DNA from: an uncultured Treponema sp.
GTDB taxonomy: Bacteria; Spirochaetota; Spirochaetia; Treponematales; Treponemataceae
DNA length: 64,000 nucleotides
Direction of reading: 5' to 3'
Assembly (NCBI GenBank): GCA_946186185.1
Contig: CAMHMJ010000012.1
Coordinates: 4,220 to 68,219 of the forward strand
Shown here: piece after piece, positions 1-64,000 of the stretch
Numbering within the stretch: the stretch's first letter is position 1
Layout: every line of letters begins with the position of its first letter
Translations under genes and position numbers: made by a program
The notes under the pieces: model-generated
Databases searched by the model: none
What the model was told of the DNA's origin: nothing
Seen by the model: only the letters and a program-made list of their open reading frames with translations

Positions 1-634
1 TCTTTGTTCTGTTTTTTGGGATAGACTCATCTTCAAACATTGTGTAGGCACCACAGCATTCATTTCTCTGTGCATAGATAACCGGGGTGGCACCAATAGC
101 CTTGATAAAGTCTTCAAGAAGTTTTGGATTTTCAGCATCATCCAGCTGAAGAACTTTGCCAGGTCTCAAAAGAAGACAACCGTAATAAGCACCGATTTTC
201 TTTCCTGTTAAAGGATTCTTTACGGCAGCTTTTACTTTGTCCCAGCCTACAACATCCCGCAGAATTTCGAGGTAGTGAAGAACTTTTGCTTCTCCATGGT
301 ACTCAATTTCATCCTGCTTTAAGTAATTGTTCACCTTGAGAATGACGTTCTCGTCAGTCAGCATGTCGTTGTTAACCTGCTTGAGCACGTTATAACACGC
401 AGAACAGAGAGTAACTAAGTCATGTCCTGAATCCCGGGCATTTGCCAGAGCCCGGACAGAAGAAAGCTTTGAAGCAATCTCATCTTTTGCCAGAGGGTAT
501 TCTCCGCCGCAGCACTGCCATTCAGGAATTTCTTCAAGTGTGAATCCTAATGCTTCCGCAGACTTACGAGCCCAGATATCAAGTTCGGTTGCCTTGTTCT
601 TGAGCGTACAGCCTGGAAAATAAGAATATGTCAT
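1..634 (-). CDS. HdrB-like CCG-domain iron-sulfur protein (heterodisulfide reductase subunit B / GlpC / TfrB family); N-terminal part only, the gene runs off the left edge
   Basis: Absent from the ORF track because it is open at the window edge. Manual reverse translation from ATG 632-634 gives MTYSYFPGCTLKNKATELDIWARKSAEALGFTLEEIPEWQCCGGEYPLAKDE...LVTLCSACYNVLKQ...QRNECCGAYTMFED. The YFPGC start and the duplicated CCG cysteine motifs are the family signature. GGGAG lies 7 nt upstream of this ATG. An alternative in-frame ATG is at 644-646. Confidence 0.7.
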   Translation of the reverse strand, partial: MTYSYFPGCTLKNKATELDIWARKSAEALGFTLEEIPEWQCCGGEYPLAKDEIASKLSSVRALANARDSGHDLVTLCSACYNVLKQVNNDMLTDENVILKVNNYLKQDEIEYHGEAKVLHYLEILRDVVGWDKVKAAVKNPLTGKKIGAYYGCLLLRPGKVLQLDDAENPKLLEDFIKAIGATPVIYAQRNECCGAYTMFEDESIPKNRTK

Positions 635-782
635 ACTTGCTCCCATAAAATATATATCAAATATTTATGACTTTTTAATTTGCAAATTTTTTGCAATTAT
701 CTATATATTATAAACTCTTTTTGAAAATTTGTGAAGATTAAATAGAAAGGAATAAAAAAATATTTGTTCGATTTGAAGAAAG

Positions 783-921
783 AGAGTAGCGAAAGGCGCC
801 GACTCCGTGAGTCGACTTTATAAGTCGGGGGTTCGCTGTAAAGAAATCAATTTAAAAATAAAAAAGCATCTTGAATTATCAAGATGCTTTAGTGGGCAGT
901 GAGAGGATCGAACTTGCCTAA
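783..921 (-). repeat. Unit 1 of a tRNA-Val-derived tandem repeat: degenerate inverted T-arm fragment (824-835), terminator-like hairpin (865-888), then a copy of the tRNA-Val 3' end (894-915)
   Basis: gggcagtgagaggatcgaact at 894-915 is identical to the 3' end of the intact tRNA-Val at 1288-1309. An ~85-bp block (gttcgctgtaaagaa..gatcgaact) matches unit 2 with two mismatches by eye. Confidence 0.8.
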
Positions 922-989
922 AATCGAAGAAGCGTTAAAAAACGAGCCGAAAGGGTCGTTTTAGCTTCATCCAAAAAAAGGCTCGCCTT

Positions 990-1117
990 GAGCGGTAGCG
1001 AAAAGGCGCCGACCTAAGGTCGGGAGTTCGCTGTAAAGAAGTCAATTTAAAAATAAAAAAGCACCTTGAATTATCAAGATGCTTTAGTGGGCAGTGAGAG
1101 GATCGAACTCCCGACAT
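990..1117 (-). repeat. Unit 2 of the tRNA-Val-derived tandem repeat: inverted T-arm fragment (1019-1030), hairpin (1060-1083), then a copy of the tRNA-Val 3' end (1089-1117)
   Basis: gggcagtgagaggatcgaactcccgacat at 1089-1117 is identical to tRNA-Val 1288-1316. The three copies of the 3' fragment start at 894, 1089 and 1288, giving spacings of 195 and 199 bp. Confidence 0.85.
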
Positions 1118-1252
1118 GCGTAAAATCGGGAATCCGTTAAAAAAAATTGCGAAAGCAATTTTTTAGGATTATCCCTAAAACCGCTCCGAGTGAGCGGCAG
1201 CGAACGAGGTCTGGAAGAATGTCGGGAGTTCAAATGTAAAATCTGTTTAAAA

Positions 1253-1284
1253 CAAAAAAAAGACTCTAGAAAACCTAGAGTCTT
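1253..1284 (-). terminator. Intrinsic terminator downstream of tRNA-Val
   Basis: On the minus strand, AGACTCTAG-GTTTT-CTAGAGTCT (a perfect 9-bp stem) is followed by a run of eight T, starting 3 nt after the tRNA 3' end. Confidence 0.75.
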
Positions 1285-1286
1285 TA

Positions 1287-1360
1287 TGGGCAGTGAGAGG
1301 ATCGAACTCCCGACATTCTGGGTGTAAACCAGACGCTCGTACCAGCTGAGCTAACTGCCC
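1287..1360 (-). tRNA. tRNA-Val (anticodon TAC)
   Basis: The reverse complement folds as a 74-nt cloverleaf: GGGCAGT TA GCTC AGCTGGTAC GAGC G TCTGG TTTACAC CCAGA ATGTC GGGAG TTCGATC CTCTC ACTGCCC A. It has a canonical GTTCGATC T-loop and a 7-bp acceptor stem. CCA is not encoded. Confidence 0.93.
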
Positions 1361-1369
1361 GATGAATAT

Positions 1370-1398
1370 AATATAGAAAATTACTAAAAAAATGTCAA
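1370..1398 (-). promoter_or_regulatory. Sigma-70-type promoter for tRNA-Val
   Basis: The minus strand reads TTGACA (1393-1398), a 17-nt spacer, then TATATT (1370-1375), ending 9 nt upstream of tRNA position 1. Confidence 0.55.
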
Positions 1399-1447
1399 TA
1401 GGAATCAGGAAAAATATTATAAAAAAAAGACTTTAAAGTTCTAACTT

Positions 1448-1621
1448 AAAAATTGGCTCTCAGCGGGAACCCCGATTGAAAAACGGCAGTACCGCTTCAC
1501 AGTCTCGAGTGTTTTGCCCAATGGGCTGTCACGAGTCGCTTCACAAGTGCCAATGCAAGCATTGTCATTTGCTCCGCTTTGTCGCGCCTTCAAAACGAAA
1601 ACCCCGCTTACGCCAATTTTT
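1448..1621 (+). repeat. Copy A of a ~174-bp dispersed element with imperfect terminal inverted repeats (MITE-like or structured-RNA-like)
   Basis: It begins aaaattggctctcagcggg and ends ccccgcttacgccaatttt, so the termini are reverse complements (AATTGGC-N3/4-AGCGGG). A second copy lies in the opposite orientation at 20811-20984. The 3' 109 nt differ at only 3 positions by manual alignment. Confidence 0.85.
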
Positions 1622-1667
1622 ATTTATTCTTTTAAAGTCGAAATTATGGCTTATAAATTATAATGCT

Positions 1668-1700
1668 GAAGCCTTTTCATTTTTTGATTAAAAAGGCTTC
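1668..1700. terminator. Hairpin downstream of the P83/100-family gene (bidirectional terminator-like)
   Basis: GAAGCCTTTT (1668-1677) pairs with AAAAGGCTTC (1691-1700), a perfect 10-bp stem with a T/A-rich loop and flanks. It sits 9 nt beyond the stop codon of the minus-strand CDS. Confidence 0.55.
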
Positions 1701-1708
1701 GGCAAATC

Positions 1709-3277
1709 TTATTTCTCGTCTCTATCCTCTGATTCAACAGCACTTAAATCAGATTTTTTGAGAATTTTAACTCTACCATTTGCTCCGGAAACGATTACAT
1801 ATTCCGAAGTGATTGTCATTGGTGTACTTGGTTTTACGTTTGTAGTTCCCTTTAATTTAAGGTTCAAATCTGCATCGTATTTTCCAACAACCCAGTTATC
1901 GTTATTCTGAATTACACAGTAGAAGCTTCCGCTATCCTGAATGAGTACAGAATCTTCTGCAACGATTTCATTTGATTCCTTACAGATTTCCATTGTGTCA
2001 GGGGAGAGGAGGACAAGCTTTACTGCTCCGTTTCCAGAGTTTTCCCCGGCAATTGCGATAAAGTTTTCGCCAGCCTGGAACATGGTTCTGTTTCGGATAT
2101 AGGTTACAGGTGAGGACTGAATAACTTCTCCATTTGAAGTGTTAACCTTTACAAGTCCTGAAAGAAGGCTTCCTTCATCGGTAAGCTTGATTGCATAAGC
2201 TGAAGGTGCTTTAGAGTTTTCAATCTCTTTCTGAATTACTTCCTGCTGATCCTGGGCAATAGTCTTTCTTTCTGACTGTGCTTCTTCACTCTTTTTGTCA
2301 GAGCGCTGCTGTTCTTCGGTTGCCTTGTTTTCAGCTTCTTCTACCTTTTTCTGCTGCTGCTGTTCTGTCTGCTTCTGCTCTTCATATTCAGATTTCTTTT
2401 CCTCAGCTTTTTTCTGAAGTTCTTTGTTGTCAGGATTTTCTTCAGCTTTCTTTTTTGCTTCCTGAGCCTGAGTCTTCTTTTCTTCGGTCTTCTTCTTTTC
2501 TTCTACAAGCTTTTTCTTTTCCTCAGTTGCCTTTTTCTGAGATTCCTGAGCTTTCTTTGAAGAATCTTCGCTTTCACGTTCCTTAATATCTACCATTTTT
2601 TTACGGTCATCGATATTTTTACTGTCGTCTTCCTGCATATGTTTTACAACCTGAGTATCAGTGATGACTGTTGTATCAATCGTGCTTAATCCGCCGTTTA
2701 CATCAAAAAGAGGAATCACAATCTGGCTTTTTCCCGGCCATTCCTTGTAGTTCACTGAAAGACCGCATGAACCTTCCGTAAGATTCTTTACTACAACGTT
2801 CTTGTATTTTTCCTTAAACTGATCGAGCTTTCCTCGATAAACTGCATTGTAAACGGTAACAAAAACCGCAATTGTTTCTGCATCGCTTTCTGAATATCCG
2901 TATGCAGATACAAGGTAACTTGCAATGATGTGTCTGAGGTTTGTAATGTGGTCTACTGTTGCATCCGATCCGATTAAAAGAATATCTGCATCAAGCTTGC
3001 TTTTTTCAGAAGCATCAACTGCGTGAATAACTGCATATTTTGAATAACCTGCGCGAATTTCCTTATCCTTTGAGGTGGCAACTACTTTTCCAATATCAGA
3101 ACCGATTTTTTTGATGCTCTCCAGTGAGTCAATTTTTGAATGAGGTCCTGTATAGTTGATAAATACGATTGTGTCGTTTCCTGCGCTCTGAAGTTCCTTT
3201 TCGTCTACCTCAAGTGCTGACAGCGTTGAAATTGTAAGCAGGCAGAAAAGAAAGCCTGCAAGCTTTTTAAACTTCAT
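1709..3277 (-). CDS. P83/100-family surface/periplasmic antigen homologue (signal peptide, conserved N-terminal domain, Lys/Glu-rich coiled-coil centre)
   Basis: The segments VFINYTGPHSK, VDHITNLRHIIASYLVSAYGYSESDAETIAVFVTVYNAVYRGKLDQF and GLSVNYKEWPGKSQIVIPL match my recollection of Borrelia P83/100 (FVNYKGPYDS, LNLRRILTGYLIKSFDY..ITIYNAVYRGDLDYY, SRVYSQWAGKTQIFIPL). I moved the start to the internal Met (MKFKKLAGFLFCLL) because GGAGGAAAAAATG gives a strong RBS and a signal peptide follows. Confidence 0.8.
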   Translation of the reverse strand: MKFKKLAGFLFCLLTISTLSALEVDEKELQSAGNDTIVFINYTGPHSKIDSLESIKKIGSDIGKVVATSKDKEIRAGYSKYAVIHAVDASEKSKLDADILLIGSDATVDHITNLRHIIASYLVSAYGYSESDAETIAVFVTVYNAVYRGKLDQFKEKYKNVVVKNLTEGSCGLSVNYKEWPGKSQIVIPLFDVNGGLSTIDTTVITDTQVVKHMQEDDSKNIDDRKKMVDIKERESEDSSKKAQESQKKATEEKKKLVEEKKKTEEKKTQAQEAKKKAEENPDNKELQKKAEEKKSEYEEQKQTEQQQQKKVEEAENKATEEQQRSDKKSEEAQSERKTIAQDQQEVIQKEIENSKAPSAYAIKLTDEGSLLSGLVKVNTSNGEVIQSSPVTYIRNRTMFQAGENFIAIAGENSGNGAVKLVLLSPDTMEICKESNEIVAEDSVLIQDSGSFYCVIQNNDNWVVGKYDADLNLKLKGTTNVKPSTPMTITSEYVIVSGANGRVKILKKSDLSAVESEDRDEK

Positions 3278-3381
3278 TTTTTCCTCCATTTTTTTAAACA
3301 ACGTAGAAATATTATACAATAAATCAACAAATAATGGAAACAAATTTTACATTTATATAGAGTGTAAATTATTCAATCTTT

Positions 3382-4464
3382 ATGAAGGCTGTGAATAAAT
3401 TTTACAGTTATACATGGTATAGATTATTTTACATTTATAAAGCTGCGGTTTTCATGCCCCTTTTTTCAAGTCTTCAGAAGCAGGGGGATTGTGCCGAAAA
3501 ATGTAGTATGAAAATGTACTTTCTGATTTTTCCGGCTGTAAAGCCTGGTCTTAAATTTTCCCTGCTTACAAGGGCTTTTATTCCTAACATACTCTGTCTT
3601 CTAGTTTTTTTTTATTTTTCCTGCGCAAAAAAAGGGGCATCTTCCGGAAATCCGGGTGCAGAATCGGAGATTGTTTCCCTGGAAGTTCAGCCGGTTGAAT
3701 CCTTTAAAACCGGAAAAATTATGAGTAAATCTGCCTCCCTCTGTATTTTTGGACGGGATTCTGAAATGCACTCCCTCCTTAAACTTTCGGAAGGAACAGA
3801 TGTAGAAATTCTTGAACTGGACGGAAAAATTGATTCAAAAATTATTGAAGATATTTCCGAAAAGGAATATTTCCACTCGGTTTACGATAATGTTGATTTC
3901 TGGATTGAAAAAAACGTTCTTGCCTTCAACTGTGAAAGTGCGGTAGCAATTGAAAATACATTCCTTTTTTCAGATCCTGAATTAACTAAAAAAATTGAAT
4001 CAAAGCAGAATCCCCTCAGATTTTCTGCATTTGTAGCGGTTGAGCTTTCCGACGGGAAAGAGTCTCTTGAAAAATCTTCGGAAGATTACTCCGATAAAAA
4101 AACTGTTCCCGGCAAGGCTTATCCTTCTTCAAAAAAAATATTTTTTTATGATTACGATTTGAATGCCGTAAGGGAGGCTTATGCAGCTTCTGACTCCATA
4201 AGCTCCCGTAAGGACGATATAATTGTAAGTAAAATTGCCATGAAGCTTCGGGAAACTAAAAAGGCTGTAGCCCGAAACGAGCTTTTTGCAGAAGCGGCAA
4301 AATATAATCCATGCAAAAAGGTTCTTGCCGTGCTTGATGACCAGAAGGTAGAAAAGAAGAGCTATAACTATCAGGAAGTTTTGCAGTCAATGCAGAAAAG
4401 AAGTTACGGCGTAAACATAAATGAGCTTATGACGGTTGACCAGTCAAAGGATCCGTTTAAATAA
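3382..4464 (+). CDS. Hypothetical protein, probable lipoprotein or membrane-anchored
   Basis: Long ORF. A hydrophobic stretch ending FFYFSCAKKG resembles a spirochaetal lipobox. The true start is uncertain; the internal ATG at 3508 (MKMYFLIF) is an alternative. I recognise no family. Confidence 0.6.
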   Translation: MKAVNKFYSYTWYRLFYIYKAAVFMPLFSSLQKQGDCAEKCSMKMYFLIFPAVKPGLKFSLLTRAFIPNILCLLVFFYFSCAKKGASSGNPGAESEIVSLEVQPVESFKTGKIMSKSASLCIFGRDSEMHSLLKLSEGTDVEILELDGKIDSKIIEDISEKEYFHSVYDNVDFWIEKNVLAFNCESAVAIENTFLFSDPELTKKIESKQNPLRFSAFVAVELSDGKESLEKSSEDYSDKKTVPGKAYPSSKKIFFYDYDLNAVREAYAASDSISSRKDDIIVSKIAMKLRETKKAVARNELFAEAAKYNPCKKVLAVLDDQKVEKKSYNYQEVLQSMQKRSYGVNINELMTVDQSKDPFK

Positions 4465-4557
4465 ATAAGGATAAAAAAAGGGAACTGCCGTAATAAACCG
4501 AATTAAACTTTGGCTGGCAGTCTGCCAAGTTCCAGCCTCGGGGAATAACTTTTTCTG

Positions 4558-6426
4558 CTACATCTTAAGACGGGCTATGTTTGAAAGATTATTTCTGGCT
4601 TCTTCCCGAACTTCTGAAGAATACTGGCTTGAAAGAAGGAGCTTCTGAATTTCCATTCCGTAATTGTAAAGGGCCGGGCGTCCCATAAACCGGCAGATTT
4701 CATAGACGGAGCGGCTTATGTTTATGAGAATTGTTGTAGAGCGGGCAGGAACTGTAACCAGCTTTGCTTTAATGGCATCCAGCATAAGGTTTTCCGGGTC
4801 GTAGGCACAAAGTCCGCAGGCCCGGATCAGCATTGTAAGGGTCTGTGGATTGTTTTCTGCACGAACCAGGCGGCTTAAAAGCTTTGAATAATCATCTGTT
4901 CCAAGAAGGGGCATCTGAAGAATTATGCTTTCAAAACCGGCGGAATCATTTTCAAAAATATTCCGCTCCGTTGGTCGGGAGCCTGAATAAGAGGTCTGTT
5001 TCAATTCAATGTATTTTTCACAGGCTGCGATAATTGAGCTTGAATAGTCAATTTCCTCTGTTGAATAAAGTCCTTCACCGATTTTTTTTACTCTTGCCTG
5101 ATTTGTCATTGAAGCAGGAAGGGAACTTGAATAGGATAGAATCGATTTTACTTCATCAATTTTAAGATATTCCTGATAACACCAGGTGTTTTTCCGCTCA
5201 TTTTTAGTTTTTGAAAGGTTTGTGCCCCGGCTTCCCTTGGTTGTCTTTTCCACGGTTACTTTCATCACAGTCCTGAAGCCGTTTAATACCCAGGATGTTC
5301 CCAGAACCACAAGATGGTTTTCACTGGTGTAAAAAATGTGATTCCAGCCTGTGGCCTTTGAATTTCTGGAAGGAAGAGCGGCATTGTAAACTGTACGACC
5401 GGAACAGTTTATTATGAGGGCTGTTTTGTCGTCGCTTAAAAAGACTCCTTCATCTCCGTAAATTTTTGAGTAACAGGAAAGGCGGTCAAAGCTTATGTCC
5501 GGAACATGAAAAATGTTTTTTACCTGTCCTTTTTTAGAATCAAAAAAGATCAGTTTTATATTCTTTGCCGAATTGCATAAAATCAGGGCTGCTTCATTTT
5601 CTGAGGTCTGAACGAAAGCGGATCCCTTTTCAGGAAGTGCTTCCCGGAAGCAGGGGTCGTCAGAGGGAAAGGCCCACTTTGTTACCACGCTGTTTTTTTC
5701 AACGCCAACCATTCCAAGTCCTCCGCAGAGGAAGCTTAAAAGAATGCCTCTGTCCGTTGCACTAGCGTCTGAAACGGGGCCTGCAAATGAAATCGTTTCC
5801 AGAACTTCTCCAAAGGGAGTAAATCGAAGGCCCTGGGTTCGTTCCTGTACAGGTCCGTCTAAAAATGCTATAAGAGTTCCGTCGTCAAGGGGAACTATGC
5901 TCATGTTTTTTAATGGAGGTGTCTGAATCTTCCATTTTACGATTCCGTTTACACCAAGACAGGCTATCTGTTTTTTTCCCTGGATGAATATTCGGGAATC
6001 CCGGCCTGTTACAGGCTTTGCAATTACCGGAAAACCGATATTCTGGGACCATAAAAGCTTTCCGCTGGGGTTAATGAGGCTTACTGCAGAATTTTCACTT
6101 ACAAGAATAATAAAATCTTTTGAGAGAACTGAGATATAGTTTGTTTTTCTGCTGAAAACCGGATAATCCCAGAGCTGTTTTCCATTTTCGGAATAGGCTG
6201 AAAGAAGTTTTCCGTCTGTCAGGACAACAAAGCCGTAGCTTGTCATTTCCGGAGACTGTATTGCTTTTCCGCTCATAACGCTGGTCCAGCTTGCGTTGTC
6301 AAAGGAAAGTTTTATTTTTTCCGGATTATTCTGTGCAGAAATATTTCTTTCTGGAAAAACTAAAAAAGAGAGAAAAAAAAACAAAACTAACTGAACATTA
6401 AAAGCGGAGCGCAAATATTTTTTCAT
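4558..6426 (-). CDS. Hypothetical secreted protein with a BamB/PQQ-like beta-propeller-type repeat region and a helical C-terminal region
   Basis: N-terminal signal peptide (LVLFFFLSFLVFPERNISAQ). Recurrent G-K-x-L-W motifs (NGKQLWDYPV, SGKLLWSQNIGFPV, NGIVKWKIQTP). ATGA start/stop overlap with the upstream methyltransferase gene. Confidence 0.65.
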   Translation of the reverse strand: MKKYLRSAFNVQLVLFFFLSFLVFPERNISAQNNPEKIKLSFDNASWTSVMSGKAIQSPEMTSYGFVVLTDGKLLSAYSENGKQLWDYPVFSRKTNYISVLSKDFIILVSENSAVSLINPSGKLLWSQNIGFPVIAKPVTGRDSRIFIQGKKQIACLGVNGIVKWKIQTPPLKNMSIVPLDDGTLIAFLDGPVQERTQGLRFTPFGEVLETISFAGPVSDASATDRGILLSFLCGGLGMVGVEKNSVVTKWAFPSDDPCFREALPEKGSAFVQTSENEAALILCNSAKNIKLIFFDSKKGQVKNIFHVPDISFDRLSCYSKIYGDEGVFLSDDKTALIINCSGRTVYNAALPSRNSKATGWNHIFYTSENHLVVLGTSWVLNGFRTVMKVTVEKTTKGSRGTNLSKTKNERKNTWCYQEYLKIDEVKSILSYSSSLPASMTNQARVKKIGEGLYSTEEIDYSSSIIAACEKYIELKQTSYSGSRPTERNIFENDSAGFESIILQMPLLGTDDYSKLLSRLVRAENNPQTLTMLIRACGLCAYDPENLMLDAIKAKLVTVPARSTTILINISRSVYEICRFMGRPALYNYGMEIQKLLLSSQYSSEVREEARNNLSNIARLKM

Positions 6427-7733
6427 TCTTTTACCAGATACAAAAGACTTTCAATGTGGCTTGTGTTGGGATAAAAATCAAGAAGGAAAGCTTTCTGAAT
6501 TTTGTATCCGTTTTTAACTAAAAAGGCAATATCCCTTGCCTGAGTAGCCGGGTCACAGGAAACGGCCCTTATCTGCGGAATATTTGAACTGGCAAGATAA
6601 TTCCGGACTTCTTTTTCCATGCCGCTGCGAGGCGGGTCTATTACAACTGCGTCGAAATCTGCCTGACTGAATTCTGACTGTCCGCCATTAGATTTGTTTC
6701 CGGCACTATGACTTCCAGTTCCTGTTGTTCGGCTTCCAGCCTCAGACTTACCTGTTCCGTAATTTTCTGATGCTTCAATTGTTTCTACCCATTTTTTGCC
6801 GCTCATTCCCCAGGAAACGTGATTTTTTCCTGCAAGATTTTTTTCTGCGTAAACCAGAGCATCCCGGTTGTGTTCAACCAGGGTTACTTCTTCAAAAAAG
6901 TCTGCCAGAAATACAGAAAAGGTTCCGCAGCCTGAATACATATCCAGAACCCTGTGACCTTTCAGTCCCCGGATTGTTTCCTGAAGTGCTTTTTCTAAGA
7001 CTTCCATATTGGACTGGAAAAAGCCCCGGACATCGAAGTAAATGTCTTTTCCCAGAAGCGTGATTTTTGCTTCCGTATCTTCGTTGATCTGGGTTCCGGA
7101 ATAGATTTTCCTTGTCATTTTTATATTTTTGTTTTTCTTTTTCAGGGAAAGGTTAGGGTCAATAGTGTTTTTTTCAGGAATTTTTGCGATTACTACTTTT
7201 TTATCCAGTAAGTCGCTTCCGAAAAGATTACATCTCCCTTTTGGACGGGCTACGGCCGGTACGCTCTTTAAATATTCGTTTATATTTTTGTCTGCAATAG
7301 GGCAGTTTTCTGCATAGATTTTTTCGTTGCTGCTTCGTTCTGAGAATGCACCGTCATTCAGATTAAACCTTGAACGGTAACCTGTTGCTTTTCCGCTTAA
7401 AATTGAAATTTCCGGCAGGGTAACGCCATTGTTTTCAAAAAGTTCCCTTAAAACCTGAAGCTTCAGGTTTTTCTGTTCTTCTTCACTTATGTGCATCATG
7501 TTGCAGCCGCCGCATTTCTGGTAAAGAGGACAAACAGGTTCAACCCGGTCAGGGGATGGTTTTAGAACTTTTACAATTCTTCCCTCATCGTAGTCTTTTT
7601 TATTTTCAGTAATTTCTATTTCAAGCTCTTCGCCGGGGAGTGCATAGGGAACAAATACGGTTTTTCCGTTAATTTTTCCAACACATTTTCCCCCAAAAGC
7701 AAATTTATCTGTTATAATGGTATAAGAATTCAT
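6423..7733 (-). CDS. RumA/TrmA-family 23S rRNA (uracil-C5)-methyltransferase with TRAM domain and Fe-S cysteine cluster
   Basis: N-terminal TRAM-like barrel, cluster CPLYQKCGGCNMMH, SAM motif VLDMYSGCGTFS, VIDPPRSG, and the catalytic-Cys motif AVSCDPATQARD. Confidence 0.85.
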   Translation of the reverse strand: MNSYTIITDKFAFGGKCVGKINGKTVFVPYALPGEELEIEITENKKDYDEGRIVKVLKPSPDRVEPVCPLYQKCGGCNMMHISEEEQKNLKLQVLRELFENNGVTLPEISILSGKATGYRSRFNLNDGAFSERSSNEKIYAENCPIADKNINEYLKSVPAVARPKGRCNLFGSDLLDKKVVIAKIPEKNTIDPNLSLKKKNKNIKMTRKIYSGTQINEDTEAKITLLGKDIYFDVRGFFQSNMEVLEKALQETIRGLKGHRVLDMYSGCGTFSVFLADFFEEVTLVEHNRDALVYAEKNLAGKNHVSWGMSGKKWVETIEASENYGTGKSEAGSRTTGTGSHSAGNKSNGGQSEFSQADFDAVVIDPPRSGMEKEVRNYLASSNIPQIRAVSCDPATQARDIAFLVKNGYKIQKAFLLDFYPNTSHIESLLYLVKE

Positions 7734-7781
7734 TTAAGTTTAATTCTAGCAAAAAAATTATTTTTAGTGGAGTGTGAATTT

Positions 7782-8738
7782 ATGCGTACAGAAAAATTTT
7801 TTCAGACTATGAGAGACGGAACTGAAATATCAGTGAACCGATGGCTTCCGGATTCAGATGATGACATCAAGGCTGTAATTGTTCTTTCGCATGGAATGCT
7901 GGAGCATTCCCTAAGATATGATAGAATCGGTTCAGAGCTTGCAGATAAAGGCTTTGTTTTTAATGCTCACGATCACCGGGGGCATGGACGAACTGCACAC
8001 AACGCCGAACAGAAAGGCAAGGGTGAATTCGGAGTTCTTGCCAGGAAAGACGGCTTTAATACTGTAGAAAAGGACCTGGAAGAAGTTGTAGACAGAGTCC
8101 GCTCTGATTACCCTGACAAGAAAATAATTCTTTTTGGACATTCTTTCGGTTCCTTTGTTTCACAGGCCTTCATTGAAAGAAATTCTTCGGCTGTAAATGC
8201 CTGTATCCTGTGCGGAACAGCCGGACCTCAGAAGCAGGCCGTAAATCTGGGGCTTTTCGTAACAAATCTGCTGTCTCTTTTCCATAAATACAATTACAAG
8301 TCAGCCTGGCTTCAGAAAACCGTTTATTCAGGCTATTACAAAAGAATTGAAAAACATGAAAACGGCTTTGAATGGATTTCTAAAAGCCAGTCGAATATCG
8401 ATATGTATCTGAACGATTCCTGGTGCGGCGGAATTGCAAGCCTGGAGTTCTTCCACGACATGTTTGCCGGAATGAAAGAAATCCACAAAAATGCAAACAT
8501 GAAGAAGATTGCAAAAAATCTTCCTGTCTTCATGATTGCCGGCGGGGACGACCCTGTTGGTTCTTACGGAAAAACCATCGAAAATCTGAAGGATATTTAC
8601 ATAAAAAACGGAATGAAGGATGTATCCGTAAAGCTTTATGAAGGCTACCGCCACGAAATTCTCAACGAAGAAATAAGCGACACAGTCCTTCAGGATGTTA
8701 CTGAATGGATTGAAAAACATCTGGTGCCGATTGACTAA
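7782..8738 (+). CDS. Alpha/beta hydrolase, lysophospholipase / monoacylglycerol-lipase-like
   Basis: HGMLEHSLRYD oxyanion region, GHSFGS nucleophile elbow, C-terminal YEGYRHE catalytic His region. The track ORF starts at GTG 7767. I prefer ATG 7782, which has GGAG upstream. Confidence 0.8.
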   Translation: MRTEKFFQTMRDGTEISVNRWLPDSDDDIKAVIVLSHGMLEHSLRYDRIGSELADKGFVFNAHDHRGHGRTAHNAEQKGKGEFGVLARKDGFNTVEKDLEEVVDRVRSDYPDKKIILFGHSFGSFVSQAFIERNSSAVNACILCGTAGPQKQAVNLGLFVTNLLSLFHKYNYKSAWLQKTVYSGYYKRIEKHENGFEWISKSQSNIDMYLNDSWCGGIASLEFFHDMFAGMKEIHKNANMKKIAKNLPVFMIAGGDDPVGSYGKTIENLKDIYIKNGMKDVSVKLYEGYRHEILNEEISDTVLQDVTEWIEKHLVPID

Positions 8739-8768
8739 AATGTAAATAAAGTAATAATATTTTGCATT

Positions 8769-9986
8769 GTGTTAATCAGATACGGTACAGATAAAAACGG
8801 GAAGCCTGTAAAAAAGGCTGTTATATATACAAAGGAAGAACATTTAATTCCCCGTGAAAAAATAGATTTTGATGCAATCGTAATTATAAACAGACTCAAG
8901 GATGCGGGCTTTCACTCATATATCGTGGGTGGAGCCGTGCGTGATTTGATTACAGGTAACAGTCCAAAGGACTTTGACATTGTTACGGACGCAACTCCAA
9001 GCAGAATCAAGCGTTTATTCAGAAATTCAAGAATTATTGGCAGACGGTTCCGCATTGTTCATGTAATTTTCGGCTCAAAGATTTTTGAGGTAAGTACATT
9101 CAGAAGCAATGCAGAAGGCTCTGTTGGAAATGATTTTGGTTCCATGGATGAAGATGTAATGCGCCGGGATTTCACCCTGAATGCCCTTTACTACGATCCG
9201 ATTCAGGAGCAGGTAATCGATTATGTTGGTGGAATGCGGGATATAAAAAAACATGTTCTTCGTCCTGTAATCCCTCTGGACAGAATTTTTGTTGAAGATC
9301 CGGTACGCATGCTTCGTGCCATTAAGTATTCTGCAAAAACCGAATCAAGGATGTCCTTTCAGTTACGGCACAAAATCCGCCACAGTGCCAGTCTTCTTTC
9401 CCAGATTTCTCCTTCGCGCCTTACGGAAGAGCTTTTAAAAATCGTTAACAGCGGTTCTGCTTACCGTATTATTGAAGAAGCTCTGGATACAGACCTTTTT
9501 ATGGCTCTTCAGCCGGCTGCAAGTGCCATGATGTATGCCGATAAAAACTTTGAAAGCGCCTACATGAAAAGTATCCGGGAGCTGGATGAGCTTGTGCAGA
9601 AGGAAAGCGATGCACGGCTGGGTAAAAAACTGGTTTTCCTTATTAAAGACTTTATTTATACTCTGACCGACTGGAAAAAAGAGCTGGAAAATCATTCGGC
9701 ACAGGGAGAACTTTATACCCGAACCTGGACAGAATGCCGTTCCTTCGTGCTTCCTATGAATCCTCAGAGAACGGAGCTTGAATACGCAATAAAAGCCGTT
9801 CTTTCTGATTTAGGCGTACATTTCCGCTCAAAAAAATCCATGAAAAACAGCAGTGCCGTGGAAGAAAAGAGTGCAGGTGCACCAGCAACAGGCGACAGCG
9901 TAAAAAAATCTCAGGGGAAATCAGGAAATCCTTCCCGCAGAAAACGAAGACGCTCAGCTTCTTATTCTTCGTCAAATGCTCAGTAG
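8769..9986 (+). CDS. tRNA nucleotidyltransferase / poly(A) polymerase family protein (PcnB-like) with a basic C-terminal tail
   Basis: GGAVRDLITGNSPKDFDIVTDATP head-domain motif, RDFTLNALYYD, and an RNA-binding-type basic tail (PSRRKRRRS). GTG start. Confidence 0.8.
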   Translation: MLIRYGTDKNGKPVKKAVIYTKEEHLIPREKIDFDAIVIINRLKDAGFHSYIVGGAVRDLITGNSPKDFDIVTDATPSRIKRLFRNSRIIGRRFRIVHVIFGSKIFEVSTFRSNAEGSVGNDFGSMDEDVMRRDFTLNALYYDPIQEQVIDYVGGMRDIKKHVLRPVIPLDRIFVEDPVRMLRAIKYSAKTESRMSFQLRHKIRHSASLLSQISPSRLTEELLKIVNSGSAYRIIEEALDTDLFMALQPAASAMMYADKNFESAYMKSIRELDELVQKESDARLGKKLVFLIKDFIYTLTDWKKELENHSAQGELYTRTWTECRSFVLPMNPQRTELEYAIKAVLSDLGVHFRSKKSMKNSSAVEEKSAGAPATGDSVKKSQGKSGNPSRRKRRRSASYSSSNAQ

Positions 9987-9990
9987 GAAT

Positions 9991-10027
9991 AAAAAAGCCA
10001 TCGGATGAAAATCTGACGGCTTTTTTT
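9991..10027. terminator. Bidirectional intrinsic terminator between convergent genes
   Basis: An A-run, the stem AGCCATC / GACGGCT (one mismatch), then TTTTTTT. It lies between the stops at 9986 (+) and 10068 (-). Confidence 0.6.
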
Positions 10028-10067
10028 GATTACAGGATTTATTATCCTGCTGGCGGTGAGAACTCCG

Positions 10068-10994
10068 TTATTTTTTCTCCTCGGATTTGTTCTGTCCCTT
10101 AGTTTCCCCGTCGATGTACTGGGTTCCCGTAATTTTATCGATGACGATACTTACTTCTTCAATTAAAATGCCCGTATAAGACTCAATTTTGTCGATAATG
10201 TACTGCTGCATTTTATGAATTTTACCGGTAAGCTGGGTTCCAAAAGGAACGTCGATAATGATCGAGATTTTATAGCCCCGGTTATCGGTACGGATTGTCA
10301 TTTTTTTTACACGAACGGCACTGTCGGTTTCGTATACGCAGTGCATTACCATCTGGGTGAGGGCAGCTTCCGAAATTTCTATACGGCCTTTCTTTGAGAA
10401 TTCCGGCTGTACGATGGATTTTTCAAAAAGCTTTCCGGTGTTTTTGTCTTTTTTAGAAAGGAATTTATTTTTTCGGAAAAAGACCTTAATTGAATTTGAA
10501 AAAATCTGAGGATAACTCTGCTTTACTTCAATCGAAGGAACCGGAATTACGTGTTTTCCTTCAATCTGGCGGGATTTAATTGCCTTTTCAATTTCTTCCC
10601 GTGTTGCAATTTCTTCAATGTGAATTATTTTCTGAGGCTGAGGAAGCTGAAGCCGGGTAGCAATTTTATTTACCATTTTTTCAGAAGTGCCCAGAATAAG
10701 GATTTTCTTGATTCTCGCTTTTTTCAGGGCCTTTGCAATTTCATCCCGGTGATCTTTATCGTCAAAAAGGGCAACCCTAACGGCACCCATATAAGTCTTT
10801 TCCCGTTTTGCGCTGTGTCCGGCTAAAATTTTATCATTCTGAATCAAAAGCCCGTCATCAATAATTGAATCGATTCCGTATTTTTCTGCAAGCAGCTTTG
10901 AGCGGAAGCTTTTTCCTGTTCCGCTTTCCCCAACCAGCGCAAATACAGAAACTGGTTTTAGTCCTTTGATTATGTCCTGAATAAAATTGCCCAT
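10068..10994 (-). CDS. P-loop NTPase/kinase-like domain fused to a C-terminal Asp23/Gls24-like domain
   Basis: Walker A VGESGTGKS at the N-terminus, with DDGLLI resembling small nucleotide kinases. The C-terminal ~110 aa (ISEAALTQMVMHCVYETDSAVRVKKMTIRTDNRGYKISIIIDVPFGTQLTGKIHKMQQYIIDKIESYTGILIEEVSIVIDKI) follows the Asp23 alkaline-shock-protein pattern. Confidence 0.6.
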   Translation of the reverse strand: MGNFIQDIIKGLKPVSVFALVGESGTGKSFRSKLLAEKYGIDSIIDDGLLIQNDKILAGHSAKREKTYMGAVRVALFDDKDHRDEIAKALKKARIKKILILGTSEKMVNKIATRLQLPQPQKIIHIEEIATREEIEKAIKSRQIEGKHVIPVPSIEVKQSYPQIFSNSIKVFFRKNKFLSKKDKNTGKLFEKSIVQPEFSKKGRIEISEAALTQMVMHCVYETDSAVRVKKMTIRTDNRGYKISIIIDVPFGTQLTGKIHKMQQYIIDKIESYTGILIEEVSIVIDKITGTQYIDGETKGQNKSEEKK

Positions 10995-11003
10995 ATTCCC
11001 AAA

Positions 11004-12074
11004 TTATAAACCTAACTCATTTATTTCGCAATTATTCGCATTTAAAAATTTCTTAAAGTTTTCAGGAAGGGGAGCCTTAATGTATTCCGGTAGGGAAAAG
11101 GGATTTTCCGGGAAAGTAAGCTTATAAGCGTGCAAAAATAATTCCTGCCCCAGCCCCTCAGACTTTTTTCCGCCGTAAGCTGTGTCCCCGTAAAGGGGAA
11201 AGCCGTGTAAAGCGCTCATGCTTCTTATCTGGTGGGTGCGGCCGGTGTGAATAACAAAGCGAACAAGAGACAGCTCCGTATTTTTGTAAATAAAACTTTT
11301 AACCGGATAGATATCGGTTTCAGCAATTTTTGAACCGGAAGAATCCCGGGAGGAAGAAGCCTTTACGGTGTGAAAGTTTTTTTCATCTCCGGAAGGGTCG
11401 GATTCTTTTTCTATGTAGTCCCTCCAGCTTTCACTTTTTGTAACGGTTCCTTGAACAAGGGCAAGGTATTCTTTTTTTATTTCGTGATTTTTGATCTTTT
11501 CTGAAAACCACACAGCCCCTTTGTGGCTCCAGGAAAAAGCAAGAAGGCCTGTGGTCCGTTCATCAAGGCGGTGAAGGGGGCCTGGAGAAAAGGAAAGGGA
11601 ATTGTTCCCGTTTTTTGAAAAATAATTTTTTACAAAAGCGTCCAGACTGTCCTTTTTCCCATGAACGGAATAACCGTAGGGCTTGTTTATAATCAGTAAG
11701 TCGTCATTTTTTAGTACTATTTCAAAAGGAAAATCCTGAGTTGAGGAAGAAGAGTTTTGTCCGCCGGAAAATTCTGCAGCTTTTCCGGAGACTCCCTTGT
11801 TTTTGCTGATGTTTCCAGTCTGGTCGCCCACAGCCATTGTCTGTACTGCACCTGAAGCACTGTATTTTTCTGCAATGAAAACAGGAATATCTATCTTATC
11901 GCTGGAAAAAACCCGGGTTTCGGATTTTGCTTTTTTATCATTTACACGGATCAGGCCTTTTCTTATCAGGGAATAAATTTCTGAAAGGGAAGCAGAAGGC
12001 AGAAGAACCCTTAAAATTTTATCGAGCCTTCGCGAATCATCATTTTCTCCAGCGTAAAAAGATTTAAATTCCAT
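11004..12074 (-). CDS. RluA-family pseudouridine synthase with N-terminal S4-like domain
   Basis: RLDKILRVLLP S4 region, catalytic HRLDERTTGLLAFS, and GRTHQIRSMSALHGFPLYGDTAYGG. The start is set at the internal Met (MEFKSFYAG), which removes the overlap with the divergent gene. Confidence 0.85.
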   Translation of the reverse strand: MEFKSFYAGENDDSRRLDKILRVLLPSASLSEIYSLIRKGLIRVNDKKAKSETRVFSSDKIDIPVFIAEKYSASGAVQTMAVGDQTGNISKNKGVSGKAAEFSGGQNSSSSTQDFPFEIVLKNDDLLIINKPYGYSVHGKKDSLDAFVKNYFSKNGNNSLSFSPGPLHRLDERTTGLLAFSWSHKGAVWFSEKIKNHEIKKEYLALVQGTVTKSESWRDYIEKESDPSGDEKNFHTVKASSSRDSSGSKIAETDIYPVKSFIYKNTELSLVRFVIHTGRTHQIRSMSALHGFPLYGDTAYGGKKSEGLGQELFLHAYKLTFPENPFSLPEYIKAPLPENFKKFLNANNCEINELGL

Positions 12075-12155
12075 AAGGCAATTATGAAAGAAAATGTTGT
12101 TTGGAGCAATATTAACACTAGTAAAAATCATCATATAATGGTAAAATTAAAAATC

Positions 12156-12635
12156 ATGTTTGTGAATTTCAGTGAGCAGATAAAAGGTTTCATAACAAGT
12201 CCTGTTTTACTTGCAGGACTTTCCAGCTGGCTTTCAGCCCAGTTTATAAAAACCGTAATAAATATACTTTATGGAAGAATTCATTCAATTCCTGAATTAC
12301 TTGAAAACCTGTTCTGGAAAACCGGCGGACTTCCGTCCAGTCATTCCGCTCTGGTAACTTCAATTTGTACTACCATCGGTTTCAGAAATGGAATTACGAG
12401 CGATATTTTTATGCTTGCCCTTGCTTTTCTTATGGTAACGGTACGGGACGCTCTTGGAGTACGCCGTTCAAACGGAATTCAGGCTAAAAAAATCAACGAA
12501 ATAGGCAGAAACCTTAGCGAAAAGGAAATCATCGAATATAAACCTCTCAAGGAGGTAAACGGGCATACTCCAATGGAAGTAACCCTCGGCTGTGTTCTGG
12601 GAATGGTTCTGGGACTCGCTTTTTCGATTTTTTAA
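12156..12635 (+). CDS. Divergent PAP2 / DUF212 (YuiD-like) membrane protein
   Basis: SSWLSAQFIKTVIN, GGLPSSHSALVTS and RDALGVRRSNGIQAKKINE match the acid-phosphatase/vanadium-haloperoxidase-related DUF212 pattern. The start was chosen at ATG 12156; 12138 is also possible, and the track start at 12084 would overlap the divergent gene. Confidence 0.7.
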   Translation: MFVNFSEQIKGFITSPVLLAGLSSWLSAQFIKTVINILYGRIHSIPELLENLFWKTGGLPSSHSALVTSICTTIGFRNGITSDIFMLALAFLMVTVRDALGVRRSNGIQAKKINEIGRNLSEKEIIEYKPLKEVNGHTPMEVTLGCVLGMVLGLAFSIF

Positions 12636-12637
12636 AA

Positions 12638-14029
12638 ATGTCTGCTCTTAAACGTTATATTTTACCTCTTTTCATTATACTTTCTTCTCTGCTGTGCATT
12701 AAGATTTTTAAGGTAACTCAGATTCAAAAGCTCTGGTCAGGATATTCCCTTATGTATGTTCAGAAAAATGCGGATATGCAGAAGGTTTATCAGGTTCTGG
12801 AGGAATATTCCGTAAAAAATTACAGCTGTCTTGAAAATCAGTTTGTTCCCTTAAATCTTGTGGATCAAAGCCCTGAGGTTCGTCTTTCTGCCTCATTTTT
12901 AAATGACTCTGATTCCTATCTTTCCAGAAGAAATTCATATTTTTTTGACCGTGATAAGCTGTATACGGTTTTCTATATCCCGGAAAAATATTCTTCAAAG
13001 CTTCCAAAGGTTCTTAGTGCTCTTGGAAGGGAAGGTATTAAGGGCGGGGTAAACGCAAATGCTAATTATCCATTTATCTGTCCTCTGGTTATTTTTCTGT
13101 TTGCAATACTTTTAGTTTTTTATTCAGAGGATAAAATCAGGGCAGTTCTCTATTTTTCCCTTCCCGTATATTTTTCTTTTTTTGTGCCGGTGTACCTTGT
13201 CTGTTCCAGCCTGTGCCTTTTCATGTACGCCTCCTTTCTTTCCTTCAGAATATTGGAAAGAAAAAATACTTTTGAGGTTTTGAAAAAATCCAGAATTTTT
13301 GTAATCCTCCTTTCAGTTTCCTTAGTTTCCATGCTGTTTACTTCATTTAAGGCAGTGCTTCTTTATATTCTTTTGCTGCTTTCCTGTGCCGCAGTTCTTT
13401 ATCTATATAAAAATATTCTTTCTGCATTTGAAAATGCAAAATATTCCTTTGTTCCCGTAAAAATCCGGACTGCAAATATGATTCGCCTGGTTACAAAAAA
13501 ATCCCGGTTCTGCCTTCTTTTGATGGGAATTTTTGTTTCCTTTGTTTTCCTGTTTGCATTAATTTCCATGAAGGTTTCATTTCCGTCTTCAGATGATGGT
13601 GTAAAGCTTCCTTCTGCGGTTTCTCTTGAAAAATCCCTTCCGGATCTGGGAGATTTTATTGACTGGAGATGGGAAGCTCTGATTTATCCATATGTTTCCC
13701 TTAATTCAAGTGAAACTATTTTACCAAAAGACGGAAATACTGTATATTTTCCTAGATTTACAGAAGAAAACGGAAAAATAACTCAGAGTTTGACATCTAT
13801 TACTTTTAATCAGAAGTTTAAGGAAGATTCTGTTGACTCCCTGGAAAGCCTTGATTATCCGGCCATCGAAAAGGTAATCCGGAAGCAGGGCAGAATGAGA
13901 CCAGGATTTACATCGGCTGCAAATGCCAGACCATCTTTTGTTTCAGTTATTCTGATGACTATTTGTTCTATTTCTTCCTTTTTTATGTACTTTATTATTA
14001 CAAACCCAAAATTTCGCGGGAGGTTTTAA
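12638..14029 (+). CDS. Hypothetical polytopic membrane protein (no recognisable family)
   Basis: 463-aa ORF with an N-terminal anchor, a soluble ~130-aa segment, at least 6 hydrophobic helices and a second soluble segment. It starts 3 nt after the upstream stop and ends immediately before the RnfC-like start. Confidence 0.65.
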   Translation: MSALKRYILPLFIILSSLLCIKIFKVTQIQKLWSGYSLMYVQKNADMQKVYQVLEEYSVKNYSCLENQFVPLNLVDQSPEVRLSASFLNDSDSYLSRRNSYFFDRDKLYTVFYIPEKYSSKLPKVLSALGREGIKGGVNANANYPFICPLVIFLFAILLVFYSEDKIRAVLYFSLPVYFSFFVPVYLVCSSLCLFMYASFLSFRILERKNTFEVLKKSRIFVILLSVSLVSMLFTSFKAVLLYILLLLSCAAVLYLYKNILSAFENAKYSFVPVKIRTANMIRLVTKKSRFCLLLMGIFVSFVFLFALISMKVSFPSSDDGVKLPSAVSLEKSLPDLGDFIDWRWEALIYPYVSLNSSETILPKDGNTVYFPRFTEENGKITQSLTSITFNQKFKEDSVDSLESLDYPAIEKVIRKQGRMRPGFTSAANARPSFVSVILMTICSISSFFMYFIITNPKFRGRF

Positions 14030-15427
14030 GTGACAGTTTTTCCGAATATACATGGAATTAAAAAAAGTTCCTATAAAAAATGTGTAAATGGTTTTATTCC
14101 AAAAACTGTATTGATTCCTCTAAGACAGGATTTTGGTCCTGAATGTAATCTCCTGGTAAAGGAAGGGGAAAGCGTAAAAGAAGGACAGCTGATTGCCCAA
14201 AGCTCATGGGAAAACGGAAAAACCATGAGTTGTGTTTACTCTCCCATTCCCGGAATTGTAACCGGAAAAGAGCTCTGTGTCTGTCCGGATGGAAAAATGT
14301 CTCATGCCGTAAGAATTAAGCTGGGGGGCAGCTTTTCTTTTCTTGGTAAGAAAAAAAATCCTCTGGATATAACCCTCATGAGACAGAATGAATTAATTCA
14401 GGAAATCGCCATAAAGGGTATTGTGAACACCTTTACGGCTCAGGAACCGACTCTTCTTTCTGATGATATCAGTAAAGCCGTTGAGAAAAAAGCCAAGCTT
14501 CTTGTAGTGCGGCTTTTTGATGAGGATTCTTCCAGATATACGGACAGTCTTCTTGCCAATTTTTATACCGCCGAAATTTTTGAAGGTGCAAAAATAGCCC
14601 TTAAAGCTCTGAACGGTGACGGAATCATTTTTGTTACGGAAAAGGATTTTGTAAAGCCGGAAAATCTTTCCCTCAAGGTTCCCTGTTTTTTTGTTCAGGC
14701 TAAAACCCGGCTTTATCCTTCAGGATATAAAAATCAGTTAATTTCCCTGGTAAAATCCCAGGTGAAGGACGAAACCTTTTCTAAGGTTTCCCGTAATTCT
14801 CTTTTCACAGATTCTTCCACAATGCTTGAGCTTTCAAGAACCATTAATTCCGGCTTCCCGTCAATTGACCGGTATGTTCTGGTTGGTGGAGAATGCCTGA
14901 ATGTTTCAGGACTGATTAAGGTTGTTCACGGAACTTCCTTCAGAGATTTAGCAGAACAGTGCGGAGGACTTGTAAAAAGACCGGGAACCATTCTTGTAAA
15001 CGGCTATGTTTCAGGTTTTTCTACGATTACACTGGATACTCCGGTTACAAAATACGTAAAATCAGTGACCTTCCTGCCGGAATCAAAGGTTCCGGACCAG
15101 CGCATGTCTGTCTGTATCCACTGCGGAGCCTGCAGACGGGTGTGCCCTGAAAAATTAAGTCCGGATTTAGTATATTCCCGCTTAAAACAAATCGAAAATC
15201 TTCCTGAGATTTACGAAAAATCCAGGGTATTTTGCATCGACTGTTCTCTCTGTAATTCCGTGTGTCCGTCCCGCTTGCCTCTTAGTCAGACCATCTATAA
15301 AAAGCAGGAAAACAAGGTAAAACAGAACATTTCAACTGCCGGTAAGGAAACCGGGGAAACGGTTTCTCAAACTGTTTCTCCTTCCGTGGAAAATTCAATA
15401 ATTAAGGAAAAGAAAATTGAAAAATAA
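14030..15427 (+). CDS. rnfC: RnfC-like subunit (barrel-sandwich N-domain, degenerate nucleotide-binding domain, SLBB-like region, two 4Fe-4S motifs)
   Basis: VLIPLRQDFGPECNLLVKEGESVKEGQLIA and YSPIPGIVTG match the RnfC N-domain. CIHCGACRRVCP and CIDCSLCNSVCP are ferredoxin motifs. Where canonical RnfC has GIVGxGGAGFPT and NGAECEPY, this protein has GIVNTFTAQEPT and RLFDEDSSRY. GTG start directly after the upstream stop. Confidence 0.65.
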   Translation: MTVFPNIHGIKKSSYKKCVNGFIPKTVLIPLRQDFGPECNLLVKEGESVKEGQLIAQSSWENGKTMSCVYSPIPGIVTGKELCVCPDGKMSHAVRIKLGGSFSFLGKKKNPLDITLMRQNELIQEIAIKGIVNTFTAQEPTLLSDDISKAVEKKAKLLVVRLFDEDSSRYTDSLLANFYTAEIFEGAKIALKALNGDGIIFVTEKDFVKPENLSLKVPCFFVQAKTRLYPSGYKNQLISLVKSQVKDETFSKVSRNSLFTDSSTMLELSRTINSGFPSIDRYVLVGGECLNVSGLIKVVHGTSFRDLAEQCGGLVKRPGTILVNGYVSGFSTITLDTPVTKYVKSVTFLPESKVPDQRMSVCIHCGACRRVCPEKLSPDLVYSRLKQIENLPEIYEKSRVFCIDCSLCNSVCPSRLPLSQTIYKKQENKVKQNISTAGKETGETVSQTVSPSVENSIIKEKKIEK

Positions 15428-16496
15428 AAATAAACCAAGAAATATTCTTGTTCGTCCTTATACCTATATTACTCAGTCCGTTGGAACAGATTCCTTAAAA
15501 ATGTGCGTCCTGCTTTTAATTCAGGTTATTCTTCTTCTGGTTTCGGCGTCTTACAAGGCAGTTTTCGTAATTTTGACAAGTCTTGCATCTTCCGTAATTG
15601 CTGATATCCTTGATAAAAAGTTTCAGAATAAGGCTGAAGCCTCAGATGCCTTTTCAATTCAGATAAGTGCCGTTCAGGGCTTGATAATCGGTTTCCTGCT
15701 TCCTGAAAGCTATCCTCTGGTAACTGTATTTTTTGTGACACTTTTTACAATGGGCGTGTACAAATACATGTTCGGCGGCTATTCAAGAGCCTGGCTTAAC
15801 CCCAGCATAGTAACCGTTTTAATTTTATGGACCATCGGAAGCCGTTTTTTTCCGGATTTTCTTGTTTCCTACGATATTCTTTCAATGAGAAATCCAAGTC
15901 AGCTACTGATAGAAAGCGGCGCTTTCCCGAATATGAAATTTGACACACAGATTACTGATGTCCTTAATAATTCCGTTTTCAGTCTTTTTAAGGTTTCCGT
16001 ACCTGAAGGTTATGTTTCTATGTTCTGGGATACGGGTTCCGTAATTCCTGCCTTCCGTTTTAATTTTCTTACAATCATTTCTTCTATTGTTCTTTTTGGA
16101 GATGATTATGTAAAGGGAATAATCGCCGCCTGTTTCCTTGGAGTATATTTTCTGCTTATCAGATATATTTCTCCTCTGTTTTTTGGAACCTTCCAGATTA
16201 AAGGAGACATAGTCTTGGCATTGCTTACCAGCGGAACCCTGTTTTTTGCTACTTTTATCATCGGCTGGTACGGAACAGCACCTGCTACTGTACCCGGAAA
16301 AATAATTACCGGTGTTCTGGCCGGAATCGCAGCATTCTTTATTGCAGGACCGGGAACTTCTCCTGTAGGACTTGTTTTTACCGTTATGATTTCAAATATT
16401 TTCTCCCTTGTAATAAAGCAGTTTGAAGAGCATAACGACAGAATCCGAATAGAAAAGCTTATACAGAGAAAGGAGGCCCTTGTAAATGCCGATTAA
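15417..16496 (+). CDS. rnfD: RnfD-like polytopic membrane subunit
   Basis: KYMFGGYSRAWLNPSIVTVLIL resembles KHLYGGLGxNxFNPA, and LLTSGTLFFATFI resembles the C-terminal SGA(T) helix region. TTG start overlaps the RnfC-like stop. The position I align with the flavinylated Thr reads SGAF (residues 167-170). Confidence 0.6.
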   Translation: MKNKNKPRNILVRPYTYITQSVGTDSLKMCVLLLIQVILLLVSASYKAVFVILTSLASSVIADILDKKFQNKAEASDAFSIQISAVQGLIIGFLLPESYPLVTVFFVTLFTMGVYKYMFGGYSRAWLNPSIVTVLILWTIGSRFFPDFLVSYDILSMRNPSQLLIESGAFPNMKFDTQITDVLNNSVFSLFKVSVPEGYVSMFWDTGSVIPAFRFNFLTIISSIVLFGDDYVKGIIAACFLGVYFLLIRYISPLFFGTFQIKGDIVLALLTSGTLFFATFIIGWYGTAPATVPGKIITGVLAGIAAFFIAGPGTSPVGLVFTVMISNIFSLVIKQFEEHNDRIRIEKLIQRKEALVNAD

Positions 16497-16968
16497 AAAT
16501 TCTATGGATGCAAAGGAATTCTGGAGACTCTTCGGGCTTTTTTCTGCCGTTATTGTTGTTCTGTTTTTTTTGAATTTTGGCTTCATTAAACTGTCAAAAA
16601 GCTTCTGGGAAAAAGGTCTTAAAGAAAGCGTTCAGACAGTTCTGAATGAAAAATATCCGGATAAATGGAATGTAGGGGATTACAAAACAATAGATAATCC
16701 ATTTTATGCAAGTGCTGCTTCTTATATGATAGTATCCCGGGAAAACGGGAGAAAAGGGTACGCAGTAATTATCCGCACTCCGACCCTGTACGGTCCTTAT
16801 CCCGCTGTTTTTATCAAGCAGAAGGATTCTGATTTTGAATTTGTGGGTTATTCAGGTATTAAGGGCAGGGTAAAGTCCCTTATGGAAGAGCGAAAATCTG
16901 ATATATTTATTTCCTACTGGATTTCCCGCCTTCCTAAAATCTTGAATCTTGGAACGGAGGTAGAATAA
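16486..16968 (+). CDS. rnfG: RnfG-position small membrane-anchored protein (partial FMN_bind-like fold)
   Basis: It sits between the D-like and E-like genes, as in rnfCDGEAB operons. It has an N-terminal TM helix, and GYAVIIRTPTLYGPYPAVFIKQKDSDFEFVGYSG resembles the N-terminal half of the FMN_bind domain. No SGAT motif is present (YSGIKG instead). Assigned mainly by position. Confidence 0.4.
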   Translation: MPIKNSMDAKEFWRLFGLFSAVIVVLFFLNFGFIKLSKSFWEKGLKESVQTVLNEKYPDKWNVGDYKTIDNPFYASAASYMIVSRENGRKGYAVIIRTPTLYGPYPAVFIKQKDSDFEFVGYSGIKGRVKSLMEERKSDIFISYWISRLPKILNLGTEVE

Positions 16969-17579
16969 TGACACGAAAAGCAGTTGCAATTCATATGGCC
17001 CTTACCTGTGCAATGGCAGTTGCCTTACCGGGACGCTTTGCTTTTGCCCTCATTGTTGCTTTTGAACTCTGTTTTTTAATGCTTACAGGAACTTTATTCC
17101 GTTCACTTTTAAAAATATTAAAGATGAAGGAACTTAAGAGCATCTGTCTATGCACATTTATTGTTTCCATGACAATGCTGTTCCGGGAAATAGTATGTCT
17201 TTTAATGCCTGAAACTGCGCTCCAGCTGAGTTTTGTTTTTTATCTTCCGGCTATAAGTACTTTTTCCAGCGTTTTCCTTTTTGATGAACAGAATCTAGTT
17301 TTGAAGGACGAATTAAAAGTAAACCTTGTTCCTGTCCTTGTTTTTTCTGCATATATTTTAATTCAAAATCTTTTGCGGGATATTTTAGGCTACGGAACCT
17401 TTACGCTTCCTGCAAAAGGAAAAATGCTGGAAGTTGTATTGATAAAATCTGAACGGATTTCTTTCCTGTCATTTTTTGCTACAATCCCTGGTGCAATTAT
17501 GATTTCATCTCTGGTTATGGCATTTTACCTGACCTTCGAAAATCGTATGGAAATCTTAAAAAAGGCGGATATAAAATGA
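16968..17579 (+). CDS. rnfE: RnfE-like (Rnf-Nqr family) membrane subunit
   Basis: LRDILGYGTFT and FFATIPGAIMISSLVMAF parallel RsxE IREILGNGTLF and LLAMLPPGAFIGLGLMLA. About 6 TM helices. TAATG overlap with the upstream gene. Confidence 0.5.
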   Translation: MTRKAVAIHMALTCAMAVALPGRFAFALIVAFELCFLMLTGTLFRSLLKILKMKELKSICLCTFIVSMTMLFREIVCLLMPETALQLSFVFYLPAISTFSSVFLFDEQNLVLKDELKVNLVPVLVFSAYILIQNLLRDILGYGTFTLPAKGKMLEVVLIKSERISFLSFFATIPGAIMISSLVMAFYLTFENRMEILKKADIK

Positions 17580-18136
17580 TTTTTACATTTTTCTTTTATA
17601 CAGTTTTTTCTTCCGCAGTTTTGCTTTACGGGATCGGATTAAACACTGCCACAATCGTTTGTGATTCACTAAAAGAACTGACTCTTCCTCTGGTAAAGAT
17701 TGTGGGAACCGTTATTTCTTCTACCGTTCTTTCCTGGATTATTATACGCCATATTCTGATACCGCTTCATATTGTTCTGATGTACCCCCTGATTTCAATA
17801 CTTATTTATTTTGCTTTAAGTGTGTTTTTCGAGGTTTTAATCAGAATAACCACTGGTAAAATAACTTCTGAATTCAATTTTTCATTCCTCATAACACTTC
17901 TTGCCCTGAATGAAAGTACAAGCATTCTTGATGTACTCATGATTTCTTTTTCCGCAATGTGTTCTTTCTTTCTGCTGTTACCTCTTATGTATTCGTTAAA
18001 GAAGAGGATCGATGTTTTGAGTGAAAGCCAGATTTACGGCAATAAAAAAGCTCTTGTCTTTCTTTCTGTTGCTCTTTTAATTTTAATTTTATCTTTTGCA
18101 AATGTTTCCTGGCTGAATCCGGGGGTTTTAAAGTGA
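17576..18136 (+). CDS. rnfA: RnfA-like (Rnf-Nqr family) membrane subunit
   Basis: SWIIIRHILIPLHIVLMYPLISILIYFA parallels RsxA [27 protein letters not shown]. 186 aa with about 6 TM helices. ATGA overlap with the upstream gene. Confidence 0.5.
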   Translation: MIFTFFFYTVFSSAVLLYGIGLNTATIVCDSLKELTLPLVKIVGTVISSTVLSWIIIRHILIPLHIVLMYPLISILIYFALSVFFEVLIRITTGKITSEFNFSFLITLLALNESTSILDVLMISFSAMCSFFLLLPLMYSLKKRIDVLSESQIYGNKKALVFLSVALLILILSFANVSWLNPGVLK

Positions 18137-18756
18137 TTTTAAAAATTATTCTCTTAGTTTTATTGATGATTATTCTGGCTCTTCTTCTTTTTTTCCTTTC
18201 CTGTATTCTGGTTCCAGCAGTAAAGGAGCAGACACGGATCAAAGATAATATTATGTTTTCTAAGATTGAACACAAATTTGATAAGCTTAATGAAAACGAA
18301 ATTTCCGGCATTTCTGAAGAGAATCATGAAAAAATGAAAGCCGTTGTTTTATGTTCCTGCAACAAAAACTTCCAGCGACAGAAAAATGTAAAAGTCCTTT
18401 CCAGCCAGAGCTGCAGTCTGCTTTACAGTCAGTATGGTTCTGTGAATTTCTGTTCGTTTTCATGTCTGGGCATGGGGGACTGTAAAAAAATCTGTCCTCA
18501 GAAGGCCATTGAAATAAAAAACAGTACAGCCGTAATCACAGAGCTTTGTTCAGGCTGCGGAAAATGCGTTTCCGCCTGTCCAAAGGGAATAATAAAGCTT
18601 GTTCCGGTTACTCAGGAAAAAATTGTTGTATGTTCAAATCCGGACGACACATTTACAACCTGTTCTGCTTTCAAAAATGAAGAAAAAATTGAGCGTTCCT
18701 CAAAAAAACGCTTTAAAATGTGGCAATATTGCTATAAACTTTTAACCAAAAAATAG
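18133..18756 (+). CDS. rnfB: RnfB-like iron-sulfur subunit (N-terminal TM helix plus ferredoxin-type domains)
   Basis: AVVLCSC...CSLLYSQYGSVNFCSFSCLGMGDCKKICPQKAIEI...CSGCGKCVSACPKGIIKLVP...VVCSN follows the RnfB pattern (C.YGCLG.GDC...CP..AI ... C.GCG.C...CPK.li.l). GTGA overlap with the upstream gene. Confidence 0.6.
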   Translation: MILKIILLVLLMIILALLLFFLSCILVPAVKEQTRIKDNIMFSKIEHKFDKLNENEISGISEENHEKMKAVVLCSCNKNFQRQKNVKVLSSQSCSLLYSQYGSVNFCSFSCLGMGDCKKICPQKAIEIKNSTAVITELCSGCGKCVSACPKGIIKLVPVTQEKIVVCSNPDDTFTTCSAFKNEEKIERSSKKRFKMWQYCYKLLTKK

Positions 18757-18757
18757 T

Positions 18758-20767
18758 ATGTCTGTTTATGTATGTTTCAGCTTAAAGGCCTCTCTGATTG
18801 ATAAAAAATCAACCGATGTTCTTGAAAAGGAATATCAGTCCGTCTTCAAGCCGATTTTAAAATGTATGCTTTCTCATCCAAACTTAAGGATTTCCTTTTC
18901 TTTTACGGGAATTCAGATGGAATACTACAGACGAAAGCATTCTGAAATGTTCGAAATCTTACATGAACTGATACAGCGAAAACAGGCAGAAGTTTTAGGC
19001 GGCGGTTACTACGATCCGGTTTTCCCGTTGCTTTTCCCTCAGGATAGAACCGGCCAGATAGATTTACTTTCTTCTTCAATTCGTGAAACCACCGGAAAAA
19101 GGCCCCGCGGACTTTCATTGTGTGCAAGCGGCTGGGATTCCGGAATGCTTCCAAGCCTTTCATCCTGTGGCATGGAATATGTTCTCCTTGATGAATCCTT
19201 AATTCCTCCTGAAAAAAACAAGTCCATTCCACTTATCATGAGCGACAAGGGAAAAAGCATAATAATTCTTCCTGTATTTACCTCGATTAAAAATTCCTGC
19301 TTTGAATCAGCTGCTTCTTTTATAGAACAGGCGGATATTTTTGTAAAAAAAGGAATGAAAAATCTCCCTTCCCAGGAGCTTGCTTCAGTCTGTACCAGCG
19401 GGATAACCCTTCAGTTTTCTACGGATGAGTTTAAAACTCTTCTTGAACGGAAATTTTTCGAAGAAATATCAGATATTGTTTCAGCAGAGGAAAGTGAATA
19501 TAAAACAGGAACCTGTTTTCAGTTTGTGAAAGCTTCATTTTACAAGGAACCGGTTTACATCGCTGCCGGACTTTCCAAAGAAATAAGCCAGTGGGCTGTT
19601 AAACCATATCAGGCTGTAAAAAACTTAAAAAACAGCCTTACAATTTTTGACTTTTTTGAACTTTATCCTCAGAGCAGGGCGCTTTACGATAAAATGCTTT
19701 ATGTAAGTCTTCTGGTAAGCCAGAGTCACGGGGATAAAGCCAGAAAAAAGAACTCCAGGGAACAGCTCTGGGAAGCCCAGAATGGAAACGGATTTATCTG
19801 TACTTCCAAGGGCGCATTTGTAAATTCCAGCTTCCGCCAGAATGCCTACAGAATCCTGACGGATGTAGAAAAAACCTTAAGAAGCTGCAGCGAGTTTACG
19901 CCTTCCGTTTCAAGTTTTGATTACAACTCCGACGGTCTGAACGAATATGTCTGCCGTATGGATAACTATTTTTCCGAAATATCCCTTTTAGGCGGAGCCG
20001 TGCGTGAGTTGTGCCCCCTTCAGTCTTCCGGGAACTATGCAGACAGCCTTTCCCGCTCAATTGAGTTCGAAGGTGTAAGCGACGGTTATGACCGGGGACT
20101 TTTCGTGGACCATCTTTTTACTGAAGAAGAATTATCTTACTATCTGGATAATCTTCCAAGCGGTAACGGAATTTTCTCAAAGCTCTATTATTCTGAGGTA
20201 AAGTTTAATGCTTCCAGAAAGGAAATTTCCCTTGAAGTAAGTGCACTTTACAGAAAAAAGCAAAAGGTTACCCTCAGAAAAAAATATGTTCTTACAGCCA
20301 GCGGAATGATGATTCAGTATATTTTGAAAAATGAAAGCGATTCAAAACTTTCTGCAAAATTTGCCGTTGAATCAAGCTTTGCCCAGACCAATTTCCAGAA
20401 CACAGATTTTTCTGCCTACAAGCTGGAAATTATTCTTGACGGAGAAAAGCGGGAAGTGGACACAAAAAGCTCTTCAAAGGAGCTTAATTCCCGGGGAACC
20501 TTGAATAATGTTCAGGCATATTATCTTACTGATACAGATAATGAAATATCTTTTATGTTTGAACCGAACGAAGAAGCCGATCTTTCCTTTGTTCCGATTA
20601 TATTTAACCGCCCGGAATACATGACCGGAGAACTTATGAGTGCCGGAATGACTTTTGCAAATACCATGATCTGGAATGTAGAACTTGAAGCCGGCATGGA
20701 AATGGAAAAAACCATAAATTTCAGCATCTACAGCCAGCACAAAAAACGCACCCGGGTGAAGAAATAA
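18758..20767 (+). CDS. GH57-like (alpha-amylase / 4-alpha-glucanotransferase-type) domain protein, apparently lacking the catalytic signatures
   Basis: AEVLGGGYYDPVFPLLFPQDRTGQIDLL and the overall length and architecture resemble GH57 plus its C-terminal DUF domains. The HQP, WxxE and YWHG.FGG signatures are not seen (VCFSLKAS, GLSLCASGWD, EAQNGNGFICTSKG). It starts 2 nt after the RnfB-like stop. Confidence 0.5.
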   Translation: MSVYVCFSLKASLIDKKSTDVLEKEYQSVFKPILKCMLSHPNLRISFSFTGIQMEYYRRKHSEMFEILHELIQRKQAEVLGGGYYDPVFPLLFPQDRTGQIDLLSSSIRETTGKRPRGLSLCASGWDSGMLPSLSSCGMEYVLLDESLIPPEKNKSIPLIMSDKGKSIIILPVFTSIKNSCFESAASFIEQADIFVKKGMKNLPSQELASVCTSGITLQFSTDEFKTLLERKFFEEISDIVSAEESEYKTGTCFQFVKASFYKEPVYIAAGLSKEISQWAVKPYQAVKNLKNSLTIFDFFELYPQSRALYDKMLYVSLLVSQSHGDKARKKNSREQLWEAQNGNGFICTSKGAFVNSSFRQNAYRILTDVEKTLRSCSEFTPSVSSFDYNSDGLNEYVCRMDNYFSEISLLGGAVRELCPLQSSGNYADSLSRSIEFEGVSDGYDRGLFVDHLFTEEELSYYLDNLPSGNGIFSKLYYSEVKFNASRKEISLEVSALYRKKQKVTLRKKYVLTASGMMIQYILKNESDSKLSAKFAVESSFAQTNFQNTDFSAYKLEIILDGEKREVDTKSSSKELNSRGTLNNVQAYYLTDTDNEISFMFEPNEEADLSFVPIIFNRPEYMTGELMSAGMTFANTMIWNVELEAGMEMEKTINFSIYSQHKKRTRVKK

Positions 20768-20810
20768 GAAAATTCATGCAGGACGAATTCGGAGTTCTGA
20801 AAATCAATGC

Positions 20811-20984
20811 AAAATTGGCGTAAGCGGGGTTCTTGTTTTGAAGGCGCGACAAAGCGGAGCAAATGACAATGCTTGCATTGGCACTTGTGAAGCGACTCGT
20901 GACGGCCCATTGGGCAAAATATTCAGCCACCGCGAAGCGGTACTGCCGTTTTTCAAAACAAGGTTCCCGCTGAGAGCCAATTTT
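20811..20984 (-). repeat. Copy B of the ~174-bp TIR-bearing dispersed element, inverted relative to copy A
   Basis: The reverse complement aligns end to end with 1448-1621. The 109-nt core has 3 mismatches, and two short internal patches have diverged. Confidence 0.85.
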
Positions 20985-21096
20985 GGAATTTAAATTTTAC
21001 TCTCCGGATTTATCCTCGTATATTTTCTCCCTATCTTCCATAAAACCCTTAAAATCTTTATAATATTTTCACATTTTTTTACAGGAAGTATTACCG

Positions 21097-23424
21097 ATGA
21101 AAAGAAGACTTATTACTTCAGCATTGCCTTATGTAAACAATATTCCTCACCTTGGAAATCTTATTCAGATGCTTTCCGGCGACGTATTTGCCCGTTTCTC
21201 AAGAAGCCGGGGCTACGATACACTTTATATCTGCGGAACCGATGAATACGGAACAGCAACAGAAACAAAAGCCCTTGAAGAGAAGAAGACTCCGCGGGAG
21301 CTCTGCAACTATTACTATCAGGAACACACAAAAATTTACAAGTGGTTCCACATCAATTTTGATAAATTCGGACGCACCTCAAATGAGCAGTGTACTGAAA
21401 TAACCCAGTCGCTTTTTAACGACCTTGATAAAGCAGGTCTTATTCACGAACACACCAACAAGCAGCTTTTCTGTCCAAAGTGCAATATGTTCCTTGCAGA
21501 CCGCTATGTAGACGGAACCTGTCCGAAGTGCGGAAGTGAAAAAGCCCGTGGAGACCAGTGTGATGACTGCGGAAGCCTTCTGGATCCTGTAGAACTTAAG
21601 AATCCAAGATGCCACACCTGCGGTTCAACTCCTGAAGTTCGTGAAACAAAGCATCTTTACATCGACCTTCCAAAACTTTCTGATAAATTAAACGACTGGA
21701 TGGAAAAGACCAGTGTAGAAGGAAAATGGGCTGACAACGCCATCAATGTTACAAAAGCATGGATTCGTGACGGCTTGAACGAGCGTGCAATTACCCGTGA
21801 CTTAAAGTGGGGAATTCCTGTTCCAAAGGCAGGCTATGAAGACAAGGTTTTCTATGTATGGTTCAATGCACCAATCGGATATCTTTCCATTACAAAACAG
21901 CTGGCTGACGAGCTTACAAAATCCGGCCGTGAAAGCTTTGACTGGAAAAGCTGGTGGATTCCTTCAGAAAGTGAAGAAGCAAAGGGTAAGGAAGAAGTGA
22001 AACTTTTCCAGTTCATCGGAAAGGACAATATTCCGTTCCACACCGTAATTTTCCCTTGTACACTTCTTGGGTCTCCTCATGACTGGACAAAGCTCTACCA
22101 CATGTCTTCAACTGAATACATGAACTACGAAAGCGGAAAATTCTCTAAAAGTCGTGGAGTAGGTGTATTTGGTACGGACGCAATTGAGACCGGAATTCCA
22201 AGTGATGCATGGCGTTTCTATATTTTCTACAACAGACCTGAAAAACAGGACTTCCAGTTCACCTGGAAAGATTTCATGGAAAAGATGAATTCCGAACTCA
22301 TCGGAAACCTTGGAAATCTTGTAAACAGGACCCTGCTTTTCGTAAATAAGTATTATGAAGGAAAAATCCCTGACGCTCCGGTAGATGAAGAACTCTGGAA
22401 GGAAGTTCGTGCCCTTGAAGAAAAAATTACTGAAGAACTTGAATGGGCAAACCTTAAGGACGCATTCCATCTTTGTTTTGAAATTGCCGACATCTGTAAC
22501 AAAAGGTTCCAGGCAGCAGAGCCGTGGAAGACACGCACAACGGAGCCTGAAAAAGCTGCAAGCCTCATTCATAACCTGTGTTATGTAATTAAAGACCTTA
22601 TGATTATGATGAACCCGTACATGCCGGAATACACTCAGAAAATTATGAGCTATTTTGGAAAGGCTGTAAGGGAAACTAAAGTAGGGGCTCCGGTTATCGA
22701 AGGACTTACCTGGGACGATTTGGGAAAAACTGAAGGTCTTTGTGAAGTTTCTCCTGTTGAAGTATTCTTCCGTCCTCTTGATGTAAAAACAATGACCAGC
22801 TTCCGTGAAAAATTCAGCGGTACTCAGAATGCCCAGAATCAGAAGGAAAATAAGAAAGAAGGCAAGAAAGAGCAGAAAAAAGCTGCAAAAAAAGAAGAGC
22901 CGGAAATTCTTCCTTTTGAAAAACAGGCAGAACATTTTAATAAAAATATCCGCCTTAAGGTAGCAAAGGTTGTAAAAATCGAAAGAAACCCTGATTCAGA
23001 TAAGCTTTATATTGAACATCTTGATGACGGAAGCGGGGAAGACCGTGTAATTCAGTCAGGTCTTGTTCCGTATCTTAAGGAAGATGAAATCTTAGGAAAG
23101 AATGTAATTATTGCGGACAATCTTGCTCCTCGAAAGATGCGCGGAGTTGAAAGCCGGGGAATGCTTCTTGCAGCCGATTACACAAAGGCCGACGGTTCAG
23201 AAGGTGTTGAACTCCTTACTGCTCCATGGGCAAATCCGGGAACTGTTGTTGTTCTTGAAGGCGAAGCAGATTCTTCTGAAAAGCCTGAAAACATTGATGC
23301 AGGACTTTTCTTCCAGATTGAAATTAAGGTTCAGGATAAAAATGTTACTGTAGGCGGAAAAAAACTTTCTGCCGATGGAAAAACTCTTACAACAGAACTT
23401 ACCGTAAACGGTGATGTTCACTAA
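21097..23424 (+). CDS. metG: Methionine--tRNA ligase with C-terminal EMAP/Trbp111-type tRNA-binding domain
   Basis: ALPYVNNIPHLGNL (HIGH-type motif), KFSKSRG (KMSKS motif), zinc knuckles CPKCN..CPKCG / CDDCG..CHTCG, a Lys-rich linker, and C-terminal VAKVVKIERNPDSDKLYIEHLDDG. Confidence 0.95.
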   Translation: MKRRLITSALPYVNNIPHLGNLIQMLSGDVFARFSRSRGYDTLYICGTDEYGTATETKALEEKKTPRELCNYYYQEHTKIYKWFHINFDKFGRTSNEQCTEITQSLFNDLDKAGLIHEHTNKQLFCPKCNMFLADRYVDGTCPKCGSEKARGDQCDDCGSLLDPVELKNPRCHTCGSTPEVRETKHLYIDLPKLSDKLNDWMEKTSVEGKWADNAINVTKAWIRDGLNERAITRDLKWGIPVPKAGYEDKVFYVWFNAPIGYLSITKQLADELTKSGRESFDWKSWWIPSESEEAKGKEEVKLFQFIGKDNIPFHTVIFPCTLLGSPHDWTKLYHMSSTEYMNYESGKFSKSRGVGVFGTDAIETGIPSDAWRFYIFYNRPEKQDFQFTWKDFMEKMNSELIGNLGNLVNRTLLFVNKYYEGKIPDAPVDEELWKEVRALEEKITEELEWANLKDAFHLCFEIADICNKRFQAAEPWKTRTTEPEKAASLIHNLCYVIKDLMIMMNPYMPEYTQKIMSYFGKAVRETKVGAPVIEGLTWDDLGKTEGLCEVSPVEVFFRPLDVKTMTSFREKFSGTQNAQNQKENKKEGKKEQKKAAKKEEPEILPFEKQAEHFNKNIRLKVAKVVKIERNPDSDKLYIEHLDDGSGEDRVIQSGLVPYLKEDEILGKNVIIADNLAPRKMRGVESRGMLLAADYTKADGSEGVELLTAPWANPGTVVVLEGEADSSEKPENIDAGLFFQIEIKVQDKNVTVGGKKLSADGKTLTTELTVNGDVH

Positions 23425-23447
23425 TAGTTTCAAAGGCGTTTTTATCT

Positions 23448-24791
23448 ATGTTTAAATTCACTATTGAAAAGCTTGAGAAGAGAACTGTCACAAATGAGGG
23501 CAGTTTTCTTCAGACACCCTTCTGGACGGATTTTAAACAGAATCACGGCTGGAAGGCTTATACCTTTAAGGTTCATACAGAATACCCTGAAAAAGATCCT
23601 TTCTATGAAGAAGAAAATCCAGAAGAAACAGGCGTCTCTTCATCAGGAGAAAATTGTTCTTCCGGAGCAGCCTGTTCCAACGGCTCAAAAATTATGCTTC
23701 AGAAAAACAGCGAAGATTTTGAACTTACAGTTTTGAACCGCTCTTTCTGTAAGGGATTTTTCTCATTGAACTATGTTCCTCTTGTTCCTTCCTTGCCCTA
23801 TAAGTGTACGGATAATAAAGAATTTGACACGGCTCTTTCAACAGACTCGGAAAATTCAAAAGAGGGAACAGAAGTTATCACAATGAAAGGGGAACCAGTC
23901 ACTGCCGAAACTCAGACAATCGAGTTTGCTTCTTTTTTGTCAGAGCTTTCAGGAGCCCTAAGAACCTTTTTACCAAAAAATTCTCTTTTCATTCGCTTCG
24001 ATCCTGATATAGGTTTTGATAATGTAGAAGAACGCTCTTCCTTTAATTTTGGTATGCAGCTTGTAAGCTATGCCGACAGACTGAAGCTCTACAAGGCTAA
24101 AAACGATATCCAGCCGCCGGATACAACCCTTGTTGATTTAACGCCTTCTAAAGAAGAAATCCTCAACAAGATGCATTCAAAGTGGCGTTACAATATCCGC
24201 CTTGCTCAGAAAAAAGGCGTTGTTGTAGAAAAATATACTGGAAATTCTATCAACTTGTCTGAAAAAGTAGACATATTTTATGAATTAACAAAAGAAACCA
24301 ACGCCAGAGACGGAAATTCAAGCCACGCAAAGGAATATTATAAAGACCTGCTGGTTCGTTCTGCAAAGGAACTTCAGGAGGGAAAAGACTGTCCTGAAGT
24401 TTCTCTTTATATTGCAAGTTCAGAGGGTGATGAAATTGCTTCCATAATTACGCTGTTTTCAAAAACTGAAAGCGTGTATCTGTACGGAGCCTCTTCAAAC
24501 AGAAAACGAAATCTGATGCCTAACTATCTTTTGCAGTGGACTGCCATAAAGGATGCAAAGGCCTACGGAAGCTCTTATTACGATTTATACGGCCTTCCTC
24601 CTGAAGGAAAGGATGAAAAACATCCGATGCACGGTTTGTATCTGTTCAAATCAAATTTTGGCGGAAAAATGCTTCACAGAACAGGAAGCTGGGACTATCC
24701 GTATAAATATTTTTACAGATTTTATAGAATTGCAGAAAACCTGAGGGCTTTCTGGCATAAAAAAGTTGTAAAGAAAATGAAACACAGGTAA
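23448..24791 (+). CDS. FemAB-family peptidoglycan cross-bridge aminoacyltransferase
   Basis: FLQTPFWTDFKQNHGWKA, KWRYNIRLAQKKGV, YLYGASSN..RNLMPNYLLQWTAIKDAKAYGSSYYDLYGL and GLYLFKSNFGG match the FemAB/FemX pattern. It contains a Ser/Gly/Cys-rich insertion near residue 60-90. Confidence 0.8.
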   Translation: MFKFTIEKLEKRTVTNEGSFLQTPFWTDFKQNHGWKAYTFKVHTEYPEKDPFYEEENPEETGVSSSGENCSSGAACSNGSKIMLQKNSEDFELTVLNRSFCKGFFSLNYVPLVPSLPYKCTDNKEFDTALSTDSENSKEGTEVITMKGEPVTAETQTIEFASFLSELSGALRTFLPKNSLFIRFDPDIGFDNVEERSSFNFGMQLVSYADRLKLYKAKNDIQPPDTTLVDLTPSKEEILNKMHSKWRYNIRLAQKKGVVVEKYTGNSINLSEKVDIFYELTKETNARDGNSSHAKEYYKDLLVRSAKELQEGKDCPEVSLYIASSEGDEIASIITLFSKTESVYLYGASSNRKRNLMPNYLLQWTAIKDAKAYGSSYYDLYGLPPEGKDEKHPMHGLYLFKSNFGGKMLHRTGSWDYPYKYFYRFYRIAENLRAFWHKKVVKKMKHR

Positions 24792-24849
24792 TAGAAAAAA
24801 CTGCCTGAAAAGAATATTTTCTTTTACTAAATCGATTTTATGATATACA

Positions 24850-27800
24850 ATGAATTCATTGATGACAGAGATAGACGATTACATTGAACTTATAAAAACA
24901 TTTATATTGAACTCAGACGAGTCTGTCCTATATCTCGCACTTAATCAATCCCTGATGAATGAAATTCCTGTTCGCCTGGGGGAGGATTTTTTTGTCCGTG
25001 ATTTAAAGAACGATATTACTCCTCTAAAACCTTTTTTTTCGATTATTCAAGACATGTCATTAAGTGAAAAACAGATTAAATCCCATTTTTATTCACTTCA
25101 GATGACGCCGGTAAAAACCTATTTAAAGACAGGATTTGCAGAAGAAAGGGAAGACCCGATTTTTGAGCAGGAGTTCTTCTATGAAACCTGCCGCATGCTG
25201 GATTCCGTTGTAAACATTGTAAACGATTACACTGACAAAAATTACATCTTTTTGAATGCTCAGTTTATGTTTGAAGAGTCTTTTAATATTTTAAAAAGGC
25301 TTGAAAAATCAAAGCTGAACGGAAAGCTTATTTTCTGCTTCGATTCAATCAATTCTGAATTCACATCTCCTTCAGTCAGTTCCTTTATGGACAGAATTGG
25401 TAACAAGAGAAATTTCCTTCACATAATCGTAAATGAAAATTTAAAAGAAATATCTGATAAAAATAATTTTATGGATTCAGATAATTTCAGTCATACCACC
25501 TCGTACAAGGAGCTGATTTCCTTTGACAACATCCATGCTCTTTTAAAAAATTACCGTCTTCTGTGTTCCTATGAGCAGGCAAAGGACTTCTGTGACTGGA
25601 CAACTAAAATCCTTCAGAGAGCTTCCTTTAATCATATCCAGAAGAGAAATATCTATAAGGAAATTGCCCAGATTTATTACGAAACAGGGAACCCGGATGA
25701 GGCGGTTCTGTTCCTGAATAATATTATTGATTACGAATATGATGATGAACTTGAAGTCTGGGCTTACTACTATATGGCCAGAGTTTTCTCTAAGAAAAAG
25801 GCTAACAGTATCGCCCAGAAATATGCGATTTTAACCCAGCAGAAGCTTCAGGAACAGAAAGATTCTCCATTGTATGCTCTAAGCATCATGATGGAGTATT
25901 TTGTAATAAACAGCATAAAAAGCCATAATCTTACGGAAAAATATCGGGAAGCTCTCCGCTATCTTGAAAAAGCCGGTCTGATAAACAGTTTTGTTGCAAC
26001 CGCCGTAAAAATTCCATGGAACCTTATCATAAATCCAAATGAAAAAGAATATCTTTTTTCAATTCTGGATAAGTGTTTTAAATATTCAAAGCAGCTGAAC
26101 AACAAGCATCTCTATTCCTCTAGCTGTCACTGGAAGGCAATCGTTCTTTCACACAATGGCGGAAGAGACGAAGCAATGAAGTATCTGGATGAATGTAACA
26201 AAATCCGAACTGAAATTGGTGAAATCGGACCTTTGCTTGCCATCAGAAACGGACTTGCCTACGAATCCTTAAACCGCGGCTATTATATTAAAGCCTATGA
26301 AACAGTAAACGAAATAAGTGAACTTTTGTACAAGGTAAAGGATTTTTCAACTATAATTGATACCTTAAAGAATTTAAGTTATGCAATTTTCTACACAAGA
26401 AACTATGAAGTGGCAGACAATATCCTGTCCATCATTATGTATTTCTTAAATCTCTTTTCTCTTACGAGCTCTGCAAATAATTCCTTTTTGCCTTCGGTAA
26501 ATGATATTTTGATTTACCGTTCTTTAATTGCCCTGGATGCAAACGATTTCATTCATGCAAAAATGAATTACCTTTCAATTACACAGAATTCAATCAATAT
26601 TGCCTCCGTGGATAAGCCGCTTCTTCATTTCATCCGTTCCATTCTTCTTCTTGAAGAAAAAAATTATGATGAATCCATAAAGGAGTTTCAGGCAGGTCCC
26701 GACGAATACTACGAACTGAATGAAAATCAGGAACACAAGGTTGTGTACATGTATTTTGAATACGCAAAATACCTTTCACGCTTTGGATATATGAAGGAAG
26801 CCGTAGAAGTTCTTGAGGAAGGCTTTAAGCTTGCAAAAAAGTTTAATTTTACCTATTACACTAAAAATAAAGATAAAATTACCATGAAGGACTATCTTAC
26901 CGGGGTAGAAGAAATAAAGCCGGTAAAAATCAGCATGCAGTTTCTGGTTGAAAAAGCGGAAAAAGACAAGCTTTTGAACCAGCTCCACGGCCGTATTCAT
27001 GAATATCAGTTCTTAAATAAGATCCGAAGCTACAATTCCGATAATACGGGAATAAAGAAATACCTTGAGAAGGTTTCCAGCGCAATTTCAGAATATACCA
27101 TGACCAAGCGCATTATAATTGCTGAAAACGTGGATGGAAACTGGAAACGCCTCTACAATATTTCACAGGCGGGAGAAAAGCCTCTGCAGGATTCCATCAT
27201 GTCTGATTTGTTCTCAAAGGCATTGAGTCATGATGACTGCCAGCTTTTCTATGATTCAGATCTTGAAGTATATGTAAGTAACCTTTCAAAATACGATTTC
27301 TGCGGTGCAATAATTATTGTCCCGGGACAGCTGGGGCTTTTAGATTCTGAAACCATAAATATTTTGAACATCAGCCTAACAAATATTCAGGCAAAAATCG
27401 TTATGGTTCGTCAGAACGAGCATCTTCTGTTCGTTTCATCAACGGACCAGCTCAGTCTTTTGAAGAACAGGCATTCTCTGGAAGAGCACCTTTCAATGGA
27501 AAGCGAACGAATTTCCCGTTTCTTTACCAGAAAAAAGGTTCTTCTTCAGTTTACAATCGGTTTTATCGATCTGGATAACTTTAAATACTACAATGACACC
27601 TTTGGTCATGCCTCAGGTGACTATTTCATTAAGCTTTTTGCTTCTCTTTTGAAAACAACCCTTCGAAAAATCGACTTTATAGCCCGTTTTGGTGGCGATG
27701 AATTCGTTCTTGTAATGAGTGATACAAATATTGAGGAAGGACGGCATGTTTACAGAAGAATTCAGGAAGGGCTTGAAACCGCCGGCTTCTTTATTCCGTA

Positions 27801-28086
27801 CTTAAAGGACTTCCTTAAAAAGGACGATTTAAAAATTCCTGAAAACCGTCATCTTGGTTTCTCTATGGGATTGTGTTCTAACCTTGACCTTGAAGATCCG
27901 GGAGATTTAAGCAGGGCAGTGGATTTTGCCGACAAGGCTTTGTATTACGTAAAGCAGCACGAAAAAGGCGATGTGGCAGTCTGGTCTGAAGTAAAGGATG
28001 AAATTAACGACGGAAAGTCCTACATAAAAGAGAAAAAAGACGGCTCAGATGACGATAGTGGTAATGACTGGGTTGATAACCGCTAG
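24850..28086 (+). CDS. Large TPR-like/helical-repeat sensor protein with C-terminal GGDEF diguanylate cyclase domain
   Basis: C-terminal GFIDLDNFKYYNDTFGHASGDYFIKLF...LRKIDFIARFGGDEFVLVM contains an intact GGDEF motif and an RxxD I-site 5 residues upstream. The N-terminal ~850 aa are helical-repeat-like. Confidence 0.85.
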   Translation: MNSLMTEIDDYIELIKTFILNSDESVLYLALNQSLMNEIPVRLGEDFFVRDLKNDITPLKPFFSIIQDMSLSEKQIKSHFYSLQMTPVKTYLKTGFAEEREDPIFEQEFFYETCRMLDSVVNIVNDYTDKNYIFLNAQFMFEESFNILKRLEKSKLNGKLIFCFDSINSEFTSPSVSSFMDRIGNKRNFLHIIVNENLKEISDKNNFMDSDNFSHTTSYKELISFDNIHALLKNYRLLCSYEQAKDFCDWTTKILQRASFNHIQKRNIYKEIAQIYYETGNPDEAVLFLNNIIDYEYDDELEVWAYYYMARVFSKKKANSIAQKYAILTQQKLQEQKDSPLYALSIMMEYFVINSIKSHNLTEKYREALRYLEKAGLINSFVATAVKIPWNLIINPNEKEYLFSILDKCFKYSKQLNNKHLYSSSCHWKAIVLSHNGGRDEAMKYLDECNKIRTEIGEIGPLLAIRNGLAYESLNRGYYIKAYETVNEISELLYKVKDFSTIIDTLKNLSYAIFYTRNYEVADNILSIIMYFLNLFSLTSSANNSFLPSVNDILIYRSLIALDANDFIHAKMNYLSITQNSINIASVDKPLLHFIRSILLLEEKNYDESIKEFQAGPDEYYELNENQEHKVVYMYFEYAKYLSRFGYMKEAVEVLEEGFKLAKKFNFTYYTKNKDKITMKDYLTGVEEIKPVKISMQFLVEKAEKDKLLNQLHGRIHEYQFLNKIRSYNSDNTGIKKYLEKVSSAISEYTMTKRIIIAENVDGNWKRLYNISQAGEKPLQDSIMSDLFSKALSHDDCQLFYDSDLEVYVSNLSKYDFCGAIIIVPGQLGLLDSETINILNISLTNIQAKIVMVRQNEHLLFVSSTDQLSLLKNRHSLEEHLSMESERISRFFTRKKVLLQFTIGFIDLDNFKYYNDTFGHASGDYFIKLFASLLKTTLRKIDFIARFGGDEFVLVMSDTNIEEGRHVYRRIQEGLETAGFFIPYLKDFLKKDDLKIPENRHLGFSMGLCSNLDLEDPGDLSRAVDFADKALYYVKQHEKGDVAVWSEVKDEINDGKSYIKEKKDGSDDDSGNDWVDNR

Positions 28087-28172
28087 AAAAGATTTTTTAC
28101 TTTTACGGCAGAATAGGGTTGCCTGATTTTTCTTTTCAAAAAGTACTAACAGCCTTCCTTTGAAAAAGACTT

Positions 28173-29558
28173 TTATTCCAGAATCGTTTCCTTCAACTTA
28201 AGTGCATTTTCATAGAAAACTTTTTCCATGTAATCCCCGAAGGACGATTTCAGTTCCTCCAGTTTGTCCATGAGTTCTTCAAGAGTTTTAAAGCCTCCGA
28301 AAATAATTTCGGAATAGCCCTGTTCCCTAAGCTGTTTTGCTTCAAGATTTTCAATCTGGTTTACTTTTTTTACAAAGTAGAGTTCTGAAAGTTTCTTGAG
28401 TTTTTCTTCTGAAAGCAGGGGAAACTTCATATTCATCGAATAAAGTTCTTCATTTTTCTGCGCTTTTTTTGCAGCAATTTTTTTGAAAACCGATGTTTCT
28501 TCAAATTCATTTTTTCCCAGGAAAGAAGAATAAATTAAAAGCTCGGGAAGAGACAGGTTCATGGCTGCGGCAGCAGTTTCCGTCATTCCGCTGATCCGTG
28601 AATTTATTTCGATTATGTACCATCTGGAATCGTGAAAAACCAGATCCACCTGGGCAATTCCGTTCAGATCAAGAAGCGCTGCAAGCCGTTCTAAATCCCG
28701 GTACAGGTCGTTAAGCCTGAAGTTTGGATTTGTAACCGGCCCCAGCTTTACGTTCTGTTTTGGACTTGTAAGGCCGAACTGGTTTACAGAATTGATAAGC
28801 AGGGGAGAAAAACTGTATTTTTTATTGCTTCCGTAAATTTCAATTCCAAAGGATGGGCCTGAAAGAAATTCTTCAATAAGCCGGTTTCCGTTTGTTTTTT
28901 TTGAATTAAGCACGTGAAAGGTTTCGTTTAAGGTTTTGCAGACATCCATTCCCCAGGAGCTTAATCCCGATGTATTTTTTACAACAAGGGGAAGGGTAAG
29001 CTTCTGAATCTGTGCTAAAATGAATTCCTTATACACATTTGAAGAAAGCTCCCTGTGACTCAGTTCAGTTCTGAACATCTGGAAATCAAGAAATACGGAT
29101 TTTGCACAGTTTAAATTGTTCTTTTTAAGGAAATCCGCCGTATTCTTTTTATCATAACAGATAAGACTTGTCTTTTCTGAATGGCAGGCGGTTTTTATTC
29201 CTTTTTTGTTCAGAATTGAAGCAATCAGACTGTCTTTTAATGAAAGCCAGTCGTAGGGCGGCGTCCAGAAGGTAACGGGTACCGCTAAATCAACGCTTTC
29301 TGATGCAATAACTTCTGCAATCTCTTCTGCGCTGGCTTCCTCACTTATTATCGTGAGCTTTATCTTTGAAGAGGCCTTTCCATTATCTAAAAGAAAACGC
29401 CCCGGAAACTGAACCACAAAACGAATTTCAATTTCCGGATAAGACTCTGCAAAAGAAGTCCAGTATTCCAGACTTGAGGGAATTTCAAAAAGAACCTGAG
29501 AAGGACTTCCTTCTTCCTGAGTTTTACAGGAGTTTGTACTGTAAAAAGTGATATTCAA
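28173..29558 (-). CDS. ATP-grasp domain protein of unknown substrate
   Basis: LPLVVKNTSGLSSWGMDVC, RLIEEFLSGPSFGIEIYG and AQVDLVFHDSRWYIIEINSRISG follow the ATP-grasp fold pattern. It has extra N-terminal (~130 aa) and C-terminal (~100 aa) regions. Confidence 0.7.
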   Translation of the reverse strand: MNITFYSTNSCKTQEEGSPSQVLFEIPSSLEYWTSFAESYPEIEIRFVVQFPGRFLLDNGKASSKIKLTIISEEASAEEIAEVIASESVDLAVPVTFWTPPYDWLSLKDSLIASILNKKGIKTACHSEKTSLICYDKKNTADFLKKNNLNCAKSVFLDFQMFRTELSHRELSSNVYKEFILAQIQKLTLPLVVKNTSGLSSWGMDVCKTLNETFHVLNSKKTNGNRLIEEFLSGPSFGIEIYGSNKKYSFSPLLINSVNQFGLTSPKQNVKLGPVTNPNFRLNDLYRDLERLAALLDLNGIAQVDLVFHDSRWYIIEINSRISGMTETAAAAMNLSLPELLIYSSFLGKNEFEETSVFKKIAAKKAQKNEELYSMNMKFPLLSEEKLKKLSELYFVKKVNQIENLEAKQLREQGYSEIIFGGFKTLEELMDKLEELKSSFGDYMEKVFYENALKLKETILE

Positions 29559-29583
29559 AAGTACCTCGGTTAGTTCTTAAGAA

Positions 29584-30297
29584 TTATTCAGAAACGGTAA
29601 AATCTGTAACCATGACCGCAACAATTCTCTGGCTGTAGAATACCTTTTCATTAATCATATTTTTGATTCGGATCTTCAGGTCATTTCTGTTTTCAATCTT
29701 TAATGAATCTTCATCAAGCTCAGAGAAGAAGGTATTAAGATTTTTTGAAATATGGGACTCTTTATCAAGAATAAGCTTTGAGGTTGCCTTATCGTTTCTG
29801 ATGAAGCCCAGCTGAATTTTTGCAGAAACAGTTTTTCCATTCTTTGAAGTAATCCTGTTGATTTCAAAATTCTTTTCGCACCAGTCAAGATTTTCCTGAA
29901 TTACAGAAAGATCCTCATTCTGCTTGCGTTCTTTATTTGATTCATCTTCCCGGAAGGTTAGCTGATTGTTTGAAATGTCTTCGATGATGATGGTTTCCGG
30001 ATAACTCCATACGTTGTTTTTAAGCATCAGCCTGTCACCGATTTTTGCAACGAAGGTAACGGGGTAGGTATGTGTGCCTTCCAGAGTTTCTTTTCCGGCA
30101 GGAGTTACAATCACATAAAAAGTGATTTCATAGTAATCCTTTGCGTTAGATGGCTTTACCGATGAAAGATAGATTGTATTTTTATGTAAATCTTCAGAAA
30201 CTGAAAATGCCCTTAATTTATCACCAACATATAAGGTTTCTGAAAAGCAGAGTGCTGATATAAAAATAAAAATGAAAAATGCTGACAAACGCTTCAT
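29584..30297 (-). CDS. Membrane-anchored protein with C-terminal FliL-like domain
   Basis: N-terminal anchor MKRLSAFFIFIFISALCF. The C-terminal SAKIQLGFIRNDKATSKLILDKESHISKNLNTFFSELDEDSLKIENRNDLKIRIKNMINEKVF..RIVAVMVTDFTVSE follows the FliL family pattern. Confidence 0.5.
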   Translation of the reverse strand: MKRLSAFFIFIFISALCFSETLYVGDKLRAFSVSEDLHKNTIYLSSVKPSNAKDYYEITFYVIVTPAGKETLEGTHTYPVTFVAKIGDRLMLKNNVWSYPETIIIEDISNNQLTFREDESNKERKQNEDLSVIQENLDWCEKNFEINRITSKNGKTVSAKIQLGFIRNDKATSKLILDKESHISKNLNTFFSELDEDSLKIENRNDLKIRIKNMINEKVFYSQRIVAVMVTDFTVSE

Positions 30298-30341
30298 AAA
30301 AACTCCCGTATAAATTCTGTTTGCAATTCAATCTGATAAAT

Positions 30342-30386
30342 AAAAAAAAGAGGGCATTCAATTATAAAAATTGAAAAAATCCCTCT
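30342..30386 (-). terminator. Intrinsic terminator after rpsU
   Basis: On the minus strand, the stem AGAGGG...CCCTCT (30381-30386 pairing with 30349-30354) is followed by a run of eight T. Confidence 0.6.
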
Positions 30387-30411
30387 TTGTTACTTAGAAT
30401 AAACTAATCAA

Positions 30412-30618
30412 TTAGTATTCCTTTTTTTCTGCCTTGCGCTTTTTGTTCAAAAGCTTTCTTTCCAAAGTAGTTTTCTTCTGGTGAAGGGTAGCAGACGGTT
30501 TTACAAAGTATTCGCGTTTCTTATATTCGCGGATGATTCCTTCTTTTTCAACCATTCTCTTAAAGCGTTTAATTGCTTTTTCAAGGTTCTCTGAATCTTC
30601 AACTGTGATTGTAGCCAT
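30412..30618 (-). CDS. rpsU: 30S ribosomal protein bS21
   Basis: The 68-aa basic protein [42 protein letters not shown]...KKRKAEKK matches the S21 pattern. GGAGG RBS upstream. Confidence 0.93.
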
Positions 30619-30662
30619 ATTTTCACCTCCTTCTATTCGGGGGAAACCGTAATATTAGACAT

Positions 30663-30692
30663 AATATATCAAAAAAACGCACTCTTGGTCAA
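30663..30692 (-). promoter_or_regulatory. Candidate sigma-70-type promoter for rpsU
   Basis: The minus strand reads TTGACC (30687-30692), an 18-nt spacer, then TATATT (30663-30668). This has the same form as the promoters upstream of both tRNAs. Confidence 0.4.
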
Positions 30693-30783
30693 CAGGCATG
30701 CACATTATAGTTGTATTGGCAAGAAACGGCTCCAGCTAAAATCCTTCTGATAAAAAGAGAACCAAAATACGGGGAACGCTTTT

Positions 30784-31482
30784 CTAATTTCCGTACCAGG
30801 CGGCAGCTGTCTGATCTGCTGTCTGAAGGAGAAGTACCAGCGGGTTTTCAAGGAAATTTGAATAGTTGATTTCTTCAATTCCGCTTAAATCAGAAAAGCC
30901 CATATGGCGGCTTACTGCTTCAAGAAGGGGCCGGTTATTTATGTAGGAAGAATCTACTTCAAGAAGGCGAAGTACGGATTCATTTCCGTGTCCAAGATTT
31001 CTGGAATCTTCCTTTGTTTTGTAATAGAGTTTTTTAACCCAGTTACCTGTGTAATCCTTTGTATTTCTGTAATTGATTTCGTAAGTATCCGCTTTGCAGA
31101 AATCGTGGCTTAAAGCGGCAACAAATATATCCTGAAAGGTGAAGGACCATTTTTCAGAAAGCCGGGTCTTAAGGAAATCTGAAAGAAGGGGGCGGGCAAA
31201 TTTTACGCTCTGATAAATAACCTGAAGGGTGTGAACAGCAAGCCCTGATTCAAAATTACCGTGAAAGCGGGTGGAAGCAGGAGTTTTCCAGAAATCGTAT
31301 TTCTCCATCCAGGTTAAGAATTTTTCTTTTTTATCCGGGACAGCAAATTCAAGAAGCTTTTCGTACACCTCTTTAATTTTCTGCAGATTAAAATCAGAAC
31401 CGTTTACGGGCATTACTTCTTCACAGAGCTTCTGCATTGTTTCGCAGGAGGTAAAAGTCATTTCAATTTCTTCATTAGTCAT
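30784..31482 (-). CDS. HD-domain phosphohydrolase-superfamily protein
   Basis: STRFHGNFESGLAVHTLQV and AALSHDFCK supply the H...HD metal-binding pattern, with GHGNESV downstream. Confidence 0.65.
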   Translation of the reverse strand: MTNEEIEMTFTSCETMQKLCEEVMPVNGSDFNLQKIKEVYEKLLEFAVPDKKEKFLTWMEKYDFWKTPASTRFHGNFESGLAVHTLQVIYQSVKFARPLLSDFLKTRLSEKWSFTFQDIFVAALSHDFCKADTYEINYRNTKDYTGNWVKKLYYKTKEDSRNLGHGNESVLRLLEVDSSYINNRPLLEAVSRHMGFSDLSGIEEINYSNFLENPLVLLLQTADQTAAAWYGN

Positions 31483-31572
31483 AGTCTGAGTATATTATAG
31501 ATATTTTCAATAAGAGTATATAGTAAAGACAGAGTATTTCATATTTACACTTTTTCTAACTTCCATAATAAT

Positions 31573-31803
31573 GTGGCTATGACTAAGGAAGAGTTCAGGT
31601 TTTTGATAGATACAAAAAAGCCTTTTGAGTTTTCATATAAAAATAAAAATTATAACCTTACATTCGGAAAAGATGACCAGGGTAAAGAATACATTGCCTT
31701 TGGGGAGCGCTATATGCAGAAAAACTATTATTCCTGGGGCGATCTTATGAATCAGGCAAAAGTTGAAAACAGCTTTTTAAGAGAAATGCTGGAGGAGCTT
31801 TAG
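31573..31803 (+). CDS. Small hypothetical protein (76 aa)
   Basis: Intergenic ORF with plausible composition. GTG at 31573 or ATG at 31579. No family recognised. Confidence 0.4.
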   Translation: MAMTKEEFRFLIDTKKPFEFSYKNKNYNLTFGKDDQGKEYIAFGERYMQKNYYSWGDLMNQAKVENSFLREMLEEL

Positions 31804-31815
31804 GCATAAAAACGA

Positions 31816-33156
31816 ATGAAAAAAACTGAAATCGACATGACGGAAGGTTCCGTTTTATATAAATTACTTACTTTTTCAATTCCCATAATTTTTTCAAGTA
31901 TATTACAGCTTCTTTTTAACACGGCTGATATTATTGTAGTGGGCCGTTTTGCAGGAGAAGTTGCCCTTGCAGCGGTAGGATCGACTACTTCCCTTATTAA
32001 TCTTCTGGTAAATCTTTTTATCGGGCTTTCCATCGGAGCGAATGTAGTCTGCGCTCACTTTTATGGCGCAAAGGATGAAAAACAGATTTCAGAAACTGTA
32101 GAAACCGCCATGACCTTAAGCCTTGTTTCCGGAGTTATTCTGACGGTTTTTGGAATGATTGGAGCCCGCCTTATCTTAATGCTTATGCTGGTTCCACCGG
32201 AGGTTCTTCCATTAAGTACGGTTTATCTTCAATATTACTTTGCAGGAATTACAAGCACAATGGTGTACAATTTTTCCAGTGCCTTATTGCGGGCAAAAGG
32301 GGACACACGGCGGCCTTTATTTGCCCTTCTTTTTTCCGGAGTAATAAACGTTCTTTTAAATCTTGTATTTGTTATTTTTTTTAAGATGAGCGTAAAGGGG
32401 GTTGCACTTGCTACCGTAATTTCCCAGACAATTGCCGCAGCCATCGTTACTGTGCTTTTAATGAGGGAGAAAACTGAATTCCGCCTCAGCCTTAAAAAGC
32501 TTCACATTTCACGGGAGATTTTAATAAAAATAATCAAGGTCGGAGTTCCGGCGGGGCTTCAGGGAATAATTTTTGCTTCTTCCAATGTAATCATTCAGTC
32601 CCAGGTTAATTCCTTCGGTTCCATTGTAATTGCAGGAAATTCCGCCAGCTCCAGTATCGAAAGCTTTGTTTTTCTTTCCATGAACAGCCTTTCCCAGGGA
32701 ACATTAACCTTTGCTTCCCAGAATGCAGGTGCCCATAAAATTGACCGCATAAAAAGATTATTTTTTGTTTCTCAGGGCTGTGAAATTGTCATCGGACTTC
32801 TTTTAGGCTTTACGGCAGTTTTATTTTCAAAAAGTCTCCTTGGAATCTATTCGGATAATCCGGAAGTTATTCTTTCCGGTGCCGTCCGCCTTAAAATGAT
32901 CTGCTCGATTTATGCGCTTTGCGGAGTAATGGACTGCGCCGCAAACCTTATACGGGGAACAGGACATTCAGTGCTTCCCATGGTTGTTACCCTTATTGGA
33001 GCCTGCGGAATAAGGCTTCTCTGGATTTTTACGGTATTTCAGATTCCTGCTTTTCACACACTTTCATGTCTGTACCTTTCGTACCCGGTTTCCTGGGCAG
33101 TAACATACATTGTGCACGTTTTCTGCTTTGTAAAAATTTACAGAAATATGATATAA
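31816..33156 (+). CDS. MATE-family efflux transporter
   Basis: 12-TM protein with the typical MATE N-terminus (GSVLYKLLTFSIPIIFSSILQLLFNTADIIVVGRF) and a duplicated 6-TM architecture. Confidence 0.88.
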   Translation: MKKTEIDMTEGSVLYKLLTFSIPIIFSSILQLLFNTADIIVVGRFAGEVALAAVGSTTSLINLLVNLFIGLSIGANVVCAHFYGAKDEKQISETVETAMTLSLVSGVILTVFGMIGARLILMLMLVPPEVLPLSTVYLQYYFAGITSTMVYNFSSALLRAKGDTRRPLFALLFSGVINVLLNLVFVIFFKMSVKGVALATVISQTIAAAIVTVLLMREKTEFRLSLKKLHISREILIKIIKVGVPAGLQGIIFASSNVIIQSQVNSFGSIVIAGNSASSSIESFVFLSMNSLSQGTLTFASQNAGAHKIDRIKRLFFVSQGCEIVIGLLLGFTAVLFSKSLLGIYSDNPEVILSGAVRLKMICSIYALCGVMDCAANLIRGTGHSVLPMVVTLIGACGIRLLWIFTVFQIPAFHTLSCLYLSYPVSWAVTYIVHVFCFVKIYRNMI

Positions 33157-33208
33157 TAGTTTAAATTCGCATATATTAAATAAAGAGGAAAATTAAAGAG
33201 GTAAAAAA

Positions 33209-35872
33209 ATGGGCAGTAGAGAGAAAACAAAAAAAAATCCGGTTTTAGTATTTCTTAAAATAGTTGGAATATTTCTGCTTTCGCTTCTTATTTTACTGGC
33301 AGGTTATTTCTGCTATTGCGCTCTGGACAGAAAAAAGTCTGTAAACTATATTCCGGAAGGTTTTTCTGCCGTTGTTTCAATCGATAATCTTTATAAGGCT
33401 ACAAATCCTCTGCTGGATTTGAAGGCTGCAGATATTTACCTTTCTTCTCAAAAAAATCTTGAAAGCTTTCTGCCATATCTTTACACCGCCCGAAAATCTC
33501 CATTAAGGAAAAATCCCTTTGTAAAGCTTCTGCTTGGACGAAAGGTTCAGGCTTCATTGTATACGACAAATCCGGAAACCGCAGATTTTGCAGTGGTTAC
33601 TGATTTAGGCTGGTTTTCCGGCTTTACCCGACCCCTTCCCCTGGTTTATCCGGTATTAAGCAAATTCGGGATTCTTCAGGAAAAAAGGGATAACCTGACA
33701 ATTTATTCCTACAAAGATGAAGAGGCGGGTTTTGAAATCTATTTTTCTGCATTAAAAAATCTTGTTCTTGTTTCCATGAACAAAGAGCTTCTGGAAACCG
33801 CTTTCAGCAGTGAAAATCCAAAATATAATTTTTCTGATAAAATTGTCTCACTTTCTAAAACCGATTCAAATCCGGTAAAAATCTTTTTAAATGCACGGCA
33901 GCTTGTTTCGGATCTTAAGGCTCAGAATGCAGAAGAAGAGTTTTATCCGGTGCTGGAAAATCTTGTTTCCAAGGAGGAGCTTTCGGTTCTCACACTGGAT
34001 ATAAAAGATTCTTCCATGTCTTTGCAGGCCCTTCTTCCAACGGACACAGATATTGAGCAGGAAGAATATCAGAAGCTTCTTGAAATCTTAAAAACTGATA
34101 TTCAGGTTCCTTCGATTATATCCCGGCTTTCAAGCTCCGTTCAGTATTACACGATTTTGAATGCAGCACCTTTTGAAAAGCTGAAGGATGCTCTTTTGCC
34201 GGTACTACCAAACGGGAAAAAATATCAGGAGCTCTGGAAATCTTCAAACGATCTTACAAAATCTTTTTTGAATAATACTCTTGAAGAACTCCTGTTTTCG
34301 TGGACAGGAAAAGAAGTGTGTGTATTCGGTCTTGAGGGAATTACTTCTCCTGTTTTTGCCCTTCAGATTCAGAATGAAGAAAAAAGAAGCCAGGTTTTCG
34401 AAAAGCTTTCAAGTTCACTTATAATGCGGGATGACACAAGCCTGATTTTAAACGGAGTTCGCCTTCCGAAGCTGGTTTTCCCGGATTATATTCAGAACCT
34501 TTTAAAAGCCTTTGGAAAGAACATTAAGGGTGTTTACTACATTGTTTCCAACGGCTTTATCTATTTTTCAGAATCTCCGGAACCTCTTTCCCAGGTTTTC
34601 AATTCTTCCCTTACTGAAAGAATTTCAAAGAATATGAACTGGAAATCGGTTCTTCCAGCTTCAAATGCTTCAATGATAAGTCTTTTCTACGATCTTGAAA
34701 GAAGCATTCCTTTCTTCTTAAAGCAGAAGTCCGTTGTTTCTGATATTCTTTCCCTTTATTCAATCGGTCGTTTTGATGTCCAGCTTTCTGACGGAACCTT
34801 CCGGGTAACCTTAAATGCTTCCGGAAAACGCTTTGCACTTCGTTCAAGTATTCCTGGTTTCCCAATTGAACTTGAAGGTGAAGCCGGCGGAAATCTTGTC
34901 TGTTCTTCAGGTAATTCAAAAGAAAAAACGGTTTACTGGGTTGAAGACCTTAAAAATATTAAAGGATACAATGTTCAGACCGGAAAGAAATATTCCTTCG
35001 AATGTTCCGGAGAATGCAGCATTACACAGGCAGTTCACTCAAAGCAGGGAGGGCTCTGGGCACTTACTAAAAACTCTGAAGTATACCTCTTTGATGAAGA
35101 GCTGAATTTAAAGCCGAATTTCCCGGTATATCTGGACTATAAAAGCTCTGCAGAACCGTCGGGAAGTCAGGAAGGACTCATTATTCCTCTTGTAAACGGA
35201 AACCTCTGCTATGTTTCACCGGATGCAAGTCAGGAAGAAGTTCAGCTGAACCTTTCCGGACAGATAAAATCAAAGCCCTTTGTTTCCGGAAAAACTGTCC
35301 TGGTTTACGAAAAGGGCTTCATCGGAAAAATCCACAAAATTGAAGGAAAGAATTATAATTCTGACTCAGTGCTTTCAATTTCCGGAGTGTGCTATGGAAG
35401 CCCGGTTTTGTATAAAAAAGGAAAGACTGAATATATTTCAATGATAACCCAGAACGGAAACCTTTACCTCTGGGAAAACGGGGAGGTAAAATCCGGCTTC
35501 CCGTTAAAGCTTCCTGGGGTTTTCTTCTCGAATGTAGTTCATAACGGAAATTACCTTTTTGCAATTTCAGATACGGCGGAGCTCTTTAGAATTTCAAATG
35601 AAGGAGCCTTTATGTCCGTAAAAATCCCTGACGCAGCCTGCAGGGAAGGCTTCCTTTCTGCATTAAAAATGAATGAAAAAGGCAATATGAATGTTTTTGT
35701 AAGTCTTGACGGAAACTCTTTATATGGATTTAATGAAAATCTGGAATTGCTGCCGTTTTTCCCTGTTTCAGGCTGGAAAAATCCGGTATTTACGGATGTA
35801 AACGGAGATTCAAGATCTGACATAATCCTTTTGACAGCGGACGACAAGCTTGCAGCCTGGAGTGTTGAGTAA
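33209..35872 (+). CDS. Large hypothetical membrane-anchored protein with C-terminal beta-propeller / FG-GAP-like repeats
   Basis: N-terminal TM helix. C-terminal repeats NGNLYLWENGEVKSGFPLKLPG, GNSLYGFNENLELLPFFPVSG and VNGDSRSDIILLTADDKLAAW. Confidence 0.65.
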   Translation: MGSREKTKKNPVLVFLKIVGIFLLSLLILLAGYFCYCALDRKKSVNYIPEGFSAVVSIDNLYKATNPLLDLKAADIYLSSQKNLESFLPYLYTARKSPLRKNPFVKLLLGRKVQASLYTTNPETADFAVVTDLGWFSGFTRPLPLVYPVLSKFGILQEKRDNLTIYSYKDEEAGFEIYFSALKNLVLVSMNKELLETAFSSENPKYNFSDKIVSLSKTDSNPVKIFLNARQLVSDLKAQNAEEEFYPVLENLVSKEELSVLTLDIKDSSMSLQALLPTDTDIEQEEYQKLLEILKTDIQVPSIISRLSSSVQYYTILNAAPFEKLKDALLPVLPNGKKYQELWKSSNDLTKSFLNNTLEELLFSWTGKEVCVFGLEGITSPVFALQIQNEEKRSQVFEKLSSSLIMRDDTSLILNGVRLPKLVFPDYIQNLLKAFGKNIKGVYYIVSNGFIYFSESPEPLSQVFNSSLTERISKNMNWKSVLPASNASMISLFYDLERSIPFFLKQKSVVSDILSLYSIGRFDVQLSDGTFRVTLNASGKRFALRSSIPGFPIELEGEAGGNLVCSSGNSKEKTVYWVEDLKNIKGYNVQTGKKYSFECSGECSITQAVHSKQGGLWALTKNSEVYLFDEELNLKPNFPVYLDYKSSAEPSGSQEGLIIPLVNGNLCYVSPDASQEEVQLNLSGQIKSKPFVSGKTVLVYEKGFIGKIHKIEGKNYNSDSVLSISGVCYGSPVLYKKGKTEYISMITQNGNLYLWENGEVKSGFPLKLPGVFFSNVVHNGNYLFAISDTAELFRISNEGAFMSVKIPDAACREGFLSALKMNEKGNMNVFVSLDGNSLYGFNENLELLPFFPVSGWKNPVFTDVNGDSRSDIILLTADDKLAAWSVE

Positions 35873-35886
35873 GTAAGGAGATAATT

Positions 35887-37005
35887 TTGAAAAAGAAGTT
35901 TAATGTATCAGGTCAGTTTTTTGAGTTCTCTGCGGGCACTATTTTTTCATTTGTTGCCATGCTATTTTTATCCTGCCAGTCCCTGCAGCAGGATAAATAC
36001 GTTTTGATTCAGGAAGGTCAGGAAGAAATTGTTGAGGTAGAATTGAAAATAGCTTCCCTTGAAACCTCCTGGCTCTTGTCAGAAACCGGTGATGAGGAGT
36101 TTTTTACTTCCCTGGATTCCTGCATAAAAAAGATTGATTCCCTTCTTTCAGAACAGAAGGTGGAGCAGGAAGCCCTTTCAAAGCTTACTGCCCTTAAAGG
36201 AAAATGTCTCCTTCTGGAAGGCAAAAAAACAAGTGCAAAAAACTGCTATGATAAAGCGGCTTCTCTTTACAAGGGTGAAGTTAATACGGTTATTCTTTCA
36301 GCAAGGCTTGGTCTTACAAAAGAAGATATAGAATCCCTTACAATTTCAAGTGACCTTCATGGCTTTTTAACTCTGGAAAAAGCCATGAATCTGTATCAGA
36401 AAAAAGAATACAGAAAAGCCGGCGCAAAATTCGATGAAGCATTTATCAGTATTCCGCTTCCGTACCGCCAGTGCTATGAAAAAATTCGAAATTCCTGCTG
36501 GTCTTTACGGGAAAGTTCCGGCTCTTCCGGCGAAACAGGCAATCTGATTAAAAAAGAAAAAATTACTCTTGGTCAGATGCTGATTTTAACCCAGAGTTCC
36601 GGGGAAATTCTTTACAAATACACAGCTTCCAAGTCTCTTAATGAAGCAGAATTGTTCCGGAGAACAGAAAAAGCCGGACTTTTTACTCCATATCAGGCTT
36701 CAGCAACAGAAGAAACAAAGCTTACAAAAGAAACTCTTCTTACCCGACGGCTTTTTGCCCGTTTTGTCTGGAATTTAAAGCATGACTTAAAGCTTACAAA
36801 GGGTGAAAAAAATAAATACTCCAAGGCCTTTGAAGCTTCCAGGGAATCGCCGGTGCTTGATATTCCTTATGACGACAGAGACTTTGATGCAATCTTAGGT
36901 TCCGTAGAAGAAGAAATCTTAGAGCTTCCGGATGCACAGAATTTCTATCCTGAAAAATACGTTTCCGGAAGCGAGTGCAACAAGGCAATTAAGAAATTAA
37001 AATAG
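35887..37005 (+). CDS. Hypothetical lipoprotein
   Basis: TTG start with AAGGAG 7 nt upstream. MLFLSCQS is lipobox-like. The helical, TPR-like middle belongs to no family I recognise. Confidence 0.55.
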   Translation: MKKKFNVSGQFFEFSAGTIFSFVAMLFLSCQSLQQDKYVLIQEGQEEIVEVELKIASLETSWLLSETGDEEFFTSLDSCIKKIDSLLSEQKVEQEALSKLTALKGKCLLLEGKKTSAKNCYDKAASLYKGEVNTVILSARLGLTKEDIESLTISSDLHGFLTLEKAMNLYQKKEYRKAGAKFDEAFISIPLPYRQCYEKIRNSCWSLRESSGSSGETGNLIKKEKITLGQMLILTQSSGEILYKYTASKSLNEAELFRRTEKAGLFTPYQASATEETKLTKETLLTRRLFARFVWNLKHDLKLTKGEKNKYSKAFEASRESPVLDIPYDDRDFDAILGSVEEEILELPDAQNFYPEKYVSGSECNKAIKKLK

Positions 37006-37083
37006 ATTTCCCTTTGTAATTTCTTAAAAAATCCTTTCGGGGACTTGCGTATTTCTCTTCTTTTTTTGTAGAATGTGAGTCTT

Positions 37084-38046
37084 ATGAATATGGAAGCATT
37101 TATTTTGGGCTGCGGCGGCATGATGCCGTTACCTTACAGACATTTAACCAGCGTACTTTTACGGCGTGAAGGTGATCTTTTTTTATTTGACGGCGGAGAA
37201 GGTACCCAGGTCAGTTTAAAACGACTGAATCTTAAATGGAAAAAAATAGATGCAATTTTTGTTTCCCATACCCATGCAGATCATGTTACGGGTCTTCCGG
37301 GAATTTTAATGCTGAATGCCCAGGTTGAACGAACGGAACCTCTTTATATTTACGGCCCGCCAAAAATTCAGGAATATATTGAAACAAGCCGCCGTGTACT
37401 TGATATGTATATCAACTATCCGATTATTGTAAAGGAAATTACAGCACCTTGCATTGTTCACGAGGGAGACGGCTTTTATGTACGGGCATTTCCTCTGGAA
37501 CATACTAAAACCTGTGTAGGTTACACCCTTGAAGAATTAGACAGACCGGGAGAGTTCAATCCGGAAAAAGCCCTGAGCCTGAAGGTTCCCATGGGGCCTT
37601 TGTGGGGAAAGCTTCAGAAGGGCCAGACGGTATTGTCTTCAGACGGGAATGAAGTTACCCCGGACATGGTTTTAGGAAAGACCCGCCCTGGAAGAAAATT
37701 CAGTTTTGTTACGGATACCATTTATAAACCTTCAATTGCAAAGGAAGTTCAGGGCTCTGATGTTCTTGTCTGCGAATGTATGTTTGAAGATGAGCTTATA
37801 GATCAGGCAAAAGAAAAAAAGCATATGACAGCAAGTCAGTGCGCCACAATTGCCAGGGATTCCGGTTCAAAAAGGATGTACATGATTCATTACAGTCCCC
37901 GTTATACAGACCGGGATTTAACAAAGCTTCTTGACCAGGCCCGGCTTATTTATCCGCATGCAGAGCTTTCCAGAGACAGACTTTGCATCAATATTCCCTT
38001 TGAGGATGAAGAAACCTCGGAAGAGACAACACCTGAAAATGATTAA
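37084..38046 (+). CDS. rnz: Ribonuclease Z (metallo-beta-lactamase fold tRNA 3' endonuclease)
   Basis: FILGCGGMMP, FLFDGGEGTQ and the HTHADHVTGLPGIL zinc motif, with the C-terminal HYSPRY motif. The track start is GTG 37075; I prefer ATG 37084. Confidence 0.88.
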   Translation: MNMEAFILGCGGMMPLPYRHLTSVLLRREGDLFLFDGGEGTQVSLKRLNLKWKKIDAIFVSHTHADHVTGLPGILMLNAQVERTEPLYIYGPPKIQEYIETSRRVLDMYINYPIIVKEITAPCIVHEGDGFYVRAFPLEHTKTCVGYTLEELDRPGEFNPEKALSLKVPMGPLWGKLQKGQTVLSSDGNEVTPDMVLGKTRPGRKFSFVTDTIYKPSIAKEVQGSDVLVCECMFEDELIDQAKEKKHMTASQCATIARDSGSKRMYMIHYSPRYTDRDLTKLLDQARLIYPHAELSRDRLCINIPFEDEETSEETTPEND

Positions 38047-38815
38047 AATATCCGGTTTTTCAAAAAAATATTCTTCCTCAAAAGAGTATTCCGTAAAAAA
38101 TGTGAATCTGACTGCAAGGCACGGGGTTACCGCCCTCATAGGACCTAACGGAGCCGGAAAATCAACGCTTTTAAAAGCCATTATGTCTCTTACTTTTCCA
38201 ACAGAAGGAAAAATTCAGCTAAGTTCTTCCGGTGACGAAAAGGATTTGTTTGATGTTTCAGAAAATGAAGCCAATGAAGCTGCCGGGAAAAAATGCTGCG
38301 GCTTTGTAAGCGAAAACTCCCTTCTTCCAAAAAGGAAAACTGTTTATGAACTCTTATCCGATACCCTCCGGCTTCACGCTTCAGAAAAGAGCAGGGAAGA
38401 GCAGCAAAAGCTTTTAAAAAAATATGTTTCTCTTTTAGAACTTGATGAGGTAATGGATAAAAAAATAAATACCCTTTCAAGGGGCTTTACCCAGCGCTCT
38501 TCCATTGCCAGCGCAATGATTTATGAGCCGGAAAACCTCATTTTAGACGAGGCTTTAAGCGGACTGGATCCATACCAGATTACAAGAATCCGGCCGGTGA
38601 TTTTAGAATACGCAAAAAAACATACGGTACTTTTTTCTTCCCACGTAATGCAGAATGTCAGCGCCCTTTCTGACAATATCTATATTCTAAATAAAGGCTC
38701 CATTGTTTTTGAAGGAAACCAGAAGGCTCTTTTTGATTTATCCGGAACAAAGGATCTGGAAGAAGCTTTCCTTTTCTGTCTGAAGGAAAATTCTGTAAAA
38801 GCGGGAGAGGTCTAA
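38039..38815 (+). CDS. ABC transporter ATP-binding protein
   Basis: Walker A GPNGAGKST, signature LSRGFTQR, Walker B LILDEALSGLD, H-loop FSSHVM. The start is ATG 38039, overlapping the rnz stop (ATGATTAA). The track ORF start at 37931 is an upstream read-through of the frame. Confidence 0.88.
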   Translation: MIKISGFSKKYSSSKEYSVKNVNLTARHGVTALIGPNGAGKSTLLKAIMSLTFPTEGKIQLSSSGDEKDLFDVSENEANEAAGKKCCGFVSENSLLPKRKTVYELLSDTLRLHASEKSREEQQKLLKKYVSLLELDEVMDKKINTLSRGFTQRSSIASAMIYEPENLILDEALSGLDPYQITRIRPVILEYAKKHTVLFSSHVMQNVSALSDNIYILNKGSIVFEGNQKALFDLSGTKDLEEAFLFCLKENSVKAGEV

Positions 38816-41176
38816 ATGCCTGAAAAAAAAGACAAAAACATAATGTCCAATAAAAATAACGGCTCCCTTCTTATTTTCCCGGAGCTTTTAAGGCAGAAGT
38901 TTTATTATATTTTTACTTCACCTTTATTTTACATTATTTCAATTTTTGAAAATCTATTGTGTTTTGCTTATTATTTTTCGGAAGGTAATTTCTTTTCCGG
39001 AACACAGAGCTATCCTTTGCTTTCCCTTTTTGCAGTTATTCCCCTGATTTCTTCCGTATGTATTCCAGTTTTTTCACTTTATCTCAGTGAAGACTTTGAT
39101 GAATATCTGCCTGTCTCTAAAACAACCTTTTTCATCTTTAAGTCCTTCTGTGAAACGCTTTTATACACAGTTTCACTGCTTCCGTTATTTCTGGTAACAT
39201 TTTCAACCGGCCTTTTTACATCAGTGGATTTTGCAGCCTTTCTAACAAGCTTTTTATTCATCATAGTTTACGCTTTATTATGTTCTTCAATCTGTATTTT
39301 CTTTGAAGCCCTGATTTCCAGAAAAATTACCCGGTTTTTCACTTCTTTTTCTGTATTACTGATCAACTTTTTTGCATCATCGGTAATCCAGAATATTTCT
39401 GAAAGCCCCTTAAAAAAACTTCTACAATTATTTTCCTTTTCCTGTCACTTTAATTCTGCCTCAAAAGGAATTTTTGATTCACGGGATTTTATATTCTTTA
39501 TAACGGCTTCTTTTGTATTTGTATTTATTGCTGTTCTGATTTTAAACAAAAAAAGAGGGAAACAAAGCTCTGGTAAAGAAAAAATAAAAAATATTCTGAT
39601 TTCTATTATTACGCTTTTAGTATTTTTAAATTCCAGCCGTTATTATTTCAGGCTTGATTTAACAAAAGAAAAAAATTACAGCCTTTCCAAATACACTAAA
39701 AACCTGATTTCAGAATGTGAGGATAACATCGAAATTACTTATTATAGAACTAAAGGTGTAGAAACTTATTATCCTTCAAGCCGGGAAATTCCCGATTTTC
39801 TGTACGAGTATAATTCCTTTTCAAATATAAAATTCGAAGTAAAAGATGCCGCTCTTTCCCAAAATCAGCAGGTTTTAAAGCGAAACGGTCTTGAACCAAA
39901 AAGCATTGAGAGAAGGGTAAACGGAAAAACCGAATACATCGATATTTATTCCGCAGTTTTTGTTGAATATCAGGGGGACACCAAGATAATTCCGTTTACA
40001 CTTACTTCAAAGAACCTGGAATACCTGATTGATGAAAAAATTGCTGACATGAACAGAATAAAAAAACGCACCCTTCTTATTGTTCCTTCCTATTCTGAAT
40101 GTTCAGAAGGTGCATACGAATATCTTGAAACCTTTCTTTCATCTGTAGGCTTTATTCCGTATATTTATAACTCTGGTGACGTTGCAGACTGGATTATAAA
40201 CCACAAAAAATATTCCGATTTAATGCTTGTCCTGGGGTCAGAAGACTTAAATTCCAAGGCAGTTGAAGAGATAGAAACCTTTCTTGAAGAGGGCTCCTCC
40301 TGTTTTTTTGCCGTTTCTCCCTATAAGAAAGATGCGGCTGTTTCCTGGTCGGTAGAAAAAATCAGTAACAGGAAGCTGCTTCAGTTACTAGAAACCTATG
40401 GCTTTAGGTTTTCTTCAGAAATTTTAAGCGATATTTCAAGCTCAAGAATTCTTATGGAAGACGATTCCGGGTATTCAAAGCTTTTAAACTATACACAATG
40501 GCCTTCAATTCTTCCACAGGAAGGTGTAAAAAACGGAATGACCTTATTCTGGCCCTGTGCCCTTGAGCTTCCGCCGGAAAAAACTGAGCCGTTGATTTTT
40601 ACCTCGGAATATACCTGGAGGGAAGAAAAACGGGGGAATGAAGCACAGGAACCCGGAAAAACCGGACATTTTAAAAGCGGAGAAGGAACAGCGGAACGGA
40701 CAGCAGATTCGGTTGCATTCAGTCTTTTTGAAACAAATCCTTTTGAACTGGAAAACAGAAAGATACCCGAAAAGACATCCATGAAAAAGGAATGCGTTGC
40801 CGCTCGCCACAGTGGAGAAGGTTACGGCTACTACAATCCTGGAGTTTTCCCGGATATAAGATTTACAGTTTTAAGCGACCAGAACTTTTTGGATTCTCTT
40901 CTTTTAGGCTATATTTCAACTTCCGGAGCCGATTTCAGAAACCTGGATTTTCTTGTTAAAGAGCTGCTTTATTTAAATGGTGAAAAAGAACTTTCAAAAA
41001 TGTATGAAAACTCAATAGACTATTTTTCACTTTTTCACAAAATTCCAGATGAAGAAACCTTTATAAAAACAAAGAAGGCCGTTTTAATTCTTCATTTTAT
41101 TGTTTTCCCTGTGGTTATGCTGGGGATTTTTACATTCATGATGATTCTTCGAAAAAGAAGGAAGTATACTGCATAA
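38816..41176 (+). CDS. ABC-2-type permease fused to a GldG-like extracytoplasmic domain
   Basis: N-terminal ~240 aa contain about 6 TM helices. They are followed by a region typical of GldG / ABC-type uncharacterised transport system proteins and a C-terminal TM anchor (LILHFIVFPVVMLGIFTFMMIL). It starts directly after the ATPase stop. Confidence 0.65.
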   Translation: MPEKKDKNIMSNKNNGSLLIFPELLRQKFYYIFTSPLFYIISIFENLLCFAYYFSEGNFFSGTQSYPLLSLFAVIPLISSVCIPVFSLYLSEDFDEYLPVSKTTFFIFKSFCETLLYTVSLLPLFLVTFSTGLFTSVDFAAFLTSFLFIIVYALLCSSICIFFEALISRKITRFFTSFSVLLINFFASSVIQNISESPLKKLLQLFSFSCHFNSASKGIFDSRDFIFFITASFVFVFIAVLILNKKRGKQSSGKEKIKNILISIITLLVFLNSSRYYFRLDLTKEKNYSLSKYTKNLISECEDNIEITYYRTKGVETYYPSSREIPDFLYEYNSFSNIKFEVKDAALSQNQQVLKRNGLEPKSIERRVNGKTEYIDIYSAVFVEYQGDTKIIPFTLTSKNLEYLIDEKIADMNRIKKRTLLIVPSYSECSEGAYEYLETFLSSVGFIPYIYNSGDVADWIINHKKYSDLMLVLGSEDLNSKAVEEIETFLEEGSSCFFAVSPYKKDAAVSWSVEKISNRKLLQLLETYGFRFSSEILSDISSSRILMEDDSGYSKLLNYTQWPSILPQEGVKNGMTLFWPCALELPPEKTEPLIFTSEYTWREEKRGNEAQEPGKTGHFKSGEGTAERTADSVAFSLFETNPFELENRKIPEKTSMKKECVAARHSGEGYGYYNPGVFPDIRFTVLSDQNFLDSLLLGYISTSGADFRNLDFLVKELLYLNGEKELSKMYENSIDYFSLFHKIPDEETFIKTKKAVLILHFIVFPVVMLGIFTFMMILRKRRKYTA

Positions 41177-42165
41177 TGAAAACATTCAGATTTTCAAACA
41201 GGGTTTTATTTTTTATATCTCTTTTTCTTTGTGTTTTATTTGCCCTTTCTTTTATTCCCGGATTTTCCACTGCCAGCAGAAAGAAAAATACAGGGAAAGC
41301 TTTTACTACGGCACTTTTGAATCCTGACAAGGCAGCTTCAGTTTCAACGCTGGAGTTACATCAGGGAGGAAAATCCATAGCCTTGAAAAAGAATACTGCC
41401 GGCATATGGACAGGGTGCGAATCAAATGAAGAGAGAACTGAAAATGATGAAAAATCCTTCTTCTGTGATGAGGACGAAATAAAAAATATAATTGGCAAAC
41501 TTAAAAATATTATTAAGTTGTATAAAATATCAGACAAAATACAAAATGAACAGCTCTATGGCTTAAATGAAAACCAAAGGCTTTGGGTTAAATATTCAAT
41601 TTTAGATGATGAAACCAGTTTTTTTATCGGAAATTTGGATTCCTCCGGAGGAAACTATTATATTTCCACCGCTGATAATATCTGGAAAACAAAGGCCCTG
41701 CTTTCAGAACTGAAAAAAATGAATGCCTCTGTGTATGTATCTCCGTACCTTTTTCCAAAATTTCAAAATAAAGAGCTTCAGTTAGTAAGCTGGAAAAAAA
41801 TCAAAAATATGTCCGGAGCCTCCTCAACCAATTCCGCGTATTCAGGTAATCCAGGGGCTTCTGATTATTCAGAGGGCCGTATGATTCCTTCTTCCTCAGA
41901 GGATTTTACAAAGCTTTTGTCTTTGCGCCACGGCCCATTGCTTTCTGATTACGATGCTTCTCCCGAAAATTCCACAGAAGAAAGTGCCCCTGAGTGCATT
42001 ATAAAACTGGAATATTCTGATTTTTATTTTGTAAACCTTTCTTTTTTCCGAATTGATGAAAAAAGCCTGTACATAAAAATTCAGAATGAAGATGTAAATT
42101 ATGCTGTCTCAGTTTCCGACTGGACCTATAAAAATCTCTGTAACTTGCTGGGATTAAACATATAA
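41176..42165 (+). CDS. Membrane-anchored accessory protein in the position usually occupied by DUF4340 proteins downstream of GldG-like genes
   Basis: TAATG overlap with the upstream gene and an N-terminal TM helix. The family assignment rests on position and architecture only. Confidence 0.4.
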   Translation: MKTFRFSNRVLFFISLFLCVLFALSFIPGFSTASRKKNTGKAFTTALLNPDKAASVSTLELHQGGKSIALKKNTAGIWTGCESNEERTENDEKSFFCDEDEIKNIIGKLKNIIKLYKISDKIQNEQLYGLNENQRLWVKYSILDDETSFFIGNLDSSGGNYYISTADNIWKTKALLSELKKMNASVYVSPYLFPKFQNKELQLVSWKKIKNMSGASSTNSAYSGNPGASDYSEGRMIPSSSEDFTKLLSLRHGPLLSDYDASPENSTEESAPECIIKLEYSDFYFVNLSFFRIDEKSLYIKIQNEDVNYAVSVSDWTYKNLCNLLGLNI

Positions 42166-42918
42166 AAAACACAGTAAAGAAAAAAAGTTATATATAATAT
42201 GAGCAAGAGACGTTACATAAATGTTCCTGCATTTACAAAAGCTCCATCTTAAAACACAGTGGGCAAAAAAGGCGTTTAAGACCGCAAAGAATCCCAGATA
42301 TCTGTGGGAAAAGGCAAAAATCAGGGCATAGACCGTTTCTGAAATCAAAAAAATTACAGGCACATTTTTTTGATCAACTGACAAAGAAGTGCTTTGTTCA
42401 GTGCCTTGAGCTGTTTCTGTCTGGCTTTCAGCTTTAACCGTCTTTTTCCGTTTTTTATCGATAAGTCTTATAAAATAGTTTCCCGATTCAGGTAAATAAA
42501 ACCTGTACAGAACTTCCTCGTTAAATCCCTGAAAAACAAAGCTTAAACAGAGGTAGACCCACTCAATTCCCTCCGGCGAAAGAACTTCCAGGGAGCCCCC
42601 TGAAGAAACCTTACCTGAAATCAGCTGAAGTATTGCCGAAATAAAAAGAAGGCTTCCAAAGGAAATCAGAAAACAGAATACGCCGGCGAAGGGCTGTTTC
42701 TTTTTAGAAGTATTTTCGTAACTTTCTTTAAAAATGTGTTTTCTAAAAATATAGAGTACAATAAAGACAAGAAAGGAGATTAAAGCCTGAAAAGGAAAAC
42801 TGAGCCTTGAAAACAGAACCCTTCCTTCATCATAGGGAACGGTAAGGGGAGGAATTATAAAAAATATGTAAATAAGAAGGCTTAAAAAAAGAATCTCTGG
42901 AAATCTAAGTCTATTCAT
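42154..42918 (-). CDS. CPBP-family (CAAX-type) intramembrane glutamic protease
   Basis: EEVLYRFYL (EExxxR), FAFSHRY (FxxxH) and HIIYNF (HxxxN) motifs in a polytopic membrane protein. Confidence 0.8.
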   Translation of the reverse strand: MNRLRFPEILFLSLLIYIFFIIPPLTVPYDEGRVLFSRLSFPFQALISFLVFIVLYIFRKHIFKESYENTSKKKQPFAGVFCFLISFGSLLFISAILQLISGKVSSGGSLEVLSPEGIEWVYLCLSFVFQGFNEEVLYRFYLPESGNYFIRLIDKKRKKTVKAESQTETAQGTEQSTSLSVDQKNVPVIFLISETVYALIFAFSHRYLGFFAVLNAFFAHCVLRWSFCKCRNIYVTSLAHIIYNFFSLLCFLYV

Positions 42919-42965
42919 TGGAAAATTTATATGCTATTATATGTAAAAGTGAGTTTAAAGTTAAT

Positions 42966-44207
42966 ATGTATGTTCTGACTGCCATATTTATTCTTACTGC
43001 AATTGCGATTGTCTCATCCTGGATTTATGTAAAAAATAAGGAAAAAATTCAATTCTTCATAGAAGGAATGGATCAGGGCTTTCACACCTGGGAAATTTCA
43101 ACCCTGTGGCAGGTTGTTCAGGTATGCGACCTTGAAGAAGCAACCTCTCTGTTCTGGAGTCTTCCTTCCTTAACAAAATGTATCTCTCAGATAAAAACTC
43201 ACGCTGATACGGGTGGTTCTGCCAATACCCAGAAAATGAAAAGCCTTTTAACGAAACTCTATGAATACCGCACAAAAATCGAAAAAGATGCGGATAAAAA
43301 GCGGGGACTTGAATCTACCCGGTCTCTTTCAGCAGGACAGAAGCTGCGTATTATTCTTCCGGGAAAGGGAGTTTTTTCTTCGGAAATTACCAATAACGGC
43401 AGGGACATTACTATTCTTCTTCCGACCCAGAACGGACAGATTACGGTAGAAGGAAAGGCCTGGCTGAATCAGACAGTAAATGTATATCTCTGGCGGAACG
43501 GGGATGCCCGGTATGTATTTGACACCACGGTTTTAAGCGAGGGGCTTTTCTTAGGTCATCCGTCCCTTCATCTGCAGCACACAACAAATTTAATCCGAAC
43601 ACAGAAGAGGAACGCCGTAAGGGCAAAGTGCCATTTAAATGCGGAGCTTTACATCCTAAAGGAAGATGATAAAAATTATGACAAGGTTGAAACCAAGCCC
43701 GGCTACCGCTGTATCATTGAGGATATATCTTCCAAGGGCGCCCTTATCAGAATCGGCGGAAAGGGCGTTCCCAACGTTCACCTCAGGCTTCAGTTCCAGC
43801 TGGATAACCGGCTTGTGATAATGTTCGGCATCGTGCGTACCGTCGAATTCAACGAAGAAATTTCCCAGTCCCGTCTTCATTTTGAATGCATTCACATAGA
43901 CAATGACATGAAGAATAATATTTTAAGCTATGTATACAATATTCTTCCTCAGAATGAAAAGGAAATTTATGAGGCCATGACCTATACTGATGAGGACGAA
44001 AAGAAGGATTCTACCTTTGAGCAGGCCCGTATGTCCGAAAGAATTTCGGAGCAGGTTACTGACGGAATTAAGGTTTATTCAGCAGAAGAAGGCGGGGAAA
44101 AGCCTGAAGAAGATGATATCAAGACGACAGATGAAAATATAGAAGCAATAACCGTTGAAAATAAGAATCTGGAAGCGGAAACCGGAGTTATGGATACGGT
44201 TTTCTGA
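42966..44207 (+). CDS. Membrane-anchored PilZ-domain c-di-GMP receptor protein
   Basis: QKRNAVRAK (RxxxR) and IEDISSKGALIRIGG (DxSxxG) PilZ motifs, an N-terminal TM helix and an acidic C-terminal tail. The start is set at ATG 42966. The track uses TTG 42918, which would abut the divergent gene. Confidence 0.75.
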   Translation: MYVLTAIFILTAIAIVSSWIYVKNKEKIQFFIEGMDQGFHTWEISTLWQVVQVCDLEEATSLFWSLPSLTKCISQIKTHADTGGSANTQKMKSLLTKLYEYRTKIEKDADKKRGLESTRSLSAGQKLRIILPGKGVFSSEITNNGRDITILLPTQNGQITVEGKAWLNQTVNVYLWRNGDARYVFDTTVLSEGLFLGHPSLHLQHTTNLIRTQKRNAVRAKCHLNAELYILKEDDKNYDKVETKPGYRCIIEDISSKGALIRIGGKGVPNVHLRLQFQLDNRLVIMFGIVRTVEFNEEISQSRLHFECIHIDNDMKNNILSYVYNILPQNEKEIYEAMTYTDEDEKKDSTFEQARMSERISEQVTDGIKVYSAEEGGEKPEEDDIKTTDENIEAITVENKNLEAETGVMDTVF

Positions 44208-44262
44208 TGCTTTAGCGGCTTGCCTGCTGCACACCGTATTTTAGCACCGGATAGGAGGTCTT

Positions 44263-45459
44263 ATGATTTTTGAAATTATGAAAAAACAATATATTTTTTT
44301 AACACTCATTTTAGTTTCTTCTTTCTGCTTTGCAGAAGGCTCGTTAAACCAGAAAAAATTCGTAAGCGGAAATATTCAGGACAAAACCCAGTGCGTGCGA
44401 TCTGCCTCCGGGGAGGAAGCCGTTCTTCTTTCTAAGCTTGCCCTGGATTTTGCAATTTCCAGCAAGGAAGTTTTAGGAAATGACCGGGATCTGGATGCCC
44501 TTGCAGTTTCTGGAATTCTTTCCATCCCTCAGGATTACCTTAATTCTTCACAAGAGACTGAGACAAAAGCAATTTATGACCGTTTTTATAAAATATACAA
44601 TCTGTTTTCCGACACTAACGTAAAAATTGCAGTTCTAAACCGGCTTACGGTTTTTAAGACTCAGGATACAAGGTTCCCGGAACTTTTGAATTCCTACTTA
44701 AAAAGAGCCGTTGTTTCTACGGAAAAAGATTCTCTTTCAAAAGCCGTAATTTCAACCCTGGGCTATATCGGAAACAAGGATTCCTTTGTAATTCTTTATC
44801 TCCTTTACGGAGACTCTGTCTGGGCTCAGTATAAAGAGGAGCTGAAAAAATCCGTTACCCAGCTTCTTGAAAAATCAATTCCTCAGGCAATTTCCATAAT
44901 TCAGACAGGAAATGCTGCAGAATGCCAGAATATATTTGATTTGACTGTAAAAAATGAAAAATTTCCTAAAAAAGTTTATGCAGAAATATCAGAAAATGTA
45001 TTGTCCAGGACTATAATATTATATGAGAATTCTTTAAAAGAAGAAGGTCTTGAACAGCTTCAGTACAATGCATTTTCTGTACTTGCAAAACTTGAATGGA
45101 CAAGAAGCGCAAAAATTGCAATGAAATATTTTTCAATTGCAAAAAAGCAGTATGAAAGAGGAGAGCTTTCAGAAGCTCAGTACACGGAGGTCATTAAAAA
45201 ACTTCCTGTAATAGATCCTGTTGATTCTGTTGGCGTTTACTGTTCCTGCATAAATGAATTTAATCAGACCGCAGAAAAAGCAATTTCTGATTCATCCGTT
45301 TCCCTTCCTTCTGACAAGGTAATTCTCGCATTTATTTCTGCATTGGGAGCCATCGGTGATAAGAACGCTTTTGATACATTACTTGCAATCACATATTACT
45401 CATATCCTGAAAATGTTATTACCCAGGCTCGCGATGCTCTTGCGAGCTTGAAATGGTAA
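44263..45459 (+). CDS. Hypothetical secreted helical-repeat (HEAT-like) protein
   Basis: AGGAGG RBS, signal peptide (IFLTLILVSSFCFAEG), and repeated helical segments ending in LGxIGDKxxF-type HEAT-like motifs (LGYIGNKDSF, LGAIGDKNAF). Confidence 0.6.
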   Translation: MIFEIMKKQYIFLTLILVSSFCFAEGSLNQKKFVSGNIQDKTQCVRSASGEEAVLLSKLALDFAISSKEVLGNDRDLDALAVSGILSIPQDYLNSSQETETKAIYDRFYKIYNLFSDTNVKIAVLNRLTVFKTQDTRFPELLNSYLKRAVVSTEKDSLSKAVISTLGYIGNKDSFVILYLLYGDSVWAQYKEELKKSVTQLLEKSIPQAISIIQTGNAAECQNIFDLTVKNEKFPKKVYAEISENVLSRTIILYENSLKEEGLEQLQYNAFSVLAKLEWTRSAKIAMKYFSIAKKQYERGELSEAQYTEVIKKLPVIDPVDSVGVYCSCINEFNQTAEKAISDSSVSLPSDKVILAFISALGAIGDKNAFDTLLAITYYSYPENVITQARDALASLKW

Positions 45460-46832
45460 AAAGAATAGATTCAGTTTCCCGGTGGAGAAAAAAACTTCTC
45501 TCATTAAAAAAGAGCACAAAGGATCCCGTAATTCTTTGTGCTTTTATCCTCTGCGTTCTTATATATTCAAATCTTTTTCCTGTCCGTAAACAGCAGCATC
45601 TTACGACCCTGTGTCCTTTGGACTCAATTTCATCAATTTACGGTGTGGTTTATTCAAATCCGGTGAAAAATACTAAAAATAAGAGTTACAGCTTTGTTCT
45701 GAAGGCTGAAAAGGTCTGCGGAATAAAAGACGCAGAAAGCTCAAGGAGGTTCGGTTCCGGATATTCTGAATCTTTAGGGGATTCTGCACACTCAATGTTT
45801 TCATTTCCTTCAGAATATTCTGCTTCCGGAAATGTAGATGTAATTGTTCCGGAAGAAATTGCGGAAGCCTATTTTCCCGGAAAGCTTTATTCTGTAAGCA
45901 AAGGCTCTGCCGTAATTTTTGAACAGGGCTCCCAAATAAAAATAGACGGAAGAATGAACGCCAGAGGATATTTTGTGGCAAACAAAGGCCTTCAGCTTCC
46001 CTGGGAAAACACACCCCTGTCAAAATTACAAAAAATACGTGCCTTTTCTCGTCTTTCCTTCAGAAAAATGATGTACGGCTGGAATAAAGCAGGGGGACTT
46101 TTTCTTGCGCTCATTTCCGGGATGAGGGAATATACGGATGAAAAACTGAAGGATGCCTTCAAGGATGCAGGTTTAAGTCATATTCTTGCGCTTTCCGGAA
46201 TGCATTTGTCGCTTTTTTCAGGAATTTCAAAAAATATGTTTTCAAAAAAACTGCCGGAAAAGCTTTCCCTAATCTTCCAGTTTATTTTTATAAGTATTTT
46301 TGTGTGGTTCGCAGGCTTTTCTCCTTCCTTATTCCGGGCTTTTATTTCAAGTACAATTGTGATAATTTTTTCATTCCTGAATATAAAAAAGCCCTCGGTT
46401 TTAAATATTTTAAGCCTTACTTTTTTAATTCATACGGTAATTTTTCCGGAGGATTTATTTTCCCTTTCCTTTATTTTTTCCTACGGAGCAATGCTTGGAA
46501 TCACCATTTTTTCCGATTTCTTTACGGTTCTTCAAACAAAAAATATTCCCTTTTCCATTGCCCAGGGGCTTGGGGGAAGCCTGGGAGCCCAGAGCATTAC
46601 CTGTCCTGTTACCTTAAAAGCCCTTAAAACTTTTTCTCCCGGGGGAATCATTTCAACGCTTTTTGTTTCACCCCTTATTACGATTTTCATTTATTCAGGG
46701 CTGATTTTATTTATTTTAACGCTGATTTTTCCTTTTTTCTCCGGATATAGTGCATTTTTAATGAATATTCTATATACTGTGATTGAAAAAATCGTAGTAT
46801 TTTTTTCAAGACTTCCCAAGATTCAAGTTTAA
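45453..46832 (+). CDS. comEC: ComEC/Rec2-family DNA internalisation channel protein (no C-terminal metallo-beta-lactamase domain)
   Basis: N-terminal OB-like DUF4131-type region, then the competence domain with GLSHILALSGMHLSLFSG and multiple TM helices. ATGGTAA overlap with the upstream gene. Confidence 0.8.
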   Translation: MVKRIDSVSRWRKKLLSLKKSTKDPVILCAFILCVLIYSNLFPVRKQQHLTTLCPLDSISSIYGVVYSNPVKNTKNKSYSFVLKAEKVCGIKDAESSRRFGSGYSESLGDSAHSMFSFPSEYSASGNVDVIVPEEIAEAYFPGKLYSVSKGSAVIFEQGSQIKIDGRMNARGYFVANKGLQLPWENTPLSKLQKIRAFSRLSFRKMMYGWNKAGGLFLALISGMREYTDEKLKDAFKDAGLSHILALSGMHLSLFSGISKNMFSKKLPEKLSLIFQFIFISIFVWFAGFSPSLFRAFISSTIVIIFSFLNIKKPSVLNILSLTFLIHTVIFPEDLFSLSFIFSYGAMLGITIFSDFFTVLQTKNIPFSIAQGLGGSLGAQSITCPVTLKALKTFSPGGIISTLFVSPLITIFIYSGLILFILTLIFPFFSGYSAFLMNILYTVIEKIVVFFSRLPKIQV

Positions 46833-46838
46833 GGCGGT

Positions 46839-47708
46839 ATGAGCATGAAGCATCCTGATTACAATTCTCCTCAGGAATTAAAAACTTTTCTTGAACAGAA
46901 CGGCATGGCAATGCAGAAAAAATTCGGACAGAATTTTTTAATCAACGAAGCGGCAAGAAAAAGAATCGCTGATGCTCTGGATTTGAAGGAAGGAATGACC
47001 GTCTGGGAAGTAGGACCAGGACTTGGTTCCATGACGGAAGAAATACTTAAAAGGGGAGCCCGTCTTACTGTTTTTGAAATCGACAGGGGCTTTGCTTCCT
47101 TATTAAAAGAGTTTTATGCAGACTACATTGAAAAAGGCATGCTCAAAATCGTTGAAGGGGATGTCTTAAAAAACTGGAAACGAATCTACGAGGAAGAGGG
47201 CTGCCCGGCACGCTTTTTCGGAAACCTTCCGTATAACATTGCCGCAACCCTGATTGCAGAAACAATTGAAAATTCAGTCCGATTTGAAAAATGCGTATTC
47301 ACGGTACAGAAAGAAGTTGCCGTACGCGCCATGGCAAAATGCTCCAGCGAAGAATATTCGTCTTTTTCCGTTTTATGTCAGTGGGCCTACAACCTTTCTT
47401 CCGTAATGGATTTAACCGGCGGCAATTTCTGGCCAAAACCAAATGTAGATTCCCGCTGTTTTAACATGACACCAAACCCTTCTTTCCCGGGATGTAAAAA
47501 TCCTCTGCTTTTTTCAAAGCTTCAGAGGGCACTCTTTTCATCCAGAAGAAAGAACGTAAAAAATAATTTGACCCAGTTTTTGTCCTCCCAGGAAAAAGCT
47601 GTAAACGCCCTGGAAAAAGCAGGAATCCCGGCTGAAAAAAGGGCAGAGGCTCTTCCCATCGAGGACATCCTGAGATTGTCCGATATCCTCAATGATGATA
47701 CAATGTAG
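46839..47708 (+). CDS. rsmA: 16S rRNA (adenine1518/1519-N6)-dimethyltransferase
   Basis: KKFGQNFLINEAARKRI, VWEVGPGLGSMT and FGNLPYNIA motifs. Confidence 0.93.
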   Translation: MSMKHPDYNSPQELKTFLEQNGMAMQKKFGQNFLINEAARKRIADALDLKEGMTVWEVGPGLGSMTEEILKRGARLTVFEIDRGFASLLKEFYADYIEKGMLKIVEGDVLKNWKRIYEEEGCPARFFGNLPYNIAATLIAETIENSVRFEKCVFTVQKEVAVRAMAKCSSEEYSSFSVLCQWAYNLSSVMDLTGGNFWPKPNVDSRCFNMTPNPSFPGCKNPLLFSKLQRALFSSRRKNVKNNLTQFLSSQEKAVNALEKAGIPAEKRAEALPIEDILRLSDILNDDTM

Positions 47709-47740
47709 AAGCAAAGACTAGCGAAAAAGCAAGGTAAAAA

Positions 47741-48487
47741 ATGGAAGATAATCAGGTGCAGGTGAATAACCAGATAAAAGAGCGGCTTGAAAAAGTCTTA
47801 CTTGATATAAAAAATGCAGAACTCTCAAGCGGAAGAAAAGAAGGAAGCGTTAAGCTTGTTGCTGTCAGTAAATTTAATCCGGCAGAAAGCGTTTTAAGTG
47901 CAGTAAAAGCCGGACAGTTTTTATTCGGCGAAAACCGGGTTCAGGAAGCTGTTTCAAAATTCACAGAAATCCGGGAAAAAATTGGAAGCAGGGAAAACCA
48001 GAAGCTTAAGCTTCAGATAATTGGAAAGCTTCAGTCAAACAAGGTAAAAAAAGCCTGCATGATTTCTGATACAATTGCATCCGTTGATTCTTTACAGCTG
48101 ATTAAAGAAATTAACCGCCATGCAGAAAGCCTGAATAAAAAAATTGAAATTCTTCTTGAGCTTCATACAGGTGAAGATACAAAATCCGGCTTTGGAAATG
48201 AAAAAGTGCTTTTTGAAGCACTGGAGTACCTTTCAAACAATAATGCTCCTAACGTTCTTCCTTCAGGGCTTATGACAATGGCGCCTTTTACCTCGGATGA
48301 AAAAATTATCCGGAACTCTTTTGTTACCCTCAGAAAAACACTGGAAAAAGCAAAGATAGAATTCCCGAACCTGAAGCTTACAGAACTTTCTATGGGAATG
48401 TCCTCTGACTACAAAATCGCCATTGAAGAAGGTTCAACACAGGTGCGAATCGGAACGGCAATTTTCGGCGAAAGGATTTATACTTAA
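47741..48487 (+). CDS. yggS: YggS-family pyridoxal-phosphate-binding homeostasis protein
   Basis: LVAVSKF (PLP lysine), FGENRVQEA, IGKLQSNKVKK and LSMGMSSDY motifs. Confidence 0.9.
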   Translation: MEDNQVQVNNQIKERLEKVLLDIKNAELSSGRKEGSVKLVAVSKFNPAESVLSAVKAGQFLFGENRVQEAVSKFTEIREKIGSRENQKLKLQIIGKLQSNKVKKACMISDTIASVDSLQLIKEINRHAESLNKKIEILLELHTGEDTKSGFGNEKVLFEALEYLSNNNAPNVLPSGLMTMAPFTSDEKIIRNSFVTLRKTLEKAKIEFPNLKLTELSMGMSSDYKIAIEEGSTQVRIGTAIFGERIYT

Positions 48488-48489
48488 AA

Positions 48490-49065
48490 ATGAAAAAAAA
48501 GTCTGTATTTCTGTTTCTTTTATTTTCTTTACTCGTTAATACCCTGGGCTTTGGGGCAAGCACAACAGACTCTCATACTCCGGAACCTTATGCACCGGAT
48601 GAATTTCCTTCCTGGCTGAAAGACCTTAGACGGGCTGAAATCATTACCCTTGGTGCAATGCCTTTTATTACTTTTAACGTTACCCTGGGCTTCTGGGCAA
48701 TCAATGGCTTTGACGACGCTCACAGTCCTTTTGACGGAACCACGGAATCAGGAATTACAAAATACACAAACAGCCAGACTGTGGGAATTCTTTTGACTTC
48801 CCTTGGAATTTCAGCCGGAATCGGAATTTCAGACTTTCTCGTTCACCTGTTAAAAACACAGAATATTACAAACAAGAACAAGAAAAAAATGGGAAATATA
48901 AATATTGAATCAGTTACTGATGATCCGGATGCAGTAAAAATTCCCCTTCCGGGCAATTCTGAAAACCCTGAAATCTCAGAAAACCAATCAGACCCAGCTG
49001 ATTACTTAAAATCTGAAAAAAGTGTCAATTCAAAAAATCCGGAGAAAAAAAATGCCGGAAATTAA
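48490..49065 (+). CDS. Hypothetical membrane protein
   Basis: Signal/anchor sequence plus two internal hydrophobic helices and a low-complexity C-terminus. No family recognised. Confidence 0.55.
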   Translation: MKKKSVFLFLLFSLLVNTLGFGASTTDSHTPEPYAPDEFPSWLKDLRRAEIITLGAMPFITFNVTLGFWAINGFDDAHSPFDGTTESGITKYTNSQTVGILLTSLGISAGIGISDFLVHLLKTQNITNKNKKKMGNINIESVTDDPDAVKIPLPGNSENPEISENQSDPADYLKSEKSVNSKNPEKKNAGN

Positions 49066-50047
49066 ACACTCCGTTCCCTCTGATTACAGTCTTGGAGAGC
49101 GTCTTGATGTCTACATCTCAAAACTCGATGAGAACATGAACCGTTCCAAACTGAAGGCAACTGCACAGGAGATTCTTGTAAACGGAAAAAATGCAAAGCT
49201 TTCCTACAAGCTTAAGGCAAAGGATAAAATTGAAATCTTCTGGCTGGATTCAGTACCGGATTATATCGAGCCGGAAAACATTCCCCTGAATATTATTTAT
49301 GAAGATAATAATGTAACAATCGTCAATAAAAAGCAGGGGATGGTAACTCATCCTGCCTGCGGAAACTGGAGCGGAACTCTGGTTAATGCCCTTCTTTTTC
49401 ACTGGAATCTTTCAAGCATAGAACAGAAAAAAGAGGGTGGAACCAACGAAATCTTAAAGCAGCGGCGCCCGGGCATTGTTCACCGGCTAGATAAGGACAC
49501 CAGCGGAATAATAATTACGGCAAAAAACCGGGAAACGGAAGAATATCTTGGGTATCAGTTCAAGGAGCGGCTTTTACAGAAAGAATACATCTGCATTGTT
49601 CAGGGCCGTCCTCCGGCAAGAAGCGGTGATATCCGAACTCAGATTTTCCGGGATCCCAAAAACCGTAAAAAGTTCAAAGCAGACCCCACAGTTAAGGAAG
49701 GTAAGTCATCCCGCTCAATTTATCACTGCATTGCCTGCTACGGTCCCTATTCAATTATGAGGGTTCGAATTAAAACCGGAAGAACCCACCAGATAAGGGT
49801 TCACATGCGCTATATCGGCTGCCCGATTTTAGGAGACAGCCTGTACGGCAGAAAGGATGAACTTTTCCCGGAAGCAACACTGATGCTTCACTCAAGGCAG
49901 ATGATTCTAAAGCTGCCGGATTCAAAAAAGTATCACAGATTTAAGGCCAGCATTCCGGGTCGGTTTAAGAAAACCGTCAGCGTATTGCGAAAAAAATATC
50001 CCCGGGAAGAGCTTCCAAAAATAAAGGGTAAATATGGAAAGAAATGA
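49052..50047 (+). CDS. rluD: RluD-type 23S rRNA pseudouridine synthase (S4 domain plus RluA catalytic domain)
   Basis: ERLDVYISK S4 region, HRLDKDTSGIIITAKN, and GRTHQIRVHMRYIGCPILGDSLYG. The start is set at the internal ATG 49052 (MPEIKH). Confidence 0.85.
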   Translation: MPEIKHSVPSDYSLGERLDVYISKLDENMNRSKLKATAQEILVNGKNAKLSYKLKAKDKIEIFWLDSVPDYIEPENIPLNIIYEDNNVTIVNKKQGMVTHPACGNWSGTLVNALLFHWNLSSIEQKKEGGTNEILKQRRPGIVHRLDKDTSGIIITAKNRETEEYLGYQFKERLLQKEYICIVQGRPPARSGDIRTQIFRDPKNRKKFKADPTVKEGKSSRSIYHCIACYGPYSIMRVRIKTGRTHQIRVHMRYIGCPILGDSLYGRKDELFPEATLMLHSRQMILKLPDSKKYHRFKASIPGRFKKTVSVLRKKYPREELPKIKGKYGKK

Positions 50048-50888
50048 GGATTTTATTCAGCTTATTCATCTTCCATCCGAAAAAGAGCCCTTTGTTGTAA
50101 TCAAAAAAAGTGCAGGTTTACCCTCGGCACCCCTGTCGGAAGAAGATACAAACAACGCCTTTTATTTTGCCGCAAAAGCCTTTCCAAAGCTTCTTGAAGT
50201 GAAGGGGATAAAAGCCTGTGAGCACGGTCTTTTACACCGGCTGGACACAAGAACGGAAGGTCTTTTACTTATTGCTTTAACCCAGGATTTCTATGACTAT
50301 ATGCTTAAGGAACAGCAGGAAGGCCGGTTTCTAAAAAAATACAGGGCAGAATGTTCAATCTGTAAAGAAAATGCAGAACTGCTTGGAGGCTATCCACTGT
50401 TTAAGAGAATTGATAAAATTCATAACGATGGATTTTTTAATGGCGGGACACGGCGGACAGGAGAAGTTTGCAATACCCACGCAAAAAATGCAAAATCAGA
50501 ATACCCGGAGGATATCATTGTTGCTTCCTACTTCAGAAACTTCGGTGAAAATCAGAAGGCAGTTCGTCCCGTTACCGAAGAATCAGGTAAGGCAGCCCTA
50601 AAAAAACTGGGAAAAAAAACGGAATATTCAACCAGAGTACATTTTCTTGAAACAAATCCCCAGAAAAAAACTGCTTTAATCGAATGCCAGATTTCAAAAG
50701 GCTACAGACATCAGGTAAGGTGTCATTTAAGCTGGCTAGGGCTACCTGTAAAAGGGGATGAACTTTATAATTTTAATGCCAGGGAACGCTTTGAAAAATC
50801 CGGCGGTCTGGAAAAACTTGAATTCTACGCTACAGGCCTTGAATTTACAAACCCGGTCACCGGAGAAACTTTGAAGTTTAAAGTATAA
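50034..50888 (+). CDS. RluA-family pseudouridine synthase (no S4 domain)
   Basis: HRLDTRTEGLLLIA catalytic motif and GYRHQVRCHLSWLGLPVKGDELY. It overlaps the rluD stop. Confidence 0.8.
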   Translation: MERNEDFIQLIHLPSEKEPFVVIKKSAGLPSAPLSEEDTNNAFYFAAKAFPKLLEVKGIKACEHGLLHRLDTRTEGLLLIALTQDFYDYMLKEQQEGRFLKKYRAECSICKENAELLGGYPLFKRIDKIHNDGFFNGGTRRTGEVCNTHAKNAKSEYPEDIIVASYFRNFGENQKAVRPVTEESGKAALKKLGKKTEYSTRVHFLETNPQKKTALIECQISKGYRHQVRCHLSWLGLPVKGDELYNFNARERFEKSGGLEKLEFYATGLEFTNPVTGETLKFKV

Positions 50889-50992
50889 TCAATTTGAAAG
50901 CGGCTGCCATTTTTCAAAATACTTTTGCTTTCAATATATAAACAATTTTTTTGAAATCCCTCCATTTCACATTTACACATTTCACTTTTTTG

Positions 50993-51020
50993 TTGACTTC
51001 TATATCAGCCGTGATAGAAT
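50993..51020 (+). promoter_or_regulatory. Candidate sigma-70 promoter with extended -10 for the HD-GYP gene
   Basis: TTGACT (50993-50998), a 16-nt spacer ending in TG, then TAGAAT (51015-51020). It lies about 30 nt upstream of the start codon. Confidence 0.5.
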
Positions 51021-51050
51021 TTAGACTGAGTTTATTGCGAGGTTTTGGTT

Positions 51051-53177
51051 ATGAATTACAGCAAACTTTTTAGATTAAAAGGAATTTCATTATTTAAACA
51101 GATTATTTTGTATGTTTGTGCAGTTTTCTTAAACATCGCTTTTAATAAACTGTGTTCAGTTTTCAATATTCCCTTATTTTTAGACTGTATCGGAACCCTC
51201 CTTGCTGCGATTTTAGGCGGATATCTTCCCGGTATTTTTGTGGGCTATATCACGAATATCATCAATTCCTTTCAGAGTCCAGAAAACGCCTATTATGCAG
51301 GCATAAGCGTATTGATTGCCGTTACAGGAACTTTTTTCTACAGAAAGAAGTTTTATGAAAGTTACTGGAAAGCTCTTCTTACAGTACCGTTTTTTGCCTT
51401 CATTGGAGGTGTGCTTGGTTCTCTTTTAACGTACCTTATGTACGGCTTTGGACTGGGAGAAGGAATTTCTGCACCCTTTGCCTTGCATCTTCTTGAAAAA
51501 GGACGGCTTTCAGTTTTTCAGGCCCAGCTTATAAGTGATGTGACAATCGATGCTGCGGATAAATTTATTACGGTTACAGTTGTTTTCCTGCTTTTAAAGA
51601 TTATACCTCAAAATATCAAGGAAAATCTGGTCCTTACAGACTGGAAACAGAGTCCCATGGTTGAGGAAGAATTAAAGCAGGTTGGAGAAACAAAAACCAG
51701 GCAGCTTGGACTAAAGAAAAAAGTTATCTGGATAATCGGTATACTGGTCAGCTTTGTGGCCTTAGTCACTTCTGCAATCAGTTTCTTTTTATACAGAAAG
51801 GTTGAAATTGAGCAGTATACCCACATGGCTAAAAATATTGCCACCCTTGTTTCCCTTACAATCGATGCAGATAAGGTTGACGAATACCTTGCAAAAGGCG
51901 GAATACCAAAAGGCTATAAGGAAATGGAATCCCGTCTTTACCGCATTAAGGAAAGTTCTCCATTTATCGAATACATTTACGTTTATAAAATTTTAGAGGA
52001 CGGCTGTCATGTTGTTTTTGACTTGGACAGCGATGAATTACCGGGAGCAAAGCTGGGAACCGTCGTTCCCTTTGAAGATTCCTTTAAACAGGTTTTGCCG
52101 GCCCTCCTGATGGGAAAACAAATTGAACCGGTTATTTCAAATGATTCCTACGGCTGGCTTTTGTCGGATTACGAGCCGGTTTTTGATTCCAATGGAAACT
52201 GCGTCTGTTACGCCTGTGCCGATATCAGTCTTGAAGATGTGCATCTGAACGGTATCGGCTTTCTTGTAAAGGTCATCTCGCTTTTTATCGGCTTTTTTAT
52301 CCTGATTCTGATGCTTTGCATCTGGTTTACCAATTTCCATGTAATTTACCCGATAGATGCTCTGACTTTTGCGGCAGAAGAATTTGCCTTCAATACAAAG
52401 GAAGCCCGGGAAGTTAGTATTGCCCGTCTTAATTCACTTTGCATTCTGACAGGTGATGAAATAGAAAATCTCTATACATCCCTTTGTGCCACCATAAAAG
52501 AAACCGTGGGTTATGTTCAGGATCTGCAGAAAAAAAATGAAGAAATTACCAAGATGCAGAACGGTCTTATCTACCTTATGGCGGATCTTGTTGAAAGCCG
52601 GGATAAGTGTACCGGAGATCATATAAAAAGAACCGCCAGCTATGTAAAACTGATTCTTGAGCTTTTAGTTGAAAACAACATGTTTTCCGACCTGATTACT
52701 CCAAAATACATTTTTAATGTCTGTGCTTCAGCTCCGCTCCATGATGTAGGAAAGATCAATGTTTCGGACTCGATTCTGAATAAACCGGGAAAGCTTACTG
52801 AAGAAGAATTTGAACAGATGAAAATGCATACTACTGCCGGTAAGAAAATTATTGAAGGCGCAATGCAGCTGACCGCAGACTCCGGCTACCTGAATGAAGC
52901 TTTGAACCTCGCTCTTTATCATCACGAAAAATGGGACGGTACCGGTTATCCTCAGGGCCTTAAGGCTGAAGAAATACCGCTTTCAGCACGAATCATGGCC
53001 GTAAGCGATGTTTTTGACGCCCTTGTTTCCAGCCGAAGCTACAAAGAACCTTTCTCCTTCGATAAGGCTATGGAAATCATAAAAGAAGGCGCCGGAAAGC
53101 ATTTTGACCCGGTTATTGCAAACCTCTTTTATGAAAATAGAGACAAGGTAAAAGAAATCTTTGAAGAGAAGGTATAG
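51051..53177 (+). CDS. Membrane sensor protein with C-terminal HD-GYP c-di-GMP phosphodiesterase domain
   Basis: APLHDVGKI, HHEKWDGTGYPQGL and VSDVFDALVSSRSYK motifs. The N-terminal multi-TM region and periplasmic-type domain are followed by a further TM helix. ATG 51051 (GAGG upstream) is preferred over the TTG 51045 used by the track. Confidence 0.88.
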   Translation: MNYSKLFRLKGISLFKQIILYVCAVFLNIAFNKLCSVFNIPLFLDCIGTLLAAILGGYLPGIFVGYITNIINSFQSPENAYYAGISVLIAVTGTFFYRKKFYESYWKALLTVPFFAFIGGVLGSLLTYLMYGFGLGEGISAPFALHLLEKGRLSVFQAQLISDVTIDAADKFITVTVVFLLLKIIPQNIKENLVLTDWKQSPMVEEELKQVGETKTRQLGLKKKVIWIIGILVSFVALVTSAISFFLYRKVEIEQYTHMAKNIATLVSLTIDADKVDEYLAKGGIPKGYKEMESRLYRIKESSPFIEYIYVYKILEDGCHVVFDLDSDELPGAKLGTVVPFEDSFKQVLPALLMGKQIEPVISNDSYGWLLSDYEPVFDSNGNCVCYACADISLEDVHLNGIGFLVKVISLFIGFFILILMLCIWFTNFHVIYPIDALTFAAEEFAFNTKEAREVSIARLNSLCILTGDEIENLYTSLCATIKETVGYVQDLQKKNEEITKMQNGLIYLMADLVESRDKCTGDHIKRTASYVKLILELLVENNMFSDLITPKYIFNVCASAPLHDVGKINVSDSILNKPGKLTEEEFEQMKMHTTAGKKIIEGAMQLTADSGYLNEALNLALYHHEKWDGTGYPQGLKAEEIPLSARIMAVSDVFDALVSSRSYKEPFSFDKAMEIIKEGAGKHFDPVIANLFYENRDKVKEIFEEKV

Positions 53178-53220
53178 CAGAAATAATTTTAAAACGCCCA
53201 TATTTCTGTTTAAAAAATTG

Positions 53221-53250
53221 AAGGGACTACCAGAATCGGAATAGTCCCTT
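53221..53250. terminator. Bidirectional hairpin terminator shared by the HD-GYP gene and tRNA-Leu
   Basis: AAGGGACTA (53221-53229) pairs with TAGTCCCTT (53242-53250), a 9-bp perfect stem with A/T-rich flanks. Confidence 0.6.
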
Positions 53251-53268
53251 GTTATTCTTCTATTGTAC

Positions 53269-53352
53269 TACCCGGCACGAGATTTGAACTCGCAAGGAAT
53301 TGCTTCCACCTGGACCTGAACCAGGCGCGTCTACCAGTTTCGCCAACCGGGC
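53269..53352 (-). tRNA. tRNA-Leu (anticodon CAG), class II with long variable arm
   Basis: The reverse complement reads GCCCGGT TG GCG AAACTGGTAGA CGC G CCTGG TTCAGGT CCAGG TGGAAGCAATTCCTT GCGAG TTCAAAT CTCGT GCCGGGT A, 84 nt. My fold puts G-U pairs at both ends of the acceptor stem, so the ends could be off by 1-2 nt. Confidence 0.85.
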
Positions 53353-53368
53353 AAAAAATCGTTATAAC

Positions 53369-53397
53369 AATATATACTATTATACCGTTATGGTCAA
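53369..53397 (-). promoter_or_regulatory. Sigma-70-type promoter for tRNA-Leu
   Basis: The minus strand reads TTGACC (53392-53397), a 17-nt spacer, then TATATT (53369-53374), ending 16 nt upstream of tRNA position 1. Confidence 0.5.
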
Positions 53398-53481
53398 GGT
53401 AACAATTAAAACATCCTGGCTTTTTTTATAAAAAAATGCTTTAAAGTGCTTTATAAACTGAATAAATATTTAGTTTTCCAA

Positions 53482-53853
53482 CTATTTAATACAACTGTAA
53501 ACAGCAAAAAGAACGCCGAATAAAACGACCGCCGTAAAAATATAAATCCATACGGGAAGGGAAGATGAGTCTTCTCTGTTTGAAACACCTTTTCCGGAGC
53601 TTCTGAAACCAGAAAAGCGACCAGAAGAAATACTCGAAGAACCTTCAGACGCACCGGCTGATTTAGAACTTTTTCCAACCGCATAGCCACATTTAGGGCA
53701 GCCGTCGGCAAAATCGTCATGGTTTCCGATTGCGCCGCACTGAGGACATCTTACAGAAATAAAAAACTTCCCGCAAACCTTGCAGACCTTTGCATTTTCA
53801 GGAACTTCAGAACCGCAGTTTTCACAGAAAAATTTTGCCTTATTAGTTTTCAT
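53482..53853 (-). CDS. Double zinc-ribbon protein with Ser/Gly-rich linker and C-terminal TM anchor
   Basis: CENCG..CKVCG and CPQCG..CPKCG pairs, then a low-complexity S/G linker and the helix LPVWIYIFTAVVLFGVLFAVY. An 11-nt overlap with the upstream gene. Confidence 0.7.
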   Translation of the reverse strand: MKTNKAKFFCENCGSEVPENAKVCKVCGKFFISVRCPQCGAIGNHDDFADGCPKCGYAVGKSSKSAGASEGSSSISSGRFSGFRSSGKGVSNREDSSSLPVWIYIFTAVVLFGVLFAVYSCIK

Positions 53854-55096
53854 AATATTTCAAAATCCTTTTTAAAAGTGAACCTACAAGTTCCTTACAT
53901 TCTGACTGAGTTTTAGGAAGCTTTTCCTCAAGGGAGGCTTCGCTGTAGAATAAATTGTCTACACTGGAAATACTGTAATCATTTTCTTCAAGACCAAACA
54001 GATTATCTACAGAGTAGATGGAATATTCATTCTGAATATCTTCTTCTGTAATTCTGCGCTGCAAATTAGCAGAAAAAACATTTTGAATTTCATGAAGAAG
54101 AGCCGGGTCCTTCTGAGTAACCTCTTCATCCGGATTTTTTGAACCGATTATAGCAGATACAGTCGGGATTTCATCTTCAAGAAGGATTTCTTCTTCCATG
54201 GAAGCAGTTGTTTCATTAATACTTTCTTCAGAAGTTTCTTCAACTGTTCCGAAAGCCCCTGCCATAGCTGAATCTGAGACAGATTCTTTAGCCTCAACTT
54301 CACTTAATTCTTCGGTGCATTCCTCACTTAATTCTTCAGAATTGATTTCACTCAATTCTTCAACATATTCTTCAGCAGGAGCTTCATCATAATCTTCAAT
54401 TACAATGTCTTCACCGAATTCTTCATATTCTTCCATACCATCAAGAAGATTATCTACAGTATAAAGTTCATCGTTCAGAACAATAAGATTATCTACATTG
54501 TACAGGGGGAAATCATAATCCGAATCAGTTTTTAAAAGATTATCAACCGAAAAAAGAGAGGTTTTATCAGCAGCAGATTCAGTAACTGGTTCGTTTTCAA
54601 ACAGATTATCAACAGAATACAAAGCGTCCTCGCAGGGAGTATCATTGTTTATCAGATTATCTACAGTATAAAGGCTAAATGAATCATCCATAATTTCTGT
54701 TTCTCCCTGTGTTGTGTTTTTCTGCGGTACATTTTTTATAATTGAAATAAAGTCTTCCTGGAGCTGCCGGGGAGTTTTGTTTTCGTCCCGCAGGATTCCG
54801 GAAACCTTTAATGCTTTTGACTTTTCTAAATCTTCTTCACTAAAATCCTTCGGAACAAAAAGGATGATCTTTACATTTTTGCTGAAAAGAGAAGACAAGG
54901 TATACTGGCAGAGAACCTTCCAGTGTCGTGGAAAATCCTCTGCATTTATAATTATAATTTCCGGAGAAACTTCTTCGATATTATCCAGAGCCTTCATAAA
55001 CCACTTGTAGTGAATAATTTCATTTTCAGAAATTTTCACTGCATTTATCAAAGCTTGTGTTTTTTCTTTGTTCTCAGAAATTATAAGTACCTTCAT
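53843..55096 (-). CDS. Pseudo-receiver (CheY-like fold without phospho-acceptor Asp) protein with an acidic linker carrying seven [LI][YFS]xVDNL[ILF] repeats
   Basis: The N-terminus MKVLIISENKE...EIIIINAEDFP resembles a receiver domain, but it reads SE where the acidic DD pair sits and N where the phospho-Asp sits. Repeats: LYTVDNLI, LYSVDNLF, LFSVDNLL, LYNVDNLI, LYTVDNLL, IYSVDNLF, ISSVDNLF, plus four EELSE repeats. Confidence 0.7.
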   Translation of the reverse strand: MKVLIISENKEKTQALINAVKISENEIIHYKWFMKALDNIEEVSPEIIIINAEDFPRHWKVLCQYTLSSLFSKNVKIILFVPKDFSEEDLEKSKALKVSGILRDENKTPRQLQEDFISIIKNVPQKNTTQGETEIMDDSFSLYTVDNLINNDTPCEDALYSVDNLFENEPVTESAADKTSLFSVDNLLKTDSDYDFPLYNVDNLIVLNDELYTVDNLLDGMEEYEEFGEDIVIEDYDEAPAEEYVEELSEINSEELSEECTEELSEVEAKESVSDSAMAGAFGTVEETSEESINETTASMEEEILLEDEIPTVSAIIGSKNPDEEVTQKDPALLHEIQNVFSANLQRRITEEDIQNEYSIYSVDNLFGLEENDYSISSVDNLFYSEASLEEKLPKTQSECKELVGSLLKRILKYYEN

Positions 55097-56067
55097 TATT
55101 CAGTTCCCAAGTTAGTTACGGTATAATCATAAATCTGCCAGATTCCTTCTCGCTGACGAACCTTGTATACATATTTCTTCTTTTCATGGAAGTTCGGATA
55201 TTTGAACCATTCGGTAACGGTTACGGATCCCTTTGTCTGAGTGTAAACAGTCTGTTCAATCTGGAATTTTTCAGGGATTGCAACAATGTCACCGTCAATT
55301 TTTGAATCCATCAAATCGGTTTTGTACTGCTCCAGCATTCTTATCTTGTCGTCTGCTGAAACCTGACTGAACTTTCGTTTTGCGCTGCTGGTTCTAAGAA
55401 GCATTGCTTCAATATCCATATAGAGGAAATACTGATCCCACAGAGATTTCTGGCGGGCAATAATAGTCTGTTCAACAACCTTGTCCGGAGAGATTTCTTC
55501 AGGCTTCAAAAGTTCTGCAGTTTTTGCCTTTACAGGAAGAACCGTAGAAGAAGCAGCCGAAGGAGAAGGGCGAACTTCCATTGTAAGTCTGTTTGAAGTA
55601 AGTTCAATATACTTTGATTTATAAAGCTCCGGATAAAGCTTTAATTCGATGTAATATATGGAAGGTTCCGGAATATCAACATAGTCTTTTAAGTTTTCTA
55701 CAAAAGAATACTCCTCACCGGTTTCAAGAGCAATTTCCCTGAAATATACAGTCTGATTTGTAGTTCTTTTACGGATAAGGCGTTCAGTCTGTTCAAGCTT
55801 TGTATTTTTTAGGGTATAAGCATTGAAATCAACACTGAACATTCTGTCGTCTGCAAGCTTAAAACGGAGAGTTTCCGGAGAATTATTCTTAATCGAAATA
55901 TGCACGAAAACCGGATTTGAATCAGCATCTCCCGGGTAGTACATTGTTCTGTCATAATATTTTATAAAAACACTTGCTCCCTCAAAAGTCTTACTGTTAC
56001 TTTGAGAATAAAGCAGGTCGCCAAAAAGGAAAAAAATTGATATAATGAATAAAATTTTTCTTTTCAT
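55096..56067 (-). CDS. Hypothetical secreted/periplasmic protein
   Basis: Signal peptide MKRKILFIISIFFLFGDLLYSQ. The stop overlaps the downstream start (TAATG). No family recognised. Confidence 0.65.
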   Translation of the reverse strand: MKRKILFIISIFFLFGDLLYSQSNSKTFEGASVFIKYYDRTMYYPGDADSNPVFVHISIKNNSPETLRFKLADDRMFSVDFNAYTLKNTKLEQTERLIRKRTTNQTVYFREIALETGEEYSFVENLKDYVDIPEPSIYYIELKLYPELYKSKYIELTSNRLTMEVRPSPSAASSTVLPVKAKTAELLKPEEISPDKVVEQTIIARQKSLWDQYFLYMDIEAMLLRTSSAKRKFSQVSADDKIRMLEQYKTDLMDSKIDGDIVAIPEKFQIEQTVYTQTKGSVTVTEWFKYPNFHEKKKYVYKVRQREGIWQIYDYTVTNLGTE

Positions 56068-56090
56068 ATTTATATTATCGGTTTAAAACT

Positions 56091-59000
56091 ATGAATACAT
56101 TATCAACAAATTACATCATTGATTCACTACATAATTATACTGATTTTAGAAATGCTGTAAACCAGATTTCAACCCTTCCGGAAAATTCTTCATTAAATAT
56201 TTCTGGTCTTAAGGGTGCATTAAATTCATATTTTATAATCGAATATTTAAAGAAAATTTATTCAGAACGTATTCAGACCGTAAAATATCAGGGAACAAGT
56301 TTTTCAGCAAATAACAAAGAAGAATTTAATAAAACTAAATACGAAAGGCTTTTAGTTATCGTTCCAGGAGAGCGTGAAGGGGAAATTTTAAAAAGCGACC
56401 TTCAGACAATATGTCCAGAAGCTAATATCAGCGTGCTTCCTTTGTGGGGAACCCTTTATTACAAGCCGGCTGCATTAAACTCTGTAATTTTTGGAAAGCG
56501 GGCCGGTTTTTTTTCCAAAATGGCCTTTTGTGACCATTCCAATAATTTTTCAACGGCTTTCGATTTTCATCCGGAAATATATATTGTTCCATTCAGAGCT
56601 CTTTCAACTCCCGTACCTCCAAAAAATTATATTCAGAGTTTAAGTTTTAACCTTAAAAAAGGGGACAGCCTCGACACCATTGAAGTTTCTGAAAAACTTA
56701 TAAAAATCGGATACACAAGAGTTCCACGGGTTCAGGTACGGGGAGAATTCAGCCTTCGGGGTGAAGTTTTAGATATTTTCCTTCCTGAAAGTGAAATGGC
56801 CAGCCGAATCCTTTTTGACTTCGACAGAATTGAAAACATCCGCTCTTTTGATATAGAAAGCCAGAACACCGTTTCAAATATCGATAACCTGTTGATTTAC
56901 CCGATGAAGGAAGTTATCTGGAATGAAGATCTGATTTCAAAACTAAATGAACTTCTATCCGACAGCAATAACAGCATTTCGGAAGACAGTTTTAATGCAC
57001 CGGCGATGCCTGCTTCAGATGAAGCATCTTCACAAAACATAGAAGACGGCAAAAAAACAGGACATTCAACATCTGCAGTTCACCTTGCTTTTACGGAACA
57101 GGCAAAACTTTTCAGAGAGCATATGCTTGAAAGCCTGAAACAGACAGGGTGTGCCGAAGGAGAAGAACTTTTTTATCCTGCTTTATGGGACAAGGAATAT
57201 TCGATTTTCGATTATTTTTCTAAAGAACTTCCTGTGTTCTATATAGATTACAGCAGAATCGAAAATTCCTGTGAATTTACGGATAGAGAATTAAACAATA
57301 CATACCGTAAGGCCAGGGCTGAACTTCCGGTTCTTCCTCCCCAGGCGATTAATTTCAGTTTTTCAGAAATCCTAGAAAGACACTCAACTTGTATAAATTT
57401 CTGTACAATAAAAAGCGAAGAAAGGGAAACTCAGGAAGAATCCGGTACAGTTGAAGCACCAGGTGCAACTTCCACAGGCGCGATTCCAGAAGTTTCCCGT
57501 CAATCTTCCTGGATTGAAATAAATGCAGAGACCTCTCAAAGCTATTTTGGAAATATAAATTATCTGAAAGATGAAATAAAAAATCTTCAGAATAACGGCT
57601 GGTCAATTTTCATTTTTGCTGATAACGAAAACCAGGCTTTGCGCATCAACGAAATTTTCAAGGAATTTACTGATGTTTCCGACAAAAAGAACCTAAAGCC
57701 TTTGGTTATTACAGGCCAGTCCATTTCAGAAGGCTTTATCCTGCCGGAGCTTAAGCTGAAAGTCATTCAGGAAAACGAGATTTTTGGCCGCAAAAAATAT
57801 GTTCCAAAAACCTTCAGAAAGGTAAAAAGTCAGGTAATTGATACCTTCGTAGAAATGAATCCCGGCGATTATGTGGTTCATGTAAATTACGGAATTGCGC
57901 TTTTCCTTGGAATTGAACGGGTTCACGCCATGGGAAACGAGCGTGACTACATAAAGCTGGAATACGCCGGCAAGGAGTTTTTATTTGTACCGATTGAGCA
58001 GGTAAATATGCTTCAGCGCTATATCGGAAACGAAGGAGAAGCTCCAAAGCTGGACACCATTGGAAGTAAATCCTGGGAGAACCGGAAGAACAAGGTTCAG
58101 AAAGCAGTTGAAGACATTGCCCAGAAACTCATCGAATTGTATTCAAAAAGGAAGAGTCAGTCCGGCTTTCCGTTCCCGAAGGATACTGAATGGCAGACCG
58201 CCTTTGAGGCATCTTTCCCTTATGAAGATACACCGGATCAGATTTCAGTTACTGAAGAAATAAAGAAGGATATGGAAAAGCCTGTTCCAATGGATCGGCT
58301 CCTTTGCGGCGATGTCGGCTACGGTAAAACTGAAATAGCCATGAGAGCTGCATTCAAGGCTGTTATGGGCGGAAAACAGGTTGCCTTCCTTGCACCGACT
58401 ACAATTCTTGCCGAGCAGCACTACGAAAACTGTATTGAACGCTTTAAAAACTTCCCGGTAAAAATCGCCTGTCTTTCCAGGTTTGTAACTCCAGCAGAAC
58501 AGAAAAAAGTCCTCAAAGCCCTTACGGAAGGAAAAATTGATATCCTTGTTGGAACCCACAGAATTATCCAGAAGGATATTATTTTCAAAAACCTGGGACT
58601 TATGATAATTGATGAAGAACAGCGGTTCGGTGTAAAGGATAAGGAAAAGCTCAAGGAAATGAAAACCAATATTGACAGTCTTGCCATGTCCGCAACTCCG
58701 ATTCCCCGAACTCTTCACATGAGCCTGTTAAAAATCCGGGACATAAGTCTTTTAACAACACCGCCACAGTCCCGTCAGAGCATTGAAACCGTAATTGACG
58801 CCTACAGCGACGACAGGGTTACAAAGGCAATAAGACGGGAAGTAGAGCGGGGTGGACAGGTATTCTATCTCCATAACCGGGTAGAATCCCTTAATGAAAC
58901 CCGATTGAAGCTAGAACGGCTTATGCCGGAAATGAGCGTAGAAGTTGCCCACGGACAGATGACAAGTGAACAGCTTGACGATATTTTCAGACGATTTAAA

Positions 59001-59852
59001 ATGGGCGGCTTTCATATTCTTGTTGCAACCACAATTATCGAAAACGGAATTGATATCCCGAATGTAAATACAATAATTATCGACCGTGCTGATATGTATG
59101 GTGTAAGCCAGCTTTATCAGCTGAGAGGACGTGTGGGCAGAAGCGACAGAAAAGCCTACGCATATCTATTGTATCCGGGAAACAGGAGTCTTTCTGAAAT
59201 TGCAATGAAGCGACTTCAGGTAATCAGCGACTTTACGGAGCTTGGAAGCGGCTTTAAAATCGCCATGAAGGACATGGAAATTCGCGGTGCCGGAAATCTT
59301 CTTGGCAGGGATCAGTCAGGTTCAATCTGTTCTGTCGGCTTTGACATGTACATGAAAAAACTTAACGAAGCGGTTCTGCGTCTTTCCCAGAGCAAGGATT
59401 TCAAACCGGAACACGAGGTATTGCTAGAGCTTGAATATACCGGATTTATACCGGAAACCTATGTAAAAAATCCTCAGACAAAGATGGAAATTTATAAAAA
59501 GATTGCAGCCGTACTTACCACAGCAGAGCTGGACGGTGTCTACAACGAACTTACAGACCATTTTGGACCTGTACCTGAAGAGGTATTAAGTCTTTTTGCT
59601 CTTGCACAGATACGAATCCTCTGCAGAAAGCTCAATATATCAAAAATAAAGGAACGAAACGGTGTTGCCCAGGTTGAGTTTGCACGGATTTCTGATATTG
59701 ATGTAAACAAACTTTTAAGGCTGATAACAGAAAGCGGCGGAACAATACGGCCGGATGTTTCAAATCCAAGTATACTTTATCTGAATACTGGAAAAATCGG
59801 GCTTAAAGAAAAATCTGAGTTCATAAAGGAAAAACTTGAAAAGATTGTATAA
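56091..59852 (+). CDS. mfd: Transcription-repair coupling factor
   Basis: RNAP-interaction (CarD-like) region GDYVVHVNYGIALFLG, helicase motifs GDVGYGKTE, IIDEEQRFGV, LAMSATPIPRTL and QLRGRVGRS, and the TRG-region and C-terminal domain architecture. Confidence 0.95.
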   Translation: MNTLSTNYIIDSLHNYTDFRNAVNQISTLPENSSLNISGLKGALNSYFIIEYLKKIYSERIQTVKYQGTSFSANNKEEFNKTKYERLLVIVPGEREGEILKSDLQTICPEANISVLPLWGTLYYKPAALNSVIFGKRAGFFSKMAFCDHSNNFSTAFDFHPEIYIVPFRALSTPVPPKNYIQSLSFNLKKGDSLDTIEVSEKLIKIGYTRVPRVQVRGEFSLRGEVLDIFLPESEMASRILFDFDRIENIRSFDIESQNTVSNIDNLLIYPMKEVIWNEDLISKLNELLSDSNNSISEDSFNAPAMPASDEASSQNIEDGKKTGHSTSAVHLAFTEQAKLFREHMLESLKQTGCAEGEELFYPALWDKEYSIFDYFSKELPVFYIDYSRIENSCEFTDRELNNTYRKARAELPVLPPQAINFSFSEILERHSTCINFCTIKSEERETQEESGTVEAPGATSTGAIPEVSRQSSWIEINAETSQSYFGNINYLKDEIKNLQNNGWSIFIFADNENQALRINEIFKEFTDVSDKKNLKPLVITGQSISEGFILPELKLKVIQENEIFGRKKYVPKTFRKVKSQVIDTFVEMNPGDYVVHVNYGIALFLGIERVHAMGNERDYIKLEYAGKEFLFVPIEQVNMLQRYIGNEGEAPKLDTIGSKSWENRKNKVQKAVEDIAQKLIELYSKRKSQSGFPFPKDTEWQTAFEASFPYEDTPDQISVTEEIKKDMEKPVPMDRLLCGDVGYGKTEIAMRAAFKAVMGGKQVAFLAPTTILAEQHYENCIERFKNFPVKIACLSRFVTPAEQKKVLKALTEGKIDILVGTHRIIQKDIIFKNLGLMIIDEEQRFGVKDKEKLKEMKTNIDSLAMSATPIPRTLHMSLLKIRDISLLTTPPQSRQSIETVIDAYSDDRVTKAIRREVERGGQVFYLHNRVESLNETRLKLERLMPEMSVEVAHGQMTSEQLDDIFRRFKMGGFHILVATTIIENGIDIPNVNTIIIDRADMYGVSQLYQLRGRVGRSDRKAYAYLLYPGNRSLSEIAMKRLQVISDFTELGSGFKIAMKDMEIRGAGNLLGRDQSGSICSVGFDMYMKKLNEAVLRLSQSKDFKPEHEVLLELEYTGFIPETYVKNPQTKMEIYKKIAAVLTTAELDGVYNELTDHFGPVPEEVLSLFALAQIRILCRKLNISKIKERNGVAQVEFARISDIDVNKLLRLITESGGTIRPDVSNPSILYLNTGKIGLKEKSEFIKEKLEKIV

Positions 59853-59958
59853 AAAACTAATAAATTTACTAATATTTTTAATAAGCATTGATATACTTTC
59901 TATAATGTACGTTCTGTCTACCTGAGAGGATTTGCTATGCAAATCCCTGATTGATAGC

Positions 59959-59996
59959 AGACCGTTAAAAAAATTGCGCTAGCAATTTTTAGGTCT
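59959..59996. repeat. Third copy of a small conserved hairpin family (outer 5-bp stem, GTT, A-run stem, tetraloop, T-run, A, outer stem)
   Basis: agacc-gtt-aaaaaaattgc-gcta-gcaattttt-a-ggtct. It has the same architecture as 929-968 (gaagc...gcttc) and 1131-1170 (aatcc...ggatt), with different but complementary outer stems. Confidence 0.7.
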
Positions 59997-60112
59997 ACCT
60001 GTGTATGAAATCCGCAAGGAAGCAGAGCCCTATTCCTGTCTGTTATTTTTCTTATGTAGCAAGGTCTAAAACTCTTGCGTATAACGCTGTTTACATATAA
60101 AATATTGTTATT

Positions 60113-60682
60113 ATGAAGAAAAAAGCGCATTTTCTATCAATATTATTTATTTCATTTTTGGTTCTGGTTTGTTCAGGCTGTTCCCAGATTTTGAACATGG
60201 CATTGATTCCGTTTGCACCAGACTTTTTACCGAACATTCAGTTTACATCCCAGGGTGCGGAGATTTCTTATTCAATGTCTACAGAAATATCTTATGACAA
60301 AAATGATTCTCAAAGCTGGGATCGGGATTTCGCTTTTTATATCTGGCGAAGTACAGTTAGTCCGTATCAGGATTATGAGCTTTTGCAGAGAATCTATATC
60401 AGCGGACTTCCTAAAGTGTACACAGGCCACAGTACATATAAGGGAAAAACAACCTATAAAGATTATGATTTTACTCTTCCTGAGGATGGTATCAATAAAG
60501 TATATACATCCAGCGGAAAGTTCATTGATACCATGCCTTCAACAGGAATCACCTGTTACTACAGAGTTTCTAAAATCAAGTTAAAACAAAGCCATTCGAA
60601 ATCTGATGATTCAGACAGTATATCATTTTCCTTACCACAGGATACCAGCGGCTGGGTTCCTTCCTCGCCGAAATCAAACTAA
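60113..60682 (+). CDS. Hypothetical lipoprotein
   Basis: Signal peptide with the lipobox-like LVLVCSGCSQ. No family recognised. Confidence 0.6.
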   Translation: MKKKAHFLSILFISFLVLVCSGCSQILNMALIPFAPDFLPNIQFTSQGAEISYSMSTEISYDKNDSQSWDRDFAFYIWRSTVSPYQDYELLQRIYISGLPKVYTGHSTYKGKTTYKDYDFTLPEDGINKVYTSSGKFIDTMPSTGITCYYRVSKIKLKQSHSKSDDSDSISFSLPQDTSGWVPSSPKSN

Positions 60683-60697
60683 CGGAGGAAATCAGAC

Positions 60698-62206
60698 ATG
60701 AAAAAAGCATTACTTATTATTTTTACAGTTTTTCTGGTGTGTTCTCCGGCTGTTTTTTCAGTAACCTACGATTCATCAGCATTAACAAATAAAATTTCAC
60801 AGAACAAAAGTCTTGCAGATTCCTTTTTCCAGACTTTCTCAGGCTTTGTAAACGACCTGACCTTTGAAGCTGTTGACGGGACCTCGTACAACAAAAAAAC
60901 TTCAAAAGAAGACGAAGAAGATTCCGATGAATATTATTCAGACGATGAGGAAGAATATGAAGAAAACTCGGATTATGAAGAAGATGAGGATGATTCATAC
61001 GAATATGACTACGAGTATGAGCTTCATGATTTTTTTGACGATGCAGGTCAGGTTCTGGATTTCATCTCTGATACAGCGGAAGTTGCCCGGGATTTACAGG
61101 ACGGCTATGAAACCGTAAAACCCTTCATGGATATGGATCCCTCAAGAAAGCTGTTTAACCTTAAGTTCAAGACAAGCCTTGATGCTGTCTATTACACAGG
61201 CTTTGACATTAAAACCGACTATGGGAAACAGGAAGGAGCCCTTGTTCAGGGATATTCTGATTTACTCCTTGGCTTAAAAATCCTTGATACAGTAACCCTT
61301 GCCTTCGGAACAGCAGGAAGCCGCTATGGTGTTTTCCTTACAGATATCGATTTTAATATTCCTTCCGGAGACCCGGTAGATAACATTACCGTAAACGATT
61401 TTATGGGAACCCAGATTATGACCGATATCTACTGCGGCGTTCTTGGTGTAAAAAATATTGTATGGCTGGGCGGATACTTTTTCTCTTCTGCTAACTATAA
61501 GCCGGAAGACAGCGGAATACTATCAAGCTCTAAGGAATCTTCCGTTGATTACTGGGGTATAAAAGGTCAGCTTTCAAGTCTTGCTACAGTAGACCTTCTT
61601 TTTGACAAGAAATACAAGCTTCAGAGCTTTGACTGGTCTTTGAATGCCTGGAACATTGCCCTATTCCTGCTGCAGAAACCCCTCGGCTACAATTTCAGCC
61701 TTACAGCCGGTATGTCCTGGTACACAAAAGAGGAACTCTCCCCTACTGTCAGCGCTGAAACCATTTCAAAAATCAACTGGAACCGCTTTGATATTCCGAT
61801 AAACCTTCACTACACCCTTGAAAATACATCATCCTACGCATATTTTGAAGGAGCATTGAGTCTTTCTGTATCAGATACCTTCAAAAGCTTCTATGTTGGA
61901 AAGGCGAACGCAGGCGTTACCGCAAATCATCTGTTCCGGTATTATTATGACGGTCAAATTTATTACTACCGGATCGGAGCCCTGTTAAAAGGTTCCTTCT
62001 ATTCAGACGAGAACCTGAAATATCACGGAAGCAATAAAAATGATTATGCCTTCGGAATTGAAACAGGACTTTCCTTCAGTCCTGGACGCTACAATAAGGT
62101 TCTTATCAATGCTTCCTGGAGATACAATTACATCGAAGATTTAACAAACCTGATTGAATCAAAAGACAAGCATGTATTTACAGCATATCTTACGTTGGGA
62201 TTATAA
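60698..62206 (+). CDS. Hypothetical secreted protein, probable outer-membrane beta-barrel, with an N-terminal Asp/Glu/Tyr-rich segment
   Basis: Signal peptide. Acidic run EDEEDSDEYYSDDEEEYEENSDYEEDEDDSYEYDYEYELHDFFDD. The C-terminal ~350 aa show alternating hydrophobic/aromatic beta-strand-like periodicity and end FTAYLTLGL. Confidence 0.55.
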   Translation: MKKALLIIFTVFLVCSPAVFSVTYDSSALTNKISQNKSLADSFFQTFSGFVNDLTFEAVDGTSYNKKTSKEDEEDSDEYYSDDEEEYEENSDYEEDEDDSYEYDYEYELHDFFDDAGQVLDFISDTAEVARDLQDGYETVKPFMDMDPSRKLFNLKFKTSLDAVYYTGFDIKTDYGKQEGALVQGYSDLLLGLKILDTVTLAFGTAGSRYGVFLTDIDFNIPSGDPVDNITVNDFMGTQIMTDIYCGVLGVKNIVWLGGYFFSSANYKPEDSGILSSSKESSVDYWGIKGQLSSLATVDLLFDKKYKLQSFDWSLNAWNIALFLLQKPLGYNFSLTAGMSWYTKEELSPTVSAETISKINWNRFDIPINLHYTLENTSSYAYFEGALSLSVSDTFKSFYVGKANAGVTANHLFRYYYDGQIYYYRIGALLKGSFYSDENLKYHGSNKNDYAFGIETGLSFSPGRYNKVLINASWRYNYIEDLTNLIESKDKHVFTAYLTLGL

Positions 62207-62235
62207 TTCTGTAAATTTAATTTGTTAAATATAAA

Positions 62236-62270
62236 GCCGTGCGGTACCTGTGCTGCACGGCAATTTTTTT
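62236..62270. terminator. Intrinsic terminator between convergent genes
   Basis: GCCGTGC (62236-62242) pairs with GCACGGC (62255-62261) and is followed by AATTTTTTT. Confidence 0.7.
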
Positions 62271-62343
62271 GATAATTTACTAAAAAAAGACAACATAGTT
62301 GCTTTAAGGCAAGCGTGGCGTTACCAGTCTGAATTACTTTTTT

Positions 62344-63660
62344 TTATGAGAAGTCAAACTTTCTGTAGTTGATGCTCATCAAAAGACCCATTGCGGACAT
62401 TGCTGTCAAAAGTGATGAGCCTCCATAAGAAAGGAAAAGCAGCGGAATACCAGTAATCGGCATGATTCCCATTACCATTCCTACATTAATAAAGAAGTGG
62501 ATAAAAAGAAGACCTAAAATTCCGGACGCAATGTAGATTCCAAAGGAATTTGAACAGTTCTTTATAATAAAAATAGTTCGAATCATAAGAACAAGGTACA
62601 AAACGAAAACGAAGGCACCGCCGGCAAAACCAAGCTCTTCAGAAAGAATGCTGAAGATAAAGTCGGTGGACTGCTGCGGTAAGAACCGGTAATGACTCTG
62701 GGTTCCATGGAGGAAAGAACGTCCAAAAGGTCCTCCGGAACCAATGGCAATCTTTGACTGAATGATATTCCAGCCTGCACCCAGAGGGTCAACGGACGGA
62801 TCCATAAAAACAATCAGACGTTTTATCTGATAGTCTTTTAAAACTTTGCCTGCAAAGGTAGAAAAAATAAGTCCGATTGTTACAAGTAAAAAGCCGTAGG
62901 CAATCCAGTAGAAGTATTTCTTTCCGCCAAAATACCGGCGTACGACAATGGAAATCAGAGTAACGGCACCGCATGCAAGAATAAGAATAATTTTAAGCTT
63001 CAGATTTGTAAGGGCCGTAACAAAAACCGCACTGTTGTGGGCAATGTATTCGTTCCATACAGGAAGAATTGTAAATACAATTACCATTGCGCTGCTTCCG
63101 AAGAGAAACATAAGGTATCTTAAAGGTAGACCCGCCATAAAACACATCAGGAAAAAAATCGGAATATAAACGGAAGCGGTTCCCATATCCGGCTGGGAAA
63201 GAATCAGAAGCACCGGAAGACCAAAGATTGCAGAACTGATAAAAAGCCTTTTTACCGGATTTTCATCTTCCGAAACATCCAGATATTTTGCAAGGGTAAA
63301 AATAAATACGATTTTTCCAAACTCGGAAGGCTGAATTCCAAAATCACCAATTCCAAGCCAGCTTCGGGCACCGTTTACATAGCGTCCGAAGATACGGGTA
63401 TATATTAAAACAAGAATTAAAGCCAGGAAAAACCAGTAAGCAGGACGTTCAAAACGTCTGTAGTCATACAGGGCAAAGAAAACCAGAAATGAAAGTCCGA
63501 TTCCAGCCCAGACAATCTGTTTTACATATTCATTGGTTACAAGCACACCTTCAGAATTGATTCCGGAAGAATAAATGAAAGCAATTCCAATTGTTACCAG
63601 AACAAGAACAGAAAGAAGAATGATTACATCAAAAGCTTCGTAAAAACGGTTTTCCTTCAT
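62344..63660 (-). CDS. rodA: Rod shape-determining SEDS-family peptidoglycan glycosyltransferase RodA
   Basis: FtsW/RodA/SpoVE pattern: SEFGKIVFIFTLAKYL, PDMGTA, LPQQSTDFIFSILSEELGFAG and GIPLLFLSYGGSS. It is adjacent to a PBP2 gene. Confidence 0.9.
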   Translation of the reverse strand: MKENRFYEAFDVIILLSVLVLVTIGIAFIYSSGINSEGVLVTNEYVKQIVWAGIGLSFLVFFALYDYRRFERPAYWFFLALILVLIYTRIFGRYVNGARSWLGIGDFGIQPSEFGKIVFIFTLAKYLDVSEDENPVKRLFISSAIFGLPVLLILSQPDMGTASVYIPIFFLMCFMAGLPLRYLMFLFGSSAMVIVFTILPVWNEYIAHNSAVFVTALTNLKLKIILILACGAVTLISIVVRRYFGGKKYFYWIAYGFLLVTIGLIFSTFAGKVLKDYQIKRLIVFMDPSVDPLGAGWNIIQSKIAIGSGGPFGRSFLHGTQSHYRFLPQQSTDFIFSILSEELGFAGGAFVFVLYLVLMIRTIFIIKNCSNSFGIYIASGILGLLFIHFFINVGMVMGIMPITGIPLLFLSYGGSSLLTAMSAMGLLMSINYRKFDFS

Positions 63661-63669
63661 TTTTCTCTC

Positions 63670-64000
63670 CTATTCCTGACGGTTTCCATTCTTCATCAAA
63701 TATTTGAAGCCTAATGCAGTCATTGCTTCTTCATAGTTCTGCTTTGCAAAAATTCCCTGAAGAATAATATTTGTTGCATACGGCGCCCACCATTCCCATG
63801 GGTTACAGGCTTCAACGATTGTAGCAACAACTACCTGCTCCTCAGGAGGCGCATCATAAGGAGCGTATGCAACCATCCAGGAATGCCAGCTGGTCTTGTA
63901 AGGAGCAACTTCGGCAGTACCAGTTTTACCCGCTGCCTGAACAATCTTATTGTGCATAGGATATTGAGGAGTACCGTCTGTGATTGTGTAAAGCATATCC
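63670..64000 (-). CDS. mrdA: Penicillin-binding protein 2 (transpeptidase), C-terminal part; gene continues past the right edge
   Basis: KTGTAEV (KTG motif) followed by HSWMVAYAP. It lies immediately upstream of rodA on the same strand. The frame stays open to the window edge. Confidence 0.85.
   Translation of the reverse strand, partial: DMLYTITDGTPQYPMHNKIVQAAGKTGTAEVAPYKTSWHSWMVAYAPYDAPPEEQVVVATIVEACNPWEWWAPYATNIILQGIFAKQNYEEAMTALGFKYLMKNGNRQE

Follow-up and report, generated by a model that had tools for sequence, protein, structure and literature searches.

What does a membrane complex do when it derives from a respiratory ion pump and nearly all of its electron-carrying sites are gone? 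This question is raised by a locus in a 64,000-nucleotide stretch of an uncultured Treponema sp. contig (the window). A sequence-only reading had described nine translationally coupled genes on the + strand at 12156-20767, six of them in rnfC-D-G-E-A-B order between a DUF212/M463 pair and a GH57-like gene. All the open reading frames lie at these coordinates and the layout is borne out. We argue that the complex probably does not perform the job currently assigned to it.

The first gene (12156..12635) encodes a DUF212 protein, a divergent PAP2-family membrane phosphatase, and the second (12638..14029) M463, an orphan polytopic membrane protein of 463 residues. They are followed by the RnfC-like (14030..15427), RnfD-like (15417..16496), G-position (16486..16968), RnfE-like (16968..17579), RnfA-like (17576..18136) and RnfB-like (18133..18756) genes and, last, by the GH57-like gene (18758..20767). 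The successive junctions measure +2, 0, -11, -11, -1, -4, -4 and +1 nt, and the ribosome-binding sites are GGAGG-like. Ahead of the first gene, just 5' of its start, a promoter-like site on the + strand (TTAACA-16-TATAAT, 12112..12139) agrees with the consensus at 11 of 12 positions; it is the top such match in 11800-21200, to be read as a consensus match only. A divergently transcribed RluA-family pseudouridine synthase gene (11004..12134, - strand; PF00849, E=9e-30) holds the same position in about 60 loci, in L090 and, as TP0154, in T. pallidum, and is probably a conserved neighbour outside the system.

The nine-gene arrangement recurs in about 80 Treponema species and therefore did not arise by chance; gene order and intact reading frames are also found in a distant complete genome. 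It is a single operon, specific to Treponemataceae, whose ancestor was an rnfCDGEAB operon of the clostridial type. Such a cluster has been described before: Deka et al. 2015 (PMC4436053) reported T. pallidum tp0153-tp0147 as a noncanonical Rnf without flavinylation motifs, and the window carries its gut-treponeme counterpart. This identity and orthology are nearly certain, because family HMM scores and synteny, including the RluA neighbour, agree. TP0153 matches the DUF212 family HMM at E=4.6e-51, TP0152 the RnfC-like one with 187 bits and TP0147 the GH57-like one at E=2e-62; TP0150 is the sole match of the G-position HMM (E=1e-4). TP0151, TP0149 and TP0148 are the orthologues of the RnfD-, RnfE- and RnfA-like proteins, protein identity to T. 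pallidum being 13-37%. Gene order and the divergent neighbour are the same as in the window, whose cluster has both the 463-aa and B genes, whereas T. pallidum keeps the other seven genes only; no B-like gene was found in the tp0147-tp0154 run. Elsewhere, the RnfB-like gene is absent or truncated at 11 loci, and 4 lineages show gaps of 51-156 nt in its place. The RnfB-like and M463 genes are accessory and dispensable in some lineages; the core, still present in T. pallidum, comprises DUF212, the RnfC-, RnfD-, RnfE- and RnfA-like proteins, the G-position protein and the dead GH57-like protein.

The absence of M463 and B from T. pallidum and some other lineages, together with the housekeeping nature of the neighbours, could mean that no single system exists and that a degenerate remnant of Rnf simply shares its transcript with unrelated housekeeping genes (DUF212, M463 and GH57-like). 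We consider this improbable: about 80 species and T. pallidum preserve the DUF212-first, GH57-last order and the overlapping or abutting junctions, and invariant substituted residues are not expected of a relic. A decaying pseudogene cluster, which the missing cofactor motifs might suggest, is effectively refuted by the conservation data and has a very small probability. Each gene has 65-81 intact orthologues, without frameshifts or stops and with strongly conserved columns; the cluster persists in the reduced 1.1-Mb genome of T. pallidum, and TP0147, TP0150, TP0152 and TP0153 have entries in supplementary per-protein MS data tables.

Are the six core products Rnf subunits, as first proposed from alignment by eye? 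Profile comparison establishes Rnf homology for C, D, A and B and, remotely, for E; G has only its position and a weak match in structure in its favour. The RnfC-like protein matches PDB 7zc6_C at E=4.5e-34 and TIGR01945 with 170 bits, under the cut-off of 246. The RnfD-like protein matches Pfam PF03116 (E=1.2e-33), and its family aligns with the canonical RnfD profile (hhalign, 99.1%, E=4e-19), as does the RnfA-like family with RnfA (95.5%, E=1.6e-8). For the RnfB-like protein, the match to 7zc6_B (E=8e-21) covers residues 56-171 only. The RnfE-like proteins form a closed family (254 representatives among 1.8e9 proteins), aligned with the RnfE profile over 166 columns (63%, E=7e-5); 7 of 20 members weakly match Pfam Rnf-Nqr. 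The G-position protein has 160 residues, with a TM helix and a small beta-sheet domain; no Pfam or PDB sequence match was found, and hhalign to RnfG gives 9% (E=0.003). The best Foldseek matches of its AF2 model (pLDDT 80.9) are the RnfG chains 8rb9_G and 8ahx_G, weakly (E ~0.3, TM ~0.35), and it is probably a truncated RnfG relic.

In canonical Rnf, electrons pass from ferredoxin through the RnfB clusters and the B8 cluster to the [2Fe-2S] centre between RnfA and RnfE, and on to the FMN of RnfG. From there they reach the FMN and riboflavin of RnfD, the two [4Fe-4S] clusters and FMN of RnfC and, finally, NAD+.

At the entry of this path, the RnfB-like protein combines a TM helix with ferredoxin-type clusters and lacks the N-terminal B8-type cluster domain, a feature missed in the sequence-only reading. 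It gave no PF04060 match, and 45 of 65 family members have no Cys in their first 65 residues, where canonical RnfB has 4-5. In the membrane, the RnfE-like protein does carry ISTFSS in place of its cysteine motif, with STFS opposite VTNC in hhalign. The RnfA-like cysteines are replaced as well, but the register first proposed, LALNEST for TNC, was wrong: hhalign sets TTNCA opposite SEFNF, beside a deletion of 11 residues in this family. No conserved Cys was found in either family, Cys reaching at most 46% in any column. In the RnfA-like protein, N23 takes the GLC position, and 71 of 78 members preserve E86, the counterpart of the ion-pair residue E88. For T. pallidum, where TP0148 and TP0149 are rich in Cys, an identity of about 20% leaves uncertain which residues fall in these columns.

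Flavin sites are affected next. For the SGIK region of the G-position protein, no counterpart alignable to the RnfG SGAT was found, nor did the protein yield an FMN_bind match or a conserved C-terminal Ser/Thr. The RnfD-like protein indeed reads SGAF at the flavinylation motif: profile-profile alignment places SGAF-P opposite SQAT-P, and the Thr column is F/L/I/V/M in all 78 members (F170 in the window's protein). A near-invariant T180 (76/78) lies 10 residues past the canonical flavinylation site, without SGAT context; T. pallidum has Arg in this column. N128, the riboflavin Asn, is kept. The earlier reading had overlooked a Trp at the riboflavin Asp of RnfD: the D249-equivalent column is Trp in 68 of 78 members and Asp in none (W284 in the window's protein).

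The RnfC-like protein retains its RnfC_N barrel and has a remodelled, non-FMN/NADH middle domain. Both replacements noted there hold in the alignment to 7zc6_C: at the GIVGxGGAGFPT motif, GIVNTFTAQEPT stands opposite GIVGMGGATFPT, and at NGAECEPY, RLFDEDSSRY stands opposite NAAECEPYLT. Throughout the family the glycine-rich FMN loop and the ExEP motif have become NTF and RLFDED, and N133-T134-F135, R161, D164, D166 and D172 are present in 74/74 members. The ferredoxin-type clusters of the C-like and B-like proteins are intact, all 8+8 Cys being invariant; those of the RnfC-like protein, in two [4Fe-4S] motifs, lie at residues 362-412, and an additional invariant Cys is found at position 289.

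As judged from sequence, the ligands of the transmembrane electron path are missing across about 80 Treponema species: the B8 domain, the four RnfA/E Cys, the RnfG and RnfD Thr, the RnfD riboflavin Asp and the RnfC FMN/NADH loops. By the same measure, only the C and B ferredoxin-type clusters remain. The strong conservation of the substituted positions points to remodelling, not decay. Of the two readings first offered, an extremely divergent Rnf or a repurposed Rnf-derived complex, we favour the second; the substitutions are real and family-wide. Because the cofactor sites from B8 to the RnfC FMN/NADH region are replaced in this way, the treponemal complex is probably not a canonical ferredoxin/flavodoxin:NAD+ redox-driven ion pump. 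In A. woodii Rnf, mutating these same cofactor residues abolishes activity and growth, and the RnfB and RnfC clusters lie >30 A apart, which excludes an electron shortcut (PMC11889175).

The T. pallidum complex has nevertheless been modelled as a flavodoxin:NAD+ pump, and co-transcription of its operon was shown by RT-PCR (PMC4436053; PMC7512555). The model was motivated by need, since T. pallidum must reoxidise flavodoxin somehow (PMC7512555). To go on working with flavodoxin or ferredoxin, the pump would require flavins held non-covalently or attached cryptically, and NAD(H) bound at a non-canonical site. Deka et al. proposed that flavins may bind without a covalent link (PMC4436053), and motif loss does not prove cofactor loss; the riboflavin Asn and RnfC [4Fe-4S] motifs are in place. 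A flavin partner could also act in trans, given the T. pallidum flavin transferase Ftp, which has no known substrate (PMC4436053), and a separate lipoprotein annotated 'FMN-binding'. We nonetheless judge such a pump unlikely: it demands non-canonical replacements at six separate cofactor sites, among them an RnfC pocket rebuilt as NTF and RLFDED, a membrane [2Fe-2S] with no Cys available, and a path without the B8 domain in which B itself is missing from several lineages and has no counterpart in tp0147-tp0154. Single mutations at these sites suffice to abolish the A. woodii enzyme (PMC11889175). The extent of cofactor loss is new and argues against the flavodoxin:NAD+ pump model.

The DUF212 protein matches Pfam PF02681 (E=5.6e-38), and its signatures PSSHS, RDAxGVRR and GHTP are conserved (72 members). 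No Pfam or NCBIfam family was found for M463 and 28 family members; its AF2 model (pLDDT 81.4, pTM 0.59) runs from TM1 through an alpha/beta domain, a TM bundle and a second alpha/beta domain to a C-terminal TM, and its best Foldseek matches are RND transporters throughout, albeit weak (E at least 7e-3, TM ~0.2). The GH57-like protein matches PF03065 in its N-terminal domain (E=5e-20) and PF09095 (E=3e-9). Compared with 1K1W, E123 has become Ala and D214 Ser; in the family, A/G/C/Q/K/N/V occupy the nucleophile column and the acid/base position is mostly R/K. The suspicion that it is inactive is strengthened, both catalytic residues being gone in 75/75 members. Its gene is co-encoded at every cluster, always as the last of the Rnf-like operon.

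Might the surviving clusters serve a membrane-anchored electron transfer at the cytoplasmic face, from ferredoxin or flavodoxin through the C-like (and B-like) [4Fe-4S] clusters to a new acceptor, with the membrane subunits as an anchor? Either the remodelled pocket of the RnfC-like protein or the GH57-like protein would bind this acceptor. The 16/16 invariant ferredoxin-type Cys and constant presence of the GH57-like protein fit this idea, and Cys289 with the acidic pocket suggests a new ligand site. It leaves unexplained, however, the strong conservation of five membrane subunits, T. pallidum included; no candidate acceptor is known and the GH57-like protein lacks catalytic residues. We regard it, too, as unlikely.

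The best explanation overall, to which we give about an even chance, is an Rnf-derived membrane complex that has been remodelled and no longer works as a ferredoxin/flavodoxin:NAD+ pump. Our best guess at its mechanism, of low confidence, is a repurposed module for translocation across the membrane, capped on its cytoplasmic face by a redox sensor. The RnfD/E/A-like core would switch conformation as an alternating-access module, with R23 of the E-like and N23, E86 and E/D99 of the A-like protein, all charged or polar, now standing where the buried cluster was. The RnfC-like protein would sit over this core as the cap; its two [4Fe-4S] clusters and its remodelled, invariant acidic pocket (NTF...RLFD[ED]D) would serve for redox input or sensing and not as a through-conduit, and the dead GH57-like protein may be a ligand-binding or structural partner. 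The cargo may be a cation, or else a solute of the envelope linked to a lipid or glycan, the latter hinted at by the PAP2-type phosphatase, the RND-like protein and the GH57-like protein.

How does this complex compare with known systems? The T. pallidum literature tentatively counts TP0153, here a DUF212 phosphatase, as an Rnf subunit and keeps a flavin-based pump model; it reports neither TP0147 as a dead GH57 nor the loss of the RnfC NADH/FMN site, RnfA/E cysteines, B8 domain and riboflavin Asp. With canonical Rnf (A. woodii 9ERI, C. tetanomorphum 7ZC6, A. vinelandii 8AHX) the treponemal cluster shares the C-D-G-E-A-B order, homologous C, D, A, B and remotely E subunits, the RnfC N-terminal barrel with two [4Fe-4S] motifs, the RnfB ferredoxin-type clusters and the RnfD NP(A/S) Asn. 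It differs in its low identity (~22-26%, all NCBIfam scores far under cut-off), three additional conserved genes, and replaced ligands at the B8, AE1, FMN-G, FMN-D, riboflavin (Asp) and FMN-C/NADH sites. Na+-NQR (NqrA-F), whose NqrB/D/E are homologous to RnfD/E/A, carries the buried [2Fe-2S] and covalent FMNs missing here; the treponemal complex has no NqrF- or NqrA-type subunit, quinone chemistry or cofactor ligands. The GH57-like protein shares its architecture (GH57 barrel, middle domain, AmyA C-terminal beta-sandwich) with the T. litoralis 4-alpha-glucanotransferase 1K1W and with catalytic-residue-less GH57 'alpha-amylase-like' proteins, and differs from 1K1W in its substituted Glu nucleophile and Asp acid/base. 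Finally, the two-subunit Nqr/Rnf-like complexes (PMC11334425) are also Rnf-derived, with an RnfD-like subunit devoid of the flavinylation Thr; their RnfG-like subunit is still flavinylated, they carry an NAD-binding domain as a fusion and they dispense with A, E, C and B, whereas the treponemal system has lost its flavin sites and kept A, E and C.

The nine plus-strand open reading frames put forward by the sequence-only reading were all found, exactly where it had placed them. They comprise a DUF212 gene (12156-12635; Pfam PF02681), the gene of M463, an orphan 463-aa polytopic membrane protein without a family (12638-14029), homologues of RnfC (14030-15427) and RnfD (15417-16496), a 160-aa protein named for its place where RnfG is expected (G-position; 16486-16968), the RnfE-like E-position protein (203 aa; 16968-17579) and RnfA-like A-position protein (186 aa; 17576-18136), both assigned by profile comparison, an RnfB homologue (18133-18756) and a GH57-like gene (18758-20767; Pfam PF03065). 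The successive junctions measure +2, 0, -11, -11, -1, -4, -4 and +1 nt, and the genes are preceded by GGAGG-like ribosome-binding sites. The top promoter-like match of the region, with 11 of 12 consensus positions, lies at 12112-12139, which favours 12156 over 12084 as the first start codon. Base composition is ordinary (about 39% G+C), and the Rfam search gave no match in the operon or nearby.

We compared families of 65-81 sequences per gene, drawn from 80 related Treponema loci, with canonical profiles built from E. coli rsx and seven diverse rnf operons. As a source of canonical operons we used the 'plasmids' collection, in which several entries turned out to be entire chromosomes under a plasmid label (E. 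coli, 4.8 Mb; K. pneumoniae, 5.4 Mb; Aeromonas, 4.9 Mb; Acetoanaerobium, 2.6 Mb; Fusobacterium, 2.1 Mb), a point to bear in mind about the quality of that resource.

The profile HMM search suggested by the sequence-only reading detects DUF212, RnfC_N with dicluster motifs, NQR2_RnfD_RnfE, Fer4 and GH57 with the AmyA C-terminal domain; Pfam and NCBIfam hardly register the proteins at the G, E and A positions. All curated NCBIfam cut-offs for rnfC, rnfD, rnfA, rnfB, rnfE and rnfG are missed, and by far: 170 bits against 246 for rnfC, 55 against 207 for rnfD, 27.6 against 68.7 for rnfB (TIGR01944) and 16.5 against 240 for RsxA, with zero matches for the E- and G-position proteins. The RnfC-like protein is nevertheless an RnfC homologue, with the N-terminal barrel, SLBB domain and two [4Fe-4S] motifs (PF13375, E=8e-12). 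It aligns end to end with RnfC of C. tetanomorphum, A. woodii and A. vinelandii (E=4.5e-34 to 1e-24), best over residues 13-424 with chain 7zc6_C (E=4.5e-34). The RnfD-like protein has the NQR2_RnfD_RnfE fold (PF03116, 117 bits against a cut-off of 27.7) and two segments matching RnfD in solved structures; in the RnfB-like protein the match to RnfB structures starts at residue 56, with nothing before. Against solved-structure sequences the G-, E- and A-position proteins give no significant match, and for the G- and E-position proteins PDB sequences yielded nothing, whether searched pairwise or with profiles.

Comparison of family with family by hhalign reaches further: D matches RnfD (99.1%, E=4e-19), B matches RnfB over the ferredoxin domain only (98.7%, E=1.6e-16), A matches RnfA (95.5%, E=1.6e-8), E matches RnfE (63%, E=7e-5) and G barely matches RnfG (9%, E=0.003). 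As modelled by AlphaFold (pLDDT 80.9), the G-position protein has two helices and a five-stranded sheet besides a long transmembrane helix; RnfG chains head its Foldseek matches among 350,542 chains, at weak scores (E about 0.3, TM about 0.35). Judging from this model, the protein is probably a truncated RnfG relic.

The operon is strongly conserved. In a survey proposed by the earlier reading, practically every locus with sufficient flanking sequence retains the complete nine-gene order; in the same loci a divergent RluA gene also stays beside the operon, and metG often follows downstream. The order and the RluA neighbour recur in L090, a distant complete genome. The E-position family is closed, with 254 representatives among 1.8 billion proteins, and its named members are all Treponema or Treponemataceae. 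At least four lineages, T. socranskii among them, lack the RnfB-like gene altogether, with gaps of 51-156 nt between their A-position and GH57-like genes; in further lineages it is shortened. Decay of the cluster into pseudogenes was rejected on this conservation. A second, canonical rnf operon was found neither in the window nor in the 20-kb loci.

The wider surroundings (hydrolase_4, PolyA_pol and others up to RluA on one side; MetRS and FemAB on the other) are also common to the window (7767-12134 and 21097-24791) and L090 (1-5192 and 13714-17287), which places the locus in the stable chromosomal backbone and not in an island. That the chromosome is a spirochaete's is confirmed within the window by a homologue of Borrelia P83/100 (1709-3343, minus strand; PF05262, E=5e-118). 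At 10068-10994 (minus strand), a P-loop protein of 308 aa (GESGTGKS) belongs to no Pfam family at E<=1e-5; L090 has an unannotated 289-aa gene at the same place beside RluA, and the protein may be a conserved orphan neighbour. The 275-aa, low-complexity, Phe/Leu-rich reading frame antisense within metG (22108-22935, minus strand) is most likely spurious. Finally, a structured element of about 175 nt occurs in two intergenic copies more than 90% identical, one between the GH57-like gene and metG (20811-20985, plus strand), the other between a tRNA and the P83/100-like gene (about 1470-1645, minus strand). It carries the terminal inverted repeats AAAATTGGC...GCCAATTTT and arms of 20 nt, and its predicted RNA fold has a dG of -81.7 kcal/mol (z = -4.6), with one stem position altered on both sides between the copies. 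The element has no Rfam match and is missing at the GH57-like/metG position in L090; candidate explanations are a repeat of the MITE/REP type and a family of small RNAs or terminators.

The structure of A. woodii Rnf provides the list of cofactor ligands, whose mutation abolishes activity and growth; in it the clusters of RnfB and RnfC lie more than 30 Å apart, so that in canonical Rnf electrons must cross the membrane (PMC11889175). Measured against this list, the substitutions described by the sequence-only reading proved to be family-wide, which supports its view of a divergent or repurposed Rnf. Its motif registers held for C, D and E and failed at the second A-like site.

In the RnfC-like protein the FMN/NADH loops (GxGGAGFPT and NxAECEPY) are indeed replaced and read GIVNTFTAQEPT and RLFDEDSSRY. 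The replacement residues N133-T134-F135 and R161-L-F-D164-[ED]-D166...D172 are each present in 71-74 of 74 members, and the score against Complex1_51K (14.7 bits) is below the cut-off of 31.2. The flavinylation threonine of RnfD (S-G/Q-A-T) is likewise gone: its column holds Phe in 49 sequences, Leu in 13, Ile in 10, Val in 4 and Met in 2, hence another residue in 78/78. This register, SGAF-P opposite SQAT-P, was obtained by hhalign with the canonical profile of eight sequences; it overturned an alignment with E. coli RsxD alone, which had put S186 (LNNS; Ser or Thr in 52/78) in the place of the threonine. Cryptic flavinylation at the near-invariant T180 is unlikely too, as this residue is outside an SGAT context and is Arg in TP0151, the T. 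pallidum counterpart.

The flavin site of RnfG is missing from the G-position family: Pfam scans of 28 members gave only noise and no FMN_bind match, no Ser or Thr is conserved near the C-terminus, and the NqrC/RnfG-type flavinylation motif is missing, as it is in T. pallidum. For SGIK, equated with SGAT by the sequence-only reading, the alignments offer no matching segment. The [2Fe-2S] cysteines of RnfA and RnfE, also reported as lost, have no counterpart: in neither the 78 A-like nor the 81 E-like sequences does Cys exceed 46% of any column. Opposite the cysteines stand N23 and N101 in the A-like protein and S100 in the E-like one, and 11 residues are deleted from the A-like family at the TTNC segment; profile-profile alignment rejected LALNEST as the register of TNC. 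The ferredoxin-type clusters of C and B are intact as claimed, with eight invariant cysteines in each family. What the RnfB-like protein lacks is the membrane-proximal [4Fe-4S] domain (cluster B8, PF04060 region): there is no PF04060 match, and residues 1-65, which contain 4-5 Cys in canonical RnfB, are free of Cys in 45/65 members.

Judged from these alignments, the operon is Rnf-derived, genus-wide and strongly conserved, and at six independent cofactor sites other conserved residues have taken the place of the ligands. We infer that with these sites replaced the canonical U-shaped electron path cannot run, and that the complex is therefore unlikely to be a ferredoxin/flavodoxin:NAD+ pump. 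The chief alternative is the working pump of the published model, with non-canonical flavin binding. Among the riboflavin ligands (N123 and D249 in A. woodii) Asn is kept in 77/78 sequences, a point in its favour; at the other position Asp never occurs, and 68/78 have Trp. T. pallidum moreover possesses Ftp, a flavin transferase with no known target there, and a 15-kDa lipoprotein annotated as 'FMN-binding protein', TP0171 (TPANIC_0171; supplement file 3 of PMC10600179), a candidate Ftp substrate that could supply flavin to the Rnf-like complex in trans. Set beside the replaced ligands, these points leave us regarding such a pump as improbable.

The GH57-like protein carries a GH57 domain (PF03065, 72.4 bits against a cut-off of 21.2; 1K1W, E=2.4e-17) and, as had been suspected, is predicted to be inactive: catalytic E123 and D214 (1K1W numbering) read Ala and Ser in the window. 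Across the family the Glu nucleophile and Asp acid/base are missing in 75/75 members and other invariant residues are kept; the acid/base column is mostly Arg or Lys. The DUF212 protein (PF02681, 130 bits against 26.5) belongs to a family that keeps the PAP2 catalytic signatures PSSHS, RDAxGVRR and GHTP. M463 has no sequence family, a Pfam scan of 28 members yielding noise only. Its AlphaFold model (pLDDT 81.4) may resemble the RND half-repeat fold of TM1, a periplasmic ferredoxin-like domain and TM2-6, the best Foldseek matches being mostly RND pumps mixed with PII-like SbtB chains, all at weak scores (E=7e-3 to 0.2, TM 0.17-0.21).

Returning to the question of the pump, it is possible, short of probable, that a respiratory redox pump was converted wholesale to a non-redox or merely redox-sensing machine, keeping the Rnf architecture without a transmembrane electron path and acting on a cargo together with the dead GH57, the PAP2 phosphatase and, in the majority of species, the RND-like protein. 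More speculatively, and with considerable doubt, the D/E/A-like core would persist as an alternating-access membrane module, with the RnfC-like protein as a redox-sensing cap and the dead GH57 as a binding partner. Just as speculatively, the PAP2, RND-like and GH57-like partners would hint that the cargo is a lipid or glycan of the envelope.

The cluster as an object is not new. Deka et al. (2015) named T. pallidum tp0147-tp0153 a 'noncanonical Rnf', co-transcribed, with TP0152 as RnfC, TP0151 as RnfD, TP0149 as RnfE-like and flavinylation motifs missing (PMC4436053); later papers placed a flavodoxin:NAD+ pump in the energy model of T. pallidum (PMC7512555). For T. pallidum we relied on the protein database of the proteomics supplement to PMC10600179, both for sequences and for annotations, and there TP0152 and TP0147 are partial; the species is neither among the 80 loci nor among the named cluster members behind the family counts. 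Its genes run TP0154 (RluA), TP0153 (DUF212), TP0152 (RnfC-like), TP0151 (RnfD-like), TP0150 (155 aa), TP0149 (197 aa), TP0148 (192 aa) and TP0147 (DUF1926/GH57-like). Each of TP0153-TP0147 ranks first in the search with the corresponding family HMM, ahead of all canonical Rnf subunits, which together with the common RluA neighbour establishes gene-by-gene orthology. Identity with the treponeme families is 13-37%; in TP0151 the SGAFP loop is deleted, and at about 20% identity T. pallidum columns are uncertain.

Apparently unreported until now are how far the cofactor loss extends, that the GH57 is dead, that TP0153 is a DUF212 protein, that the RnfB-like protein and M463 are optional, and that conservation is genus-wide; taken together, these findings call the accepted functional assignment into question. 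For the syphilis spirochaete, the bioenergetic model depends on this operon as a flavodoxin:NAD+ ion pump (PMC4436053, PMC7512555). Residues essential by mutagenesis for Rnf electron transfer are all missing genus-wide, which makes the pump model sharply testable and probably false. Were wholesale conversion true, T. pallidum, whose only Rnf-like genes are tp0147-tp0153, would have no Rnf-type energy conservation, and the 'flavin-centric' model would need replacing. Annotation pipelines label the C and D genes 'RnfC' and 'RnfD', and reconstructions crediting treponemes with Rnf energy conservation from these labels alone warrant rechecking; one Treponematales metabolic reconstruction invokes an Rnf complex. 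The operon offers a clean natural case of a respiratory complex that has shed its several cofactors yet stays under strong selection with new partners, useful for studying how respiratory machines get repurposed.

Treponemes are not mentioned in a 2025 review of RNF/NQR. Another non-standard Rnf/Nqr arrangement occurs on Ilyobacter polytropus pILYOP01 (5995-9850), a hybrid cluster of RnfD, an FMN-binding protein, NqrD, an Rnf-Nqr protein and a 2Fe-2S NqrF-like protein, with no RnfC-like gene annotated directly upstream. The two-subunit 'Nqr/Rnf-like' systems of the flavinylation literature differ in arrangement from the treponemal operon. Its orthologue in T. pallidum is a seven-gene core without M463 and the RnfB-like protein, whereas the operon in the window has both.
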